Shown here piece after piece: positions 1-16,246 of a stretch of 16,246 nucleotides of DNA. The position numbers were made by a program, and so were the translations under genes. How positions within the stretch are numbered: position 1 is the first letter of the stretch; each line of letters begins with the position of its first letter. Below the pieces are notes generated by a model. That model worked only from the letters and a program-made list of their open reading frames with translations, ran no database searches and was not told where the DNA came from. Origin of the DNA: a virus. Taxonomy: Duplodnaviria > Heunggongvirae > Uroviricota > Caudoviricetes. The stretch lies in IMG/VR virus record IMGVR_UViG_2698536348_000016; one strand, written 5' to 3'.

Positions 1-80
1 GGGGAAAAACGAGTATTTTTAGTCATCCTGTTTACCTCTTTCTCAGGAAGTTTAGTCTCCAGGATTCCCGGGGCGGTTCA
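1..80 (-). mobile_element. IS3-family insertion sequence end (IS629/IS1203-like): terminal repeat and first codons of orfA
   Basis: Minus strand from 80 to 1 reads TGAACCGCCCCGGGAATCCTGGAGACTAAACTTCCTGAGAAAGAGGTAAACAGG, then ATG ACT AAA AAT ACT CGT TTT TCC (MTKNTRFS...) running off the window. A TG-initiated terminal repeat followed by RBS and orfA start is the IS3-family layout, and the N-terminus matches my recollection of IS629 OrfA. The pdeR frame breaks exactly at 80/81. Only 80 nt are visible, so the family call is tentative. Confidence 0.5.
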
Positions 81-622
81 TTGCCGCTTCGAAAAAATAC
101 ACGGTTATTGCGCCTGGATGCCGCAGCTTCACGACGGCTCATAAACAGTTTAAACACGCTTTGCCCAATGACGTCGTGTTCTTTCAACCCTGTGTAATCT
201 TCACATAACCGATTGAAGCGTTGGATATTCCCCCGGCTGTCGAGAATCACTATTGCGGAATGTGCTTCAGAAACTACCTGCTCAGCAAAGGAAAGCCCGT
301 GTGATAAATCACGAGCAACCGCCGGTGTGTCATGCCATGCAGACGCGTTGCCAGCCCATTCCCGTTTATTGATTTTTCGTCCTACCAGATGCACAGAAAG
401 ATCGCTTTCATCGACGGTCAGACTCATCATCAGGCTGGAGGTGATGACCGTCATTTCCCTGATGCGAGCAGCCTGTTCGGCAGATAACTGCAATGTACGA
501 TCAGGTTCTGTGGTTTCGGTGGTAGAAAAGCGCAAAACATCGCTGCTTTCCGTCAACCGCCAGTATGGATTGTGCGATCCGAGAAAGTTGTACAACGTTG
601 TGGACTCCCTAACGGTTTTCAT
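81..622 (-). pseudogene. pdeR: pdeR (yciR/gmr) 5' fragment, c-di-GMP phosphodiesterase N-terminal PAS region, interrupted by the IS
   Basis: ORF 32..622 starts MKTVRESTTLYNFLGSHNPYW... with GGAGG RBS 9 nt upstream of the ATG at 622. The expected protein is about 660 aa (PAS-GGDEF-EAL), but the frame runs into IS sequence after about codon 181 (..RVFFRSGN) and stops at 32. Confidence 0.6.
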
Positions 623-821
623 GATGCATATCCTCCGGTTAACTGCGGAGTCCGCGGTTAAATAAAAGGAACAACATGACTTACATGAAATTAACGGCGG
701 CTAAACGCATTGTTTTTTTTATATATTTATTTGTAATCCAGTTTTGGAAAAACGCCAGTTTTCAAACGAAAGTCAGTTAAAAAATCTGCCTGGATATAAC
801 GAAGGTAGAGCGGGGAAATAA

Positions 822-848
822 ACGGCCCATCCATGAGGAATGGGCCGT
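822..848 (-). terminator. Intrinsic terminator downstream of rnb
   Basis: Hairpin ACGGCCCAT / ATGGGCCGT (9-bp arms) directly after the rnb stop; on the minus strand it is followed by a T-rich stretch (TTTATTT). Confidence 0.55.
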
Positions 849-857
849 GAAAGGAGA

Positions 858-2792
858 TTACGCGACCGGGCGCGCAATAATGCTGCGGGTTTCCATGCGG
901 ACTTCGGCAATAGTGACGTCAATAACGTCAGTCACTTTGTAAACCGTTTCACCTTTAATTTGTACAGTGCCGTTTTCCTGGCTGCAAACCAGTTCATCGC
1001 GCATAGCGTGTAAGAAAGGTGCCGGAATAAAGGCGATAGCGCCGTTATCAACCAAACGAACACGCATGCCGCCACGGCTGATATCGACAATTTCCGCTGC
1101 GAAACGGGTGTCGGTCCCGGCTTTGTCTTTCAGGAAGCGTGCGTATAACCAGTCACCAACATCACGTTCTGCCATCCGGTTGAGACGGCGACGCTCGGCC
1201 ATTTGGACAGTGATTTCATCCTGTGGGCGCGTCGCAGTTTCGCCTTTGATAACCGCTTTCAGCAGACGGTGGTTGATCATGTCGCCATATTTACGGATCG
1301 GCGAAGTCCAGGTGGCGTATGCTTCCAGACCGAGGCCAAAGTGAGGACCGGGTTCAGTGCTAATTTCAGCAAATGACTGGAAGCGACGAATGCGGCTGTC
1401 GAGGAAACCAGTTGGTTGCGCGTCCAGTTCACGACGCAGTTTGCAGAAACCGTCCAGCGTGAGCACTTCTTCGGCATCGACATGCAGACCGTGCGTTTTC
1501 AGCAACGCTGCCAGCGCGTCGGCATTCGCCGGATCAAAGCCCATATGCACGTTATAGATGCCAAAACCGAGCTTATCGCGCAGTACGCGGGCCGCACAAA
1601 TGTTAGCGGCAATCATCGCTTCTTCGACGATACGGTTGGCAATGCGACGAGGCTCGGCGACGATATCCAGCACTTCACCTTTTTCACCGAGAATAAAGCG
1701 GTAATCCGGGCGATCTTTAAACACCAGTGCGTGGTTATGACGCCACTCGCCGCGGCGTTGGCAAATTTGCGCTAGCAAACGGACTTGTTCGGCAATTGCT
1801 TCACTTTCAGGCTGCCAGTCACCGGTATTTTCCAGCCAGTCAGAAACCTGGTCATACACCAGCTTTGCTTTGGATTCGATGGTGGCGGCAAAGAATTCGA
1901 TATTATCTTCAATGGTGCCATCAGCGGAGAGCGTCATGCGGCATACCAGTACCGGGCGGACTTCATTGGCGCGCAGTGAGCAGAGATCGTCAGAAAGCTC
2001 GCGAGGCAGCATAGGGATGTTGAAGCCAGGCAGATAGTTGGTGAATGCGCGAATTTTCGCGGCTTTGTCCAGCTTGCTGCCTTCAGCAATCCACGCGGTT
2101 GGATCGGCAATCGCCACAATCAGCTGAAGTTTGTCATCCGGCAACGCCTTAGCGAAAAGGGCGTCATCCATATCTTCTGTGCTGGCACTGTCGATGGTGA
2201 CAAAATCCAGCGCGGTCAGATCTTCACGAACCAGACCTTCATCGAGCATTTCGGTAGCGACGCCGTCTGGTGCTTCTTTTTCCAGATTATGGCGCGCAAG
2301 GGTAACCCACCACGGTACAAAGTGGTCGTCACCAAAAGTGATGTATTGTGTCAGTTCAGCATAGAAAGAACGATCGCCTTTCAGCGGATGACGGCGCATT
2401 TCGGCAACCGCCCAGTCGCCTTCTTTAAACTCGTGGTTCAGGCCACGGGCTGCGCGGCAAGGAATGGCGTCTTTTAAGAGTGGATGATCAGGAACGATGG
2501 CCAGACGGTCATTTTTGCCCTGAACTTTACCCACGAAACGAGTCAGGAACGGTTCAACCAGTTCTTCTGGCTCTGCGGATTCACGTTCTTTTTCACTGTG
2601 GATCACCGCGATAATTCGGTCGCCATGCATGACTTTTTTCATCTGCGGCGGCGGAATGAAATAACTTTTTTGCGCGTCGACTTCCAGGAAGCCAAAGCCT
2701 TTTTCTGTGGCTTTTACCACCCCTTCAGCGCGTGGCGTCTGGGAATGCAGTTGCTGTTTAAGCTGCGCTAGCAGCGGGTTGTCCTGAAACAT
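858..2792 (-). CDS. rnb: Exoribonuclease II (RNase II)
   Basis: 644-aa [41 protein letters not shown]..., matching RNase II as I recall it (RNB catalytic domain, C-terminal S1 domain); length and neighbours fit. Confidence 0.96.
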
Positions 2793-2859
2793 AATTGTCT
2801 ATTTTGGTGGCCATTAGAGCGGCTGACAGTTTTACGCGAATCTGTCTGACGCGGCAAGG

Positions 2860-3987
2860 TTAATATGTCTCACCCAACGCGATTTTTAAGCGATTTATCC
2901 AGCCACACAGCCCGCTCCATACCAGCAGATTAATAATCTGCGTTGATGATTTTTCGTGTTCGAGTAAAGGGCTGAACTGGGCGGCGCTAAAGCGATCGGG
3001 TGCTCGGGTCAGCCATTGTATCGCCTGAACGGTAGCGTGCTCAACAGAATGACGGTCAGCCCATTGGTTAATTTCATTTTCGCCCTTGCGCAGAAGGGGG
3101 CTGATTTTTTTATATTCATTTGATGAATCCATACAGGCGGCAAAACAAGCAGGACTGCCATTTATCCGCGCGCATAACAACGCCGCAAGCTTATTATCCG
3201 GCTGTGTATTAACCCGTGTACTGTTTAACAACCTTTCGAGAAGGGAAAGTGAAATAGGGTGGAGAGAGAGTGTTTCGGCCAGTTGGCAAAGTTCTGCTGT
3301 TGAACTTTTTGTGTACTCTTCAGGTAGTTTTTCCACCTCATAGCTGCTTCGCCAGCGTATTGATTCATCAGCAAACAGTGACGCGTCGGCGTAGTTTTGT
3401 ATTTCCAGACCGGGTAACCAGCGTACCGGGTGCCCGAGATAAGCCTGAAATGTCGCAATGGTCCGCGCCTGAAAGCCAATAAAACCAATGATTTGGTTAA
3501 TGATCACACAGTCCCCGGCAGTAAGACCGACGTCATTCAGATGCTGGCGCGATCGGTTGTCGATAATAGAAGGCGAGCTAGCCAGTTGGCGGGCATATTG
3601 CGTGATTTGTGCCAACCTATGATTGCTTTCCCTGGAGGAATCAGGCCCGGGGAGCGGCGTAAGTCGCGCCGAATAGTAGTTACATAACCGCTGGACGCCG
3701 CAAACCTGAGCAACCGTCAGGGCCGTAGACAAGCGTTCATAAGCGGTGAAGGTCTGTGAACGGGTCACGGTAAGCTGGTCAGGGAACAATTCCACTGCAA
3801 GAACGCGCGCAGGGACCAGCCATGAAAGGAAGGGAGCCAGCGTTTCTTCATCAAGGAGCACGTCGAGCAGAAAGGGATCGCTGACCTTTGCGGCTTCCGG
3901 GACCAGAGGCAGAACGTCATACTCCGCAGTACTGGATTGCGTTTCATGATACCAGTGGCTTTTGCCGGTGATGTGGCGTTGTTCCAT
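2860..3987 (-). CDS. yciW: YciW (CMD-like putative oxidoreductase)
   Basis: ORF track gives 401 aa from 4065, but AAGGAG lies 5 nt upstream of the internal ATG at 3987 ([15 protein letters not shown]...), giving 375 aa; synteny between rnb and fabI. Confidence 0.85.
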
Positions 3988-4092
3988 GGGCGCTCCTTGG
4001 TCGTAAAGGAAATCGTTATCCTGACGCAAGGCGGGAAGGGGAGAAAGACGGATCGGCGATAACAAATATCAGAAAGGTATAACAGAGATAAC

Positions 4093-4111
4093 GGGCGGCA
4101 GAACGCCGCCC
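4093..4111 (-). terminator. Hairpin downstream of fabI (probable terminator)
   Basis: GGGCGGC agaac GCCGCCC perfect 7-bp stem 20 nt after the fabI stop; the U-tract on the minus strand is imperfect (GTTATCTCTGTTAT). Confidence 0.4.
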
Positions 4112-4131
4112 AATATTTACCAACAGAATGA

Positions 4132-4920
4132 TTATTTCAATTCGAGTTCGTTCATTGCAGCGATGCTGAAACCGCCGTCAACGTGGACCACTTCACCGGA
4201 GATACCGGCAGAGAGATCGGAGCACAGGAATGCCGCGGAGTTACCCACATCTTCAATAGTAACGGTACGGCGAATCGGGGTAACGGCTTCGCAATGAGCC
4301 AGCATTTTGCGGAAGTCTTTGATACCGGAGGCCGCCAGAGTACGGATCGGACCAGCAGAGATGGCGTTAACACGCACACCTTCCGGACCCATCGCGTTCG
4401 CCATATAGCGCACGTTCGCTTCCAGAGACGCTTTTGCCAGACCCATAACGTTGTAGTTCGGGATAGCGCGCTCAGCGCCAAGGTAGGAAAGGGTCAGCAG
4501 GGCAGAACCCGGATTCAGCATGGAGCGGCAAGCTTTTGCCATTGCAACGAAGCTGTAGGAGCTGATGTCGTGGGCAATTTTGAAGCCTTCACGGGTAACG
4601 GCGTTAACATAGTCACCATCCAGCTGATCGCCAGGTGCAAAACCAATAGAGTGTACGAAACCGTCAAATTTCGGCCAAACTTTCCCCAGTTCAGCGAACA
4701 TAGTGTCGATGCTGGCATCTTCTGCAACATCGCACTGCAGAACGATGTCAGAACCCAATTGAGCGGCAAATTCTTCTACGCGGCCTTTCAGTTTGTCGTT
4801 CTGGTAGGTGAATGCCAGTTCAGCTCCTTCGCGGTGCATCGCCTGAGCGATACCGTAGGCGATGGATAGTTTGCTGGCAACACCGGTTACCAGAATGCGC
4901 TTACCGGAAAGAAAACCCAT
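4132..4920 (-). CDS. fabI: Enoyl-ACP reductase (NADH) FabI
   Basis: 262-aa [43 protein letters not shown]..., SDR-family signature and length of FabI. Confidence 0.96.
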
Positions 4921-5084
4921 AGCTTTAATCCTTATTGTTGATGCTTGTTGTGCCTGAAAATCAGGCGATTCGTCGTTTTAGTAAACAGTACGAACAGATA
5001 AACGGTTATTATAATCAACCTGGCTGTGAGTAGCTATAGTTGCCAGGTCCGACCGGAGCAGGCTGCGGCAGGGTGGGCGCTTTT

Positions 5085-5124
5085 CCCCTTACCCTAACCC
5101 TCTCCCCAGAGGGGCGAGGGGACC
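5085..5124. repeat. GC-rich imperfect palindromic intergenic repeat (Box C/REP-like), copy A
   Basis: CCCCTTACCCTAACCCTCTCCCCAGAGGGGCGAGGGGACC; shares ACCCT(A/C)ACCCT and GGGCGAGGGG blocks in inverted orientation with copy B at 5271..5306. Confidence 0.4.
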
Positions 5125-5270
5125 ATATTGTGCAAATATTGTTACCCCAGCAACAAACAGGCTCATACAGCCCCTAACCCTTTTATGGCGATGGCTGGGA
5201 TGGTTCAGACCTTGCCGAATATTCTCCAGCACTGTCTCCATGTTTTCACCACAACAGCTATTCGGCTCGG

Positions 5271-5306
5271 TCGGCCCCCTCGCCCTTTCAGGGTGAGGGT
5301 GACCGG
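5271..5306. repeat. GC-rich imperfect palindromic intergenic repeat, copy B (inverted relative to A)
   Basis: TCGGCCCCCTCGCCCTTTCAGGGTGAGGGTGACCGG; its reverse complement aligns with copy A; overlaps the ycjD stop. Confidence 0.4.
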
Positions 5307-5638
5307 CGGTTCAGTTCCTGCAGAATAATCTCCAGCACCGCCTCCTCATTACAATCAATCTCGTTATGCCAGAAACGCAGCACGGTCCAGCTCTGCGACT
5401 CAAGCCAGCTAGTGCGCCTGGTATCATAGGCAACTGCCAAATCATGCTGCCCACCATCCAGCTCAACGACTACGCGCGCCGAGCAGCAAGCAAAATCGAG
5501 AATGTAGCTCCCCACCGGATGTTGACGGCGAAATTTGAAATCACCAAAACGTCGGCTGCGAAGATATCGCCAGAGCTTTCGTTCCTGCAAAGTGAGATTG
5601 CGTCTTAAATCACGCGCATTTGATTTTATTTTATCCAT
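5288..5638 (-). CDS. ycjD: YcjD, DUF559 endonuclease-fold protein
   Basis: ORF 5288..5641 begins at GTG; the ATG at 5638 gives MDKIKSNARDLRRNLTLQERKLWRYLRSRRFGDFKFRRQHPVG..., 116 aa; position between fabI and sapF. Confidence 0.8.
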   Translation of the reverse strand: MDKIKSNARDLRRNLTLQERKLWRYLRSRRFGDFKFRRQHPVGSYILDFACCSARVVVELDGGQHDLAVAYDTRRTSWLESQSWTVLRFWHNEIDCNEEAVLEIILQELNRRSPSP

Positions 5639-5640
5639 CA

Positions 5641-5679
5641 CCTCATTCTGACAAGATTTAATCTCTTGTCAGAATGAGG
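5641..5679. repeat. Perfect inverted repeat (16-bp arms, 7-nt spacer) between sapF stop and ycjD start
   Basis: CCTCATTCTGACAAGA tttaatc TCTTGTCAGAATGAGG; no U-tract on either strand, so not a classical intrinsic terminator. Confidence 0.6.
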
Positions 5680-5708
5680 TGGATAATCTGGAAGGAGGAT
5701 TCAGAAAA

Positions 5709-6515
5709 TTAGCGATCTTTACGCCACGCATCCGCTGTCAATGCTTCGCCAAAGTGCCCGGCAATCAGCCGTTTGGTGAGTTCATGCAGCGGCGATGCCA
5801 GCACATCCGCGGTGCTGCCTCGTTCGACAACCTCACCCTGATGCATCACCAGCACCTGGTCGCTAATGTGCTTCATCATTCCGATATGCTGGGTAACATA
5901 AATATACGAAATGCCCTGTTTTTCCTGTAACTCCAGCATCAGATTAATCAACTGCGAACGCATCGACATATCCAGTGAAGCGAGGGCTTCATCGGCAATA
6001 ATGACTTTTGGGCGCAATATCAGCGCGCGCGCCAGACCCAGACGCTGTTTTTGTCCGGGTGCCAACATATGCGGATAGTAACTGACGTGATCCGGTAGCA
6101 GCCCAACCATACGCATCGTTTCAATAATCTGTTTGCGACGCTGTTCCGGTTCCAGGTCGGTGTTCAGGCGCAGTGGAAAATCCAGAATTTGCGAGATACG
6201 TTGACGGGGATTCAACGAGGTCGAAGGATCCTGAAAAATCATGCGAATACGCTGACTGCGGAAGGAATAATCGCCAAAATGCAGTGGATGATCGTCAATC
6301 AATAACTCGCCGCTGGTAGGCTCTATCATTCCCGCCAGCATTTTTGCCAGCGTGGATTTACCCGAACCATTCTCGCCAATAATCGCCAGTGTCTGGCCTT
6401 CACGTAGCGTAAAGCTCAAGGGTTTTACCGCTTCTACGGTCTGACGACGAAACCAGCCGGTCCGGTAGCGGAACGTTTTACTTAAATTACGCACTTCAAG
6501 CAGCGTTTCGATCAT
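5709..6515 (-). CDS. sapF: Peptide ABC transporter ATP-binding protein SapF
   Basis: 268-aa ORF MIETLLEVRNLSKTF... with Walker A GENGSGKST and ABC signature; follows sapD. Confidence 0.95.
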   Translation of the reverse strand: MIETLLEVRNLSKTFRYRTGWFRRQTVEAVKPLSFTLREGQTLAIIGENGSGKSTLAKMLAGMIEPTSGELLIDDHPLHFGDYSFRSQRIRMIFQDPSTSLNPRQRISQILDFPLRLNTDLEPEQRRKQIIETMRMVGLLPDHVSYYPHMLAPGQKQRLGLARALILRPKVIIADEALASLDMSMRSQLINLMLELQEKQGISYIYVTQHIGMMKHISDQVLVMHQGEVVERGSTADVLASPLHELTKRLIAGHFGEALTADAWRKDR

Positions 6516-6516
6516 C

Positions 6517-7509
6517 TCACTCTTTCTCCATGTTCAGCGGGAAATGACAGGCATAGAGATGATTTTTCGCCCCCGTCAAACGTGGCGTCACAATGCATTC
6601 TCGTTGTGCATACGGGCAACGTGGCCCCAGACGACAACCAATCGGTAACTGTTCCAGCAGTGGGATAGCGCCGGGCAGCGTATTGAGGCGACTTTTATGC
6701 GGCATCGCGCTGCCGAAGTCTGGTATCGCGCGGATCAGCGCCTGGGTATAAGGATGATGTGGCATCGTCACCAACTCCTTACTCGGCGCGGTTTCCACTG
6801 TTTGACCGCAGTAAAGCACGTTAATTTTATCCGCCCATTGGCTAAGCATTTGTAAGTCATGGCTGATAAGCAAAATAGTGGTATTGCTGTTTTGGTTGAG
6901 ACGCGTCAGCAGGCGAAAGATTTGCGCCTGGGTTGTTGGCTCCATTGAGTTGGTCGGTTCGTCAGCAATCAGCAGACGCGGTTGATTCGCCAGTGCAATG
7001 GCTATCATCACTTTCTGACATTCACCTTCGGTCAACTCATAGGGAAAACTGCGCATCGCATCTTTGTGATCTTTAATCCCCACGCGGTGCAGCAGTTCAA
7101 TGGCACGGCGTTTGCGCCAGCCAAAACGCTGCCACCAACGGCCTTTATAGGTCCAGGCTGGGATGTTTTGCATCAACTGGCGACCCACACGTTCTGAAGG
7201 GTCAAGACACGACTGCGGTTCCTGGAAAATCATCGACACGTTATGGCCAACCAGTTTGCGCCGTTCGCGTGCGGAGAGACGCAGCAAATCGATATCATCA
7301 AAACGCATACGGTCAGCAGTAACACGCCAGTTATCTTTATTCACCCCACAAATCGCTTTCGCAATCAAACTCTTGCCGGAACCGGATTCACCAACAAGAC
7401 CGCGGATTTCACCTTCGGTTAAGGTCATACTTACCCGGTCGACGGCTTTAACCCACTCATCACCGGTTTTAAATTCAATGGTCAGGTTACGAATATCGAG
7501 TAATGGCAT
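6517..7509 (-). CDS. sapD: Peptide ABC transporter ATP-binding protein SapD
   Basis: 330-aa [29 protein letters not shown]... with Walker A GESGSGKS; start overlaps the sapC stop. Confidence 0.95.
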
Positions 7510-8399
7510 TATTCCACCCCCGCAATAATCGCACGACGAACGCCATCGCCAAGGAGGTTAACCAACAACACGCTAATCATAATTGCCGCACCTGGCAGCA
7601 TGACAGTCCACGGGGCGACATAAATCAGTTCCAGCGCATCACCGAGCATCGCTCCCCATTCAGGCGAGGGGAGTTGTGCGCCGAGATCGAGAAAGCCCAG
7701 CGCGGCGATATCGAGAATTGCCATCGACAGTGCGCGGGTGATCTCGGTGACCAGCCCGGCGGTGATGTTTGGCATCACAGCAAACCAGAGAATATTCAGC
7801 GTTGATGCGCCATCCAGACGGGCGGCGATAACGTACTCTTTTTCCAGTTCGTCATGCACCATGCTGTAAATCGAACGTACCATACGCGGCAGCAATGCCA
7901 GCCAGACAGCAAACATAGCGTGGGACAAACTCGGTCCGGCAAACGCTACAACGATAATTGCCAACAGCAGCGAAGGGATCGCCAGTAAGGTATCCAGAAT
8001 ATGGTTAAGCACCGCTGAGCGGAGGCCGTGTGTCGCCCCGGCGAAGGTGCCCAGTACCAGGCCACAGATCGTCGCGGCAAGCGTCACCACAAATGCGCCA
8101 CCCACGGTTGGCGCAGCTCCGCTCAGTAAACGGCTTAAAACATCGCGTCCGAGGTCGTCAGTCCCCAGGAAGAAAGAAACTTCGCCATAGCGCGACCATG
8201 ACGGCGGCAATAATTGATAACCGAGAAATTGCTGGTCGATGCCGTAAGGCGCAAACCAGCCGCCAAAAATACACAGTACAGCCAGCCCCGCGCAGCCGTA
8301 CAGGCCGACCATCGCAGAGGCGTCACTATAAAATTTGCGCCAGGCGGTACGCAGCGTGCCCGGCGGGCGCTTTTCGCTGTATACGCTATCGTAAGGCAT
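7509..8399 (-). CDS. sapC: Peptide ABC transporter permease SapC
   Basis: 296-aa [38 protein letters not shown]..., multi-TM permease; RBS GAAGG 6 nt upstream of the ATG at 8399. Confidence 0.95.
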
Positions 8400-8533
8400 G
8401 ATTACCTTCTTTAAACTTATTTGCTTTGATTCGTTTTGCTTTAGTTTTTTCTTTCATTTCAATCACATGCCATATTTAGGTGCTTTATTCTTGTTTGTTG
8501 CTATTCGTTTCTTGTAGTTCCAATTTAAGAAAA
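8400..8533. other. Host/prophage junction region (candidate attL and integrase arm-site region)
   Basis: Composition switches abruptly to AT-rich non-coding DNA immediately upstream of the sapC ATG; short direct repeats (TTGCTTT x2, TTCTTGT x2). No sapB reading frame is present. The exact core is not determinable without an empty-site sequence. Confidence 0.45.
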
Positions 8534-8535
8534 AT

Positions 8536-8574
8536 GTGTACACTAAAGTGTATACGAAACACGAGGGTGTACAC
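8536..8574 (+). promoter_or_regulatory. Three copies of the 8-bp palindrome GTGTA(C/T)AC overlapping the integrase RBS/start (candidate operator)
   Basis: GTGTACAC at 8536..8543, GTGTATAC at 8548..8555, GTGTACAC at 8567..8574; the last overlaps the GAGGG RBS. Confidence 0.5.
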
Positions 8575-8575
8575 A

Positions 8576-9763
8576 TTGCTCACCGATACAAAACTAAGAA
8601 AGTCTCTTGGCAAAAAACGAGACAAAATCGAAGTGCTTTCTGATGCACAAGGGCTGAATGTTCGGTTATCAACTTCCGGCAGTATAACATTTTTTTACCG
8701 CTACCGATGGAATGGCAAGGCTGCACAACTGGCGATCGGCAGTTATCCGTCCATTTCATTGGCTCAGGCCAGGGAGCGTCGCCAGCAGTTTAGAGACTGG
8801 CTCACTGAGGGACTGGATCCCCGTCGTCAGGTTATGCTGGAAAAGCAGAAAAAGTCTCAGGCTATGACCGTTAAAGAAGCATTTGATTACTGGGAGCAAC
8901 ATTATTGTATTCCCGAAGGTCTGAAAAAACTGAAGGTCAACAGGCGCGATTTTAATAACCACATTGCGCCCGTACTAGGAAATGTCATTGTCGAACAGAC
9001 AACAAAAGCTCACTGGCTGAGCCTGTTTGATTCGATGGGACGCCGTGTGGTCACTGGGCAGATGCTGGGCTTAATGCAACGAACTTTCAGGTTTTGTTCA
9101 AACAGGGGGGTGATAAGCATTAATCCGCTTGAAAGCCTGAGGCGTTCAGATGTGGGCATGGCTGCGGCAACCAGAGACAGGAAACTGAGCGATGAAGAGA
9201 TCAAGATTGTCTGGTCGGCTTTGTCTGATATGGGGGAAAGGCAGAAGCTGGTTGTTAAATTTCTTCTTATGACGGGGTGCAGAACCGCAGAGATTAGAAC
9301 AGCAAGATGGGAATGGTTCGATTTTAACGAGAATACATGGACTGTTCCTGCAAGCGAATATAAAACGGGTAAGACCGTCAGAAGAGCGTTGCCTCCGGCG
9401 ATCGTGAAACTGATGCAGGAAGTGAAGAAAACCTCCGTTTCTCAGCATGTTCTTACGCGGGCAAGATATAACGGCCCTGAAGATGATAAGCCACCGCAAC
9501 AACCTCATATCGCTTTGTTTTCTGCTCAGATCATCGCTAAAACGGGGATGAAAACATGGTCCCTTCATGACTTGAGAAGAACGGTGGCAACACGATTATC
9601 CGAGTTAGGTGCGCCACCACATGTGGTTGAAAAGTTATTAGGGCATCATATGTCCGGCGTAATGGCTCGTTATAATCTGCATGATTATCTCGAAGATCAA
9701 AGGCATTGGTTGCAGGTGTGGCAGAATTATCTTGAAGGGTTAGTTGATGCGCCATTAACCTGA
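8576..9763 (+). CDS. int: Tyrosine recombinase/integrase, P4/CP4-57-like with N-terminal arm-binding (DUF4102-type) domain
   Basis: ORF 8480..9763. N-terminal LTDTKLRKSLGKKRDK...GLNVRL...FFYRYRWNGK...SLAQARERR fits the arm-binding domain; catalytic motifs TGCRTAEIR, HDLRRT, LGHH...ARY. Start chosen at TTG 8576 (GAGGG RBS 7 nt upstream, N-terminus then aligns with LTD-type integrase starts); in-frame ATG at 8534 is the alternative. Confidence 0.88.
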   Translation: MLTDTKLRKSLGKKRDKIEVLSDAQGLNVRLSTSGSITFFYRYRWNGKAAQLAIGSYPSISLAQARERRQQFRDWLTEGLDPRRQVMLEKQKKSQAMTVKEAFDYWEQHYCIPEGLKKLKVNRRDFNNHIAPVLGNVIVEQTTKAHWLSLFDSMGRRVVTGQMLGLMQRTFRFCSNRGVISINPLESLRRSDVGMAAATRDRKLSDEEIKIVWSALSDMGERQKLVVKFLLMTGCRTAEIRTARWEWFDFNENTWTVPASEYKTGKTVRRALPPAIVKLMQEVKKTSVSQHVLTRARYNGPEDDKPPQQPHIALFSAQIIAKTGMKTWSLHDLRRTVATRLSELGAPPHVVEKLLGHHMSGVMARYNLHDYLEDQRHWLQVWQNYLEGLVDAPLT

Positions 9764-9969
9764 GCATTATTTCTTTCCCACTCCAGAATATCAGAAAGCC
9801 ACCAACGATTGGGGTTTCCCTTTATTGTTGGTTTAGGAAATGGTTTGCTGAGGGACTTTGGCTTTCTGTCTGGAGTACTCCAGAAATACAGAGTGCTTCG
9901 TGAAATTTTATATCGTTCCAGAATATCTTTGGTTAACAAGATTTCATTTGTTTTTGTAATGTCGTTCAT
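9727..9969 (-). CDS. AlpA/excisionase-like small DNA-binding protein
   Basis: 80-aa ORF with GGAG RBS 7 nt upstream; ...ILLTKDILERYKISRSTLYFW...FPKPTIKGNPNRWWLSDILEWERNN resembles AlpA/Xis-type winged-helix proteins; 3' end overlaps the integrase 3' end by 37 nt convergently. Confidence 0.65.
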   Translation of the reverse strand: MNDITKTNEILLTKDILERYKISRSTLYFWSTPDRKPKSLSKPFPKPTIKGNPNRWWLSDILEWERNNAQVNGASTNPSR

Positions 9970-10000
9970 TTTATTCTCCAGTTGAATTGTTTAATCATCG

Positions 10001-10021
10001 AAAAACCGCCCGAAGGCGGTT
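10001..10021 (-). terminator. Intrinsic terminator (minus strand) between the 83-aa ORF and the xis-like gene
   Basis: AACCGCC cgaa GGCGGTT hairpin; on the minus strand it is followed by TTTTT. Confidence 0.55.
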
Positions 10022-10022
10022 G

Positions 10023-10274
10023 TCAGTTGATTGATGTGCGGCGCATTTTGCGAAGGCTGGCAATATGCTTTTCCTTCTCAATTTCTGCTTTAATCATGTG
10101 TAGTTCGTTGTGATCGATTCGCTCAAATTCTGCATTAAATGCGCTAATTGAAGCGGCTCTGGTTCTCCCATCCAGCCTTCGGAAGATTACCTGCGTCAGA
10201 GTGATTTTGCAGACTTCAACCGGATAGTTGTTGGCATCGACGAAAGACTGCCCGCGCTGGATTAGAACGAACAC
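10023..10274 (-). CDS. Hypothetical prophage protein (83 aa, GTG start)
   Basis: ORF from track with AAGGA about 9 nt upstream of the GTG; basic C-terminus; lies in the slot between exo and xis where lambdoid phages carry small early genes. No recognisable motif. Confidence 0.4.
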   Translation of the reverse strand: MFVLIQRGQSFVDANNYPVEVCKITLTQVIFRRLDGRTRAASISAFNAEFERIDHNELHMIKAEIEKEKHIASLRKMRRTSIN

Positions 10275-10322
10275 CGGTAGTATTCCTTAATTGTCATATC
10301 ATTTGCACCTCGTTGCTACTGG

Positions 10323-11003
10323 CTATCGCCATTGCTCCCCAAATACAAAACCAATTTCAGCCAGTGCCTCGTCCATTTTTTCGATGAACTCCGGTACCAT
10401 TTCGTCAAAAACCTCCATGTATTTTTCATCCCGTTCGACCACGACATAATGCAGGCCTTCACGCTTCATACGCGGGTCATAGTTGGCAAAGTACCAGGCA
10501 TCTTTTCGCGTCACCCACATGCTGTACTGCACCTGGGCCATGTAAGCCGACTTTATGGCCTCGAAACCACCGAGCCGGAATTTCATGAAATCCCGGGAGG
10601 TAAACGGGCATTTCAGTTCAAGGCCGTTGCCGTCACTGCATAAACCATCGGGAGAGCAGGCGGTGCGCATACTTTCGTCGCGATAGATGATCGGGGATTC
10701 AGTAACATTCACGCCGGAAGTGAACTCAAAGAGGGCTCTGGCGTCGTTCTCGTACTGTTTTCCCCAGGCCAGCGCTTTAGCGTTAACTTCCGGAGCCACA
10801 CCGGTGCAAACCTCAGCCAGCAGGGTGTGGAAGTAGGACATTTTCATGTCAGGCCATTTCTTTCCTGAGCGGGGTTTTGCTATCACGTTGTGAACTTCTG
10901 AAGCGGTGATGACGCCGAGCCGTAATTTGTGCCACGCATCATCCCCCTGTTCGACAGCTCTCACGTCGATCCCTGTACGTTGCAGGATAATGTCCGGTGT
11001 CAT
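10323..11003 (-). CDS. exo: Lambda-type exonuclease (Red alpha, Exo)
   Basis: 226-aa [53 protein letters not shown]..., near-identical to lambda Exo as I recall it; start overlaps the bet stop. Confidence 0.96.
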
Positions 11004-11785
11004 GCTGCTACCTTCTGCTCTGTGACTTTCTGTTTCAGGAATCCAAGAACCTTCACAGCTTCAGCCTGTGTTAGTTCTGAAGATGTGTAAATGTTGCGGC
11101 GAAAAATCTGGGAACAGAGCGGCAACAGGTCGTCATCCCACGTTTTTTCCATGGAAGTAAGAAGGGCGTTAATTTCCGACATGGTTTCTTCGTTAACCGG
11201 GGTGATGTCGCGTTCCGGCTGACGTTCTGTAGTATATGCAGTATTTTCGACAATACGCTCGGCTTCATCCTTGTCATAGATGCCAGCAAATCCGAAGGCC
11301 AGGCGAGCACACTGAATCATGGCTTTGTGCCGTAACATCCGTTTGGGATGCGACTGCCACGGTCCGGTGATTTCTCTGCCTTCGCGGGTTTTGAATGGTG
11401 CGCGGCGACATTCATCCATCCACTCGGTAACGCAGATCGGGTGATTGCGATCTTTGCGGTAAATCCGGCATGTACAGGACTCATTGTCCTGCTCAAAGTC
11501 CATGCCATCAAACTGCTGGTTTTCATTGATAATGCGGGACCAGCCATCAACGCCAACCACCGGAACGATGCCGTTCTGCTTGTCAGGGAAGGCGTAAATT
11601 TCTTTCGTCCAGGGATTAAGGCCGTACTGGTTGGCGACGATCAACAATGCGATAAATTGCGCATCGCTGGCATCACCTTTAAATGCCGTCTGGCGAAGAG
11701 TGGTGATTAGTTCCTGTGGGTCGACAGAATCCATGCCGACACGTTCAGCCAGCTTCCCTGCCAGCGTTGCGAGTGCTGTACTCAT
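11000..11785 (-). CDS. bet: Lambda-type single-strand annealing protein (Red beta, Bet)
   Basis: 261-aa [69 protein letters not shown]..., matches lambda Bet. Confidence 0.96.
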
Positions 11786-11790
11786 CCGTT

Positions 11791-12087
11791 TTATACCTCT
11801 GAATCAATATTAATTTGGTGACGGGCGATGGTTTCAGCCATGTAGCGGATGTGTTCTGCCATGCGTTCCTGAAAATCGACATCGTCATCAAATGCACGGG
11901 AAATAGCTTTTTTGCTGGCCCCGTGACGTTGCAGATTATCGATGCATAGCGATTCAAACAGGTGTTGGGGCAGACCTTTTTCCAGGTCGTCTGCCAGCTC
12001 AGCTTCAGTTTCTTCACGGGCAATTTGCTGGTAGTGTCGTGCCCATGACTGCTCTTCAATGCGATCGGGGATAAGCCAGGCATTCAT
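11791..12087 (-). CDS. gam: Gam (RecBCD inhibitor), short GamS-length form
   Basis: 98-aa [29 protein letters not shown]...[20 protein letters not shown], matches the C-terminal 98 aa of lambda Gam; ATGA overlap with the upstream ORF. Confidence 0.9.
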
Positions 12088-12494
12088 GATTTATCACCTT
12101 CGAAATTTTCAAGCCTGTTGGCAATCATGATGGCGATATCAGGGATTGCTGGCGCTGTGGCTATACATGCGGGGTTGGCGCACAAACCATAGACGGCGGC
12201 AATCACGAGCTGTCTTTTCCAGTCGAGAGTTACTGGCTCAGAATTGGCGTCATCGCCGGACGTATCACTGCCTGGCTCGTTCTGAACAACGGTTTCGCCC
12301 TCCTGAGCGGCATCAACAGAGTTTTCCTGAATGATCTTCTCCTCAGTTTGTGCTGAGTCTTCTCCATCAGCGGCGTCATTTTCTCCAAAAGTTTCAGCGT
12401 AAGTTTCATCTCCCATTACTGGACCACAGTCAGGGCAATGGCCGCCACCGTTCTGACTGCATGTGGTGCAAACCTTTTCCACTTCCTGTTGCAT
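12084..12494 (-). CDS. Hypothetical zinc-ribbon / acidic protein in the kil position upstream of gam
   Basis: ORF 12084..12551 begins at GTG; first ATG at 12494 gives [25 protein letters not shown] (CxxC...CxxC), then a strongly acidic segment, then a hydrophobic/Cys-containing C-terminus. Translationally coupled to gam. Confidence 0.55.
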
Positions 12495-12623
12495 TACTGG
12501 CCCTGGAAGTGGGAGCGAGTCTGCGCCGCGCTGCGGGAGCTGAACAAGCACCGGGATATTGTTCGACAGATTGTCGATTCATCCGGTCGTATTGTGTCGG
12601 AAAAGTGATTGCCGGAGGCGCTT

Positions 12624-13019
12624 ATGGCGAAACCTTTTACACACGAACAGCGGGAAGAACTGAAGGCACGAATTATCGGATTGGTACGCAAAAATGAACG
12701 CATGACGATATCGCAACTGGAGAGAGCGACGGGAGCAGGCTGGCATTCAGTCAGACGTTGCCTTGTGGATGTACTGGCTTGTGGCGATTTATACATGTCC
12801 GGTAAATACGGTGTTTTTGCATCAGAACAGGTGTATCGCGTATGGCGTAAGACACCGGAGAAAACAACTGACCAGACATTGATTCGAAAGTTACCAGACG
12901 GAGAAATTCGCCGCTACGATAGACGCCTGAACATAATCTGTCGCGAGTGCCGGAATAGTGAAGTTATGCAGCGCGTGCTGGCTTTCTATCAGGGGAATTT
13001 TCAGGAGGCGGTACTGTGA
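12624..13019 (+). CDS. Hypothetical protein (131 aa), first gene of the opposite-strand cassette
   Basis: ATG at 12624 with GGAGG RBS 5 nt upstream; MAKPFTHEQREELKARIIGLVRKNERMTISQLERATGAGWHSVRRC...; possible helix-turn-helix-like segment; family unknown. Confidence 0.6.
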   Translation: MAKPFTHEQREELKARIIGLVRKNERMTISQLERATGAGWHSVRRCLVDVLACGDLYMSGKYGVFASEQVYRVWRKTPEKTTDQTLIRKLPDGEIRRYDRRLNIICRECRNSEVMQRVLAFYQGNFQEAVL

Positions 13020-13075
13020 GTAAATTAGCTATCAGGCTTCAATTGTCGCTGGCATTCGCATCAAAGGAGAATGAG

Positions 13076-13660
13076 ATGACCACTTTTACAAAAGAGCAGT
13101 TAATCAGTCATGTTAGTGAAAATGTAAAGGCGATGAAATTTGCAGTAAAACAGACAGCATTCAAAAATTCTCTCGAGGCAATTGAGTTGGATTTAGCACT
13201 GGCCCTTGTTGCTCAGGCTTCGCTGGAAGCAGAGCCCGTGCTTTATATGAATCGATTTACCGGAAAGACATTCTCACTGGAAGAGCAACCCGGTGCTGAT
13301 AAGGAACCGGAAATATACGTGCCGCTATATGCTGCCCCGCCAGACAGCGCCGCCATGCTTCAGGCTGGAAACTTTCGGGAAAAGAAGGGTTCGTCAACCA
13401 ATAATTTTCGGGAAATCTCGGAAACGTCAACCAACCATCCGGTAACTCTGGATGGTTGGATAAGCTGTAGTGAGCGAATGCCGGATGACGGTCAGCACGT
13501 AATTATTTTATGTGATGGCGCATTCGTTCTTTATGCGCAATATCGAGACGGTGAGTTTTTTGATGTAGTCCGTGATGGTGATGAATTTTTCGAAACACAG
13601 AGCCGCAATGTAACCGACTGGATGCCGCTACCAGAACCGCCGCAGGAGGTGCGCCAATGA
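13076..13660 (+). CDS. Hypothetical protein with C-terminal DUF551-like domain
   Basis: ATG at 13076 with AAGGAG RBS 7 nt upstream; C-terminus ...DGWISCSERMPDDGQHVIIL...VTDWMPLPEPP resembles the phage DUF551 motif; internal tandem repeat (NFRE...STN x2) at 13369..13434. Confidence 0.7.
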   Translation: MTTFTKEQLISHVSENVKAMKFAVKQTAFKNSLEAIELDLALALVAQASLEAEPVLYMNRFTGKTFSLEEQPGADKEPEIYVPLYAAPPDSAAMLQAGNFREKKGSSTNNFREISETSTNHPVTLDGWISCSERMPDDGQHVIILCDGAFVLYAQYRDGEFFDVVRDGDEFFETQSRNVTDWMPLPEPPQEVRQ

Positions 13661-13740
13661 ACTGGCCTGAAGCATTTGCAATTACAGGCGTTGCTATGGC
13701 TATCACCTTTTTAGTATATGTTATTTGTCGGTGGGGGTAA
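13657..13740 (+). CDS. Small hydrophobic peptide (27 aa), translationally coupled to the upstream gene
   Basis: ATGA overlap with the stop of the preceding gene; MNWPEAFAITGVAMAITFLVYVICRWG, single predicted TM segment; below the ORF-track length cutoff. Confidence 0.35.
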   Translation: MNWPEAFAITGVAMAITFLVYVICRWG

Positions 13741-13775
13741 AAACGTTCGCCGGGATTAACACCAAAGGAGGGAAT

Positions 13776-13880
13776 ATGTCGGATGATATATCACTGGCAA
13801 TGGAAGGTGCGCTGGCTGTTGTTGCTGTTGTGGGCGTTTACTGCCTGGTTGTGTTTTTGATGGATCGACTAGGGAACTGA
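13776..13880 (+). CDS. Small hydrophobic peptide (34 aa)
   Basis: AAGGAGGG RBS 4 to 5 nt upstream of ATG; MSDDISLAMEGALAVVAVVGVYCLVVFLMDRLGN, single predicted TM segment. Confidence 0.45.
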   Translation: MSDDISLAMEGALAVVAVVGVYCLVVFLMDRLGN

Positions 13881-13890
13881 ATTCATTACG

Positions 13891-13908
13891 ATATGGGAAT
13901 TCCCATAT
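13891..13908. repeat. Perfect 18-bp palindrome ATATGGGAATTCCCATAT
   Basis: Self-complementary 18-mer 11 nt downstream of the peptide stop and just upstream of the putative hok promoter. Confidence 0.6.
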
Positions 13909-13922
13909 CGGGTAAAAACGGT

Positions 13923-13950
13923 TTGCGGTAAAGCGAGAGTTAAGTAGAAT
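13923..13950 (+). promoter_or_regulatory. Putative hok mRNA promoter
   Basis: TTGCGG (-35), 16-nt spacer, TAGAAT (-10); predicted 5' end near 13957 (GGGTGCTTGAGG), which is complementary to the 3' segment 14331..14343. Confidence 0.35.
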
Positions 13951-13994
13951 TGCTGCGGGTGCTTGAGGCTGTCTGCCTCGGGCATGCCACCGTA

Positions 13995-14090
13995 AGGCAG
14001 ACAGAGAAAAGCCCCAGTTAACATTACGCGTCCTGCAAGACGCCTAACATTAATCTGAGGCCAATTTCATGCTAGACACATGTAGGTTAG
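13995..14090 (-). ncRNA. Expected Sok-like antisense RNA region (approximate)
   Basis: Inferred from hok/sok architecture: antisense to the leader and upstream in-frame start; minus strand has TTGCCT, 17 nt, TAACCT promoter-like hexamers near 14113..14085 and hairpin GCGTC ctgcaa GACGC (plus 14027..14042). Boundaries not resolved. Confidence 0.3.
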
Positions 14091-14125
14091 CCTCTTACGC
14101 GCCGAAAGGCAAGGAGAAGCAGGCT

Positions 14126-14281
14126 ATGAAGCAGCAAAAGGCGATGTTAGTCGCCCTGATCGTCATCTGTATTACCGTCGTAGTGACGGCACTGGTAACG
14201 AGGAAAGACCTCTGCGAGGTACGAATCCGAACCGGTCAGACGGAGGTTGCTGTCTTCACAGCTTACGAACCTGAGGAGTAA
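14126..14281 (+). CDS. hok: Hok/Gef-family type I toxin (51 aa)
   Basis: MKQQKAMLVALIVICITVVVTALVTRKDLCEVRIRTGQTEVAVFTAYEPEE, close to HokD/HokC (Gef) as I recall them; AAGGAG RBS 9 nt upstream; ORF track 14069..14281 includes an in-frame upstream ATG. Confidence 0.9.
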   Translation: MKQQKAMLVALIVICITVVVTALVTRKDLCEVRIRTGQTEVAVFTAYEPEE

Positions 14282-14349
14282 GAGACCAGGCGAGGGAGAA
14301 ATCCCTCGCCACCTCTGATGTGTCAGGCATCCTCAACGCACCCGCACTT

Positions 14350-14371
14350 AACCCGCTTCGGCGGGTTTTTT
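14350..14371 (+). terminator. Intrinsic terminator of the hok transcript
   Basis: AACCCGC ttcg GCGGGTT followed by a T6 run; the same 20-mer recurs at 15191..15210. Confidence 0.7.
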
Positions 14372-14490
14372 CACTTACTGTGGTTGTGAATACGATTGGT
14401 ATTAGGCTATGCTAACAACATTAGCCTGACTAATTTTGTATTGACTTGATTTTTGTTAAAGAACAGGACGGAGAAGTAAGGGTACACCCA

Positions 14491-14670
14491 ATGAGCTACG
14501 CACTAAAAAAACACCCGCGATTGACTATTCCCCCTCGCGATAAAAGCGTTGTGGCAGCTCCGCGCCCGGCTATCGATGAAAATTGCACTCATCGTGAGCA
14601 GGTGAAAAATGCTTTCGATTTCGGTTTTTCTCGTTACGAGAAGGCAATGGAAGAACTTTCAAAAGTGTAA
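14491..14670 (+). CDS. Small protein (59 aa), candidate antitoxin partner of the Doc-family toxin
   Basis: ATG at 14491 (ORF track starts at TTG 14446); MSYALKKHPRLTIPPRDKSVVAAPRPAIDENCTHREQVKNAFDFGFSRYEKAMEELSKV; stop 18 nt before the toxin ATG. Not Phd-like by eye, so the role is inferred from position only. Confidence 0.4.
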   Translation: MSYALKKHPRLTIPPRDKSVVAAPRPAIDENCTHREQVKNAFDFGFSRYEKAMEELSKV

Positions 14671-14688
14671 TGATGGGTATTGTGCTCT

Positions 14689-15174
14689 ATGGCTGAGATT
14701 GTTGAAGGAGTGCACTACCTTTCGTTTGATGATCTTACCGAAATTAATCGCCTTTTAATTGAGCTTCAAACACCAGATGAACCTGTTAGTGTGCTGAGTG
14801 TTGATAATTTAAGTTCTTCTCAGTCTCGTCCCAGCATGGTTCGATGGTATGAACAGACTAATGACATGTTTGTACTGGCATCAGTATTGATTGAAAGTCT
14901 GATTCAGAATCATCCATTTGCTAATGCAAACAAACGAACAGCTATGATGGCTGGTTATGTCTTCTTGTTGTTGAATGGCTATGAGTTAACAGCACCAGGC
15001 GATGAAATCGTGGAAATGGCAGAGGGACTGGCCTGCAAAACCTATACTCGAGAAGATCTCGAGAACTGGTTGTGTTATTGGTCTCGTGCGTATGACAGCC
15101 GGGAATTATGTAAAACAGGCGCAACTATTGTTTTGTATGAAACTATCAAGCTTAAAATAGAACAGCAAAACTAA
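14689..15174 (+). CDS. Doc-family (Fic-fold) toxin
   Basis: Contains HPFANANKRTAMMAGYVFLLLNGYEL, matching the Doc motif H-x-F-x-(D/N)-(A/G)-N-K-R and following helix (P1 Doc has HIFNDANKRTALNSALLFLRRNG as I recall). ATG 14689 chosen; TTG 14680 is the alternative. Confidence 0.8.
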   Translation: MAEIVEGVHYLSFDDLTEINRLLIELQTPDEPVSVLSVDNLSSSQSRPSMVRWYEQTNDMFVLASVLIESLIQNHPFANANKRTAMMAGYVFLLLNGYELTAPGDEIVEMAEGLACKTYTREDLENWLCYWSRAYDSRELCKTGATIVLYETIKLKIEQQN

Positions 15175-15188
15175 AGGTGCTTCTAATG

Positions 15189-15210
15189 AAAACCCGCTTC
15201 GGCGGGTTTT
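15189..15210. terminator. Bidirectional intrinsic terminator between convergent doc-like and higA-like genes
   Basis: AAAACCCGC ttcg GCGGGTTTT: perfect hairpin with an A-run upstream and T-run downstream. Confidence 0.7.
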
Positions 15211-15224
15211 GTTGTATTGGAGTA

Positions 15225-15542
15225 TCATGATATTACCTGGATCCCGTTTTTCTCTACGACTGAAAGAAGGCGAAGAGCGGCACCTCCCGGCCGTTTTACA
15301 CCACGTTCCCAGTCTGATATCAGGTTTTTACTGACGTTGAGGTATCTGGCAAAAACAGGTTGAGACAGATGCTCTCGTTCGCGCAGTGCACGGATCCTTT
15401 CCGGAGACATTACCGGCGCTGGCTGGAGACAAGTTTCATCGAATTCTCGCATAGTCTGTTTCGTTACTGCGCCGATATCATGAAGCGATTCCATCATTTC
15501 ATGTACGGATGCAAGCGCATCACTGCGGTAATTTTTACTCAT
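15225..15542 (-). CDS. HigA-like antitoxin (XRE-family HTH)
   Basis: 105-aa ORF MSKNYRSDALASVHEMMESLHDIGAVTKQTMREFDETCLQPAPVMSPERIRALREREHLSQPVFARYLNVSKNLISDWERG...; ATG overlaps the last codons of the upstream toxin frame (CCCAATGAGTAA), toxin-first order typical of higBA. Confidence 0.85.
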   Translation of the reverse strand: MSKNYRSDALASVHEMMESLHDIGAVTKQTMREFDETCLQPAPVMSPERIRALREREHLSQPVFARYLNVSKNLISDWERGVKRPGGAALRLLSVVEKNGIQVIS

Positions 15543-15905
15543 TGGGTACCTCCGTAAACTGACCCTGTAGAATCAGTTGTGCCAGTTGTTCATCTGTTAG
15601 ATTGAGTACGTGAGGAGCCGCCTTCCGAAATGCACTTTCCGCAGTAGCGGTTATATTTTCACGTTCATTTTTTGCGTATGCATATACGAAAAAGGCCCTT
15701 GTGCCGACGCGATAGAAAATGATTGTGCGATAACCGCCAGATTTGCCGCCACCGACTCGTGGCAGACGTTGCTTGATAACGCCGTTACCCAGGTTTGCTG
15801 AGATAAGCCCGTTATCAGCCTGTTTAACAATTTCGCGCAGTGATTGGTCGGATATTTTGTTTTGCGTGCAAATCGCTCAAACCAGGCGTTTTTAAAAATG
15901 CGCAT
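15535..15905 (-). pseudogene. HigB/Gp49-like RelE-superfamily toxin, disrupted by a frameshift in an A-run
   Basis: ATG at 15905 gives MRIFKNAWFERFARK, then the frame derails to the unrelated tail of ORF 15651..15968; the -1 frame continues NKISDQSLREIVKQADNGLISANLGNGVIKQRLPRVGGGKSGGYRTIIFYRVGTRAFFVYAYAKNEREN...QFTEVPNE to a stop at 15535 but has no start codon of its own. Break maps to the A4 run at plus 15860..15863. Confidence 0.75.
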
Positions 15906-15926
15906 TTTTTGTTCCGTTATTAATGT

Positions 15927-15941
15927 ATAACACATAGTGTT
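15927..15941 (-). promoter_or_regulatory. Candidate operator palindrome upstream of the higB-like gene
   Basis: TAACAC ata GTGTTA perfect 6-bp inverted repeat about 22 to 36 nt upstream of the toxin ATG. Confidence 0.4.
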
Positions 15942-15972
15942 ACATTGCGTAGGGATCTGCAATGCCATCAGT

Positions 15973-16002
15973 TTGACAACGTCGCGTGTTCGGGGCTATA
16001 TT
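15973..16002 (+). promoter_or_regulatory. Near-consensus sigma70-type promoter
   Basis: TTGACA (15973..15978), 18-nt spacer, TATATT (15997..16002); divergent from the higB-like promoter region. Confidence 0.5.
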
Positions 16003-16007
16003 CCTCA

Positions 16008-16083
16008 CGCGCCAGCAAAACCTGGCGTCGGGATTAGCACCCCGGATATCGAAACGGTGCATAACCGCGCTGGCGGTTTTTTT
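16008..16083 (+). ncRNA. Candidate small RNA or terminated leader (about 76 nt)
   Basis: Lies between the promoter above and an intrinsic terminator AACCGC gctg GCGGTT plus T7 (16063..16083); contains a further hairpin CGCCAG caaaac CTGGCG; the only ORF across it is a GTG-started frame that reads through the terminator. Confidence 0.4.
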
Positions 16084-16246
16084 ATGCGCTAAGCACAGTC
16101 ACATTCGCGATTTATGGCGGGCTGTGTGGGGGAGCCGAATGAGGTGTACTGACAATAGCGGACACTACCATTTGTTCTTTTTTTAAGCAGCTATCTGATG
16201 ATATTTTTCCCTGAAGGCTGCCGGGGAGATATTCCCCAGACGAGAG

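What the first reader, a model, noticed from the sequence alone, without database searches (positions are those of the whole stretch)
1..622. IS3-family insertion truncates the c-di-GMP phosphodiesterase gene pdeR
The pdeR frame leaves chromosomal sequence at 80/81 and enters an IS end (TGAACCGCCCC... followed by an orfA start MTKNTRFS). PdeR is a trigger phosphodiesterase in c-di-GMP control of curli and biofilm regulation, so loss of its GGDEF/EAL domains would be expected to alter biofilm phenotypes. IS629-type elements are typical of certain pathogenic E. coli/Shigella lineages, which hints at strain background.
Basis: partly seen in the sequence, partly recalled or inferred. Interest (0 to 1): 0.45.

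Follow-up and report, generated by a model that had tools for sequence, protein, structure and literature searches.

The report
IS629-type element truncates biofilm gene pdeR
A common jumping-gene element (IS629/IS1203 type) sits inside the E. coli biofilm-control gene pdeR and cuts it off after 181 of 661 codons; this is an ordinary, strain-private gene knockout, and the rest of the element cannot be seen because the window is a whole draft-assembly contig that ends inside it.

Summary
On the minus strand, window 622→79 equals pdeR nt 1-544 with no mismatch, then departs completely from native pdeR. Window 80→1 is the left end of an IS629/IS1203-type IS3-family element: TGAACCGCCCC…, with the orfA ATG at 26-24 (MTKNTRFS). 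The resulting ORF (622→32) has 181 native and 15 IS-encoded residues. It ends in the middle of the PAS domain and lacks GGDEF and EAL, so it is almost certainly a null allele.

The window is the entire 16,246-bp contig CYDI01000065.1 of E. coli draft assembly GCA_001285245.1. Its other end is an IS600 end, so both ends look like assembly breaks at repeats. The full IS, the 3-bp target duplication (predicted CAA) and the distal part of pdeR therefore cannot be checked here. A simple insertion is inferred, not shown.

This junction is in none of 5,426 complete E. coli genomes, and the truncated protein is on record from this one contig only. Independent IS1203 insertions in pdeR exist at other sites: O111:H8 strains at nt 146-148, and O157:H7 strain 146N4 at nt 923-925. 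Nonsense and frameshift alleles are also on record.

The expected phenotype is high CsgD and curli expression that no longer responds to c-di-GMP; this comes from literature on K-12. Overall this is an ordinary pseudogenisation of low interest.

The parts
1..80 (-). Left end of an IS629/IS1203-type IS3-family insertion sequence. It holds the terminal inverted repeat starting TGAACCGCCCC at window 80, a 54-nt leader, and the first 8 codons plus 2 nt of orfA (ATG at 26-24, MTKNTRFS). The element continues beyond the contig end.
   Evidence: 80/80 identical to L005 2001-2080, a full 1310-bp copy with a programmed-frameshift transposase. 78/80 identical to IS1203 in L001 and L003. orfA translation.
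81..622 (-). The 5' part of pdeR (yciR/gmr): nt 1-542, codons 1-181. The T of codon 181 is supplied by the IS terminal TG, which coincides with native nt 543-544.
   Evidence: No mismatch to intact pdeR of O26:H11 11368 over nt 1-544 and complete divergence afterwards. 100% matches over 79-700 to pdeR in many O26, O103 and O111 genomes.
32..622 (-). Chimeric truncated ORF of 196 aa: 181 PdeR residues plus 15 IS-encoded residues (EPPRESWRLNFLRKR), with the TAA stop at 34-32, 5 nt before the orfA ATG. It retains only the N-terminal region and roughly the first half of the PAS domain.
   Evidence: Pfam on the truncated ORF gives PAS 114-161 and PAS_9 123-182 only. Full-length PdeR gives PAS 114-225, GGDEF 237-390 and EAL 412-644. 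Deposited as CTW93378.1 and seen on one contig only.
623..857 (.). Unaltered pdeR upstream region and the intergenic region up to rnb (858-2792, minus strand). The pdeR promoter side is intact, so transcription would read into the IS in the orfA direction.
   Evidence: 100% identity of 81-8399 to strain 2013C-3342, whose pdeR is intact. Gene order pdeR-rnb-yciW-fabI-ycjD-sapFDC as in reference genomes.

Best explanation
An IS629/IS1203-type IS3-family element (about 1310 bp) transposed into pdeR of an E. coli strain from the O26/O111/O103-related part of the species. It inserted between pdeR nt 542 and 543, with orfA pointing the same way as pdeR.

What is shown: the pdeR reading frame now runs 15 codons into the IS leader and stops. 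The product has 181 of 661 native residues, with half a PAS domain and no GGDEF or EAL domain.

What is inferred from the biology of the IS3 family: copy-out-paste-in transposition would have duplicated 3 bp (predicted CAA, pdeR nt 540-542). The remaining pdeR (nt 540-1986), followed by yciZ, yciT and osmB, should lie on another contig of the same draft assembly, directly after the IS right end. The window stops 80 nt into the IS because the short-read assembler could not cross a multi-copy repeat.

What is inferred from K-12 genetics: the allele is a pdeR null. PdeR no longer holds DgcM and MlrA inactive, so csgD and curli expression should be high and insensitive to c-di-GMP, provided RpoS, MlrA, DgcM and CsgD are intact in this strain.
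For: - Junction and identity of both sides.
- Domain loss.
- The window is the whole contig CYDI01000065.1 (16,246 bp) of GCA_001285245.1.
- The opposite contig end (16140-16246) is an IS600 end, so both ends are repeats, as expected for assembly breaks.
- Full copies of the same IS type are 1310 bp with 3-bp duplications: AAC in L003, AGG in L001, AAC in L005. Rump et al. report 3-4 bp (PMC3271280).
- The nearest complete genome (2013C-3342, 100% identical over 8.3 kb) has an intact pdeR, so the disruption is recent and strain-specific.
- The same kind of event is documented at two other pdeR positions, with both gene halves present.
- The null phenotype comes from PMC5052742.
Against: - The IS body, the right end, the duplication and the distal part of pdeR are not in the window and could not be retrieved. 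A scan of species-representative genomes for the junction found nothing, and no complete E. coli genome carries it.
- No phenotype can be read from sequence. In many attaching-effacing lineages other curli regulators (mlrA, rpoS) are themselves disrupted (literature cited in PMC6029578), which would mask a pdeR null.
Confidence: 0.8

Rival explanations
1. IS-mediated rearrangement rather than a simple insertion. An IS629-type copy abuts pdeR nt 542, but what lies beyond the IS is not distal pdeR. It could be an adjacent deletion (for example IEE-promoted), or an inversion or deletion by recombination between two IS copies. Distal pdeR, and possibly yciZ, yciT and osmB, would then be lost or moved.
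For: The left side of the IS is not available. Related lineages carry many copies of this IS: 7-40 places per genome in O26 and O111 records. That gives ample substrate for IS-IS recombination. IS629 excision and deletion promoted by IEE is described in EHEC (titles and abstracts seen: PMC9943667, PMC9397093).
Against: The two other IS1203 events in pdeR are clean insertions with 3-bp duplications and both gene halves present. Distal pdeR is present in at least 5,421 of 5,426 complete genomes, so loss of this region is very rare.
Confidence: 0.15
2. Assembly artefact: the 80 nt of IS sequence were wrongly joined to an intact pdeR at the contig end, and the gene is whole in the real genome.
For: The junction lies at the extreme end of a draft contig. 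The 2-nt TG overlap between the IS terminus and native pdeR is a tiny microhomology.
Against: The break falls exactly at the canonical IS terminus (TG…), as in genuine insertions. If pdeR were intact and single-copy, the assembler would have extended through it, since pdeR is unique in genomes (median 1 place). A 2-nt overlap cannot seed a de Bruijn mis-join.
Confidence: 0.04
3. Native pdeR continues through window 1-80, with no mobile element.
For: None found.
Against: From pdeR nt 545 on, the window shares nothing with the native sequence, and it is 80/80 identical to an IS end.
Confidence: 0

Closest known systems
IS1203 (an IS629 isoform) insertion in pdeR of O111:H8 STEC (e.g. E2855, RM9322, 05-3004; PGAP marks the gene as a pseudogene)
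   Same: Same gene, same IS group and same orientation (orfA co-directional with pdeR). It is a 1310-bp element with a 3-bp duplication, on a chromosome backbone 99.9% identical to the window.
   Different: It is inserted at pdeR nt 146-148 (TSD AAC), not 542/543. The IS subtype differs (78/80 in the terminal 80 nt; the full copy carrying the window's 80-mer is 96.3% identical to IS1203). Those O111 genes are also annotated with an internal stop, so the IS there sits in a gene that also carries an internal stop, which may have inactivated it beforehand.
IS1203 insertion in pdeR of O157:H7 strain 146N4 (NZ_CP076237.1)
   Same: Same gene, IS group and orientation, and both gene halves are retained.
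   Different: It is inserted at nt 923-925 (TSD AGG), inside the GGDEF domain, in a different phylogenetic lineage (pdeR 98.4% identical).
Natural yciR/pdeR nonsense alleles (UPEC B-11870; EHEC O111:H- 11128)
   Same: These are naturally occurring truncations of PdeR in pathogenic isolates. In B-11870 an effect on CsgD and the rdar morphotype was shown experimentally (PMC5635171).
   Different: They are point mutations that leave the N-terminal region and an intact GGDEF domain, and the B-11870 product up-regulated rdar. Here the cut lies much earlier, inside PAS, and is caused by a mobile element.
Frameshift alleles of pdeR, including slippage at the T6 tract (nt 526-531)
   Same: They truncate PdeR at almost the same place, giving 183-aa, 215-aa and 247-aa products. 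They fall in the same 136-member 90%-identity cluster of N-terminal fragments as the window's product.
   Different: They are frameshifts, not a mobile element. The 183-aa and 215-aa products match modelled T7 and T5 changes in the tract; other members shift frame further upstream. Several are seen on many contigs, whereas the window's product is seen on one.
Prophage insertion in mlrA (yehV) of O157:H7 and non-O157 STEC
   Same: A mobile element disrupts a node of the same RpoS-MlrA-CsgD curli circuit in attaching-effacing E. coli (cited in PMC6029578).
   Different: The expected effect is opposite: loss of the activator MlrA abolishes curli, while loss of the inhibitor PdeR de-represses it. 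The type of element also differs.

Membership tests
IS3 family, IS629/IS1203/IS3411 group | Terminal inverted repeats ending 5'-TG…CA-3' | tested here: met
   The left terminus TGAACCGCCCC is at window 80→70. The right repeat is off the contig. In the full copy that carries the identical 80-mer (L005), the two repeats match at 14 of the first 14 positions and 23 of the first 25.
IS3 family, IS629/IS1203/IS3411 group | >=95% nucleotide identity to a named element (the isoform criterion, recalled from ISfinder practice) | tested here: inconclusive
   Only 80 nt are available. They are 80/80 identical to a 1310-bp copy that PGAP calls 'IS3 family transposase', and 78/80 identical to PGAP-named IS1203. 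That full copy is 1261/1310 (96.3%) identical to IS1203. The group is assigned safely; the subtype name is not.
IS3 family, IS629/IS1203/IS3411 group | orfA and orfB joined by a programmed -1 frameshift to give a DDE transposase | not testable with these tools
   The window holds only orfA codons 1-8 (MTKNTRFS). Full copies with the same end are annotated with a programmed frameshift and the AL1L pseudoknot.
IS3 family, IS629/IS1203/IS3411 group | 3-4 bp target-site duplication flanking the element | not testable with these tools
   The second junction is on another contig. The predicted duplication is CAA. 3-bp duplications were verified in three related copies, and 3-4 bp is reported in PMC3271280.
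PdeR (YciR/Gmr) trigger phosphodiesterase | Orthologous sequence in the conserved position next to rnb | tested here: met
   nt 1-544 are identical to pdeR of O26 11368. The gene order pdeR-rnb-yciW-fabI matches the references.
PdeR (YciR/Gmr) trigger phosphodiesterase | Complete PAS-GGDEF-EAL architecture, needed for c-di-GMP binding and hydrolysis and for the trigger function | tested here: not met
   The window's ORF ends at residue 181, inside PAS, and has no GGDEF or EAL match. It is a truncated allele (pseudogene), not a functional family member.

The most novel reading that the evidence does not exclude
pdeR may be a recurrent loss-of-function target in natural E. coli, especially in IS629-rich attaching-effacing lineages. 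The evidence is three independent IS629-type insertions at different codons (this contig, the O111:H8 clade, O157:H7 146N4), nonsense alleles, and frameshift alleles including T6-tract slippage. Such a pattern would point to selection for CsgD and curli expression that is always on and blind to c-di-GMP, or for rewiring of the switch. A side possibility: because orfA is co-directional and its ATG lies 5 nt after the stop of the truncated ORF, transposase expression might become coupled to the stationary-phase pdeR promoter.
Probability: 0.12. Interest if true: 0.4.

Novelty: new member of a known kind. Interest (0 to 1): 0.15.

Why it matters
The practical value is local. The strain behind GCA_001285245.1 probably lacks the PdeR switch, so its curli and biofilm behaviour on Congo-red plates may differ from that of close O26/O111/O103-type relatives. 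The deposited annotation also hides this: the truncated ORF is named as an ordinary protein, 'modulator of Rnase II stability'. The junction could serve as a lineage marker, in the way IS629 insertion sites are used for typing O157:H7 (PMC3271280). It does not reveal any new mechanism. IS629-type gene inactivation, natural pdeR pseudogenes and the pdeR-null phenotype are all already described.

Tried and rejected
- **Extending leftward.** The exact-protein look-up showed that the window is the complete contig, so no extension was possible.
- **Scanning the species-representative genome collection for the 35-nt junction.** It gave 0 hits. I did not use the second scan for the predicted right junction, because that collection holds one genome per species and evidently does not contain this assembly.
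- **Searching 5,426 complete E. coli genomes for the junction.** None has it. The only full-length hit (H1) turned out to be a different insertion site.
- **Finding the sister contig through a homology search with the PdeR C-terminal part.** I did not run it. Only cluster representatives are returned and the look-up needs the exact sequence, so I judged success at under 10% for a very costly search.
- **Literature search for the assembly or WGS accession.** It found nothing.
- **RNA fold of the pdeR-to-IS read-through transcript (130 nt), looking for sequestration of the orfA ribosome-binding site.** The energy was no different from shuffled sequences (z = -0.12), so nothing is claimed.
- **The idea that pdeR is a general IS hotspot.** Rejected. 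Fewer than 1% of complete genomes show a large disruption in any third of the gene: at most 35, 5 and 4 genomes of 5,426. At least 23 of those with a disruption in the first third are one O111 clade. These counts miss insertions near the ends of each query segment.

Full report
**What is in the window.** The largest ORF in 1-622 lies on the minus strand (622→32, 196 aa) and begins MKTVRESTTLYNFLGSHNPYWRL…. I compared it base by base with the intact 1986-nt pdeR of E. coli O26:H11 11368 (L002 1559-3544, annotated 'cyclic di-GMP phosphodiesterase'). The window is identical for pdeR nt 1-544 and then shares nothing with the native gene. The native protein continues …FFRSGNAYEVELWIPTCKG…, whereas the window reads …FFRSGNEPPRESWRLNFLRKR*.

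The 80 nt beyond the break, read on the minus strand, are TGAACCGCCCCGGGAATCCTGGAGACTAAACTTCCTGAGAAAGAGGTAAACAGGATGACTAAAAATACTCGTTTTTCCCC. The ATG at window 26-24 opens MTKNTRFS. One refinement: the IS terminal TG coincides with native pdeR nt 543-544. The breakpoint is ambiguous by 2 nt, codon 181 (AAT) stays intact, and BLAST matches to intact pdeR start at window 79.

**What the 80 nt are.** The 80-mer has exact copies in very many E. coli records. At least 2,026 records match at >=99% identity, and related ends occur in 3,553 of 5,426 complete genomes, with 5,788 places on plasmids.
- One exact copy (strain 600468, L005) is the left end of a 1310-bp element. It has TG…CA inverted repeats, a 3-bp duplication (AAC) and a transposase annotated with a programmed frameshift and the AL1L pseudoknot.
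- The IS1203 copies of O157:H7 146N4 and O111 E2855 differ from the window at 2 of 80 positions. They are 96.3% identical to the L005 element over 1310 bp.
- Rump et al. describe IS629 subtypes that differ by 4-5%, treat IS1203 as an IS629 isoform, and report 3-4-bp duplications (PMC3271280).

The element is therefore an IS629/IS1203-group member of the IS3 family. The exact subtype cannot be named from 80 nt.

**Why the sequence stops there.** An exact-sequence look-up of the 196-aa product returned a single contig: CYDI01000065.1 of assembly GCA_001285245.1, 16,246 bp, which is the window itself. The deposited protein is CTW93378.1, 'modulator of Rnase II stability [Escherichia coli]'. That is the old Gmr name for YciR, so it was annotated as an ordinary gene. 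The other end of the contig (16140-16246) is an IS600 end. Both ends of the contig therefore lie a short way inside multi-copy IS elements, the usual signature of short-read assembly breaks.

The junction is absent from species-representative genomes and from all 5,426 complete E. coli genomes.

**Consequence for the protein.** Pfam places PAS at 114-225, GGDEF at 237-390 and EAL at 412-644 in full-length PdeR. The truncated ORF keeps only PAS residues up to about 161-182. Nothing that binds or hydrolyses c-di-GMP remains, so I treat the allele as a null.

According to Hengge's review, PdeR directly inhibits DgcM and MlrA until c-di-GMP rises. [quoted passage not shown] That is the expected direction of the phenotype, and it is inferred, not shown. 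It depends on intact rpoS, mlrA, dgcM and csgD, none of which lie in the window. In STEC, mlrA is often interrupted by prophages (cited in PMC6029578).

**Context and relatives.** The backbone 81-8399 carries pdeR', rnb, yciW, fabI, ycjD, sapF, sapD and sapC. It is 100% identical to the CDC human-stool isolates 2013C-3342 and 2015C-4498 and 99.9% identical to many O111:H8 genomes. In 2013C-3342, pdeR is intact. The disruption is therefore recent and private to this strain, and the truncated product is on record from one contig only.

IS1203 has hit pdeR independently elsewhere:
- In O111 strain E2855 it lies at nt 146-148 with TSD AAC. At least 23 O111-type complete genomes show the same two-piece match over an IS1203. 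The E2855 gene is also annotated with an internal stop.
- In O157:H7 146N4 it lies at nt 923-925 with TSD AGG.
- Both are clean 1310-bp insertions in the same orientation as here, which makes a simple insertion the most likely state in this strain too.

Natural nonsense alleles of yciR are published for UPEC B-11870 and O111:H- 11128 (PMC5635171). The 90%-identity cluster that holds the window's product has 136 N-terminal PdeR fragments. Several correspond to T5 or T7 slippage in a T6 tract at pdeR nt 526-531, 11 nt upstream of this IS junction.

Large disruptions of pdeR are nevertheless rare. At most 35, 5 and 4 of 5,426 complete genomes lack a >=80% contiguous match to the first, middle and last third of the gene. 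At least 23 of the genomes with a disrupted first third belong to the O111 clade noted above. I see no good evidence that pdeR is a general IS hotspot.

**Mechanism, with its status.**
- Shown: an IS629-type left end abuts pdeR nt 542-544, with orfA co-directional with pdeR. The frame terminates 15 codons into the IS. The GGDEF and EAL domains and half of the PAS domain are lost from the product.
- Inferred from IS3-family biology and from three related copies: copy-out-paste-in insertion of a 1310-bp element with a 3-bp duplication (predicted CAA), and distal pdeR on another contig.
- Inferred from K-12 genetics: de-repressed csgD and curli expression that is blind to c-di-GMP.
- Rivals: IS-mediated deletion or inversion (about 0.15), an assembly chimera (about 0.04), and uninterrupted native pdeR (refuted).

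**Side test.** Read-through from the pdeR promoter might be prevented from expressing orfA by RNA structure. A fold of the 130-nt junction transcript is no more stable than shuffled sequences (z = -0.12), so nothing is claimed.

**Verdict.** The reservations are that 'insertion' and the phenotype are inferences, and that the IS type alone says little about strain background. This is a new, strain-private allele of a well-known kind of event: IS629-family pseudogenisation in an attaching-effacing-type E. coli background, in a gene already known to carry natural inactivating mutations. Interest is low.

Noticed in passing
window 8400-16139: The left arm of a lambdoid prophage. It carries a tyrosine integrase (8480-9763, +), a DUF4222 gene, exo/YqaJ (10323-11003), bet (11000-11785), a DUF551 protein (13016-13660), a Fic/DOC-family protein (14680-15174, +) and an HTH plus weak RelE-like gene pair (15225-15542 and 15651-15968, both -). 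It is integrated in sapB. Homology to prophage-free relatives stops exactly at 8399, the sapC start codon, so sapA and sapB are separated from sapCDF. The same site is occupied in ML35, 90-3040 and other strains, but not in the nearest relative 2013C-3342.
   Followed up: partly
window 16140-16246: The right end of the contig is the terminal 107 nt of an IS600-type IS3-family element (99.1% identical to annotated IS600 copies), inserted in the prophage. Both contig ends are therefore IS ends.
   Followed up: yes
window 92-97 (pdeR nt 526-531): A T6 homopolymer lies 11 nt upstream of the IS junction. Modelled T5 and T7 variants reproduce exactly the 215-aa and 183-aa truncated PdeR products found on many public contigs. 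The 215-aa forms are seen on 17, 12, 9 and 8 contigs each. These may be real slippage alleles or homopolymer sequencing errors; I did not separate the two.
   Followed up: partly
L003 4400-5711 (O111 strain E2855) and L001 2771-4080 (O157:H7 146N4): Independent IS1203 insertions in pdeR at nt 146-148 and nt 923-925, both with orfA co-directional with pdeR. In at least 23 O111-type complete genomes the match to the window is likewise split in two pieces over an IS1203, as in E2855, whose pdeR is additionally annotated with an internal stop.
   Followed up: yes
window 32-622 (-): The truncated chimeric ORF is deposited as CTW93378.1, 'modulator of Rnase II stability', with no flag that it is a fragment fused to IS sequence. 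This is an annotation error in the source assembly.
   Followed up: yes
window 676-780 (+): A 34-aa ORF between pdeR and rnb is annotated in RefSeq genomes as a hypothetical protein (WP_000221855.1). It is unchanged here.
   Followed up: no

Follow-up and report, generated by a model that had tools for sequence, protein, structure and literature searches.

The window analyzed here, i.e. the whole stretch of 16,246 nt, carries in its left half a 5' fragment of pdeR followed by rnb, yciW, fabI, ycjD, sapF, sapD and sapC, all of them located on the minus strand. The genes were identified by full-length NCBIfam equivalog matches, and this half is ordinary chromosome of the E. coli/Shigella type. 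An IS3-family end lies inside pdeR, which is interrupted in the window.

The three sap genes next to the junction were intact, as had been stated in the first-pass annotation. The ABC ATPase gene sapF (5709..6515, minus strand) matched the equivalog NF011692 with 588.9 bits over positions 1-268 of 269. The second ABC ATPase gene, sapD (trkE; 6517..7509, minus strand), matched NF011674 over its full length with 752.9 bits, and the permease gene sapC (7509..8399, minus strand, ATG at 8399-8397) matched NF011691 with 610.6 bits over positions 1-296 of 296. When compared to K-12, zero amino-acid differences were found in each of the proteins SapF, SapD and SapC.

Beyond the ATG of sapC the composition of the DNA changes abruptly. 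The GC content was 28.4% in the region 8400-8533 vs 56.9% in sapC, and this AT-rich phage arm (8400..8533) takes the place of the sapB 3' end that natively precedes sapC. It is followed by the ORF of a tyrosine integrase on the plus strand, i.e. divergent from sapC, in agreement with the non-coding DNA and divergent integrase described initially. The arrangement of an intact sapABCDF operon, with sapA and sapB directly upstream of sapC and an overlap of 14 nt, is missing from the window. The ORF list contained no minus-strand ORF of at least 60 aa in 8400-8755, and tblastn with the SapB and SapA proteins of K-12 detected no coding capacity for either protein in the whole window (best E-values 1.7 and 0.35, respectively). 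The reported absence of sapB and sapA upstream of sapC was thus confirmed within the window, and a sapB-like ORF directly upstream of sapC was not found on re-examination either. A scan of 8380-8600 against Rfam gave no match.

To locate the breakpoint, 5,426 complete E. coli genomes were searched by megablast with positions 7400-9800 as query. In over 5,400 of them the match reached only to query base 1000, which corresponds to window position 8399, the A of the sapC ATG; blastn gave the same end of homology. The integrase side was reached by only six complete E. coli genomes in the megablast search. Hence, homology to uninterrupted genomes stops exactly where the prophage arm had been proposed to abut sapC.

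The alignment against an uninterrupted sapB-sapC junction, suggested as a check by the first-pass annotation, also revealed an att core of 14 bp. In a three-way comparison the 14-mer CTATCGTAAGGCAT was present in the window (8386..8399), in the attB of K-12 (L002 3987-4000) and in the attR of strain ML35 (L003 34274-34287). The minus-strand reading of this core, ATGCCTTACGATAG, extends from the sapC ATG through the TAG of sapB. It is therefore the 14-nt overlap of the two genes, consistent with K-12, where the end of sapB sits 14 nt inside sapC. The host flanks on the outer sides of the core were identical at 300 of 300 positions. The inner flanks of phage and host agreed at just 7/40 and 12/40 positions. 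The former value holds for 8400-8439 against the K-12 sequence beyond the core, so that the AT-rich DNA is not a feature of the uninterrupted junction. At the far end in the window's own genome an order of the attR type would be expected, with the phage arm ending in ...AACGATAATTA, followed by the core CTATCGTAAGGCAT and then by ACCATTCC....

These data refine the boundary that was initially placed at 8399/8400. As the end of homology this position stands, but it is not the point of crossover, since the 14 bp of 8386-8399 are common to host and phage. Judged from the shared bases, the crossover is to be placed within the 14 nt that form both the beginning of sapC and the end of sapB. Inspection by eye for core-type inverted repeats around the core gave nothing convincing. 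ARAGORN found no tRNA or tmRNA gene in the window. A tRNA gene as the target was ruled out on this basis and by the nature of the target, which is an overlap of two protein genes.

Taken together, the region 8386-8600 is very probably the attL of a lambdoid prophage that was inserted by its integrase at the sapB/sapC overlap, with sapAB located beyond the far end of the prophage. According to this model, a phage tyrosine integrase would recombine attP and attB, which share the 14-bp core. This core, formed by the sapB stop and the sapC start, would be duplicated at both ends of the prophage. As a result, the sapABCDF operon would be cut into sapAB and sapCDF, which are about 55 kb apart in ML35.

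The integrase ORF was annotated at 8534..9763 (plus strand) with an ATG at 8534, although a TTG at 8576 is the likelier start. Two Pfam domains scored above their gathering thresholds, namely Arm-DNA-bind_3 (PF13356; 76.4 bits, 1.9e-21) and Phage_integrase (PF00589; 74 bits, 1.6e-20). The catalytic signature R...H-x-x-R...H...Y could be read by eye in the translation itself, rather than from an alignment with a reference structure, as GCRTAE, HDLRRT, LGH and ARY. Furthermore, the N-terminal domain matched the solved domain 3jtz of a CP4-like integrase (E = 2.7e-10). By its sequence features, with both domains and the catalytic signature present, the protein fits the P4/CP4-like class with Arm-DNA-bind_3 (DUF4102).

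A tRNA target is typical of many P4/CP4-like integrases, but it does not define them. This feature is absent for the integrase of the window. The view that a protein-coding target is unusual for a P4-type integrase found no support here, as relatives with about 32% identity come from Stx2c phages at prfC. The nearest other phage integrases were 30-33% identical and included those of the Stx2c and Stx1a phages of CC119 strains. In the available excerpts of Nakamura et al. (PMC10132054), the integration sites of these phages are prfC or the tRNA gene argW.

Three GTGTAYAC repeats are located at 8536..8574 (plus strand), just upstream of the likely int start. No further GTGTAYAY was found elsewhere in the 16-kb window, which amounts to 5 strand-matches vs 1.03 expected. 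Two more related copies are present in the attR arm of ML35 (L003 34180-34199), at a distance of 75-94 nt from the core, and the repeats are conserved in the Klebsiella-type integrase module described below. We consider them candidate arm-type Int sites. The repeats fall inside the 5' end of int as annotated. In E. coli strain 3426, the first ATG precedes the annotated int start by 11 nt and is out of frame. This argues that the repeats are DNA sites rather than coding sequence and makes TTG 8576 the more likely real start of int.

Next to the integrase a small ORF is located on the minus strand (9727..9969). Running toward int, it shares 37 nt with the 3' end of that gene and is annotated as a helix-turn-helix transcriptional regulator in the RefSeq record of ML35. 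No Pfam match was obtained for it. Its position suggests that it probably encodes an excisionase or directionality factor.

The AT-rich arm 8400-8533 was identical or had 1-3 mismatches in 12 other loci carrying the same integrase. With the prophage of ML35 the identity extends much further, since the left arm (window 8400-12506) was 100% identical. The early-left recombination genes on the minus strand at 10023..12551 share this identity up to 12506; they comprise DUF4222, exo, bet, gam and a truncated recE-family gene according to the ML35 annotation and Pfam (families YqaJ, RecT, Gam and Exonuc_VIII).

At position 12506 the collinearity with ML35 is broken. Window positions 79-12506 aligned to 12681-25107 of the ML35 sequence L001 and positions 12506-16139 to 35184-38817, so that 10,076 bp of the ML35 prophage (L001 25108-35183) are missing. 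The deletion junction shows a microhomology of 1 nt. The truncated recE-family ORF of the window had no counterpart on record. Deleted are the 5' part of the recE-family gene, kil, N, a LexA-family cI-like repressor gene, cro, cII and O/P-like replication genes. With the immunity region and the replication genes missing, the window does not hold a complete and inducible lambdoid prophage. An IS600 end starts at 16140. In addition to the 10-kb deletion, the IS600 and the interruption of pdeR, the window is distinguished from ML35 by 76 differing positions in the chromosomal part. The gene content thus characterizes the prophage of the window as a decayed, apparently non-inducible cryptic remnant that retains an intact int, xis-like gene and attL.

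The window stops 7.8 kb into the prophage, and the evidence on attR and sapBA comes from ML35. There, the two cores are 55.3 kb apart. The second core copy at the far end is followed by intact sapB (WP_000583277.1) and sapA (WP_001250216.1), whose protein accessions are those of K-12. The first-pass annotation had mentioned in parentheses that sapAB might lie beyond the far prophage end, and exactly this is seen in ML35 at 55 kb. A loss of the SapA/SapB partners is unsupported; ML35, whose prophage has an identical left arm, keeps both genes. We infer that the far end in the window's own genome is the same as in ML35 and, consequently, that sapAB were displaced rather than lost in this strain; for ML35 the displacement is shown.

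Since a copy of the core is present at either end of the prophage, the sapC frame is complete at attL, and the last four codons and the stop of sapB are retained at attR. On the basis of these reading frames, neither sapB nor sapC appears to be damaged by the integration, and it is the operon that would be cut into sapAB and sapCDF. Additionally, a locus with the chromosomal backbone of the window (L018; 6 mismatches in 8,321 nt, window 79-8399) carries an empty and continuous sapB-sapC site.

A true loss of sapA and sapB from the strain, by deletion or by an IS-mediated rearrangement that left sapCDF alone, was considered as well. Both genes are absent from the window. Moreover, the prophage is decayed, with its internal 10-kb deletion and the IS600 end at 16140, and an IS3-family end is found in pdeR; in a degraded element with IS elements active nearby the far end could be rearranged. 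However, the breakpoint coincides to the base with the known att core, and the deletion that was actually observed is internal to the prophage. The closed genome of ML35 retains intact sapB-sapA at attR, and for the Klebsiella prophages that occupy this site the available part of Bleriot et al. (PMC7371120) describes intact copies of sapB and sapC. We therefore regard a loss of the two genes as very unlikely and prefer their displacement to the far end of the prophage.

The sapB-sapC junction was continuous in 5,414 of 5,420 complete E. coli genomes, which means that occupancy of the site is rare. The six genomes in which it is split are ML35, four CC119 STEC strains and strain 3426. An attL junction at the same core was found in the CC119 loci L005 and L006 and in L008-L017.

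An index of public assemblies contains the exact integrase of 409 aa in 291 blocks. All 10 places inspected among these blocks had the integrase 134 nt from sapC and the same attL. The immunity regions differed among the 10 places, and in two of them another chromosomal context was found beside sapF. The constant attL in spite of differing prophages indicates that int and its att site travel together among mosaic lambdoid phages and invariably insert here.

The same data bear on the question whether the junction could be an assembly artefact or chimera which joins sapC to an unrelated prophage contig. Apart from the IS elements that flank the window, nothing specific points in this direction. 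On the contrary, the identical junction was present in five closed RefSeq genomes, in 36 phage records derived from long PCR and in all ten independent assemblies examined. Two draft assemblies (L020 and L021), found through their YciW allele, share the 10-kb deletion of the window, their contigs ending inside the prophage. An artefact is thus extremely improbable, and insertion by the integrase at the sapB/sapC overlap remains the preferred explanation of the junction.

As to the consequences for expression, sapCDF would come to lie behind phage DNA. The genes would be cut off from the sapA promoter, and their transcription may be reduced or dependent on chance promoters of the arm. A loss of the translational coupling to sapB is a reasonable assumption as well. 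In Dickeya, sapABCDF is a single transcription unit, and the only internal start described serves fabI (PMC9239193). Given such a single unit, a polar loss of the sapCDF transcription driven by the sapA promoter is to be expected.

In exchange, the genes would gain a phage-derived translation signal. A Shine-Dalgarno-like GAAGGT, contributed by the phage arm, precedes the sapC ATG by 4 nt and stands in place of the native TAAGGA. Promoter-like matches in the region were at chance level in a consensus scan (3 vs 2.6 expected in shuffled sequence). A relaxed scan gave weak minus-strand candidates only, all inside int. These were TTGCCA-18-AAAAAT at 8718-8689 and a weak extended -10 candidate, TGtTATACT, ending at 8681. 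The comparison with the Klebsiella-type arm revealed no conserved -35/-10 elements in the sapC-proximal 95 nt. Conservation of this stretch is low when the two lineages of the integrase module are compared, and GAAGGT is replaced by AACGGATTCAT in the Klebsiella type. In view of the chance-level scan, the weak candidates and the lack of conserved -35/-10 elements, we do not claim a phage-borne sapC promoter.

The possibility has to be weighed, however, that the phage arm carries both a promoter and a ribosome binding site which keep sapCDF expressed or place them under phage control, so that the integration would be near-silent or regulatory. The GAAGGT motif and the two candidate promoters within int would fit such a role. 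In addition, the closed CC119 genome 2012C-4227 encodes SapC, SapD and SapF without any difference from K-12, and the available excerpts of PMC10132054 infer that the integration is ancestral in this lineage. Phages that carry a replacement gene end would offer an analogy. On the other hand, the promoter-like matches do not exceed chance, neither the sapC-proximal 95 nt nor the Shine-Dalgarno-like motif is conserved in the Klebsiella type, and proteins that stay identical for a short evolutionary time say little about selection. The single transcription unit in Dickeya, with an internal start only for fabI (PMC9239193), argues in the same direction. We consider this possibility rather unlikely. 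The more specific proposal that the arm supplies translation signals together with a phage-controlled or constitutive promoter, by which sapCDF would be uncoupled from sapAB and rewired, appears doubtful to a higher degree. A lambda-like early-left transcript could read through into sapCDF on induction; in the window, the 10-kb deletion took out the early-left promoter region.

If a rewiring were true, altered SapD-dependent Trk potassium uptake or putrescine export could follow, and all CC119 STEC strains as well as the Klebsiella lysogens at the sapB/sapC site would be affected. Likewise, a silencing of sapCDF in lysogens would bear on SapD/TrkE potassium uptake, putrescine export and antimicrobial-peptide phenotypes of CC119 STEC and Klebsiella. 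Such a silencing is apparently not addressed in the available excerpts of PMC10132054 or PMC7371120. More generally, the integration explains the occurrence of sapCDF without sapAB as a routine and reversible prophage insertion at a published site, and this guards against wrongly annotating the strain as a sapAB deletion mutant.

The integration site as such is already known for E. coli (PMC10132054) and for Klebsiella (PMC7371120), as far as the available excerpts of both papers go, and the finding is accordingly real but ordinary. For the Stx2a phages of CC119, the excerpts of Nakamura et al. (2023, PMC10132054) name the site 'sapB' with an attB of 13 bp that overlaps sapC, compared to 14 identical bases found here, which is a minor discrepancy. 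According to these excerpts, all strains carry Stx2a phages at this locus, from which an ancestral integration is inferred.

The similarity of the window to these phages is very high. In the 36 records of Stx2a prophages from CC119 O165:H25/O172:H25 strains (LC727840 onward), the integrase was 99.5% identical on the amino-acid level. The region 8400-9800 was 99.7% nucleotide-identical to the window, and the attL core was alike, with one mismatch in 8386-8600. One of the Stx2a phage records opens with the sapC flank and the same junction, and xis-like and DUF4222 genes are located beside int as in the window. The remaining parts of the phages differ: those of CC119 are long-tailed, lambda-like and carry stx2a (PMC10132054, available excerpts), whereas the ML35 relative has late genes of the short-tailed type and no annotated stx.

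For Klebsiella pneumoniae, prophages between sapB and sapC with both genes intact are reported in the available part of Bleriot et al. (2020, PMC7371120), namely ST16-OXA48phi5.1, ST11-VIM1phi8.2, ST846-OXA48phi9.2 and ST974-OXA48phi18. The integrase of ST16-OXA48phi5.1 was 79.4% identical to that of the window, is likewise divergent and is preceded by the same GTGTAYAC repeats. The core of the Klebsiella type, CTATCGTAGGGCAT, differs from that of the window by one base. In contrast, the sapC-proximal arm and the downstream genes (DUF4060, RecT/RecE types) are unrelated to those of the window. E. coli strain 3426 carries a phage of the Klebsiella type at the same site, with a 79% identical integrase and the one-base difference in the core.

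Phage 21 and the element e14, both found in icd, integrate at the end of a protein gene and carry a duplicated gene end. The element described here resembles them in that the core overlaps coding sequence and the duplication keeps the frame, leaving the product unchanged. Unlike in phage 21 and e14, the core of the window spans two overlapping genes of an operon and consists of 14 identical bases with no substituted codons. The cost of the integration would accordingly differ from that in phage 21 and e14 and would consist in a split transcription unit rather than in an altered protein.

Compared with the otherwise identical prophage of the E. coli strain ML35, which is integrated at the same sapB-sapC site, the prophage arm in the window lacked 10,076 bp at position 12506 (25108-35183 of the ML35 locus, L001). 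The deletion removed kil, N, the repressor gene, cro, cII and the replication genes, and left a truncated gene of the recE family fused with the 3' end of a DUF1627 gene; the junction showed a microhomology of 1 nt. Two draft assemblies, GCA_042763235.1 and GCA_012759055.1, had an identical deletion.

RefSeq begins the integrase gene with an ATG at position 8534, inside the GTGTAYAC repeats (region 8534-8575), which are candidate arm-type Int sites. In E. coli strain 3426, carrying a 79% identical integrase at the same site, the first ATG was found 11 nt upstream of the annotated integrase start and is hence out of frame. Comparison of the two sequences points to the TTG at 8576 as the likely true start; as publicly annotated, the gene probably has 14 codons too many.

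Further along the prophage arm, Rfam matches were obtained for the sok antitoxin RNA of the hok/sok module (116.9 bits), the Hfq-binding sRNA isrK (74.3 bits) and an overlapping c4-a1b1 antisense target (47.4 bits), together covering 13957-14131 and 15996-16083, both on the plus strand. Genes of the toxin-antitoxin type were located at 14680-15174 (+), 15225-15542 (-) and 15651-15968 (-); they comprise a gene for a Fic/Doc family protein and one for an HTH_3 protein, the latter paired with an ORF that has a weak likeness to RelE.

Both edges of the window carried the end of an insertion sequence. At 1-80 an end of the IS3 family (TGAACCGCCCCGGG...) was present, and the start of its transposase (MTKNTRFS) is read from the minus strand. 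This IS end broke pdeR after approximately codon 181, a gene that ML35 and the related drafts L020-L022 have intact. At 16140-16246 an IS600 end, likewise of the IS3 family, was located within the prophage at a place that is unbroken in ML35. The two ends suggest an IS-rich genome, Shigella-like or STEC-like.

In its chromosomal part the window differed from ML35 at 76 positions, most of them clustered in yciW (3038-3927) and in the stretch 5074-5931, which comprises ycjD with the fabI-ycjD intergenic region on one side and the 3' part of sapF on the other. In contrast, sapC and the prophage arm were 100% identical; the same arm is thus found next to different chromosomal alleles. The yciW allele of the window also occurred with an empty sapB-sapC site (locus L018). 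In two further assemblies (loci L013 and L016) the same integrase adjoined sapCDF as well, and a TetR regulator, an RND efflux system and an MFS transporter followed past sapF. Unlike the window, these loci carried no ycjD-fabI there; the attachment site is the same, but the chromosomal context is different.

Follow-up and report, generated by a model that had tools for sequence, protein, structure and literature searches.

An accessory gene cassette of an E. coli prophage, with hok/sok and a Doc-family toxin pair, and its probable displacement next to the Red genes in a draft contig

The window is a whole draft contig of 16,246 bp (GCA_001285245.1, CYDI01000065.1). Seven plus-strand genes lie between positions 12624 and 15215, all of them present where the first-pass annotation had placed them and with strong family support; as it had also described, they run opposite to the leftward exo-bet-gam genes. 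The first gene (12624..13019) encodes a protein of 131 aa that matches Pfam DUF977 (E 1.8e-66). Its relationship to lambda Ren is detected by BLASTP (E 3e-7) and by an hhalign alignment of DUF977 against Ren (probability 96.2%, E ~2e-9), which covers almost all of Ren (residues 5-93 of its 96) and includes the C-terminal ECRxSxxMxRVLAxY motif; both proteins belong to PHROG 142, 'Ren-like exclusion protein' (E 8e-46 for the 131-aa protein). The AlphaFold model has pLDDT >90 at residues 11-70 with a confident N-terminal winged helix, and the top matches of a PDB fold search with this model are all winged-helix DNA-binding domains, which bears out the helix-turn-helix motif suspected at first reading. 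Judged by sequence and predicted fold, the 131-aa protein is a winged-helix homolog of lambda Ren and not the unassignable product it had been taken for, and DUF977 may be regarded as the Ren family. Membership would predict that the protein protects the phage from Rex exclusion. Lambda Ren is shorter (96 aa compared with 131 aa here, with an insertion of ~20 residues) and falls below the Pfam DUF977 threshold. In the pR operon of lambda, ren directly follows P, and the DUF977 gene likewise comes where the replication module ends. In contrast to lambda, a DUF1627 gene intervenes between the P-like gene and the DUF977 gene, an order observed in ML35, O104:H4 and M11.

The second gene (13076..13660, plus strand) encodes a protein of 194 aa, and its initial description as DUF551-like holds: the Pfam DUF551 domain (E 1.1e-20) is C-terminal, at residues 127-190, and the protein matches PHROG 60 (E 1.4e-42). 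A published description (PMC10834534) treats DUF551 as a portable domain, present in YfdS and in the V2 variant of Stx-phage Ea22. A 27-aa hydrophobic ORF (13657..13740, plus strand) has its start codon on the DUF551 stop in an ATGA overlap. Stx and Shigella phages contain a stretch homologous to this ORF after their DUF551 genes (75% nucleotide identity), which preserves both ends of the peptide and its hydrophobic core. Its coding status is only probable because the POCJ13 homolog has TAG at codon 3. The next hydrophobic ORF, of 34 aa (13776..13880, plus strand; RefSeq WP_001278450.1), has a strong Shine-Dalgarno sequence (AAAGGAGGG), and 677 of the 5426 complete E. coli genomes contain its segment, with at most 5 copies in each.

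A hok/sok type I toxin-antitoxin locus, recognised by Rfam, Pfam and PHROG, occupies 13957..14369 on the plus strand. The hok mRNA leader with the sok target (13957-14131) is a full-length match to Rfam RF01794 (116.9 bits, gathering score 59, E 4e-27). The hok gene (14126-14281) matches PF01848 (E 1.4e-23) and PHROG 251 (E 1.8e-32); against the NCBIfam Hok subfamily, its product scores 48 bits (E 6.8e-13), under the curated cut-off of 73. The overlapping mok ORF (14069-14281) encodes 70 aa, and a terminator hairpin lies downstream of hok at 14350-14369. The sok RNA would be transcribed from the minus strand at ~14007-14077, as placed from the sokW annotation of phage 933W, and a candidate promoter, TTGCGG-16-TAGAAT, ends at 13950. 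By these sequence features, the locus is complete, with its own candidate promoter and terminator. The same Hok peptide, overlapping mok, sok-target leader and terminator are found in hokW/sokW of phage 933W and in hokD (relF) of the Qin prophage, and hokW/sokW matches the window locus at ~92% of nucleotides over the matched pieces. The 933W locus lies near attR at the prophage end, adjoining a DUF551/EaA gene, whereas the window locus belongs to a post-replication region.

The hok terminator hairpin is a 20-nt sequence, AACCCGCTTCGGCGGGTTTT, which recurs as a direct repeat at 15191-15210. The two copies (14350-14369 and 15191-15210) bracket a module of 841 bp (14370..15210, plus strand), which comprises the gene of a 59-aa protein, a Doc-family gene and the second hairpin copy, and has a GC content of 0.40-0.43 compared with ~0.50 in the flanks. 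The corresponding empty site is found in a prophage of E. coli 2012C-4606, in which hok is followed by a single hairpin and then by the HTH/RelE pair. Read from the sequence, the 59aa-Doc pair is thus a discrete 841-bp insertion at a duplicated terminator hairpin. The Doc-family (Fic-fold) toxin of 161 aa (14689..15174, plus strand) scores 122 bits with TIGR01550 (cut-off 38.65, E 1.3e-35) and matches Pfam Fic (E 2.9e-11), the PDB entry 9vzc_A 'Death-on-curing family protein' (E 1e-12) and P1 Doc (BLASTP E 4e-9, spanning the catalytic motif). It carries HPFANANKR, which fits the Doc-type Fic-fold motif HxFx(D/N)(A/G)NKR. The 59-aa gene (14491..14670, plus strand) belongs to PHROG 2208; its product matches no Pfam or NCBIfam family and nothing in the PDB by sequence or by fold. 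The profile and structure searches suggested by the first-pass annotation assign the 131-aa protein to DUF977/Ren, confirm the DUF551 domain and leave the 59-aa protein without a Pfam or NCBIfam family.

Just downstream of the cassette, and convergent with it in the same accessory region, lies a minus-strand pair. The Xre-type HTH antitoxin of 105 aa (15225..15542) matches Pfam HTH_3 (E 1e-7) and PHROG 2104 (E 3e-43) and is annotated as such in RefSeq. Three-frame translation identifies its partner (15535..15905) as a RelE/ParE-family (PF06296) toxin gene that is inactivated at codon 16, where a 1-nt deletion shortens an A5 run to A4; intact 123-aa toxins with AAAAA are found in E. coli 2013C-3033 and 2012C-4606. 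The toxin-rich content reported at first reading is real and consists of hok/sok, the 59aa-Doc pair and this degenerate RelE/HTH pair.

The leftward neighbours of the cassette had been described as Red-kil-like. The Red genes exo, bet and gam are present; kil is absent from the window, and the 155-aa leftward ORF at 12084-12551 is a chimera, of which codons 1-15 are antisense DUF1627 sequence and the rest is the C-terminus of a RecE-family protein. This recE remnant (12084..12506, minus strand) is the 3' end, ~140 codons, of a gene for a 690-aa RecE-family exonuclease that is intact in the ML35 annotation (2073 bp). It matches NCBIfam exodeoxyribonuclease VIII (E 2.2e-15) and PHROG 607 (E 1e-19), with both matches restricted to the interior and the C-terminal part of the profiles. 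To the right of position 12506, the final 33 codons and the stop of the DUF1627 gene are kept (12507..12608, plus strand) and the remainder is deleted. A prophage of E. coli ML35 matches the window on either side of this junction. The left arm (window 7411-12506) is 100% identical to ML35 and ends at ML35 2165095; the right arm (window 12506-16139) resumes at ML35 2175172 with 1 mismatch in 3634 bp. The 10,077 bp that separate the two arms in ML35, and that are also present in the O104:H4 prophage, are absent at window 12506, where the arms share 1 bp (G) of microhomology. Both breakpoints are intragenic in the ML35 annotation: one falls in the recE-family gene and the other (L001 8001) within the DUF1627 CDS (L001 7333-8103). 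The missing segment carried most of both breakpoint genes (recE-family and DUF1627) and, between them, kil, the repressor, cro, cII and replication genes of O-like and DnaC-like type. The gap removes the immunity and replication functions.

In intact prophages, the cassette has a different neighbourhood. The order in ML35 and O104:H4 is cro-cII-O-P-DUF1627-[cassette]-ORF6N-ninB-ninE...Q, which places the cassette in the rightward operon, after the replication genes and before ninB..Q. Its distance to the recE-family gene in the intact relatives examined is ~8.5-9 kb, across the immunity region. The whole cassette occurs in 44 complete E. coli genomes, and a probe that extends the cassette by DUF1627 and a replication gene reaches 80% coverage or more in just as many, so all 44 appear to share the post-replication, pre-nin order. 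In the M11 and 103605 prophages, hok and the 59aa-Doc pair likewise lie between DUF1627 and RusA/DUF1133 genes. Judged from gene order, the position of the cassette corresponds to the lambda ren-to-nin interval and not to the sieB/ral slot. Most probably (about 85%), the region is accessory DNA from the promoter-distal part of the pR-type (rightward early) operon in a Rac/lambda-like prophage of E. coli, displaced by the gap; the cassette abuts gam and the truncated recE because ~10 kb of prophage is missing in the contig. With pR deleted, the DUF977, DUF551 and peptide genes would be left with no evident promoter, and the toxin-antitoxin units appear to retain their own signals.

The juxtaposition at 12506 might instead be an artefact of draft assembly, with the cassette canonical in the real chromosome and the prophage intact or differently arranged. 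The junction sequence is found in none of the 5426 complete E. coli genomes, the GTDB species representatives or the JGI metagenome contigs, the window is a short draft contig, and the prophage sequences of both arms are multi-copy within single genomes, all as an artefact would have it. However, graph assemblers would be expected to misjoin at shared k-mers, and the arms share just 1 bp; both match the same single prophage with order and orientation kept, as a simple internal deletion predicts, and an identical contig is reported in 2 samples. We consider an artefact improbable and regard the junction, known from the draft contig alone, as a putative cellular deletion. Far less probable is the original proposal, in which the seven genes fill a leftward slot equivalent to the sieB/ral interval that lambda has between N and Red/kil, and together make up an island for exclusion or abortive infection, perhaps as a single undescribed system of several genes. 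In its favour, the genes border gam and the recE remnant in the contig and are divergent from them, and three toxin-antitoxin modules are clustered here. This apparent Red adjacency is the only likeness to the sieB/ral region, from which the cassette differs in operon, strand logic and gene families; it results from a 10,077-bp gap with a truncated gene on either side, and no ORF has SieB or Ral homology in Pfam, NCBIfam or PHROG. The cassette is rightward in intact relatives, after the replication genes, and the earlier reasoning from position is therefore void.

The components also do not travel together. In 4988 complete E. coli genomes at least one part of the query region, usually hok, is matched, compared with 44 that have the whole cassette, and the 59aa-Doc pair, which is whole in 125 of the 125 complete E. 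coli genomes that contain it, moves alone into tail-gene clusters and integrase-proximal sites. PADLOC (PADLOC-DB v2) gives no significant defence-system match in the cassette; the only matches are marginal, of Doc to PDC-S23 (E 0.002) and of the downstream antitoxin to generic HTH models. Independent assortment together with the absence of a match to a known defence system therefore indicates, at the level of sequence, that the cassette is a mosaic of separate accessory modules, rather than the single undescribed system envisaged for its unassigned members. Four independent units would make up this mosaic, which fills the stretch from the replication genes to nin/Q. The Ren-family winged-helix protein, normally next after the replication genes, would be followed by the DUF551 protein with its two small hydrophobic peptides. 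In the third unit, the unstable sok antisense RNA would restrain the stable hok mRNA, and Hok would kill through membrane damage. The fourth would be the self-contained 841-bp insertion, in which a small, mostly disordered protein is combined with a Doc kinase that, if it acts like P1 Doc, would halt translation through phosphorylation of EF-Tu.

Abortive infection is one activity of which toxin-antitoxin modules are capable, and for those described here the inferred biological role is prophage retention and/or abortive infection. That hok/sok and 59aa-Doc serve the lysogen mainly as anti-phage devices, and not as retention (addiction) modules, is doubtful. The 59aa-Doc pair has its own terminator and a different base composition and lies at typical moron sites in unrelated prophages (a myovirus tail/baseplate cluster, near integrases, near dinI/umuDC), yet selfish addiction modules are expected to show the same features equally, curated defence models are unmatched, and literature searches found no experimental data. 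As a promoter-distal stretch of the rightward operon, the apparent opposite-strand exclusion island becomes the accessory region that normally follows the replication genes in a common prophage of E. coli, one present also in the O104:H4 outbreak lineage. The value of this reassignment is mostly corrective, and nothing in it would surprise a phage specialist.

The Doc pair resembles the type II phd-doc addiction module of P1, which is likewise carried by a temperate phage as a two-gene operon in which a small gene precedes the gene of a Doc-family Fic-fold toxin, and differs from it in several respects. The catalytic motif is HPFANANKRTA in the window and HIFNDANKRTA in P1 Doc, and the two toxins (161 and 126 aa) are only ~34% identical around the motif. 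The P1 genes overlap, whereas the 59-aa and Doc genes are 18 nt apart. P1 Phd is unrelated to the 59-aa protein, and membership of the latter in the Phd/YefM family was rejected (hhalign against P1 Phd, probability 0.4%). In the AlphaFold model of the 59-aa protein, the N-terminus is disordered and residues 34-57 form a single helix with pLDDT >90; no DNA-binding fold is visible in the monomer. The autoregulation typical of type II systems is not explained by such a model. In every context examined, which includes at least 7 unrelated prophage settings, the 59-aa gene lies directly upstream of a Fic/Doc gene; the pairing was observed in two Pseudomonas phages, an enterobacterial contig and sequences from E. 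coli, Salmonella and Ewingella. This synteny and the monomer model suggest that the 59-aa protein is probably the cognate, non-Phd antitoxin of Doc, which it would neutralise most likely through the conserved C-terminal helix.

The family is small: only 39 representative clusters are found among 1.84 billion proteins, nearly all of them stand-alone proteins of 38-95 aa. The odds are about even that it constitutes an undescribed class of Doc antitoxin, of ~50-60 aa and largely disordered, with a conserved IPxRDK motif and a single conserved helix at the C-terminus (QVxNAF...RYEKAxxELSKV) and lacking any recognisable fold for DNA binding, which spreads with the Doc kinase as a moron of ~0.8 kb among Enterobacterales and Pseudomonas prophages. 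If so, 59aa-Doc might be regulated, or triggered by phage, otherwise than Phd-Doc; this compact, non-Phd partner of Doc in these prophages has apparently been characterised by nobody. Like the morons of lambdoid phages, which are autonomous promoter-gene-terminator insertions, the pair is clearly delimited and carries its own terminator; its GC content is lower, and an empty site exists in a related prophage. It differs from them in that its promoter is not confidently identified, the best sigma-70 match upstream of the 59-aa gene being 8/12, which is not convincing. With the hairpin duplicated and the empty site retained in a related prophage, the Doc pair illustrates moron insertion cleanly.

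Seven plus-strand genes occupy window positions 12624-15174, all at the place where the first-pass annotation had put them and with their families matched in Pfam, TIGR01550 and PHROGs. This cassette comprises a DUF977 gene (131 aa, 12624-13019; Pfam E 1.8e-66), a DUF551 gene (194 aa, 13076-13660; E 1.1e-20), two hydrophobic ORFs of 27 aa (13657-13740) and 34 aa (13776-13880), mok/hok (14069/14126-14281; PF01848, E 1.4e-23), a 59-aa ORF (14491-14670) and a Doc gene (161 aa, 14689-15174; TIGR01550, 122 bits vs a cut-off of 38.65). The prophage that carries them adjoins the E. coli chromosomal genes rnb, fabI, sapF, sapD and sapC. Its first gene encodes the integrase (8480-9763, plus strand), followed by the leftward genes: an excisionase-like gene, a DUF4222 gene, exo (10323-11003), bet (11000-11785) and gam (11791-12087). 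The Kil-like gene that had been read into this leftward set is absent; Kil was ruled out as the identity of the 155-aa leftward ORF at 12084-12551, which is instead a remnant, the 3´ end of a gene for a RecE-family exonuclease. The integrase gene begins 80 bp past sapC (window 8399-8480), and the contig lacks the other prophage end. The prophage seems to interrupt the sap operon at the expected place of sapB.

The window makes up the whole of contig CYDI01000065.1 (16,246 bp) in draft assembly GCA_001285245.1, as recognised from its 136-aa product with an ATG start. The position of the cassette is resolved by intact relatives of the prophage. Window 7411-12506 is 100% identical to E. coli ML35, ending at ML35 2165095, and window 12506-16139 corresponds to ML35 from 2175172 on, with a single mismatch at 13821. 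The 10,077 bp of ML35 between the two matches are missing from the window. In ML35 and in genomes of the O104:H4 outbreak lineage, this segment carries the remaining three-quarters of a 690-aa recE-family gene, kil, a KilA-N or DUF1828 gene, a LexA-family repressor gene, cro, cII, an O-like gene, a DnaC-like gene and most of DUF1627. The gene order in intact prophages is cro-cII-O-P-DUF1627-DUF977-DUF551-34aa-hokD-59aa-Doc and then an opposite-strand HTH/RelE pair, beyond which lie ORF6N, ninB, ninE, rusA, ninH, Q, the lysis genes and terminase. A probe consisting of the cassette, the P-like gene and DUF1627 reaches at least 80% coverage in 44 complete genomes, and the cassette alone does so in 44 as well. 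In strains M11 and 103605, prophage hok and the 59aa-Doc pair occupy the same slot, between DUF1627 and the RusA/DUF1133 genes, and the cultured phage vB_Apl-pPE4 carries DUF551 and hok downstream of its replication genes. The cassette therefore belongs to the rightward early operon as its accessory region, at lambda's ren-to-nin position. The first-pass annotation had assigned it to the sieB/ral-equivalent slot of the leftward operon, but intact relatives place it after the replication genes, and the argument from position consequently fails.

The 10,077-bp gap at 12506 could be a real deletion or a product of assembly. Both breakpoints are intragenic and have 1 bp of microhomology in common. 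The two halves are joined in none of 5426 complete E. coli genomes (0/5426), a junction 47-mer has no match among GTDB species representatives, a junction 29-mer has none among JGI metagenome contigs, and look-ups of both chimeric ORFs were negative. An assembly artefact is nevertheless improbable and a real deletion is favoured, because both sides match a single prophage with order and orientation kept, because they share only 1 bp while assembler misjoins would normally need shared k-mers, and because an identical contig is reported in two samples. A real deletion would have stripped the prophage of its immunity region, both early promoters and its replication genes, leaving a locked-in remnant. 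No plus-strand promoter-like site with at least 8 of 12 matches was found between the junction and the DUF977 start. Other contigs seemed to share this break, but they turned out to carry intact or mosaic variants of recE and not this junction. The recE-family gene is mosaic near the window breakpoint in comparison loci (L011 8001 and L014 1-111; compare window 12494-12520). One metagenomic contig has this gene split into 541-aa and 136-aa ORFs overlapping at ATGA, and another draft contig differs in its upstream sequence, with the join a few bases away.

Two readings of the cassette content were weighed, an undescribed multi-gene system and a variable region put together as a mosaic from independent modules. 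Some part of the query region, mostly hok, matches in 4988 complete E. coli genomes, the Doc pair in 125 and the entire cassette in 44. Prophages differ in the cargo that they carry between DUF1627 and the nin genes, and a PADLOC scan of all ten ORFs gave no significant defence-system match. These differing distributions, the variable cargo, the null scan and the movement of the Doc pair on its own favour the mosaic over a single system. Thus, of the exclusion island that had been proposed, the toxin-rich accessory content stands, while the slot is contradicted by the intact relatives and a single undescribed system is disfavoured by the independent distributions. The hok/sok and Doc modules may serve prophage retention, abortive infection or both. 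The finding is ordinary in that only one gene falls outside known families and that 44 complete genomes, the O104:H4 outbreak lineage among them, already carry this arrangement with annotation. The literature was searched for DUF977, for Doc in prophage defence and for lambdoid arrangements of hok and doc, and yielded no account of the cassette.

The 59aa-Doc module is an 841-bp insertion, as indicated by its flanking repeat and by an empty site. A terminator hairpin follows Doc (15189-15210), and an exact 20-nt direct repeat of this hairpin, AACCCGCTTCGGCGGGTTTT, flanks the module at 14350-14369 and 15191-15210. In the prophage of E. coli 2012C-4606, hok, a single hairpin and the HTH/RelE pair are present and the Doc module is absent. 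The GC content of the module is 0.40-0.43 vs ~0.50. The pair is whole in all 125 of the E. coli genomes that carry it, and the 59-aa gene lies directly 5´ of a Fic/Doc gene in every context inspected: within a myovirus tail/baseplate cluster in Ewingella, beside hok, ParDE and VapBC in a Salmonella Rac-like prophage, beside dinI/umuDC, in two other E. coli prophages, and beside the integrase of Pseudomonas phages Sirocco and LPPA56, where the small protein is 57-59% identical and the Doc homolog likewise 57-59%. The family of the 59-aa protein is small: it forms 17 clusters at 90% identity, and a search of 1.84 billion proteins at E <=0.001 yields only 39 representatives, almost all of which are stand-alone proteins of 38-95 aa. 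In the Salmonella enterica prophage (comparison loci L006/L007/L008), the rightward replication genes and the toxin-antitoxin cluster are followed on the same strand by kilR, ydaE and recE. One lambdoid prophage would not be expected to have its genes in such an order, which suggests a rearrangement or tandem prophages.

The best solved relative of the Doc toxin in the PDB is 9vzc, a 'Death-on-curing family protein' (E 1e-12), and the motif HIFNDANKRTA of P1 Doc reads HPFANANKRTA in the window protein. Homology of the 59-aa family to P1 Phd was rejected, as hhalign finds the two unrelated (probability 0.4%). The 59-aa protein matches no family in Pfam or NCBIfam and nothing in the PDB by sequence or by fold, so that no known antitoxin fold can be assigned. 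Its AlphaFold model consists of one helix (residues 34-57, pLDDT >90), with the remainder predicted to be disordered. We infer that the protein is the cognate antitoxin of Doc and acts via this conserved C-terminal helix. A promoter search of the 59aa-Doc operon and upstream of DUF977 gave no convincing candidate. At ~14395-14435, an imperfect palindrome is matched or bettered in folding by 9 of 200 shuffles (z = -1.9), and a repeat finder detects no inverted repeat there. The novelty is modest and lies in a Doc partner family that is uncharacterised and distinct from Phd, and in the clean moron boundaries.

The hok/sok locus upstream of the insertion is complete and has its own terminator. 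Its hok leader and sok-target structure is detected in full by Rfam at 13957-14131 (116.9 bits vs a gathering score of 59), a candidate promoter ends at 13950, just 5´ of the model start, and a terminator hairpin follows hok at 14350-14367.

DUF977 is related to lambda Ren. It falls in PHROG family 142, 'Ren-like exclusion protein' (E 8e-46), matches lambda Ren by BLASTP (E 3e-7), and, as a 16-protein profile, aligns by hhalign to Ren residues 5-93 of 96 (probability 96.2%, E 2e-9). Both proteins have a C-terminal ECRxSxxMxRVLAxY motif, and their genes take matching places at the end of the replication module. The link is a useful annotation point that was already implicit in PHROGs. Residues 11-70 of the DUF977 AlphaFold model have pLDDT >90, and the top PDB fold matches, though weak (E ~5e-3 to 3e-2), are all winged-helix DNA-binding domains of the IclR, GntR, MarR and Z-alpha types, in agreement with an earlier profile-based assignment (PMC2686095). 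Described DUF977-Fic fusions (PMC2686095) hint at a functional link between DUF977 and Doc. An obligatory link was rejected, since strain 103605, Ewingella, the Pseudomonas phages and the dinI/umuDC context all have the Doc pair but no DUF977. DUF551 has been described as a portable domain, with further occurrences in Stx phages, as part of Ea22 variant V2, and in YfdS of prophage CPS-53 (PMC10834534).

The two hydrophobic ORFs are probably coding. The 34-aa ORF is annotated in RefSeq and preceded by a strong ribosome-binding site, and its segment is found in 677 of 5426 complete E. coli genomes. The start of the 27-aa ORF overlaps the stop codon of DUF551, and Stx and Shigella phages have a homologous stretch 3´ of their DUF551 genes with the hydrophobic core kept. 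The homolog in Shigella phage POCJ13 (L020 1518-1600) retains this core and the peptide ends PEAFAI...ICRWG at a nucleotide divergence of 25%, but carries TAG at codon 3, which makes the coding status of the 27-aa ORF uncertain.

Downstream of the cassette, a convergent minus-strand pair consists of an HTH antitoxin gene with an intact reading frame (15225-15542) and a frameshifted RelE/ParE-family toxin gene (PF06296; 15535-15905). The frameshift is the loss of one A from an A5 run at codon 16. ML35 is identical at this site, where the RefSeq product has 112 aa and a non-canonical start, and intact 123-aa versions occur in other strains. An isrK-like/c4-target-like small RNA follows on the plus strand in the interval 15973-16083 (RNA at 15996-16083; Rfam isrK, 74.3 bits; c4-a1b1, 47.4 bits), with a near-consensus promoter TTGACA-18-TATATT (11/12) on its 5´ side and a terminator at its end. 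In ML35, this RNA precedes an ORF6N antirepressor-like gene, which by analogy with P1/P7 immI suggests antisense-RNA control of the antirepressor. The contig departs from ML35 at 16139.

Follow-up and report, generated by a model that had tools for sequence, protein, structure and literature searches.

Two very short reading frames, here called ORF-A and ORF-B, lie just upstream of hok in a lambdoid prophage of Escherichia coli, and their size raises the question of whether they are genes at all and, if so, what such peptides might do. We examined them in a 16,246-nt stretch of prophage DNA (IMG/VR virus record IMGVR_UViG_2698536348_000016; hereafter, the window). ORF-B proved to be a hypothetical protein that is already catalogued and ribosome-profiled, while ORF-A belongs, by its sequence, to a phage small-protein family that annotation has missed.

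Organization of the hok-proximal interval

Both frames map to the early, nin-like accessory region that separates the replication genes from Q. Upstream of them is DUF551, and downstream are hok, DUF968, RusA and Q; DUF977 is a further neighbour, and no lysis genes were found in the window. Much of the original prediction was borne out (Table 1): the two frames are present, the ORF-A start codon overlaps the stop codon of the DUF551 gene in a shared ATGA (13657–13660), and ORF-B begins 35 nt past ORF-A behind an exposed, strong Shine–Dalgarno (SD) sequence. Each peptide contains an uncharged stretch of 19 residues (residues 6–24 in ORF-A and 11–29 in ORF-B), in agreement with the single transmembrane helix predicted for each. 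The position immediately upstream of hok was likewise confirmed, with an Rfam match to the sok/hok leader (13957–14131, including the sok target; 116.9 bits) and PF01848 matches at 14069–14281 covering mok (14069–14281) and hok (14127–14281; 82.6 bits). The palindrome following ORF-B, originally given as 18 bp, is in fact a perfect 22-bp sequence (11+11, no spacer), of which none is expected by chance.

Table 1. Positions of the features between the DUF551 gene and hok in the window
Feature	Position	Strand	Basis or remarks
DUF551 (EaA-like) gene	13076–13660	+	PF04448, E value 1.1e-20; RefSeq WP_000206792.1 in strain ML35
ORF-A, 27 aa, MNWPEAFAITGVAMAITFLVYVICRWG	13657–13740	+	Read from sequence
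Direct repeat GGGTAAAAACG, 11 bp, left copy	13735–13745		Overlaps ORF-A stop codon
Shine–Dalgarno sequence AAGGAGGG of ORF-B	13765–13772	+	Read from sequence
ORF-B, 34 aa, MSDDISLAMEGALAVVAVVGVYCLVVFLMDRLGN	13776–13880	+	ATG at 13776, stop at 13878–13880; PGAP-annotated
Palindrome CGATATGGGAATTCCCATATCG, perfect, 22 bp	13889–13910	+	9 nt after ORF-B stop
Direct repeat GGGTAAAAACG, 11 bp, right copy	13910–13920		
Inferred hok promoter	13922–13950	+	-35 TTTGCG/TTGCGG at ~13922–13928, -10 TAGAAT at 13945–13950; start at ~13957
hok/sok/mok type I toxin–antitoxin locus	13957–14281	+	Rfam and PF01848

By chance alone, ORFs of this length are frequent (positions 12500–15000 contain 39 of 20 aa or more), so the case for ORF-A and ORF-B rests on comparison with other sequences, for which homologues were sought with DNA patterns and tblastn. 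Conservation, codon-level selection and published ribosome profiling lift the pair above chance. A plus-strand promoter for ORF-A and ORF-B was found neither in the window nor in the Sakai-type locus. An antisense ORF of 67 aa (13503–13706), which overlaps ORF-A, was rejected on the grounds that it is contained within the DUF551 gene and ORF-A, shows no evidence of an RBS and is interrupted by stops in 6 of 26 family members.

The ORF-A family

Pattern scanning and tblastn revealed 24 distinct peptides of 22–34 aa that begin with a shared M-x-W-P-[E/D]-A-F-A motif, continue into a single hydrophobic helix and often end in C-R-W-G. The helices are diverged or unrelated in sequence, yet always hydrophobic. 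Matches to the family were returned by tblastn in 92 phage records; carriers include 933W, VT2-Sakai, BP-4795, SJ46 and other P1-like plasmid prophages, the virulent phage Av-05 (Vequintavirinae) and viral contigs with a GC content of 38–58 %. Whatever the preceding gene, members are always stop/start-coupled to it, through ATGA or TAATG. At least five unrelated upstream genes are coupled to ORF-A homologues in this way, tight coupling to the next gene is also frequent, and in many phages the preceding gene is Ea22-like or EaA/DUF551. As homologues elsewhere come after unrelated genes, the DUF551 gene is not part of the ORF-A family.

Selection at the codon level was evident throughout the frame. 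The pooled pN/pS of ORF-A was 0.34 in the proposed frame compared with 0.89 and 1.14 in the shifted frames, and both halves of the peptide are under selection (motif 0.37, helix 0.36). Across three pairwise tests of the window copy against diverged ones, Fisher p values ranged from 1.6e-4 (against L006) to 3.7e-3. Motif codons vary synonymously (CCT/CCA/CCC, GCA/GCC/GCG/GCT and TTT/TTC) across contigs of differing base composition. The antisense frame whose third positions coincide with those of ORF-A remains open in 20 of the 26 family members, so third-position variation alone cannot tell the coding strand. Taken together, sequence comparison indicates that ORF-A is very probably a genuine coding gene; at 27 aa, it falls under the 30-aa cut-off of the Sakai ribosome-profiling study.

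The absence of the exact ORF-A sequence from a collection of 15 billion proteins implies that no gene call has ever been made for it. The family as a whole is absent from that collection and from Pfam, PHROGs and NCBIfam, and some phage records carry wrong-strand or wrong-frame calls in its place. Several candidate matches were rejected: PTR2 in Pfam was under the cut-off and OadG_rel_small, the best NCBIfam match, scored 14.8 bits against a cut-off of 25, both being helix-composition matches, and phrog_38566 (E value 0.0065) and phrog_4493 (E value 0.19) could not be recovered with other members of the family. A loosened pattern scan of viral sequences yielded mostly chance matches inside longer ORFs, from which only six short hydrophobic ORFs were retained. 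The scan of genome contigs with the loose pattern TGGCCNGANGCNTTYGCNAT was discarded, having returned only chance matches in unrelated phyla (L128–L207).

The family is not uniformly maintained. Decayed copies of ORF-A were found in POCJ13 and 75/02 (stop codon or frameshift) and in 689R5 (frameshift), together with truncated copies, implying that the gene is dispensable; one variant carries a 6-nt in-frame deletion. No ORF-A homologue is present in the CPS-53 prophage of E. coli K-12 (yfdS region), and K-12 data sets are therefore uninformative. Many phages have ORF-A but neither ORF-B nor hok, and the ORF-B cassette also occurs without ORF-A, so that the tandem pair of the original prediction is better described as two independent elements.

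A further reading is that the peptides are holin- or antiholin-like proteins that set lysis timing. Holin-like effectors were among the roles first proposed, in keeping with ORF-A and ORF-B being small, hydrophobic and phage-encoded, and HokW has been reported to aid the release of phage Sp5 after induction (PMC8621323). The two genes, however, belong to the nin-like early region rather than to a lysis cassette, with no endolysin or spanin adjoining, and ORF-A is also found in exo-xis regions and P1-like plasmid prophages, far from lysis genes. Whereas holins typically comprise about 60–150 aa, with one to four helices, a charged C-terminal tail and often dual starts, ORF-A and ORF-B are far shorter, with a single start each, C-terminal tails of 3–5 residues and no dual-start motif. 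Neither matched a holin family in Pfam, and we regard a role in lysis timing as very improbable.

ORF-B, its translation and its cassette

ORF-B is identical to RefSeq protein WP_001278450.1 and is annotated by PGAP in strains ML35 and SMN197SH3. In the protein-collection index, 8485 blocks list the exact protein; its cluster representative is found on at least 997 contigs, and ORF-B accompanies ORF-A in 640 of the 5426 complete genomes. Among 1.84 billion representatives, ORF-B has close relatives only.

Evidence for translation of ORF-B comes from the EHEC strain Sakai, in which the XECs145 frame contains all 34 aa of ORF-B with a single V16I substitution. XECs145 is a 54-aa frame with a non-canonical upstream start overlapping ORF-A; it is listed as translated and predicted to be an inner-membrane protein with one helix (Hücker et al. 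2017, PLoS One 12:e0184119, PMC5597208). In LB, RPKM values were 79.1 for RNA and 346.1 for footprints (RCV 4.35, coverage 0.99; PMC5597208), the signal being computed on a 162-bp frame that also spans the spacer and the tail of ORF-A, in a genome that holds several near-identical prophage copies; short annotated genes averaged an RCV of 1.55 in the same study (PMC5597208). The original prediction had proposed ribosome profiling as a check, which these published footprints provide for ORF-B. That study (PMC5597208) describes neither a function for XECs145 nor its linkage to hok, the structure of the cassette or a second allele. A full-text literature search with both peptide strings returned no match, XECs145 being found in a supplement only, and neither ORF is mentioned in the EDL933 Ribo-seq supplements, the Hok survey preprint, the hokW paper or the CFT073 small-protein preprint.

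The conserved SD, start codon variants from ATG to GTG and an indel in the spacer point to the 34-aa product rather than the 54-aa XECs145 frame. The 1-nt spacer deletion leaves ORF-B intact but would break a 51-aa upstream extension (TTG at 13725); this extension, which also has no SD, was rejected. The SD AAGGAGGG is conserved across haplotypes, AGGGAGGG being the sole variant seen.

Purifying selection on ORF-B was detected in the proposed frame only (pN/pS 0.25–0.38), with a pooled pN/pS of 0.25 compared with 0.75 and 1.55 in the shifted frames. Polymorphic sites comprised 20 synonymous and 22 non-synonymous changes, the latter mostly conservative (Fisher p = 2.3e-5), and the shifted frames gave no signal. 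The original prediction was open to refutation by frameshifts in related prophages: none was found in about 100 copies of ORF-B, in which start codon change was limited to ATG to GTG, while some ORF-A copies are the pseudogenes noted above.

A diverged allele of ORF-B, (V)VLVLKCALAIAAVMAIYCLAVVLMDRLSD, was recovered from phages Evi and Tritos and from 95 viral contigs. It has its own SD (AGGAGG) before a GTG start and occupies the same place relative to hok, 49 nt ahead of the hok transcript, as counted from its stop to GCTTGAGG. At ~73 % nucleotide identity, this Evi-type allele retains a stripe of small residues and a YCL..V.LMDRL core. Comparison of the window and Evi alleles gave a pN/pS of ~0.55 (p = 0.039), with one shifted frame similar. 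The Evi and Tritos allele was detected by blastn; a tblastn search of phages with ORF-B returned no match, probably on account of low-complexity masking. A candidate promoter of the Evi-type allele (TTGAAT-17-CATATT, 8/12) is not claimed, as it was under the scan threshold. We conclude that ORF-B is very probably a genuine, lineage-restricted coding gene of 34 aa with its own strong RBS.

ORF-B is carried within a 175-bp insert between ORF-A and the hok promoter, bracketed by the 11-bp direct repeat and with the conserved 22-bp hairpin at its end; phage 933W has a single copy of the repeat sequence and no cassette. The palindrome forms a hairpin in plus-strand RNA (fold -26.1 kcal/mol, z = -3.06) and is followed by GGGUAAAAACGG. 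In the window, the ORF-B stop lies 77 nt before the start of the hok transcript, and hok was found at a fixed distance downstream in nearly all of 95 contigs, which were sampled on ORF-B. The site in Evi homologous to the inferred hok promoter scores as TTGGCG-17-TAGAAT. Three contigs carry ORF-B without hok and most hok loci of sequenced phages are without ORF-B; Hok therefore needs no ORF-B, and the linkage could reflect simple co-inheritance. No co-variation between Hok and ORF-B was seen, the same Hok helix variant pairing with both ORF-B alleles.

An alternative is that the peptides themselves are functionless, with ORF-A a conserved junction and re-initiation spacer or a recombination linker at a mosaic boundary, and ORF-B a leader ORF whose translation would only control the hairpin and shield the hok promoter from read-through. 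The stop codon of ORF-B is close enough to the hairpin that a terminating ribosome would cover its 5′ arm. The hairpin is kept even where its flanks diverge; in the diverged lineage L070 it is better preserved than the 3′ end of ORF-B, and the stem changes observed (C to T) are compatible with G.U pairing. In the PPompW phages, it remains with hok while ORF-B is replaced, and remnants of the ORF-B 3′ end persist beside hok where the ORF has been destroyed. ORF-A, for its part, has a 5′ end that is near-invariant DNA among E. coli prophages, always sits on a gene boundary and has decayed in some phages. On the other hand, the hairpin has no U tract and hence is no classical attenuator, and the Evi-type allele keeps the small-residue stripe and core of ORF-B with no hairpin at all. 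Purifying selection acts on the amino acids over the full length of both ORFs and in the proposed frames only; the ORF-A motif survives synonymous change over the whole 38–58 % GC range, and the unrelated C-terminal halves of the family are all hydrophobic, with total peptide length staying within 22–34 aa. We therefore consider it improbable that the peptides lack a function of their own.

Candidate functions and known systems

Small membrane toxins headed the list of roles originally proposed. One or both peptides, which are sized like TisB, ShoB, DinQ and Ibs, would on this reading be stand-alone membrane-damaging toxins that depolarise or permeabilise the inner membrane upon prophage induction or loss. 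Their small size, single hydrophobic helix and proximity to a true type I toxin, hok, are consistent with this, as is the inner-membrane, one-helix prediction for XECs145, and promoter-like hexamers on the minus strand (13800–13773 and 13741–13713) could in principle yield antisense RNAs. Such sites are nonetheless at chance frequency (3 found, 2.4 expected), with no minus-strand terminator, and no match was returned by Rfam at E ≤ 1 on either strand of 13550–13960. Nor did homology to toxin families such as Hok/Gef, Ldr, Ibs, TisB or Fst emerge from Pfam at E ≤ 1 (ORF-A returned only the sub-threshold PTR2 and ORF-B nothing), and a PADLOC search was also negative. Both ORFs lack a dedicated promoter and a long structured leader, and since the ORF-A start lies inside the preceding stop codon, a toxin encoded there would have no independent control. 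Pore-forming type I toxins usually have a basic C-terminus, which ORF-B, with a net charge of -3, lacks. The strong footprints over ORF-B in growing, uninduced cultures (RCV 4.35) argue weakly against a lethal product. A toxin is accordingly a doubtful interpretation of either peptide, and we rate it as unlikely as an absence of function.

The third role originally proposed, modulators of membrane proteins, appears to be the most plausible class for both peptides. Our preferred interpretation, which we hold to be moderately probable, is that ORF-A and ORF-B are genuine genes for minimal single-pass inner-membrane proteins, that they are two independent elements and that they act by helix–helix binding. 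Each peptide would insert N-out/C-in, a topology suggested by the acidic or neutral N-termini and the arginine after each helix, and would then associate helix-to-helix with a larger or partner membrane protein. A plausible packing face in ORF-B is formed by small residues that recur at every third position ((G/C)11, A14, A17, (G/A)20 and C23) and are kept in both diverged alleles. As ORF-B is found essentially only beside hok, its partner or purpose would most likely relate to Hok itself or to how the hok locus is expressed. ORF-A may instead act independently of hok, on a host or phage target.

A more specific proposal, which we put forward as speculative and unlikely, is that ORF-B is a third, hitherto unnoticed component of hok/sok in prophages, binding to the helix of Hok within the inner membrane. 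It could damp leaky Hok, serving as a peptide antidote alongside Sok RNA in lysogens, or alternatively tune Hok during induction, and such a role would account for the retention of two diverged alleles of long standing at one position, directly ahead of the hok promoter. Independently of this, ORF-A would be a widespread phage effector directed at some conserved host membrane protein.

Modulation of a membrane target by either peptide, with Hok, a transporter and a phage receptor as candidates, would bring a further layer to the interplay between prophage and host and, in the case of ORF-B, to the long-studied hok/sok paradigm. If neither peptide acts in this way, the result is still a useful and well-supported annotation correction. 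Few hypothetical proteins are commoner than ORF-B in the prophages of pathogenic E. coli, and lysogens translate it; ORF-A illustrates the reach of annotation gaps for small membrane proteins, its family being present in well-studied phages yet uncatalogued.

Among known systems, the lambdoid accessory genes (the exo-xis and nin-region genes ea22/eaA/DUF551, and morons) share the niche, mosaic distribution and frequent loss of ORF-A and ORF-B. The named exo-xis and nin-region genes encode larger, soluble proteins, unlike the two ORFs; to our knowledge, no transmembrane family of 22–34 aa has been described for these regions, and none was found in Pfam, PHROGs, NCBIfam, PADLOC or the PDB, where a sequence search with both ORFs returned no match. 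The Hok/Gef type I toxins are similarly small, with one inner-membrane helix, and come from prophages and plasmids, but the PF01848 profile matches neither ORF. Both lie outside the hok transcript and have no mok-like overlapping frame, sok-like antisense RNA or fold-back leader, and ORF-B, an acidic peptide, has no counterpart to the Cys-containing periplasmic tail of Hok. AcrZ, MgtS, KdpF, CydX and PmrR are proteins of ≤50 aa with a single helix that are usually missed by annotation; such small membrane regulators bind larger membrane proteins and are often co-transcribed or translationally coupled with their neighbours (reviewed in PMC12648545). ORF-A and ORF-B have no sequence relationship to AcrZ/MgtS/KdpF-type regulators, are phage accessory genes rather than host genes and have no adjoining encoded partner, their neighbours being DUF551 (predicted soluble) and hok. 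In size and hydrophobicity, however, the two peptides fit this class, which is the nearest to them in probable mode of action.

Genomic setting of the two short ORFs

The 27-aa ORF-A and the 34-aa ORF-B described in the original prediction are both present upstream of the type I toxin gene hok, as claimed, and the hok/sok/mok locus there is complete. ORF-A is coupled to the DUF551-like (EaA-like) gene, its ATG overlapping the TGA of that gene as ATGA, and ORF-B has the expected RBS. Presence alone proves nothing where short ORFs are so common: the 2.5 kb around the pair contains 39 of at least 20 aa. The proposed check of conservation and Ka/Ks came out in favour of both, with selection in frame at a pN/pS of 0.34 for pooled 27-codon ORF-A members (0.89 and 1.14 in shifted frames) and 0.25 for 16 ORF-B haplotypes (0.75 and 1.55 in shifted frames). 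Because both peptides are under amino-acid-level selection, neither is likely to be purely a leader peptide or spacer.

Features of the window, in window coordinates
Feature	Position	Strand	Details
pdeR-like PAS protein, rnb, fabI, DUF559, sapF, sapD, sapC	32-8399	-	host genes
Integrase	8480-9763		directly after host gene sapC; start of prophage
Recombination operon	9.1-12.5 kb	-	DUF4222, YqaJ-type exonuclease, RecT, Gam
DUF551 gene	13076-13660	+	PF04448, E 1e-20
ORF-A	13657-13740	+	encodes MNWPEAFAITGVAMAITFLVYVICRWG
Perfect 11-bp direct repeat	13735-13745 and 13910-13920		GGGTAAAAACG; brackets the 175-bp ORF-B cassette
RBS of ORF-B	13765-13772		AAGGAGGG
ORF-B	ATG 13776, stop 13878-13880	+	encodes MSDDISLAMEGALAVVAVVGVYCLVVFLMDRLGN
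Palindrome	13889-13910		22 bp
hok/sok/mok locus, complete	13957-14131; 14069-14281		Rfam sok/hok leader, 116.9 bits; PF01848
phrog_2208 small protein and Fic/Doc-family toxin	14491-15174	+	toxin-antitoxin-like pair
HTH protein and weak RelE-like ORF	15225-15968	-	toxin-antitoxin-like pair
isrK and c4-a1b1 antisense target	15996-16083	+	Rfam RF01394, 74.3 bits; RF03163, 47.4 bits

From ~12506 onward the window matches E. coli ML35 at 100 % identity; this block comprises DUF977, DUF551, ORF-A, ORF-B, hok, phrog_2208/Doc, the minus-strand HTH/RelE-like pair and isrK. Among the complete E. coli genomes of the collection, none covers 80 % or more of 9000-16246. In intact prophages, the same block sits between replication genes (DnaC-like, DUF1627) and DUF968-RusA-Q, which places it in the nin-like portion of the early right operon. 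At ~12506-12609 the plus-strand DUF977 gene directly adjoins the minus-strand gam/RecT/exonuclease operon, whereas in intact relatives immunity and replication genes stand between the two and are missing here; on these junctions (8480-12609), the prophage is probably a deleted, defective one. Three addiction-type modules lie within ~2 kb (hok, then the phrog_2208/Doc pair, then the HTH/RelE-like pair), and the isrK and c4-a1b1 elements close to the window end are prophage regulatory RNAs. Both ORFs are intact in a locus with an IS1 end inside the hok leader (L119) and in another with an IS3-family element within the DUF551 gene (L420). Promoter-like and terminator-like hits near the two ORFs were at chance level.

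The ORF-A family

ORF-A represents a family of phage genes that is conserved and unannotated. When its first nine codons were written as a degenerate DNA pattern, at least 120 viral contigs matched. With tblastn, 92 phage records were returned, among them 933W, VT1- and VT2-Sakai, BP-4795, Min27 and P1-like SJ46 as well as Av-05, a virulent phage of the Vequintavirinae. Two more pattern scans yielded extra short hydrophobic members on contigs of 38-58 % GC, for a total of 24 distinct peptides of 22-34 aa. The motif M-x-W-P-[E/D]-A-[F/I/V]-A is present in all 24; it is partly imposed by the search patterns, and its codons vary at synonymous sites. The motif is followed by one hydrophobic helix, in many members with CRWG at the end, while the C-terminal halves of others are unrelated yet hydrophobic. 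In every case the start overlaps or adjoins the stop codon of the gene before it (ATGA or TAATG), a gene that varies by lineage (DUF551/EaA, Ea22-like coiled-coil proteins or several unrelated small proteins), and the following gene is often coupled too. In Av-05 (NC_025830, 74413-74493), the homologue MTWPEAFTTVGVVMAVAFAVYSVCRWG is intact, unannotated and coupled to its preceding gene by the same ATGA.

Selection acts on each part of the peptide (pN/pS 0.37 in the motif, 0.36 in the helix), and in three pairwise comparisons, each setting the window copy against a diverged one, Fisher p was 1.6e-4 to 3.7e-3. A plasmid-borne copy has an in-frame 6-nt deletion leaving 25 aa. A common variant (three compared loci, L420, L421 and L426, and eight viral contigs) has TGA in place of TGG at codon 26, which leaves 25 aa and removes the final W-G; the C-terminal WG is not essential, since this variant stops two codons early. 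Dead copies were found in Shigella phages POCJ13 and 75/02 (stop codon and frameshift) and in vB_EcoS-689R5 (1-nt deletion), and truncated copies also exist, decay as is normal for dispensable accessory genes.

A collection of 15 billion proteins does not contain the exact peptide, which has no significant match in Pfam, PHROGs, NCBIfam, PADLOC or PDB. Two existing annotations at the locus are wrong: RefSeq calls an opposite-strand ORF (PI30_gp73) over the pseudogenised POCJ13 copy, and a wrong-frame ORF (URC08898.1) is called in 689R5 after its deletion. Of 26 family members, 20 have an open antisense frame whose third positions coincide with those of ORF-A; this frame was rejected, since it lies inside DUF551 and ORF-A, is stopped in six members and lacks start or RBS logic.

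The ORF-B cassette and its genomic linkage to hok

ORF-B is RefSeq hypothetical protein WP_001278450.1, and the exact protein occurs in 8485 blocks of an assembly index. Of 5426 complete E. coli genomes, 1155 contain the 301-bp region 13600-13900, and both ORFs are present in 640. At the polymorphic sites of ORF-B, 20 changes are synonymous and 22, mostly conservative, are non-synonymous (Fisher p = 2.3e-5), with no selection signal in the shifted frames by this test, and no frameshift was seen in ~100 copies. Among 1.84 billion representatives searched exhaustively with HMMER, only close relatives were found.

In 933W, the hok promoter follows directly on the ORF-A homologue MTWPEAFANVGTVMAVVLVVYSICRWR, whose end is ...TAAAAACGGTTTGCGG; an additional 175 bp, containing ORF-B and the palindrome, are present in the window, and 933W, lacking this cassette, has a single copy of the 11-bp repeat. 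No terminal inverted repeats were seen at the cassette, which with its direct repeats looks like the footprint of insertion or microhomology-mediated recombination. A diverged allele, (V)VLVLKCALAIAAVMAIYCLAVVLMDRLSD, occurs in phages Evi and Tritos and 95 viral contigs, with ~73 % nucleotide identity and a GTG start after AGGAGG; neither ORF-A nor the palindrome accompanies it, and its position is always 49 nt upstream of the hok transcript. Both alleles contain the core ALA.(V/A)AV..(V/I)YCL.V.LMDRL and a stripe of small residues at every third position ((G/C)11, A14, A17, (G/A)20, C23). PPompW phages and a few contigs retain only the last ORF-B codons, with hok. Three contigs, one with IS1 in the hok leader, have lost hok and kept ORF-A, ORF-B and the palindrome, and most hok loci of sequenced phages lack ORF-B. 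The association is one-sided: ORF-B almost never occurs apart from hok, whereas hok often occurs on its own. ORF-B forms an independent cassette that is linked to hok. Hok and ORF-B were not found to co-vary, the same Hok helix variant being paired with both alleles.

The palindrome, originally put at 18 bp, is longer (Table). In plus-strand RNA it forms a 9-bp stem with a 4-nt loop (z = -3.06 for 13870-13960), without a U tract, and its centre precedes the inferred start of hok transcription by ~57 bp. In a diverged lineage (L070) it is perfectly conserved though its flanks differ, exceeding the neighbouring ORF-B 3' end in conservation. In the stem, the only substitutions are C to T in the 3' arm; they occurred three times independently and preserve pairing as G.U in plus-strand RNA. 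One 1-nt deletion was also seen. The hairpin may act as an RNA 3' end or insulator, a role slightly favoured over a protein-binding site.

Possible action and comparison with known small proteins

The ideas that the peptides are small toxins or holin-like effectors found no backing: neither has a match among toxin, holin or defence families, both strands at the two ORFs are free of RNA-family matches, and the location is not a lysis cassette. The two ORFs are best explained as independent genes, each for a minimal single-pass inner-membrane protein of predicted N-out/C-in topology. ORF-A would place W3-P4-E5 at one membrane interface and R25-W26 at the other; ORF-B would have an acidic N-terminus and D30-R31 past the helix. 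Helix-helix binding to a membrane partner would be the most likely mode of action for both, with Hok or hok expression the sole contextual lead for ORF-B and a target unrelated to hok envisaged for ORF-A. Confidence in any specific statement of function is low. A role of ORF-B as a peptide partner of Hok would add to the interest of the finding.

That ORF-B is a real translated membrane peptide is highly likely, and ORF-A follows closely as a likely one. ORF-B is already known, being catalogued and ribosome-profiled: its frame is that of XECs145, a novel gene of EHEC Sakai (Hücker et al. 2017, PMC5597208). In LB, XECs145 had an RNA RPKM of 79.1, a footprint RPKM of 346.1, an RCV of 4.35 (mean for short annotated genes, 1.55) and a coverage of 0.99, and in BHI the values were 121.3, 150.1, 1.14 and 0.84, respectively; its footprints nearly disappear under cold and salt stress (PMC5597208). 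XECs145 was described as a 54-aa frame from a non-canonical start (PMC5597208); the conserved SD, start variation limited to ATG/GTG and a spacer indel support the 34-aa product of ORF-B. New for ORF-B are the cassette structure, the second allele and the one-sided linkage to hok. ORF-A fell below the minimum ORF length of 30 aa used in the Sakai study (PMC5597208). Among phage small membrane proteins it is a new member, widespread but of ordinary appearance.

What the first reader, a model, noticed from the sequence alone, without database searches (positions are those of the whole stretch)
13923..14371. Complete hok/sok-type locus with long-range 5'-3' mRNA complementarity
Besides the Hok/Gef-like CDS, the flanks carry the family's regulatory architecture: a candidate promoter (TTGCGG, 16 nt, TAGAAT), a predicted 5' end GGGTGCTTGAGG (13957..13968) complementary to CCTCAACGCACCC (14331..14343) near the 3' end as in the tac/fbi pairing, a leader hairpin CTGTCTGCC...GGCAGACAG (13969..14004), a 3' hairpin GGCGAGGG agaaat CCCTCGCC (14290..14311) and an intrinsic terminator. 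This argues the locus is functional, not a decayed remnant. An in-frame ATG at 14069 could give an N-terminally extended product.
Basis: partly seen in the sequence, partly recalled or inferred. Interest (0 to 1): 0.45.

Follow-up and report, generated by a model that had tools for sequence, protein, structure and literature searches.

The report
Intact hokD-type hok/mok/sok toxin module
This is a complete copy of a well-known small toxin-antitoxin module, a membrane-killing peptide gene kept silent by mRNA folding and a short antisense RNA, and it sits in a decayed prophage, so the finding is correct but ordinary.

Summary
- a weak promoter;
- a 415-nt mRNA whose 5' end (tac, 13957-13968) pairs with fbi (14331-14343);
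- a metastable 5' hairpin and a leader hairpin;
- ucb, which masks the mok Shine-Dalgarno;
- an antisense Sok promoter and hairpin;
- the 51-aa Hok CDS, a 3' GNRA hairpin and a terminator.

Support comes from three sources. Rfam RF01794 scores 117 bits, Pfam HOK_GEF gives E = 5.6e-24, and the full-length fold has z = -8.8. In silico removal of about 40 nt from the 3' end switches tac to ucb, as in the R1 model.

The toxin is 94% identical to K-12 HokD. The K-12 copy keeps only the part from 14112 onward, so this window holds the untruncated ancestral form, which has already been described. A relative sharing its regulatory sequences, hokW-sokW of prophage Sp5, is an experimentally proven TA system.

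The module lies in a prophage remnant. A 10-kb deletion removed immunity and replication genes, and an IS600 end sits at the right edge. Two type II TA modules follow it.

One side observation is less ordinary. The roughly 20 nt around the mok AUG, which is the Sok 5' tail, is hypervariable among near-identical loci.

Verdict: already known, low interest.

The parts
13923..13950 (+). hok promoter: -35 TTGCGG (13923-13928), 16-nt spacer, -10 TAGAAT (13945-13950)
   Evidence: Read from the sequence. Among homologues the -10 lies at a fixed 6-nt distance from the mRNA start, and a TTG lies 16-17 nt upstream in most contexts. It is below the threshold of the consensus scanner, which fits the known weak hok promoter.
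13957..14371 (+). Full-length hok mRNA (predicted, 415 nt)
   Evidence: The Rfam sok/hok-leader model starts at 13957. The terminator ends at 14371. Homology among loci runs from about 13945 to about 14371. The fold has z = -8.8.
13957..13968 (+). tac (translational activator element), the 5' end of the mRNA
   Evidence: Pairs with fbi in the full-length fold and with ucb in the 3'-shortened fold. Nearly invariant in 42 homologues.
13957..13988 (+). Metastable 5' hairpin of the nascent transcript (tac 13957-13969 paired with 13975-13988)
   Evidence: The first 38 nt fold at -21.2 kcal/mol. 92.7% of cells are paired across 42 loci. A G-to-A change at tac position 12 is matched by C-to-U in this hairpin.
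13969..14004 (+). Stable leader hairpin (CUGUCUGCCU ... AGGCAGACAG)
   Evidence: Seen. 94.5% of cells are paired, and two pairs carry compensatory changes (A-U, G-C and U-A at one pair).
14007..14017 (+). ucb (upstream complementary box, the anti-SD of mok). The same DNA encodes the base and U tract of the Sok terminator on the other strand
   Evidence: In the full-length fold 14011-14017 pairs with 14055-14061, which includes SD-mok. In the shortened fold 14009-14015 pairs with tac. The pairing is conserved in 99% of cells but is invariant, so it offers no covariation.
14003..14077 (-). Predicted Sok antisense RNA (about 70-75 nt): a 5' tail of about 15 nt (14077-14063), a long hairpin (14062-14010) and UUUUCUCU
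   Evidence: Folds at -32.9 kcal/mol, z = -6.2. The start is inferred from the -10 position. It overlaps SD-mok and the mok AUG.
14084..14112 (-). sok promoter: -35 TTGCCT (14112-14107), 17-nt spacer, -10 TAACCT (14089-14084)
   Evidence: Both hexamers are conserved in the alignment, with an alternative TTGACC/TAATCT pair in some loci. The plus-strand heptamer TAGGTTA is the one replaced in the promoter-less sokW mutant of PMC8621323.
14024..14047 (+). Apical GC-rich extension of about 20 nt in the hairpin shared by the hok leader and Sok. It is absent from one prophage variant (L028), from hokC-like loci and from Erwinia loci
   Evidence: Nine of the 42 alignment rows have a gap of 14-21 columns here. 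The Rfam alignment shows the same region as a 16-nt insertion. The helices are 14024-14026 with 14045-14047, and 14028-14032 with 14039-14043.
14057..14094 (+). Sok-target hairpin of the activated mRNA: SD-mok GAGG (14057-14060) paired with dcb (14090-14094), an upper stem holding the mok AUG, and the loop CUAGACA (14072-14078)
   Evidence: Taken from the Rfam structure. The basal stem is invariant. Every allele of the variable upper part refolds into the same shape, at -11.5 to -16.9 kcal/mol.
14069..14281 (+). mok reading frame (70 codons), in frame with hok and sharing its stop codon
   Evidence: The ORF list. Most database homologues are called as 70-aa products. The start codon and its SD are conserved.
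14126..14281 (+). hok CDS (51 aa, HokD type), with its SD GGAG at 14113-14116
   Evidence: Pfam HOK_GEF E = 5.6e-24. 94% identical to K-12 HokD. PGAP names the identical ML35 gene hokD.
14264..14267 (+). UACG at the Tyr47 codon: the TadA A-to-I editing motif (Tyr to Cys recoding)
   Evidence: TACGAA is invariant in 42 of 42 loci. The motif and the recoding are described for the family in bioRxiv 10.1101/2025.08.07.668861. Editing was not tested here.
14289..14310 (+). 3' hairpin GGCGAGGGA-GAAA-UCCCUCGCC (GNRA loop)
   Evidence: Present in the fold. 97-98% of cells are paired, and two pairs switch G-C to A-U in 12 and 14 loci.
14331..14343 (+). fbi (fold-back inhibitory element)
   Evidence: Forms 12 bp with tac, with C14337 bulged. 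96.6% of cells are paired, and one pair is compensatory, G-C to A-U in 4 Kluyvera loci. Two diverged plasmid loci show the same end pairing with different sequences.
14350..14371 (+). Intrinsic terminator (7-bp stem, UUCG loop, T run)
   Evidence: Found by the terminator scan. Compensatory changes occur in the stem.

Best explanation
This is a sequence-intact hok/mok/sok type I toxin-antitoxin module of the HokD (RelF) lineage, carried as cargo of a lambdoid prophage that in this genome has decayed to a remnant.

The mechanism is inferred from the R1 paradigm. Each sequence or structure step was checked here in silico.
1. A weak promoter makes a 415-nt mRNA.
2. While the RNA is nascent, tac is held in a metastable 5' hairpin.
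3. Once the 3' end is made, tac pairs with fbi. ucb then covers the mok Shine-Dalgarno, so the RNA is neither translated nor bound by Sok.
4. Slow 3' exonucleolytic trimming of about 40 nt removes fbi.
5. tac switches to ucb. This frees SD-mok and forms the target hairpin that presents the mok AUG region.
6. A strongly transcribed, unstable antisense RNA of about 70-75 nt (Sok) binds this hairpin through its 5' tail of about 15 nt. That blocks mok translation and so blocks hok translation. The duplex is then degraded.
7. If Sok synthesis stops, through loss of the element, transcription shut-off or prophage induction in intact relatives, the stable processed mRNA is translated. The 51-aa Hok peptide then inserts into the inner membrane and kills or arrests the cell. 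Tyr47-to-Cys editing by TadA probably increases its potency.

Shown here: all sequence elements, both alternative pairings, their conservation, and some covariation. Inferred: transcription, processing, Sok action, toxicity and the biological role.
For: - Family matches: Rfam RF01794 gives 116.9 bits. Pfam HOK_GEF gives E = 5.6e-24.
- Prevalence and annotation: 667 homologues were found, mostly called as 70-aa Hok-family proteins. The region has a match in 4,721 of 5,426 complete E. coli genomes, and the listed top hits are annotated hokD.
- Full-length fold: it contains tac/fbi and the ucb/SD-mok pairing, with z = -8.8.
- Refolding: deleting the last 36-46 nt in silico switches tac to ucb.
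- Metastable hairpin: -21.2 kcal/mol.
- Conservation across 42 loci at 63-96% identity: 93.9% of cells are paired for the full-length model. 16 pairs have changes on both sides, against 8.4 in shuffles and 5-10 in slid controls.
- Coupled covariation: tac position 12 changes together with its fbi partner and with its metastable partner in the four Kluyvera loci.
- Diverged relatives: an R1-like plasmid locus and a second plasmid locus fold with the same end pairing but different sequences.
- sok promoter: its -10 is identical to the one whose mutation unleashed HokW toxicity.
- Comparison with K-12: hokD there shares only 14112-14371, matching the published view that relBE insertion truncated an ancestral 70-codon locus (PMC6379469).
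Against: - No transcript, processing or killing data exist for this copy.
- Chromosomal hok loci tested earlier did not mediate post-segregational killing (summarised in bioRxiv 10.1101/2025.08.07.668861).
- The promoter -35 is poor: the two hexamers together match 8 of 12 consensus positions.
- tac/ucb and most of tac/fbi are invariant, so covariation support for them rests on one pair.
- The long-range helix 14069-14087 with 14311-14330 in this window's fold is not conserved. Cognate pairs average -14.3 kcal/mol and non-cognate pairs -14.0.
- The prophage context here is decayed, so any induction-linked role cannot operate in this genome.
Confidence: 0.88

Rival explanations
1. The locus is intact in sequence but functionally silent. 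It would be a chromosomal relic, like the K-12 and ECOR chromosomal hok loci, that persists only because it has not yet accumulated mutations.
For: Earlier work found that chromosomal hokA, hokB and hokC loci neither mediate post-segregational killing nor respond to rifampicin. The host prophage here is a remnant with a 10-kb deletion and an IS600 end. The -35 is weak. Tyr47 rather than Cys means full toxicity may depend on editing.
Against: No element carries a lesion. The locus is 100% identical to the copy in a full-length ML35 prophage. Nucleotide diversity is below 0.05 over most regulatory elements in 64 loci, which indicates purifying selection. HokD peptide and 42 of 45 tested Hok homologues are toxic. 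hokW-sokW, which shares the regulatory sequences, is a working TA pair.
Confidence: 0.1
2. The real product is the 70-aa protein from ATG 14069, an N-terminally extended Hok, rather than the 51-aa peptide. mok would not be merely a regulatory frame.
For: The 70-codon frame is in frame with hok and shares its stop. Gene callers report 70-aa products for most homologues. Translation of mok therefore necessarily yields a protein that contains the whole Hok sequence.
Against: A separate GGAG lies 9 nt before ATG 14126. This region is invariant across 42 loci. Codons 2-5 of the extension fall in the hypervariable patch, where RNA structure rather than peptide sequence is conserved. The rest of the extension coincides with the conserved sok promoter on the other strand. 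K-12 HokD lacks the extension yet is toxic. In an R1-like locus the mok-equivalent frame is out of frame with hok.
Confidence: 0.07
3. On biological role: in intact relatives the module may serve the phage rather than act as an addiction or defence module. It would be a lysis or release helper fired on prophage induction, as shown for hokW-sokW. In this window it would then be a leftover of that function.
For: hokW-sokW increases Sp5 release about two-fold, and HokW appears after RecA-dependent induction. In 6 of 6 annotated records hok lies between the replication genes and Q, and is co-oriented with the neighbouring early-right genes. Early rightward transcription would therefore run through hok and head-on into the sok promoter; this step is inference.
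Against: The immunity and replication regions are deleted in this window, so this trigger cannot work here. R1 hok/sok instead excludes phage T4 and stabilises plasmids. Two more TA modules sit next to hok, which fits a generic addiction or defence island equally well.
Confidence: 0.3

Closest known systems
hokD (relF) of the E. coli K-12 Qin prophage
   Same: The toxin is 48/51 identical. The DNA is about 97% identical from the hok SD (14112) through the 3' hairpin, fbi and terminator. Both lie in the replication-to-Q interval of a lambdoid prophage.
   Different: K-12 lacks everything upstream of 14112: the hok promoter, tac, the leader hairpin, ucb, the Sok body, the mok start and the sok -10. 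relBE sits there instead. The window holds the untruncated form, which the literature calls the ancestral 70-codon hokD (PMC6379469).
hokW-sokW of Sakai prophage 5 (Sp5), PMC8621323
   Same: It is a prophage-borne hok/sok. The published primer sequences match the window's tac, leader hairpin, sok promoter region, 3' hairpin and fbi regions, apart from a few changes that keep both hairpins base-paired (my reading of the sequences). The sok -10 heptamer is the same. Both toxins are 51 aa.
   Different: The Sok-tail/target allele differs: CTCAATCCATGCTGAAC in hokW against CCAATTTCATGCTAGAC here. The Hok C-terminus also differs: VDYESEK against TAYEPEE. hokW has been tested experimentally and this copy has not. 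Sp5 is inducible, whereas this prophage is a remnant.
hok/sok (parB) of plasmid R1, the family archetype
   Same: The architecture is the same: tac/fbi end pairing, a metastable hairpin, ucb/SD-mok sequestration, the tac/ucb switch after 3' trimming, Sok with a single-stranded 5' tail plus a stem-loop, and the mok requirement (PMC9841398 and PMC1635323). An R1-like plasmid locus folded here shows the same end pairing.
   Different: The toxin is only about 40% identical. tac is GGGUGC rather than GGCGC. The predicted Sok is longer, about 70-75 nt against 64 nt, because of the roughly 20-nt apical extension. mok is in frame with hok here but out of frame in the R1-like locus. The module is carried by a prophage rather than a plasmid.

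Membership tests
[quoted passage not shown] | A Hok/Gef-type toxin ORF of about 50 aa with an N-terminal transmembrane helix | tested here: met
   Pfam HOK_GEF gives E = 5.6e-24 and 83.9 bits against a cut-off of 22, covering profile positions 1-42 of 42. 667 homologues were found. NCBIfam Hok models match but score below their cut-offs, 48 bits against 73.
[quoted passage not shown] | A mok reading frame that starts upstream with its own SD and overlaps hok | tested here: met
   GAGG is at 14057-14060 and ATG at 14069, opening 70 codons that share the hok stop. The SD is invariant and the ATG nearly so in 42 loci. The requirement of mok for hok translation was not tested.
[quoted passage not shown] | A cis-encoded antisense RNA (Sok) whose promoter lies inside mok and whose transcript covers the mok translation initiation region | tested here: met
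   At sequence level only. TTGCCT, 17 nt and TAACCT lie on the minus strand and are conserved. The -10 is identical to the one mutated in sokW. A hairpin plus U tract follows, with z = -6.2. The transcript itself was not observed.
[quoted passage not shown] | Long-range 5'-3' pairing (tac/fbi) that closes the full-length mRNA | tested here: met
   12 bp in the minimum-free-energy fold, z = -8.8. 96.6% of cells are paired in 42 loci, with one compensatory pair. Diverged plasmid loci pair their ends with different sequences.
[quoted passage not shown] | ucb masks SD-mok in the full-length RNA; after 3' trimming tac pairs with ucb and SD-mok pairs with dcb | tested here: met
   Both states are predicted by folding the full and 3'-shortened RNAs. 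The pairings are conserved. tac/ucb never varies, so covariation is uninformative for it.
[quoted passage not shown] | A metastable 5' hairpin that sequesters tac in the nascent transcript | tested here: met
   -21.2 kcal/mol for the first 38 nt. 92.7% of cells are paired, with covariation at tac position 12.
[quoted passage not shown] | Slow 3' processing to an active mRNA, Sok-dependent repression, and killing when Sok decays | not testable with these tools
   This needs Northern blots with a rifampicin chase, and genetics. It has been shown for R1 and in part for hokW-sokW.
HokD (RelF) orthologue group | High identity to K-12 HokD, and location in the replication-to-Q interval of a lambdoid prophage | tested here: met
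   48/51 residues are identical. PGAP names the identical ML35 gene hokD. The genomic position is shared with Qin and four phage records.

The most novel reading that the evidence does not exclude
The roughly 20-nt patch around the mok AUG (14060-14082) may be under diversifying selection. It corresponds to the Sok 5' tail and to the loop and upper stem it first contacts. On this reading the patch sorts otherwise near-identical prophage hok/sok modules into at least ten mutually non-cross-reacting 'specificity alleles' that recombine as cassettes, so that one prophage's Sok cannot disarm another's hok.

Evidence for: diversity in the patch is 0.27-0.32, against less than 0.05 in most of the locus, including the hok coding region. 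The hairpin shape is kept in every allele. Predicted cognate tail-target duplexes are -20 to -26 kcal/mol, against -2 to -15 for non-cognate pairs.

Evidence against: 4 of 11 multi-copy genomes carry two copies of the same allele. Complementarity is automatic for a cis-antisense pair, so relaxed constraint is a live alternative.
Probability: 0.3. Interest if true: 0.45.

Novelty: already known. Interest (0 to 1): 0.15.

Why it matters
As a finding it mainly confirms annotation. A textbook RNA-regulated toxin module is present in complete form where the laboratory strain K-12 has only a stump. It gives a clean reference for what an untruncated hokD locus looks like, coordinate by coordinate.

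The small added value has two parts:
- All three alternative tac pairings (metastable, fbi, ucb) can be read off a prophage copy and are conserved.
- Sok-recognition sequences are strikingly variable among near-identical loci. The latest family survey explicitly left this regulatory layer unanalysed.

If that variability reflects specificity, it bears on how several hok/sok copies coexist in one cell, with a median of 2 and up to 10 matching places per E. coli genome.

Tried and rejected
1. I first assumed the whole window was colinear with the ML35 prophage. A whole-window search showed this is wrong. The left 12.5 kb is host DNA plus int, exo, bet and gam. A 10,077-bp deletion joins a recE stub to the DUF1627 tail at 12505/12506. 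The right end runs into IS600. The idea that early rightward transcription reads through hok therefore applies only to intact relatives.
2. I tested whether the variable mok-start patch covaries with the 3' UTR segment it pairs with in this window's fold. It does not: cognate pairs average -14.3 kcal/mol and non-cognate pairs -14.0. That long-range helix is allele-specific and is not part of the conserved model.
3. I tested whether co-resident copies avoid sharing a Sok-tail allele. Seven of 11 multi-locus genomes differ and 4 share an allele. That gives no support for exclusion. The sample is small and one allele dominates it.
4. A loose viral-contig pattern scan returned mostly chance matches.
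5. The consensus promoter scanner flagged neither the hok nor the sok promoter. Promoter calls therefore rest on conservation and on the sokW mutant.
6. NCBIfam Hok models match only below their cut-offs, so the hokD name rests on identity to K-12 HokD rather than on a model.
7. I did not run structure prediction, fold searches or large protein-library searches. A 51-aa peptide of a known family would gain nothing from them.

Full report
**1. Observation**

- The promoter is TTGCGG (13923-13928), 16 nt, then TAGAAT (13945-13950).
- GGGTGCTTGAGG (13957-13968) is complementary to CCTCAACGCACCC (14331-14343), with one bulged C at 14337.
- The leader hairpin pairs 13969-13978 with 13995-14004.
- The 3' hairpin is GGCGAGGGA-GAAA-TCCCTCGCC at 14289-14310.
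- The terminator lies at 14350-14371.
- The ATG at 14069 opens a 70-codon frame that ends at the hok stop codon.

None of this is chance. Rfam's hok-leader/sok model RF01794 matches 13957-14131 end to end, with 116.9 bits and E = 1.5e-26. The 51-aa ORF matches Pfam HOK_GEF over the full profile, with E = 5.6e-24. The 415-nt RNA folds 8.8 standard deviations below its shuffles.

**2. What it is**

The region has a match in 4,721 of 5,426 complete E. coli genomes, with a median of two places per genome. In the listed top hits the CDS is annotated hokD. It also occurs in 101 phage records and in P1-like and other plasmids.

The toxin is 48/51 identical to K-12 HokD and about 40% identical to an R1-like Hok. 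Aligned with the K-12 hokD locus, homology begins only at window 14112, inside the sok -35 box, and runs to the terminator. In K-12 relBE occupies the place of everything upstream. The window therefore holds the untruncated form. The literature already describes this form as the ancestral hokD of about 70 codons that relBE integration cut down (PMC6379469).

**3.

- The in-frame ATG at 14069 is mok. Its SD (GAGG, 14057-14060) is the regulated ribosome-binding site of the family.
- The sok promoter lies on the minus strand: -35 TTGCCT (14112-14107), 17 nt, -10 TAACCT (14089-14084). Both are conserved. The plus-strand heptamer TAGGTTA is the sequence replaced in the promoter-less sokW construct, which unleashed HokW toxicity.
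- The predicted Sok runs from about 14077 to about 14003. It has a 5' tail of about 15 nt, a 53-nt hairpin and UUUUCUCU. It folds at -32.9 kcal/mol with z = -6.2. It is longer than R1's 64-nt Sok because of an apical GC-rich extension of about 20 nt (14024-14047). Nine of the 42 aligned loci lack this extension.
- The first 38 nt of the mRNA fold into a hairpin that pairs tac with 13975-13988, at -21.2 kcal/mol. This is the metastable structure described for R1 (PMC9841398).

**4. The folding switch**

In the full-length minimum-free-energy fold, tac pairs with fbi. At the same time ucb (14011-14017) pairs with the SD-mok region (14055-14061).

Truncating the RNA in silico at 14325-14335 mimics the roughly 39-nt 3' trimming known for R1. 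tac then pairs with ucb (14009-14015) and SD-mok is released. This reproduces the published model without any constraint being imposed.

**5. Comparative test**

I collected 125 loci from viral contigs and species-representative genomes. From these I aligned 42 representatives that are 63-96% identical to the window.
- For the full-length model, 93.9% of cells are standard pairs, and 16 pairs have changes on both sides. Shuffles give 8.4 such pairs and slid controls give 5-10.
- tac/fbi is paired in 96.6% of cells. It is almost invariant and has a single compensatory pair, G-C to A-U in four Kluyvera loci.
- The same tac position covaries with its partner in the metastable hairpin. One tac base thus changes in step with two different partners.
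- tac/ucb never varies, which says nothing for or against it.
- The leader hairpin, the 3' hairpin and the terminator each show compensatory changes.
- Two diverged plasmid loci, one of them R1-like, fold with the same end pairing using GGCGCUU:AAGCGCC and GGUGCUG:UGGCACC.
- The hok -10 keeps a fixed 6-nt distance from the mRNA start in all 55 distinct upstream contexts.

**6. Context**

My first assumption of colinearity with the ML35 prophage was wrong.
- Window 79-12506 matches ML35 host genes (sap, rnb) plus int, exo, bet, gam and the 3' stub of recE.
- Window 12506-16139 matches ML35 again, but 10,077 bp further on and at 100% identity.
- The missing block holds kil, the cI/cro/cII region and the replication genes.
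- From 16140 the window enters an IS600 end.
- No complete E. coli genome in the collection holds this arrangement in one piece.

The module therefore sits in a decayed prophage. Two type II TA modules lie directly downstream. One is a 59-aa ORF plus a Doc/Fic toxin. The other is a RelE-family toxin plus an HTH antitoxin on the minus strand.

In six annotated records hok lies between the replication genes and Q, on the same strand as the neighbouring early-right genes. These are the intact ML35 prophage, K-12 Qin and four phage genomes.

**7. Mechanism and role**

The best-supported mechanism is the canonical hok/sok pathway set out in the best explanation. The sequence and structure steps are shown here. 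Transcription, processing, Sok action and killing are inferred from R1 and from hokW-sokW.

The role is less certain.
- For Sp5, the module helps phage release after induction. The conserved co-orientation with the early genes suggests an untested trigger in intact relatives: early transcription running into the sok promoter.
- In this window that trigger is gone. The module is then either an addiction element that helps the remnant persist, or simply not yet decayed.

**8. Side observation**

Among 64 loci at least 85% identical to the window, nucleotide diversity is below 0.05 over most of the locus, including nearly all of the hok coding region. It reaches 0.27-0.32 at 14060-14082.
- This patch covers the mok AUG, the first mok codons, the predicted Sok 5' tail and the target loop.
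- It occurs as discrete alleles, at least ten of them. Each refolds into the same hairpin, at -11.5 to -16.9 kcal/mol.
- Alleles differ at 3-9 of 15 tail positions. Predicted cognate tail-target duplexes are -20 to -26 kcal/mol, against -2 to -15 for non-cognate pairs.
- Alleles are shuffled relative to 3' UTR variants.
- Co-resident copies are not obliged to differ: 7 of 11 multi-locus genomes differ and 4 share an allele.

Diversifying selection for Sok specificity is possible. Relaxed constraint on a cis-antisense pair is not excluded. The latest family survey did not analyse Sok, mok or the mRNA elements.

**9. Verdict**

The object is a known, already annotated family member, and close relatives have been characterised experimentally. 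Novelty: already known. Interest: low (0.15).

Noticed in passing
window 14060-14082: This is a hypervariable patch among near-identical hokD-type loci. Diversity is 0.27-0.32 here, against less than 0.05 over most of the locus. It covers the mok AUG, the Sok 5' tail and the target loop. At least ten discrete alleles exist and all keep the hairpin shape. Non-cognate Sok-tail/target duplexes are predicted to be much weaker than cognate ones. Alleles are not mutually exclusive within genomes: 4 of 11 multi-copy genomes share one.
   Followed up: partly
window 12505/12506: This is a clean deletion junction relative to the ML35-type prophage. 10,077 bp are missing: most of recE, kil, cI/cro/cII and the replication genes. 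The junction has only 1-2 nt of microhomology. No complete E. coli genome in the collection has this arrangement in one piece.
   Followed up: partly
window 16140-16246: The homology to the prophage stops here. The sequence continues as the end of an IS600 (IS3 family) element, 97-99% identical to annotated IS600 copies. It interrupts the region just downstream of the isrK match.
   Followed up: partly
window 14491-15873: Two type II toxin-antitoxin modules lie directly downstream of hok/sok, making three TA modules in about 2 kb. The first is a 59-aa ORF with no family match (14491-14670) plus a Doc/Fic toxin (14689-15174, Pfam Fic E = 2.9e-11). The second, on the minus strand, is a RelE-family toxin (15535-15873, PF06296 E = 5.5e-36) plus an HTH antitoxin (15225-15542).
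   Followed up: partly
window 15996-16083: Rfam matches isrK (RF01394, 74.3 bits, 16009-16083) and the c4 antisense-RNA target a1b1 (RF03163, 47.4 bits, 15996-16048). In ML35 this spot lies upstream of ORF6N and antirepressor genes. It looks like a P1/P22-type antirepressor control region, now cut off by IS600.
   Followed up: no
window 14264-14267: The Tyr47 codon UAC is followed by G, giving the TadA A-to-I editing motif that would recode Tyr to Cys. TACGAA is invariant in all 42 aligned loci. The motif is described for the family in bioRxiv 10.1101/2025.08.07.668861.
   Followed up: partly
window 13890-13909: This is a perfect 20-nt palindrome, GATATGGGAATTCCCATATC. It lies 9 nt after the stop of a small ORF and 13 nt upstream of the hok -35. 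The half I could check (13900-13909) is shared by the loci with the same upstream flank and absent from the other upstream types. Its function is unknown.
   Followed up: no
window 13776-13880: This is a 34-aa hydrophobic ORF (MSDDISLAMEGALAVVAVVGVYCLVVFLMDRLGN) just upstream of hok. It is annotated as a hypothetical protein in ML35 and has no Pfam match.
   Followed up: no
L096 (275 nt) and L100 (431 nt): Tiny contigs in assemblies labelled Acinetobacter idrijaensis and Xanthomonas pisi carry hok fragments 87-91% identical to this Escherichia locus. Contamination of those assemblies seems likely. Similarly, a record named Actinobacillus phage vB_Apl-pPE4 holds a locus that is 93.8% identical.
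   Followed up: no
L126 463-679: In an R1-like plasmid locus the annotated mok-equivalent (a DUF5431 protein, 463-615) is out of frame with hok. In the window, mok and hok share frame and stop codon. The family therefore has two different mok/hok frame arrangements.
   Followed up: no

Follow-up and report, generated by a model that had tools for sequence, protein, structure and literature searches.

The phd-doc module of phage P1, with its homologues in Salmonella and Enterococcus, is a type II toxin-antitoxin (TA) system, and its toxin, Doc, is an EF-Tu kinase. The PaaA2 protein of the paaR2-paaA2-parE2 system is an antitoxin that carries only a neutralizing element. Hendrix, Juhala, and colleagues reportedly described "morons" and mosaic module boundaries in lambdoid phages. 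The C-terminal peptide of Phd neutralizes Doc by itself, with hot spots at F56, I59, M60, H63, L67, and L70 (PMC9207808). In the PanA:Doc pair of the NetFlax study, the Phd-C element neutralizes a Doc while fused to an unrelated carrier, Panacea, and single-domain antitoxins without a DNA-binding domain exist as well (PMC10440598). Mix-and-match TA pairs and morons are both already well known, and the locus described here does not overturn current views of them.

The window, which is the whole stretch of 16,246 nucleotides analyzed here, belongs to a lambdoid prophage with 100% identity to Escherichia coli ML35 and 99.8% identity to O104:H4 strains. The prophage encodes RecE, Bet, an exonuclease, and Gam, according to the RefSeq annotation. 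Its Doc genes are best read as an accessory insert, or moron, within the nin region. The whole is best explained as a two-gene, type II TA-like Doc cassette with a 59-amino-acid (aa) neutralizer and its own terminator, which would be gained or lost at a 20-mer shared with the neighboring hok module, and we assign this explanation a probability of about 0.68. The features of the locus are as follows.

13957 to 14131, plus strand: hok leader/sok antisense region of the left-neighbor type I module (Rfam RF01794 sok at E = 2.3e-27; 116.9 bits, gathering score 59)
14126 to 14281, plus strand: hok (RefSeq name hokD), 51 aa (Pfam HOK_GEF, 5.6e-24; RefSeq in ML35; open reading frame [ORF] list)
14350 to 14369, plus strand: left 20-mer, predicted hok terminator; 7-bp stem, UUCG loop, U6 tail (fold and terminator scan)
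14370 to 15210 (equally 14350 to 15190), plus strand: 841-bp present/absent unit comprising the leader, the 59-aa gene, doc, and one terminator copy (blastn against an empty site, L015)
14370 to 14490, plus strand: Doc operon leader, candidate promoter/operator (conserved block and inverted repeat)
14491 to 14670, plus strand: 59-aa gene, WP_000119356.1, "hypothetical protein," putative cognate antitoxin (PHROG 2208, function unknown, 2.7e-42)
14689 to 15174, plus strand: Doc-family toxin gene, 161 aa, WP_000818160.1 (TIGR01550 DOC_P1; Pfam Fic; PDB; AF2/Foldseek)
15189 to 15210: right 20-mer (15191 to 15210) with the preceding AA, forming a symmetric A4-stem-U4 hairpin (fold and terminator scan)
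15225 to 15542, minus strand: right neighbor, HTH_3 antitoxin-like gene (Pfam HTH_3, 1e-7; RefSeq annotation)
15535 to 15905, minus strand: right neighbor, convergent RelE/ParE-like toxin gene, frameshifted (RefSeq annotation)

On the left, a Mok-like extended ORF lies in frame with hok and starts at 14069. On the right, the RelE/ParE-like gene carries a 1-nt deletion compared with an intact 123-aa homologue.

The initial annotation had assigned the module to the Doc family, and profile, motif, and structure comparisons all agree with this. The 161-aa protein matches TIGR01550 DOC_P1 over positions 2 to 122 of its 122 (E = 1.3e-35; 122.2 bits, cutoff 38.65) and PF02661 Fic at 44.5 bits against a cutoff of 24 (E = 2.9e-11). 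The HPFANANKRT stretch (residues 75 to 84, encoded at 14911 to 14940) fits the Doc-type motif HxFx(D/N)(A/G)NKR, which has a K where AMPylating Fic proteins have a G, and its counterpart in the alignment with P1 Doc is HIFNDANKRT; H75, F77, N79, N81, K82, R83, and T84 are invariant across 34 homologues. Structure prediction had been set beforehand as a point at which the assignment might fail, and the Fic/Doc fold was predicted. The five best Foldseek matches of the AF2 model in the PDB are all P1 Doc chains, with a probability of 1.00 and TM scores of 0.58 to 0.59 on the target, and Fic proteins come next. The pLDDT is 71 for the best model and 41 to 46 for the other four, and the protein is accordingly predicted, with modest confidence, to have the all-helical Fic/Doc fold. 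The gene has an alternative TTG start at 14680. Like the phd-doc module, the cassette has a TIGR01550 toxin with an HxFxNANKR motif, preceded by a small gene and borne by a temperate phage. Unlike P1 Doc, the toxin here belongs to a divergent subfamily whose members are about 160 aa long and conserve the sequence WLCYWSRxYDSRxLC in a C-terminal extension; among its PDB matches, 9vzc_A has an E value of 1e-12, and P1 Doc (3k33) reaches only 1e-4. Doc toxins characteristically stop growth by phosphorylating EF-Tu at Thr382, and their partner relieves the arrest. By analogy with the P1 and Salmonella Doc proteins, this predicted Fic-fold kinase of the Doc family would phosphorylate EF-Tu and arrest translation.

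The leader upstream of the two genes contains the block TGGTATTAGGCT (14397 to 14408), which is kept across genera, and a 6-bp inverted repeat, AGGCTA/TAGCCT (14404 to 14409 and 14422 to 14427). At least three divergent leader types occur, all with the conserved block. A promoter scan of 14370 to 14490 returned no consensus sigma-70 site. Candidates for -35/-10 elements chosen by hand were dropped, being weak and differing from one leader type to another.

The 59-aa gene travels with doc. A homologue of 58 to 60 aa lies 3 to 18 nt upstream of a Doc of about 160 aa in every locus inspected, namely, five E. coli contexts, Salmonella, Providencia, Pantoea, and two Pseudomonas phages, with a gap of 18 nt here and of 3 to 10 nt elsewhere. 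A genome scan found the pair in nine of nine species, including Yersinia pestis, Serratia, and Xenorhabdus, and the pair is conserved over at least 14 genera and in unrelated genomic contexts. Differences between the homologous 59-aa genes fall mainly on third codon positions (e.g., 14/9/36 against Salmonella), which indicates that the gene is coding and under purifying selection. The family has 39 representatives among 1.84 billion proteins, with lengths of 38 to 95 aa apart from two long matches (1,274 and 2,917 aa), which match the profile in multiple stretches within its N-terminal part and were taken as low-complexity noise. No studies of the 59-aa/Doc pair were found in the literature by accession number or topic; large SLING surveys include unnamed Fic partners without detail.

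The partner does not resemble Phd, as had been suggested from its sequence at the outset. The 59-aa protein and 47 relatives show no Pfam match even at E values of up to 10, and the family has no match to an NCBIfam, PADLOC, or PDB profile; ribosomal protein S25, the best PDB match at E = 0.19, was treated as chance. In hhalign comparisons, the probability of similarity is 1.2% against P1 Phd and 0.8% against an 11-sequence Phd alignment, and the sole aligned stretch, FxxYxKA, spans 8 to 9 residues and is not significant. The N-terminal DNA-binding fold of Phd/YefM (PF02604) was not found by Pfam, hhalign, or AF2. A ribbon-helix-helix or AbrB-like N terminus fits neither the sequence nor the model, and reading the sequence by eye gave no (S/T)xxxE(G/N) motif of the FicA/VbhA type. 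AbrB/MazE-Doc (tasA-tasB), YhfG/FicA, and VbhA-Fic resemble the cassette and show that the small antitoxins of Fic/Doc toxins come from several unrelated groups, but AbrB/MazE or YhfG models match 0 of 47 members of the 59-aa family.

Two features of the small protein stand out, an N-terminal IPxRDK motif and the C-terminal helix QVKNAFDFGFSRYEKAMEELSKV. The AF2 model has one confident helix at residues 34 to 57 and no secondary structure elsewhere, with an unstructured N terminus. In a manual overlay, the most conserved helix residues, F42, F46, Y49, M53, and L56, are spaced like the Phd hot spots F56, M60, H63, L67, and L70, a spacing that any amphipathic helix could show. The C-terminal helix is the likely neutralizing element, which would be a further likeness to phd-doc; unlike Phd, the 59-aa protein is predicted to have no folded DNA-binding domain. 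It is closer in this respect to the antitoxins of PanA:Doc and paaR2-paaA2-parE2, being short and largely disordered, with a helix expected to neutralize and no DNA-binding domain of its own, but the cassette has neither a Panacea domain nor a third regulator gene, and the 59-aa sequences form a distinct family.

The 59-aa protein is probably the cognate antitoxin of Doc, as gene arrangement, conservation, and the predicted structure suggest, and it would belong to an unnamed family. As in type II operons, a small gene lies directly upstream of the toxin gene and is co-inherited with it; autoregulation through a DNA-binding domain of the antitoxin has no counterpart here, because no such domain appears by sequence or model, and any regulation would thus work in another way. 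Neutralization would take place through the conserved C-terminal amphipathic helix (residues 34 to 57), as with the C-terminal helix of Phd, and the IPxRDK motif may provide a second contact with Doc. The protein might instead act as a regulator, assist Doc as a chaperone or targeting factor, or form the sensor peptide of a phage-defense pair, with Doc restrained otherwise or not growth inhibitory. Its lack of homology to known antitoxins and of a DNA-binding domain is compatible with such a role, as is the conserved IPxRDK motif, which has no known role, but the position, size, and tight spacing of the gene are typical of type II antitoxins, it is strictly co-inherited with the Doc subfamily over genera and contexts, and its helix resembles known Doc neutralizers, which makes a role other than that of antitoxin unlikely.

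More tentatively, and at somewhat less than even odds, the 59-aa protein may found an unnamed family of Doc antitoxins that is minimal, largely disordered, and without a DNA-binding domain, with a sequence unrelated to Phd, AbrB/MazE, YhfG, or Panacea and with the C-terminal helix and IPxRDK as its hallmarks. Such a family would have reached temperate phages of both Enterobacterales and Pseudomonas along with its Doc subfamily, in a cassette shuffled at a generic 20-bp terminator that serves as a portable joint.

The initial annotation placed the module between two identical 20-mers, and AACCCGCTTCGGCGGGTTTT indeed occurs exactly twice on the plus strand of the window, at 14350 to 14369 and 15191 to 15210; no further match was found in the whole window even with three mismatches allowed. 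Shuffling gives an expectation of 0.01 matches, and two or more matches were obtained in 0 of 200 shuffles. As a terminator word, the 20-mer is generic; it is present in at least 120 IMG/VR contigs, with unique, unrelated upstream sequence for 90 of 122 occurrences among the matches listed. Because the word is generic, two adjacent modules sharing a hairpin is far less improbable than the shuffles imply, and identical copies alone are no proof of common descent or recombination. Both copies form a G+C hairpin with a UUCG loop followed by a U run (-12.6 kcal/mol on the left and -15.3 kcal/mol on the right), and a simple scan finds both to be terminator-like. Sub-threshold Rfam matches to isrK, rsmX, and istR over both 20-mers reflect a mere terminator hairpin and were discarded. 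The left copy had been taken for the hok terminator, in keeping with its hairpin and U6 tail and with hok loci of other phages, in which homology ends at about 14370; the flank CGCACTT joined to the 20-mer occurs in at least 31 viral contigs among the IMG/VR matches listed. The right hairpin also folds on the minus strand, at -12.8 kcal/mol, and it is probably bidirectional, with a predicted second role in the convergent HTH/RelE operon.

The right-hand 20-mer, by comparison across genomes, is the predicted terminator of the Doc operon itself, because the copy accompanies doc where hok is absent. The hairpin lies 3' of doc in five of five E. coli contexts, including the hok-less locus L003. 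Two Xenorhabdus genomes have the exact 20-mer after doc and no hok nearby, and Citrobacter and Pantoea have a 19/20 version in that place. In other genera, the post-doc hairpins differ. The Doc operon would therefore end, on this prediction, at a hairpin of its own with the same generic 20 nt as the hok terminator just upstream.

Prophages that lack the module show where it begins and ends. Related prophages with hok followed by a single terminator had been proposed as the place to look for a self-contained cassette, and up to 168 E. coli genomes have hok, one terminator, and then the matching right flank, without the module; in these empty-site prophages, the HTH/RelE flank directly adjoins the single terminator. 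In blastn comparisons with one such locus, L015, its positions 1360 to 3220 correspond to 12506 to 14369 of the window and its positions 3201 to 4153 to 15191 to 16139, and the overlap of the two matches is the 20-mer. The difference between the window and L015 is thus exactly 841 bp, with the 20-mer at its bounds. Another, independent pair of occupied and empty sites (empty site L146) has a different right flank and an identical junction, exact at the 20-mer. Homology between cassette contexts ends at the T-run, and the GC content is 0.39 to 0.44 in the cassette compared with 0.47 to 0.52 in the flanks. Identity of the flanks to L015 is 93.7% and 96.2%, too diverged to polarize insertion versus deletion.

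These comparisons are best read as gain or loss of the cassette by recombination inside the shared 20 bp. The shared 20 bp would serve as a joint for adding or removing the 841-bp cassette, with homologous recombination taking place either from one prophage to another or between the direct repeats, and the RecE/Bet/Exo functions of the prophage itself are plausible agents. The alternative of coincidence holds that two independent generic terminators came to lie at illegitimate junctions, with selection retaining intact promoter-to-terminator units and the repeat playing no role. The at least 90 unrelated viral contexts of the 20-mer among the matches listed lend it some weight, and the variation of post-doc hairpins in other genera makes convergence on this hairpin plausible. 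Illegitimate joins are, however, expected to scatter around the 20-mer, and the two independent occupied/empty pairs are base exact on both sides of it, which argues for a crossover within the repeat and leaves coincidence improbable. Recombination at the terminator, one of two routes proposed initially, thus fits, whereas the other, a mobile Doc cassette that entered the hok terminator in the manner of a transposon and duplicated its 20-bp target, is very improbable: exact direct repeats do flank an 841-bp unit missing from related prophages, but the right copy belongs to Doc operons that lack hok, neither a transposase or integrase nor terminal inverted repeats were found within the 841 bp (ORF list and RefSeq annotation), no recombinase gene lies in the unit, and the target-site duplications of known transposons are, to our knowledge, all shorter than 20 bp.

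The cassette resembles the lambdoid morons. Like them, it is an accessory unit of lower GC content that some collinear phages have and others lack between conserved nin-region genes, with homology breaks at its ends (L015 and L146). It has its own terminator by prediction, and at the other end the leader has just the conserved TGGTATTAGRCT block and no consensus sigma-70 site in the promoter scan. It differs from them in its joint, a 20-bp terminator identical to that of the adjacent hok module, which gives homologous crossover a precise point, seen in two independent contexts.

The cassette is a tidy instance of gene-cassette shuffling with a putative antidote family, rather than a system of a new kind. 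Should the 59-aa protein prove to be an antitoxin, it would add a new named family to the neutralizers of Doc kinases and provide another natural antitoxin consisting of little more than a neutralizing element, which would bear on how TA pairs without an autorepressor are assembled and regulated. The occupied and empty alleles, which number 125 and roughly 250, respectively, offer a clean, testable case of short generic terminators acting as homologous joints when mosaic phage genomes exchange cassettes. The module occurs in an O104:H4 outbreak-lineage prophage, in Y. pestis, in Salmonella, and in Pseudomonas phages, which gives it practical interest for prophage maintenance, phage exclusion, and persistence.

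The window matches a lambdoid prophage of Escherichia coli ML35 at 100% identity, and prophages of O104:H4 outbreak strains are 99.8% identical to it. In ML35, the stretch lies in the nin region, with replication genes on one side and ninB/Q on the other; other genes of the prophage code for RecE, Bet, an exonuclease, and Gam. The RefSeq labels in ML35 are hokD, "hypothetical protein," "death-on-curing family toxin," HTH protein, and RelE/ParE toxin. The ORF list and the Pfam and NCBIfam models bore out the gene layout that the initial annotation had described between and around the two copies of the 20-mer AACCCGCTTCGGCGGGTTTT, as follows:

13957-14131, sok/hok leader region (Rfam match)
14126-14281, hok (HOK_GEF, 5.6e-24)
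14350-14369, + strand, left copy of the 20-mer, a terminator-like hairpin
14491-14670, ORF of 59 aa (PHROG 2208)
14689-15174, Doc-family gene of 161 aa (TIGR01550, 1.3e-35; Pfam Fic, 2.9e-11)
14911-14940, codons of HPFANANKRT, within the Doc-family gene
15191-15210, + strand, right copy of the 20-mer, a terminator-like hairpin
15225-15542, - strand, HTH gene, right of the cassette
15535-15905, - strand, RelE/ParE-like gene, right of the cassette

The 20-mer is present in exactly two copies in the window, both on the + strand and identical as originally described; no third copy was found in the window with up to 3 mismatches allowed, and the number of matches expected from shuffles is 0.01. The same hairpin lies 3′ of the doc stop codon in all five E. 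coli contexts of the cassette (leader, 59-aa gene, doc, and one terminator copy), including one, L003, from which hok is absent. The exact 20-mer also follows doc in two Xenorhabdus genomes, with no hok in those loci, and 19/20 versions follow it in Citrobacter and Pantoea. Because the hairpin accompanies doc without hok and recurs in these other genera, the right-hand copy is assigned, by sequence comparison, to the Doc operon as its own terminator. With the preceding AA, it forms a symmetric A4-stem-U4 hairpin. The minus strand folds equally well (-12.8 kcal/mol), and this copy is therefore likely to act as the terminator of the convergent HTH/RelE operon, too. The post-doc hairpin differs between genera; E. 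coli, Citrobacter, Pantoea, and Xenorhabdus have the form ACCCGCTT(C/T)GGCGGGT, and other forms include CCACCTCCCGGTGG in Serratia and GCCACCTACGGGTGG in Hafnia and Rosenbergiella. An exact-match scan placed the 20-mer in at least 120 IMG/VR contigs. Among the IMG/VR matches listed, the upstream sequence is unique and unrelated in 90 of 122 occurrences, with a hok flank at 31 and a doc flank at 1; the 20-mer is a generic terminator word. In L002, another E. coli cassette context, the hok-side terminator is degenerate (AACCTACTTCGGCGGTTTTT, 2479-2498, stem broken) and the doc-side copy is intact, which would fit either a relaxed constraint on one terminator of a tandem pair or the loss of a deletion-permitting repeat.

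The 820 bp between the repeats occurs in 125 of 5,426 complete E. coli genomes and is chromosomal in all of them. Its contexts vary, with the cassette lying 3′ of hok beside various right flanks (L002, L004, and L005) or having no hok (L003), and homology between the E. coli contexts stops exactly at the T-run of the post-doc hairpin. The GC content of the cassette is 0.39 to 0.44, versus 0.47 to 0.52 for the flanks. Related prophages with hok, a single terminator, and no module, the comparison proposed by the initial annotation, were found with a chimeric query in which one 20-mer joins the 3′ end of hok to the HTH flank. A locus covering 80% or more of this query is present in up to 168 genomes, and each of the matches listed spans the query without a break, at 100% coverage. 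The closest of those matches, strain HCP4S3_I4 (L015), shares the backbone genes, and its HTH protein is identical. In blastn, L015 1360-3220 corresponds to window 12506-14369 and L015 3201-4153 to window 15191-16139, the overlap between these alignments being precisely the 20-mer. The window therefore equals an empty site plus 841 bp bounded by a 20-bp direct repeat. An identical junction was found in a second pair, L005 (occupied) and L146 (empty), whose right flank is different, and the L146-type arrangement occurs in up to 84 genomes by the same 80% measure, single-piece matches again being confirmed among those listed. Base-by-base inspection covered the two empty sites, L015 and L146. 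In L146, a Kiwa KwaB-like anti-phage gene (45-1067) lies directly 5′ of hok, which suggests that this nin-region slot gathers defense or addiction cargo.

The base-exact junctions at the 20-mer in two independent occupied/empty pairs agree with the proposed recombination at a terminator; they favor homologous crossover and argue against illegitimate joining as the origin of the cassette junctions. The accompanying suggestion of terminator duplication on insertion is unsupported, since the right copy belongs with doc and the 20-mer is generic. The data are better explained by two modules that each end in this widespread hairpin, with the 20-bp identity as the site of the crossover by which the cassette is gained or lost.

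The toxin is clearly a member of the Doc family, as proposed from its HPFANANKRT motif. Among solved structures, the 161-aa protein is nearest to 9vzc_A, which is of the Doc family (E = 1e-12), and to P1 Doc (E = 1e-4), and it is therefore placed in a divergent Doc subfamily of about 160 aa, on the basis of sequence. This subfamily is widespread in Enterobacterales and has a conserved C-terminal extension, which P1 Doc lacks. The catalytic motif is invariant in all 34 homologues. An AF2 model built from these homologues has modest confidence (pLDDT of 71 for the best model and 41 to 46 for the other four), and P1 Doc chains take the first five places among the PDB matches of the pLDDT 71 model, with Fic proteins next, in agreement with a Fic/Doc fold. 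EF-Tu kinase activity would be expected from the family.

The 59-aa protein has no match in Pfam, NCBIfam, PADLOC, or a PDB profile search, and its sole label is PHROG 2208, "unknown function." No consistent Pfam family was found among 47 relatives, even at E ≤ 10, and an exhaustive profile search of 1.84 billion representatives returned only 39 relatives. Family members range from 38 to 95 aa, save for two long matches (1,274 and 2,917 aa), which were taken as low-complexity noise because their matches are confined to the N-terminal portion of the profile and split into several stretches. The family has an N-terminal IPxRDK motif and a strongly conserved C terminus, QVxNAFxxGFxRYEKAMEELSKV. 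Nucleotide differences between orthologues fall mostly at the third codon position (e.g., 14/9/36 versus Salmonella), which indicates that the ORF is a real gene under purifying selection. The gene lies 3 to 18 nt upstream of a subfamily doc gene in every inspected locus, whatever the surroundings:

five E. coli prophage contexts
a Salmonella prophage, tail region
the Providencia chromosome, topA-sodC interval
a Pantoea phage, baseplate region
all nine species from a genome scan: Serratia, Kluyvera, Citrobacter, Hafnia, Rosenbergiella, Yersinia pestis, two Xenorhabdus, and an Orbaceae bacterium
two temperate Pseudomonas phages (P2-like and other), beside the integrase gene or the genome end: Sirocco (L147, 1450-2181) and LPPA56 (L148, 1501-2175), the latter having both genes annotated only as hypothetical proteins

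The view that this partner is not Phd-like is upheld by the lack of a Pfam match and by profile-profile comparison of the family, which gives probabilities of 1.2% for P1 Phd and 0.8% for a Phd alignment; thus, there is no detectable Phd homology and no Phd/YefM DNA-binding domain. In the AF2 prediction, residues 34 to 57 form a single confident helix, and no secondary structure precedes residue 34. In Phd, the last 22 residues are enough for binding and inhibition of Doc, with hot spots at F56, I59, M60, H63, L67, and L70 (PMC9207808). In addition, a Phd-C element on an unrelated carrier neutralizes a Doc, and antitoxins consisting of the neutralizing element alone exist (PMC10440598). An ungapped overlay on Phd 52-73 of the 59-aa protein's 22 C-terminal residues puts its most conserved residues, F42, F46, Y49, M53, and L56, on Phd F56, M60, H63, L67, and L70, a spacing-based, nonstatistical correspondence that any amphipathic helix could mimic. 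Because of these precedents and the overlay, we propose that the 59-aa protein is a minimal antitoxin without a DNA-binding domain, whose C-terminal helix would block Doc.

The cassette leader is 120 nt long and of at least three divergent types, and a promoter scan found no consensus promoter in it. The sole feature conserved across the otherwise unalignable leaders is TGGTATTAG(G/A)CT (window 14397-14408), about 85 nt upstream of the 59-aa start codon, which is common to E. coli, Salmonella, Kluyvera, Citrobacter, and Serratia (L006, L138, L139, and L137) and in the window overlaps a 6-bp inverted repeat, AGGCTA/TAGCCT. This block is a candidate -10 region or operator.

Several neighboring elements were also observed. 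The RelE/ParE-like gene has a 1-nt homopolymer deletion at 15860-15863 (+ strand T4 versus T5 in L015), which puts the reading frame out after about codon 14; in RefSeq, a 112-aa product is recovered by use of an ATT start at 15873. The HTH gene paired with it is intact, its protein being identical to that of the empty-site relative, and the toxin of this pair appears to be decaying while the antitoxin is kept. Rfam matches above the gathering score on the + strand are isrK (16009-16083, 74.3 bits) and the c4 antisense target a1b1 (15996-16048, 47.4 bits). They are directly preceded by a near-consensus promoter-like site, TTGACA-18-TATATT (15973-16002), with a terminator at the end (16055-16078), and 15973-16083 (+) is apparently a small RNA unit of the immI/c4 type that precedes the ORF6N/antirepressor genes. 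Just upstream of hok/sok, a 34-aa hydrophobic ORF, MSDDISLAMEGALAVVAVVGVYCLVVFLMDRLGN (WP_001278450.1, hypothetical; 13776-13880, +), holds the same position in L001, L015, and L016 and may encode another small membrane peptide.

Known partners of Fic/Doc toxins include Phd/YefM, AbrB/MazE, YhfG/FicA, and Panacea plus Phd-C (PMC2701414, PMC3141249, PMC10440598), from all of which the 59-aa family differs by sequence. Our literature search found no publication on this family, and large SLING surveys of E. coli and Klebsiella report unnamed Fic toxin partners without detail. The operon is a type II-like pair whose putative antitoxin falls outside Phd and outside the definition of an autoregulating DNA-binding antitoxin, and the cassette behaves as a classic lambdoid moron. 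The finding of this Doc cassette is sound and testable, and it would be unsurprising to a specialist.

What the first reader, a model, noticed from the sequence alone, without database searches (positions are those of the whole stretch)
15973..16083. Candidate small RNA: near-consensus promoter, two hairpins and an intrinsic terminator
TTGACA, 18 nt, TATATT is one of the best promoter matches in the window and fires away from the higB-like promoter. About 76 nt downstream is a canonical terminator (6-bp GC stem plus T7). The region between holds the hairpin CGCCAG caaaac CTGGCG, and the 5' segment GCGCCAGC can alternatively pair with GCTGGCG in the terminator, which would allow attenuation. 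It could be a prophage sRNA, an antisense regulator or an antitermination-type leader.
Basis: seen in the sequence. Interest (0 to 1): 0.5.

Follow-up and report, generated by a model that had tools for sequence, protein, structure and literature searches.

The report
IsrK-type prophage small RNA gene
The candidate is a real but already catalogued prophage small RNA, an IsrK-family member that forms the first part of a phage P1-style RNA switch controlling an antirepressor gene, and in this genome an IS600 insertion has cut the switch just downstream.

Summary
The promoter (TTGACA-18-TATATT, 11 of 12), two hairpins and a terminator with T7 sit at the stated coordinates.

It is not a new RNA. 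Rfam places 16009-16083 in isrK (74.3 bits, cut-off 50) and 15996-16048 in c4-a1b1 (47.4, cut-off 46.7).

In an intact E. coli prophage that is 99.8% identical up to 16139, and in 13 other loci read (Stx phages, a P22-like phage, APSE-8, Gifsy-1, P1), the order is always the same: promoter, IsrK/a1b1, about 25 nt, C4 antisense RNA, about 50-nt leader, then an ORF6N/Ant/Bro-N or, in P1, icd-ant gene.

Two IsrK segments recur in the leader at the ribosome-binding site and are complementary to C4:
- a1, UUAGCAC, 16034-16040
- b1, UCGAAACG, 16049-16056

The three copies co-vary across 11 distinct loci (0-1 of 100,000 permutations reach the observed match).

The likely mechanism is that C4 blocks antirepressor translation, and terminated IsrK mimics the target and relieves the block, as shown for Gifsy-1.

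In this window an IS600 end starts at 16140. It removes C4 after 30 of 85 nt and detaches any downstream gene.

Verdict: already known, low interest.

The parts
15973..15978 (+). -35 hexamer TTGACA of the IsrK-type promoter
   Evidence: The position is conserved in 15 of 15 sequences. These include P1's annotated sigma-70 promoter P1c4 (former P51b) and the region upstream of Gifsy-1 isrK, where promoter activity was shown (PMC4825925).
15997..16002 (+). -10 hexamer TATATT, 18-nt spacer
   Evidence: It lies within the conserved block GGGGCTATATTCC and ends 6 nt before position 1 of the Rfam isrK model.
16009..16083 (+). IsrK-family small RNA, 75 nt. Inferred transcription start about 16009; 3' end in the T-run.
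   Evidence: Rfam RF01394 isrK, 74.3 bits against a gathering score of 50, E = 1.2e-14, full model 1-77. RF03163 c4-a1b1 covers 15996-16048 at 47.4 bits against 46.7. The start is inferred from the Gifsy-1 numbering: A107 falls on the orf45 ATG only if +1 is model position 1.
16009..16028 (+). Hairpin 1: GCGCCAG / CAAAAC / CUGGCGU
   Evidence: Present in the minimum-free-energy and centroid folds. Covariation: 5 of 7 pairs change on both sides across 12 homologues.
16029..16044 (+). Hairpin 2: CGGG / AUUAGCAC / CCCG, presenting site a1 in its loop
   Evidence: 100% of cells paired; stem nearly invariant.
16034..16040 (+). Site a1 (UUAGCAC). It has the same sequence as a2 in the leader of the intact locus and is complementary to a' (GUGCUAA) of the cognate C4.
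   Evidence: It is positionally equivalent to P1's annotated a1 and to Gifsy-1 G28/G31, whose pairing with C162/C159 was tested by mutation.
16049..16056 (+). Site b1 (UCGAAACG). It has the same sequence as b2 next to the Shine-Dalgarno of the ORF6N gene in the intact locus and is complementary to b' (UGUUUCGA) in the C4 loop.
   Evidence: Eleven different b sequences in 11 loci all keep the complementarity.
16063..16083 (+). Intrinsic terminator: AACCGC-GCUG-GCGGUU, with a run of seven U that includes the last two stem bases
   Evidence: Every homologue has a 5-10 bp (mostly 5-7 bp) G+C-rich stem followed by U6-7, although the stem sequences differ.
16110..16139 (+). 5' stump of the C4 antisense RNA gene (first 30 of 85 nt). 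The a' and b' sites are missing.
   Evidence: This stretch lies within the 99.8%-identical collinear block and is 100% identical to L001 over the part compared. It corresponds to L001 9261-9290, and Rfam C4 RF01695 covers L001 9261-9345 at 75.1 bits.
16140..16246 (-). End of an IS600 (IS3 family) copy, with the transposase reading on the minus strand. It interrupts C4 and runs off the window.
   Evidence: Homology to the intact prophage stops at 16139. 16140-16246 matches 'IS3-like element IS600 family transposase' loci at 99.1% over 100% of its length.

Best explanation
Bases 15973-16083 are the promoter and gene of an IsrK-family small RNA of a lambdoid prophage. This RNA is also the 'a1b1' element of a phage-P1-type immI module (C4 antisense RNA plus antirepressor).

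How the intact module is arranged:
- One promoter drives the whole unit.
- Most transcripts stop at the intrinsic terminator and give a 75-nt RNA.
- Some transcripts read through into the C4 RNA, a roughly 50-nt leader and an ORF6N/P22-antirepressor-type gene.

How it most likely works:
- C4 carries two exposed segments, b' in a hairpin loop and a' just 3' of it. They pair with b2 and a2 in the leader.
- b2 abuts the Shine-Dalgarno sequence, so C4 keeps the antirepressor-like gene untranslated. This is shown for P1 and inferred here.
- The short IsrK RNA carries the same two segments, a1 and b1, set close together. With C4 it can form an almost continuous helix of about 30 bp.
- IsrK therefore acts as a target mimic. 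It competes with the leader for C4 and turns translation on. Activation in trans, and the a1:a' pairing, were shown by mutation for Gifsy-1 IsrK. That the same happens here is an inference.

State in this window:
- The promoter, sRNA and terminator are intact.
- An IS600 insertion at 16140 has removed a' and b' of C4 and cut the promoter off from whatever lay downstream.
- The sRNA is therefore most likely an orphan remnant. It is probably still transcribed but has no cognate partner within the window.
For: 1. Family membership. Rfam isrK scores 74.3 bits (cut-off 50) and c4-a1b1 47.4 bits (cut-off 46.7).

2. Intact counterpart. The E. coli FORC_069 prophage is collinear with the window and 99.8% identical over 12506-16139. 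There the IsrK element is followed by Rfam C4 (75.1 bits) and a gene with ORF6N and P22_AR_C domains.

3. Conserved architecture. The same promoter-IsrK/a1b1-C4-antirepressor order occurs at 14 of 14 module copies in 13 loci: the two copies in L001 plus 12 further phage loci. They include Stx phages, the P22-like phage ZX5, APSE-8, Gifsy-1 and P1.

4. Three-way covariation across 11 distinct modules.
- Site a takes 6 different heptamers. Each is identical in IsrK and in the leader, and each has 7 of 7 complementarity to a'.
- Site b takes 11 different sequences. Complementarity to b' is 6-9 nt in IsrK and 6-12 nt in the leader, with one exception.
- Permuting which loci are treated as cognate reaches the observed totals in 0-1 of 100,000 trials.

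5. Agreement with experiment and annotation.
- P1's GenBank annotation of a1, b1, c4, a2 and b2 falls on exactly these positions.
- Gifsy-1 mutants G28A/G31A and C162U/C159U map onto a1 and a' (PMC4825925).

6. Folding. The 261-nt read-through RNA of the intact locus folds far better than shuffles (z = -5.1), and its minimum-energy structure pairs the middle of IsrK with C4.

7. The break. Homology ends at 16139 and an IS600 end follows. No other a'/b' or a2/b2 site exists in the window.
Against: - Nothing here shows that the RNA is expressed. Promoter and terminator are sequence-level calls.
- The 75-nt RNA alone does not fold better than shuffles (z = -1.5).
- The decoy step combines two literatures, P1 c4 repression and Gifsy-1 IsrK activation. 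I found no paper connecting them. PMC4825925 explains activation through alternative structures and translation of 'orf45', not through titration of a C4 RNA.
- In the intact relative the upstream ORF ends 39 nt before the ORF6N start. The stop/start overlap that supports coupling in Gifsy-1 is therefore absent.
- Whole-region duplex energies separate cognate from non-cognate pairs only partly. The cognate pair is best in its row in 9 of 11 cases and best in its column in 5 of 11.
- What lies beyond IS600 in the source genome is unknown.
Confidence: 0.85

Rival explanations
1. One reading: a cis-acting attenuator. The 5' arm of hairpin 1 (CGCCAGC) pairs with the terminator (GCUGGCG) and forms an antiterminator structure that decides whether transcription proceeds. 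No trans-acting RNA is involved.
For: The 7-nt complementarity exists in this sequence. Runs of 6-7 nt are also found in several close relatives and in P1. Read-through of the terminator does occur in Gifsy-1 (PMC4825925).
Against: - In the relatives the complementary run involves different arms of hairpin 1.
- It drops to 4-5 nt, roughly what chance gives, in exactly those homologues where hairpin 1 has changed by compensatory substitutions (L007, L008/L009, L010). The terminator does not co-vary with hairpin 1.
- Both the minimum-energy and centroid folds keep hairpin 1 and the terminator as separate hairpins.
Confidence: 0.05
2. A trans-acting, Hfq-dependent sRNA whose main targets are host or other-prophage mRNAs. 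On this view its link to the C4/antirepressor module is incidental, or it now acts on a paralogous module elsewhere in the genome.
For: - The Rfam family is named 'isrK Hfq binding RNA'.
- The RNA has a Rho-independent terminator with a U-run, which is typical of Hfq-binding sRNAs.
- The gene survives intact next to a destroyed partner.
- E. coli genomes carry up to 5 such modules each. L001 has two modules with different specificities, so cross-talk is conceivable. L011 shares this a site, though not the b site.
Against: - The only segments that vary yet stay matched across loci are a1 and b1, and they track the adjacent C4 rather than any fixed host target.
- No second complementary site exists in the 16-kb window.
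- Host targets cannot be searched because the genome is not available.
Confidence: 0.1
3. A chance juxtaposition of promoter-like and terminator-like sequences, or a short protein-coding ORF (15937-16092, 51 aa; or 15986-16186, 66 aa), with no RNA function.
For: Generic promoter and terminator matches are not enriched in this region relative to shuffles. ORFs of 51 and 66 aa overlap the region.
Against: - The covariance-model match has E = 1.2e-14.
- The structure is conserved and hairpin 1 shows compensatory changes.
- The promoter keeps its position in 15 of 15 sequences.
- The pattern of variation consists of paired substitutions and co-varying a and b sites, which indicates selection on RNA pairing rather than on a reading frame.
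Confidence: 0.01

Closest known systems
IsrK of Salmonella prophage Gifsy-1 (Rfam RF01394; Padalon-Brauch 2008, PMC2330248; Hershko-Shalev 2016, PMC4825925)
   Same: - The same covariance-model family, at 74.3 bits here and 79.3 bits for Gifsy-1.
- The same TTGACA-18-TATATT promoter at the same distance from the RNA.
- Three hairpins, including the terminator.
- In the intact relative, the same downstream arrangement: a C4-like element (called 'orf45'/STnc1160 in the paper) followed by an ORF6N-domain antirepressor-like gene.
- The middle of IsrK is complementary to about 30 nt of the downstream element.
   Different: - The specificity sites differ: a1 is UUAGCAC here and UUGGCGU in Gifsy-1; b1 is UCGAAACG here and UCACCG in Gifsy-1.
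- In the intact relative the upstream ORF inside C4 is 31 codons long and ends 39 nt before the gene. In Gifsy-1 it is 45 codons and overlaps the start as AUGA.
- The module lies in the nin region next to a RelE/HigA-type pair, not downstream of Q.
- In this window the downstream half is cut off by IS600.
The immI region of phages P1 and P7: a1/b1, c4 antisense RNA, a2/b2, icd-ant (Citron and Schuster 1990, cited from memory and via PMC12197685; Rfam RF01695 C4 and RF03163 c4-a1b1, clan CL00128)
   Same: - The same order of elements and the same logic. The a and b sequences occur twice in the sense orientation and once as complements in a roughly 80-nt structured RNA, all transcribed from one promoter, with b2 at the Shine-Dalgarno.
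- The c4-a1b1 model scores above its cut-off here.
- P1's a1b1 region also ends in a hairpin followed by a U-run.
   Different: - The P1 element does not reach the isrK gathering score, so only c4-a1b1 is reported for it.
- The regulated gene in P1 is icd-ant rather than an ORF6N/P22_AR_C gene.
- In P1 an extra C1-controlled promoter (P2c4, with operator Oc4) lies upstream. I looked for no equivalent here.
- In P1 the published role is repression by C4. To my knowledge a trans-activating role for a1b1 has not been described there.
sar RNA and ant of phage P22 (immI of P22)
   Same: A small RNA controls translation of an antirepressor in a temperate enterobacterial phage (summarised in PMC12197685).
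   Different: sar is a true cis-antisense RNA transcribed from the opposite strand across the ant ribosome-binding site. Here every element lies on one strand, and pairing is between separate segments of the same or sister transcripts. Nothing in the window matched a sar-like arrangement.

Membership tests
IsrK (Rfam RF01394) | Covariance-model score at or above the curated gathering score, over the full model | tested here: met
   74.3 bits against 50, model positions 1-77 of 77, E = 1.2e-14.
IsrK (Rfam RF01394) | Two 5' hairpins plus a Rho-independent terminator, supported by covariation | tested here: met
   Fold. Hairpin 1 has 5 of 7 pairs with changes on both sides, 97.7% of cells are paired, and 0 of 500 shuffles reach this. 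A terminator is present in all 15 sequences.
IsrK (Rfam RF01394) | Own sigma-70 promoter immediately upstream | tested here: met
   Sequence level only. The match is 11 of 12 and its position is conserved in 15 of 15 sequences, including Gifsy-1, where promoter activity was shown (PMC4825925 Table 1A).
IsrK (Rfam RF01394) | Located upstream of an 'orf45'/STnc1160-type element and an antirepressor-like gene, with which it forms a read-through transcript | tested here: inconclusive
   Met in the intact counterpart L001 (C4 at 9261-9345, ORF6N gene at 9399). In the window only 30 nt of the downstream element remain before IS600.
IsrK (Rfam RF01394) | Accumulates as a short RNA; binds Hfq | not testable with these tools
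   No expression or binding data are available for this sequence.
P1-type immI module (c4-a1b1 + C4 + a2b2 + antirepressor; Rfam clan CL00128) | The a1/b1 element matches RF03163 at or above the gathering score | tested here: met
   47.4 bits against 46.7 at 15996-16048. The margin is narrow. P1 itself scores 51.0.
P1-type immI module (c4-a1b1 + C4 + a2b2 + antirepressor; Rfam clan CL00128) | A C4 antisense RNA gene downstream on the same strand | tested here: not met
   There is no C4 hit in the window. Only the first 30 of 85 nt are present, at 16110-16139, and the rest is replaced by IS600. The feature is met in the uninterrupted allele (75.1 bits), so the window holds a disrupted module.
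P1-type immI module (c4-a1b1 + C4 + a2b2 + antirepressor; Rfam clan CL00128) | a1 and b1 are complementary to a' and b' of the cognate C4 and identical to a2 and b2 at the ribosome-binding site of the regulated gene | tested here: met
   Tested on the intact allele, which has an identical IsrK. a: UUAGCAC against GUGCUAA, 7 of 7. b: UCGAAACG against UGUUUCGA, 8 of 8. Both recur in the leader, with b2 2 nt before the Shine-Dalgarno GAGG. Covariation across 11 loci is.
P1-type immI module (c4-a1b1 + C4 + a2b2 + antirepressor; Rfam clan CL00128) | The regulated gene encodes an antirepressor | tested here: inconclusive
   In the intact allele the gene has ORF6N and P22_AR_C (P22 antirepressor C-terminal) domains, and homologous loci are annotated Ant, antirepressor or Bro-N. 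Antirepressor activity is untested, and the gene is not in the window.
P1-type immI module (c4-a1b1 + C4 + a2b2 + antirepressor; Rfam clan CL00128) | C4 is released from the precursor by RNase P | not testable with these tools
   Known for P1 from my own recollection of the literature. It cannot be tested here.

The most novel reading that the evidence does not exclude
IsrK and the P1 'a1b1' element are the same thing, and Gifsy-1 'orf45'/STnc1160 is a C4 RNA. All these phages (P1, lambdoid and Stx phages, P22-like phages, APSE) would then share one three-site RNA switch. The short terminated RNA is a programmable decoy that titrates the C4 repressor. The a and b sequences act as an immunity 'address' that differs from phage to phage. 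I found no paper making this link: PMC4825925 never mentions c4, and only one held paper contains both terms. In this window the switch has lost C4 to IS600. That leaves an orphan decoy which could still derepress any co-resident prophage using the same a/b address.
Probability: 0.45. Interest if true: 0.4.

Novelty: already known. Interest (0 to 1): 0.15.

Why it matters
For this window it matters little. The RNA belongs to a curated family whose members have been characterised experimentally, and the local copy sits in a broken module.

Three points are useful more widely.
- The module is common. It occurs in 1,478 of 5,426 complete E. coli genomes, with up to five copies per genome, and in most Stx-converting phages. 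In the RefSeq and GenBank records I looked at it is usually not annotated (APSE-8 and P1 do annotate it).
- It sits in front of antirepressor-type genes, which can trigger prophage induction. Its a/b 'address' therefore probably decides which co-resident prophages can cross-activate one another, and that is relevant to Shiga-toxin phage induction.
- The comparison suggests that two separately described systems, P1 c4 and Gifsy-1 IsrK, are one mechanism.

Tried and rejected
- Fold energy of the 75-nt RNA alone: z = -1.5, not informative. I relied on covariation instead.
- Whole-region RNAduplex matrices (IsrK middle against C4, leader against C4). Cognate pairs are stronger on average (-34.1 against -24.7 and -29.8 against -23.8 kcal/mol), but conserved flanks make them poor discriminators. 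The cognate pair is best in its row in 9 of 11 and 5 of 11 cases. I replaced them with site-specific complementarity and a permutation test.
- Search of GTDB species-representative genomes for the exact C4/IS600 junction (36-mer): no match. No complete E. coli genome carries the junction either. The source genome and the sequence beyond IS600 remain unknown. I ran no further search on this.
- The MAFFT alignment of the terminator is out of register between loci. I did not count terminator pairs on it and folded each terminator separately.
- 'orf45' as a conserved small protein. The ATG is conserved, but the ORF runs from 14 codons to one still open after 58 codons, with different stops and unrelated C-terminal sequences. 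The conservation is therefore that of the C4 RNA.
- Literature searches for an explicit IsrK/c4 link or for a name for this RNA in EHEC. I found only lists of Rfam hits (PMC5331693) and the APSE annotation (bioRxiv 10.1101/2020.03.17.996009), which notes both RNAs but does not connect them.

Full report
**1. The observation**

- Promoter: TTGACA (15973-15978), 18 nt, TATATT (15997-16002). It matches 11 of 12 consensus positions and is the only match of that quality in 14500-16246.
- Hairpin 1: GCGCCAG-CAAAAC-CUGGCGU, 16009-16028.
- Hairpin 2: CGGG-AUUAGCAC-CCCG, 16029-16044.
- Terminator: AACCGC-GCUG-GCGGUU with seven T's, 16063-16083.

Taken alone these are weak evidence. The generic scans find no more promoter-like or terminator-like sites than shuffled sequence gives. 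The 75-nt RNA folds only 1.5 sd better than shuffles.

**2. Identification**

A scan of the window against Rfam gives two overlapping matches above the curated cut-offs.
- isrK (RF01394) at 16009-16083: 74.3 bits against a gathering score of 50, E = 1.2e-14, full-length.
- c4-a1b1 (RF03163, 'a1, b1 targets of C4 antisense RNA') at 15996-16048: 47.4 bits against 46.7.

The candidate is therefore a member of a known sRNA family, first found in the Gifsy-1 prophage of Salmonella (PMC2330248, PMC4825925).

**3. Context and the intact allele**

The window is collinear with a lambdoid prophage of E. coli FORC_069 (locus L001). Identity is 99.8% over 12506-16139, and the similarity ends abruptly at 16139.

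In L001 the IsrK element (9160-9234) is followed by these features:
- 26 nt later, a full Rfam C4 antisense RNA (9261-9345, 75.1 bits against 45);
- 53 nt after that, a gene with ORF6N and P22-antirepressor C-terminal domains.

A second IsrK+C4 pair lies 1.6 kb downstream in L001, in front of a gene annotated 'phage antirepressor Ant'.

In the window, the sequence from 16140 to the end matches the end of IS600, an IS3-family element, at 99.1%. C4 would span 16110-16194. The insertion therefore leaves only its first 30 nt and removes everything downstream of it. The junction is absent from 5,426 complete E. coli genomes and from the GTDB representative genomes, so I cannot see the far side of the IS.

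**4. Conservation of the architecture**

I fetched twelve further loci:
- several Stx phages;
- PhiR12_5;
- IdasGreatGrand;
- the P22-like phage ZX5;
- TL-2011b;
- Hamiltonella phage APSE-8;
- a phage deposited as Actinobacillus pPE4;
- Gifsy-1;
- P1.

All have IsrK (in P1, c4-a1b1 only), then C4 about 25 nt later, then a gene annotated Ant, antirepressor, Bro-N or, in P1, icd-ant.

The promoter is positionally conserved in 15 of 15 sequences. The -35 is TTGACN or TTTACA, the spacer is 17-18 nt, and the -10 is TATATT, TATAGT or CATAGT, ending 6 nt (8 nt in one) before the RNA model. It coincides with P1's annotated promoter P1c4 (former P51b) and with the Gifsy-1 isrK promoter region.

Hairpin 1 co-varies: 5 of 7 pairs change on both sides, 97.7% of cells are paired, 0 of 500 shuffles reach this, and slid controls give 29-49% paired. 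Every locus has its own G+C-rich terminator stem followed by a U-run.

**5. The functional sites**

P1's GenBank record marks a1 and b1 upstream of c4, and a2 and b2 in the icd leader. Aligning all loci on these positions shows the following.

- Site a: the loop of hairpin 2, here UUAGCAC at 16034-16040. It takes six different heptamer sequences among 11 distinct modules.
- Site b: the linker before the terminator, here UCGAAACG at 16049-16056. It takes eleven different sequences.

In every module the IsrK copy is repeated in the leader and is complementary to C4. There, b' lies in the loop of a CCGG/CCGG hairpin and a' lies just 3' of that hairpin.
- Complementarity at site a is 7 of 7 in all modules.
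- At site b it is 6-9 nt for IsrK and 6-12 nt for the leader. IdasGreatGrand is the one exception, with no convincing b2.

Re-assigning partners at random among loci reaches the observed totals in 0-1 of 100,000 permutations, for each of the four comparisons.

In the intact allele b2 (UCGAAACG) ends 2 nt before the Shine-Dalgarno GAGG of the ORF6N gene. In P1, b2 overlaps the icd Shine-Dalgarno.

**6. Link to the experiments**

With the Gifsy-1 transcript numbered from position 1 of the Rfam model, A107 falls on the ATG of 'orf45', as the paper states. This fixes the transcription start, and hence about 16009 in the window.

The paper's G28 and G31 lie in a1 (UUGGCGU). Its C162 and C159 lie in a' (ACGCCAA) of what Rfam calls C4, at 69 bits. 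The a1:a' pairing has therefore been tested by mutation.
- G28A and G31A abolish trans-activation.
- C159U and C162U derepress anrP translation from about 4 to 484-926 Miller units (PMC4825925, Table 1).
- The roughly 80-nt processed species STnc1160/orf45' reported there corresponds to C4.

That paper does not mention c4, P1 or RNase P.

The 'orf45' reading frame is not conserved. It runs from 14 codons to a frame still open after 58 codons, with different stops. It overlaps the downstream start only in Gifsy-1. This fits a structured RNA rather than a conserved peptide.

**7. Mechanism**

Shown elsewhere:
- In P1, C4 represses icd/ant by pairing with a2 and b2 (annotation; summary in PMC12197685).
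- In Gifsy-1, part of the transcripts read through the IsrK terminator, the long RNA is translationally silent, and short IsrK supplied in trans activates it 100-fold or more through the pairing described above (PMC4825925).

Inferred here:
- The two descriptions are halves of one switch. C4 masks the ribosome-binding site, and the short RNA, carrying a1 and b1 only 8 nt apart, is a higher-affinity mimic of the target that titrates C4.
- Predicted duplexes support this. IsrK with C4 gives -34.3 kcal/mol and the leader with C4 gives -25.2 kcal/mol in the intact allele. The means over 11 loci are -34.1 and -29.8.
- The read-through RNA folds with z = -5.1, and its minimum-energy structure pairs the middle of IsrK with C4.

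For this window the consequence is simple. The sRNA gene is intact, but its partner and its regulated gene are gone from their place. No other matching site exists in the 16 kb. The most likely state is an orphan remnant in a decaying prophage. Read-through transcripts would run into IS600 antisense to its transposase gene; that last point is speculation.

**8.

The complementarity CGCCAGC/GCUGGCG is real here. In relatives it involves other arms of hairpin 1. It falls to 4-5 nt in the loci where hairpin 1 has changed by compensatory substitution, so it is not maintained by selection. I reject it as the mechanism.

**9. Novelty and score**

- The family, its promoter, its read-through and its partner are all described. 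EHEC genomes were already known to hold Rfam isrK and C4 hits (PMC5331693), and APSE phages have both annotated (bioRxiv 10.1101/2020.03.17.996009).
- The module is very common: 1,478 of 5,426 complete E. coli genomes, up to five places per genome, and 217-253 phage records.
- Verdict: already known, with low interest.
- The one point a specialist might find worthwhile is the apparent identity of the IsrK system with the P1 c4 system, together with the three-way co-varying 'address'. I could not find this stated in the searchable literature.

Noticed in passing
window 16140-16246: An IS600 (IS3-family) end, with the transposase on the minus strand, is inserted inside the C4 antisense RNA gene. 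The junction is absent from 5,426 complete E. coli genomes and from the GTDB representative genomes. IS600 is typical of Shigella by my recollection, so the window may come from a Shigella-type genome.
   Followed up: partly
window 15535-15905 (-): The RelE/HigB-like toxin gene looks frameshifted. The Pfam RelE match starts at profile position 15, in the frame ending at 15535. The expected N-terminus MRIFKNAWFERFARK is in another frame starting at 15905, near an A-rich run at about 15860-15875. The 100%-identical overlap with FORC_069 (15850-15873) covers the start of a gene that RefSeq annotates there from the internal position only, so the same frameshift probably applies.
   Followed up: partly
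window 13957-14131 (+) and ORF 14069-14281: A hok/sok type I toxin-antitoxin locus (Rfam sok, 116.9 bits), annotated hokD in the FORC_069 counterpart. Together with the Doc-family toxin ORF at 14680-15174 and the RelE/HTH pair at 15225-15905, three toxin-antitoxin-type loci are packed into 2 kb of the nin region just upstream of the sRNA.
   Followed up: no
L013 (Gifsy-1) 34131-34214 (-) and 34277-34329 (-): Rfam calls the published 'orf45'/STnc1160 region a C4 antisense RNA (69 bits) and the 5' half of IsrK a c4-a1b1 element (48.1 bits). The Gifsy-1 paper (PMC4825925) never mentions c4. The 'orf45' frame is not conserved among 14 loci.
   Followed up: yes
L001 10732-10930 (+): The same prophage carries a second IsrK+C4 pair with a different address (a = UUGGCGU, b = GAGACCG), in front of a second ORF6N/P22_AR_C 'Ant' gene. 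One phage therefore holds two antirepressor switches of different specificity.
   Followed up: partly
L001 7441-7522 (+), equivalent to window about 14290-14371: A sub-threshold isrK-like match (31.2 bits against 50) just downstream of hok. It is probably only a terminator hairpin.
   Followed up: no
L014 (P1) about 931-1012: P1's a1b1 region also ends in a hairpin followed by a U-run (ACCGCAG...UUGCGGUAUUUUU). It has IsrK-like anatomy although it does not reach the isrK gathering score.
   Followed up: partly
L011 (PP818812.1, 'Actinobacillus phage vB_Apl-pPE4') 906-1160: This record, deposited as an Actinobacillus phage, carries an IsrK/C4 module 84% identical to the E. coli one, with the same a site as the window but a different b site. 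The closeness to coliphage sequence is odd for a Pasteurellaceae phage.
   Followed up: no
L007 (phage IdasGreatGrand) leader 1104-1150: This is the only locus with no convincing b2 site in the leader (4 nt of complementarity), although a2, b1 and b' are intact.
   Followed up: no
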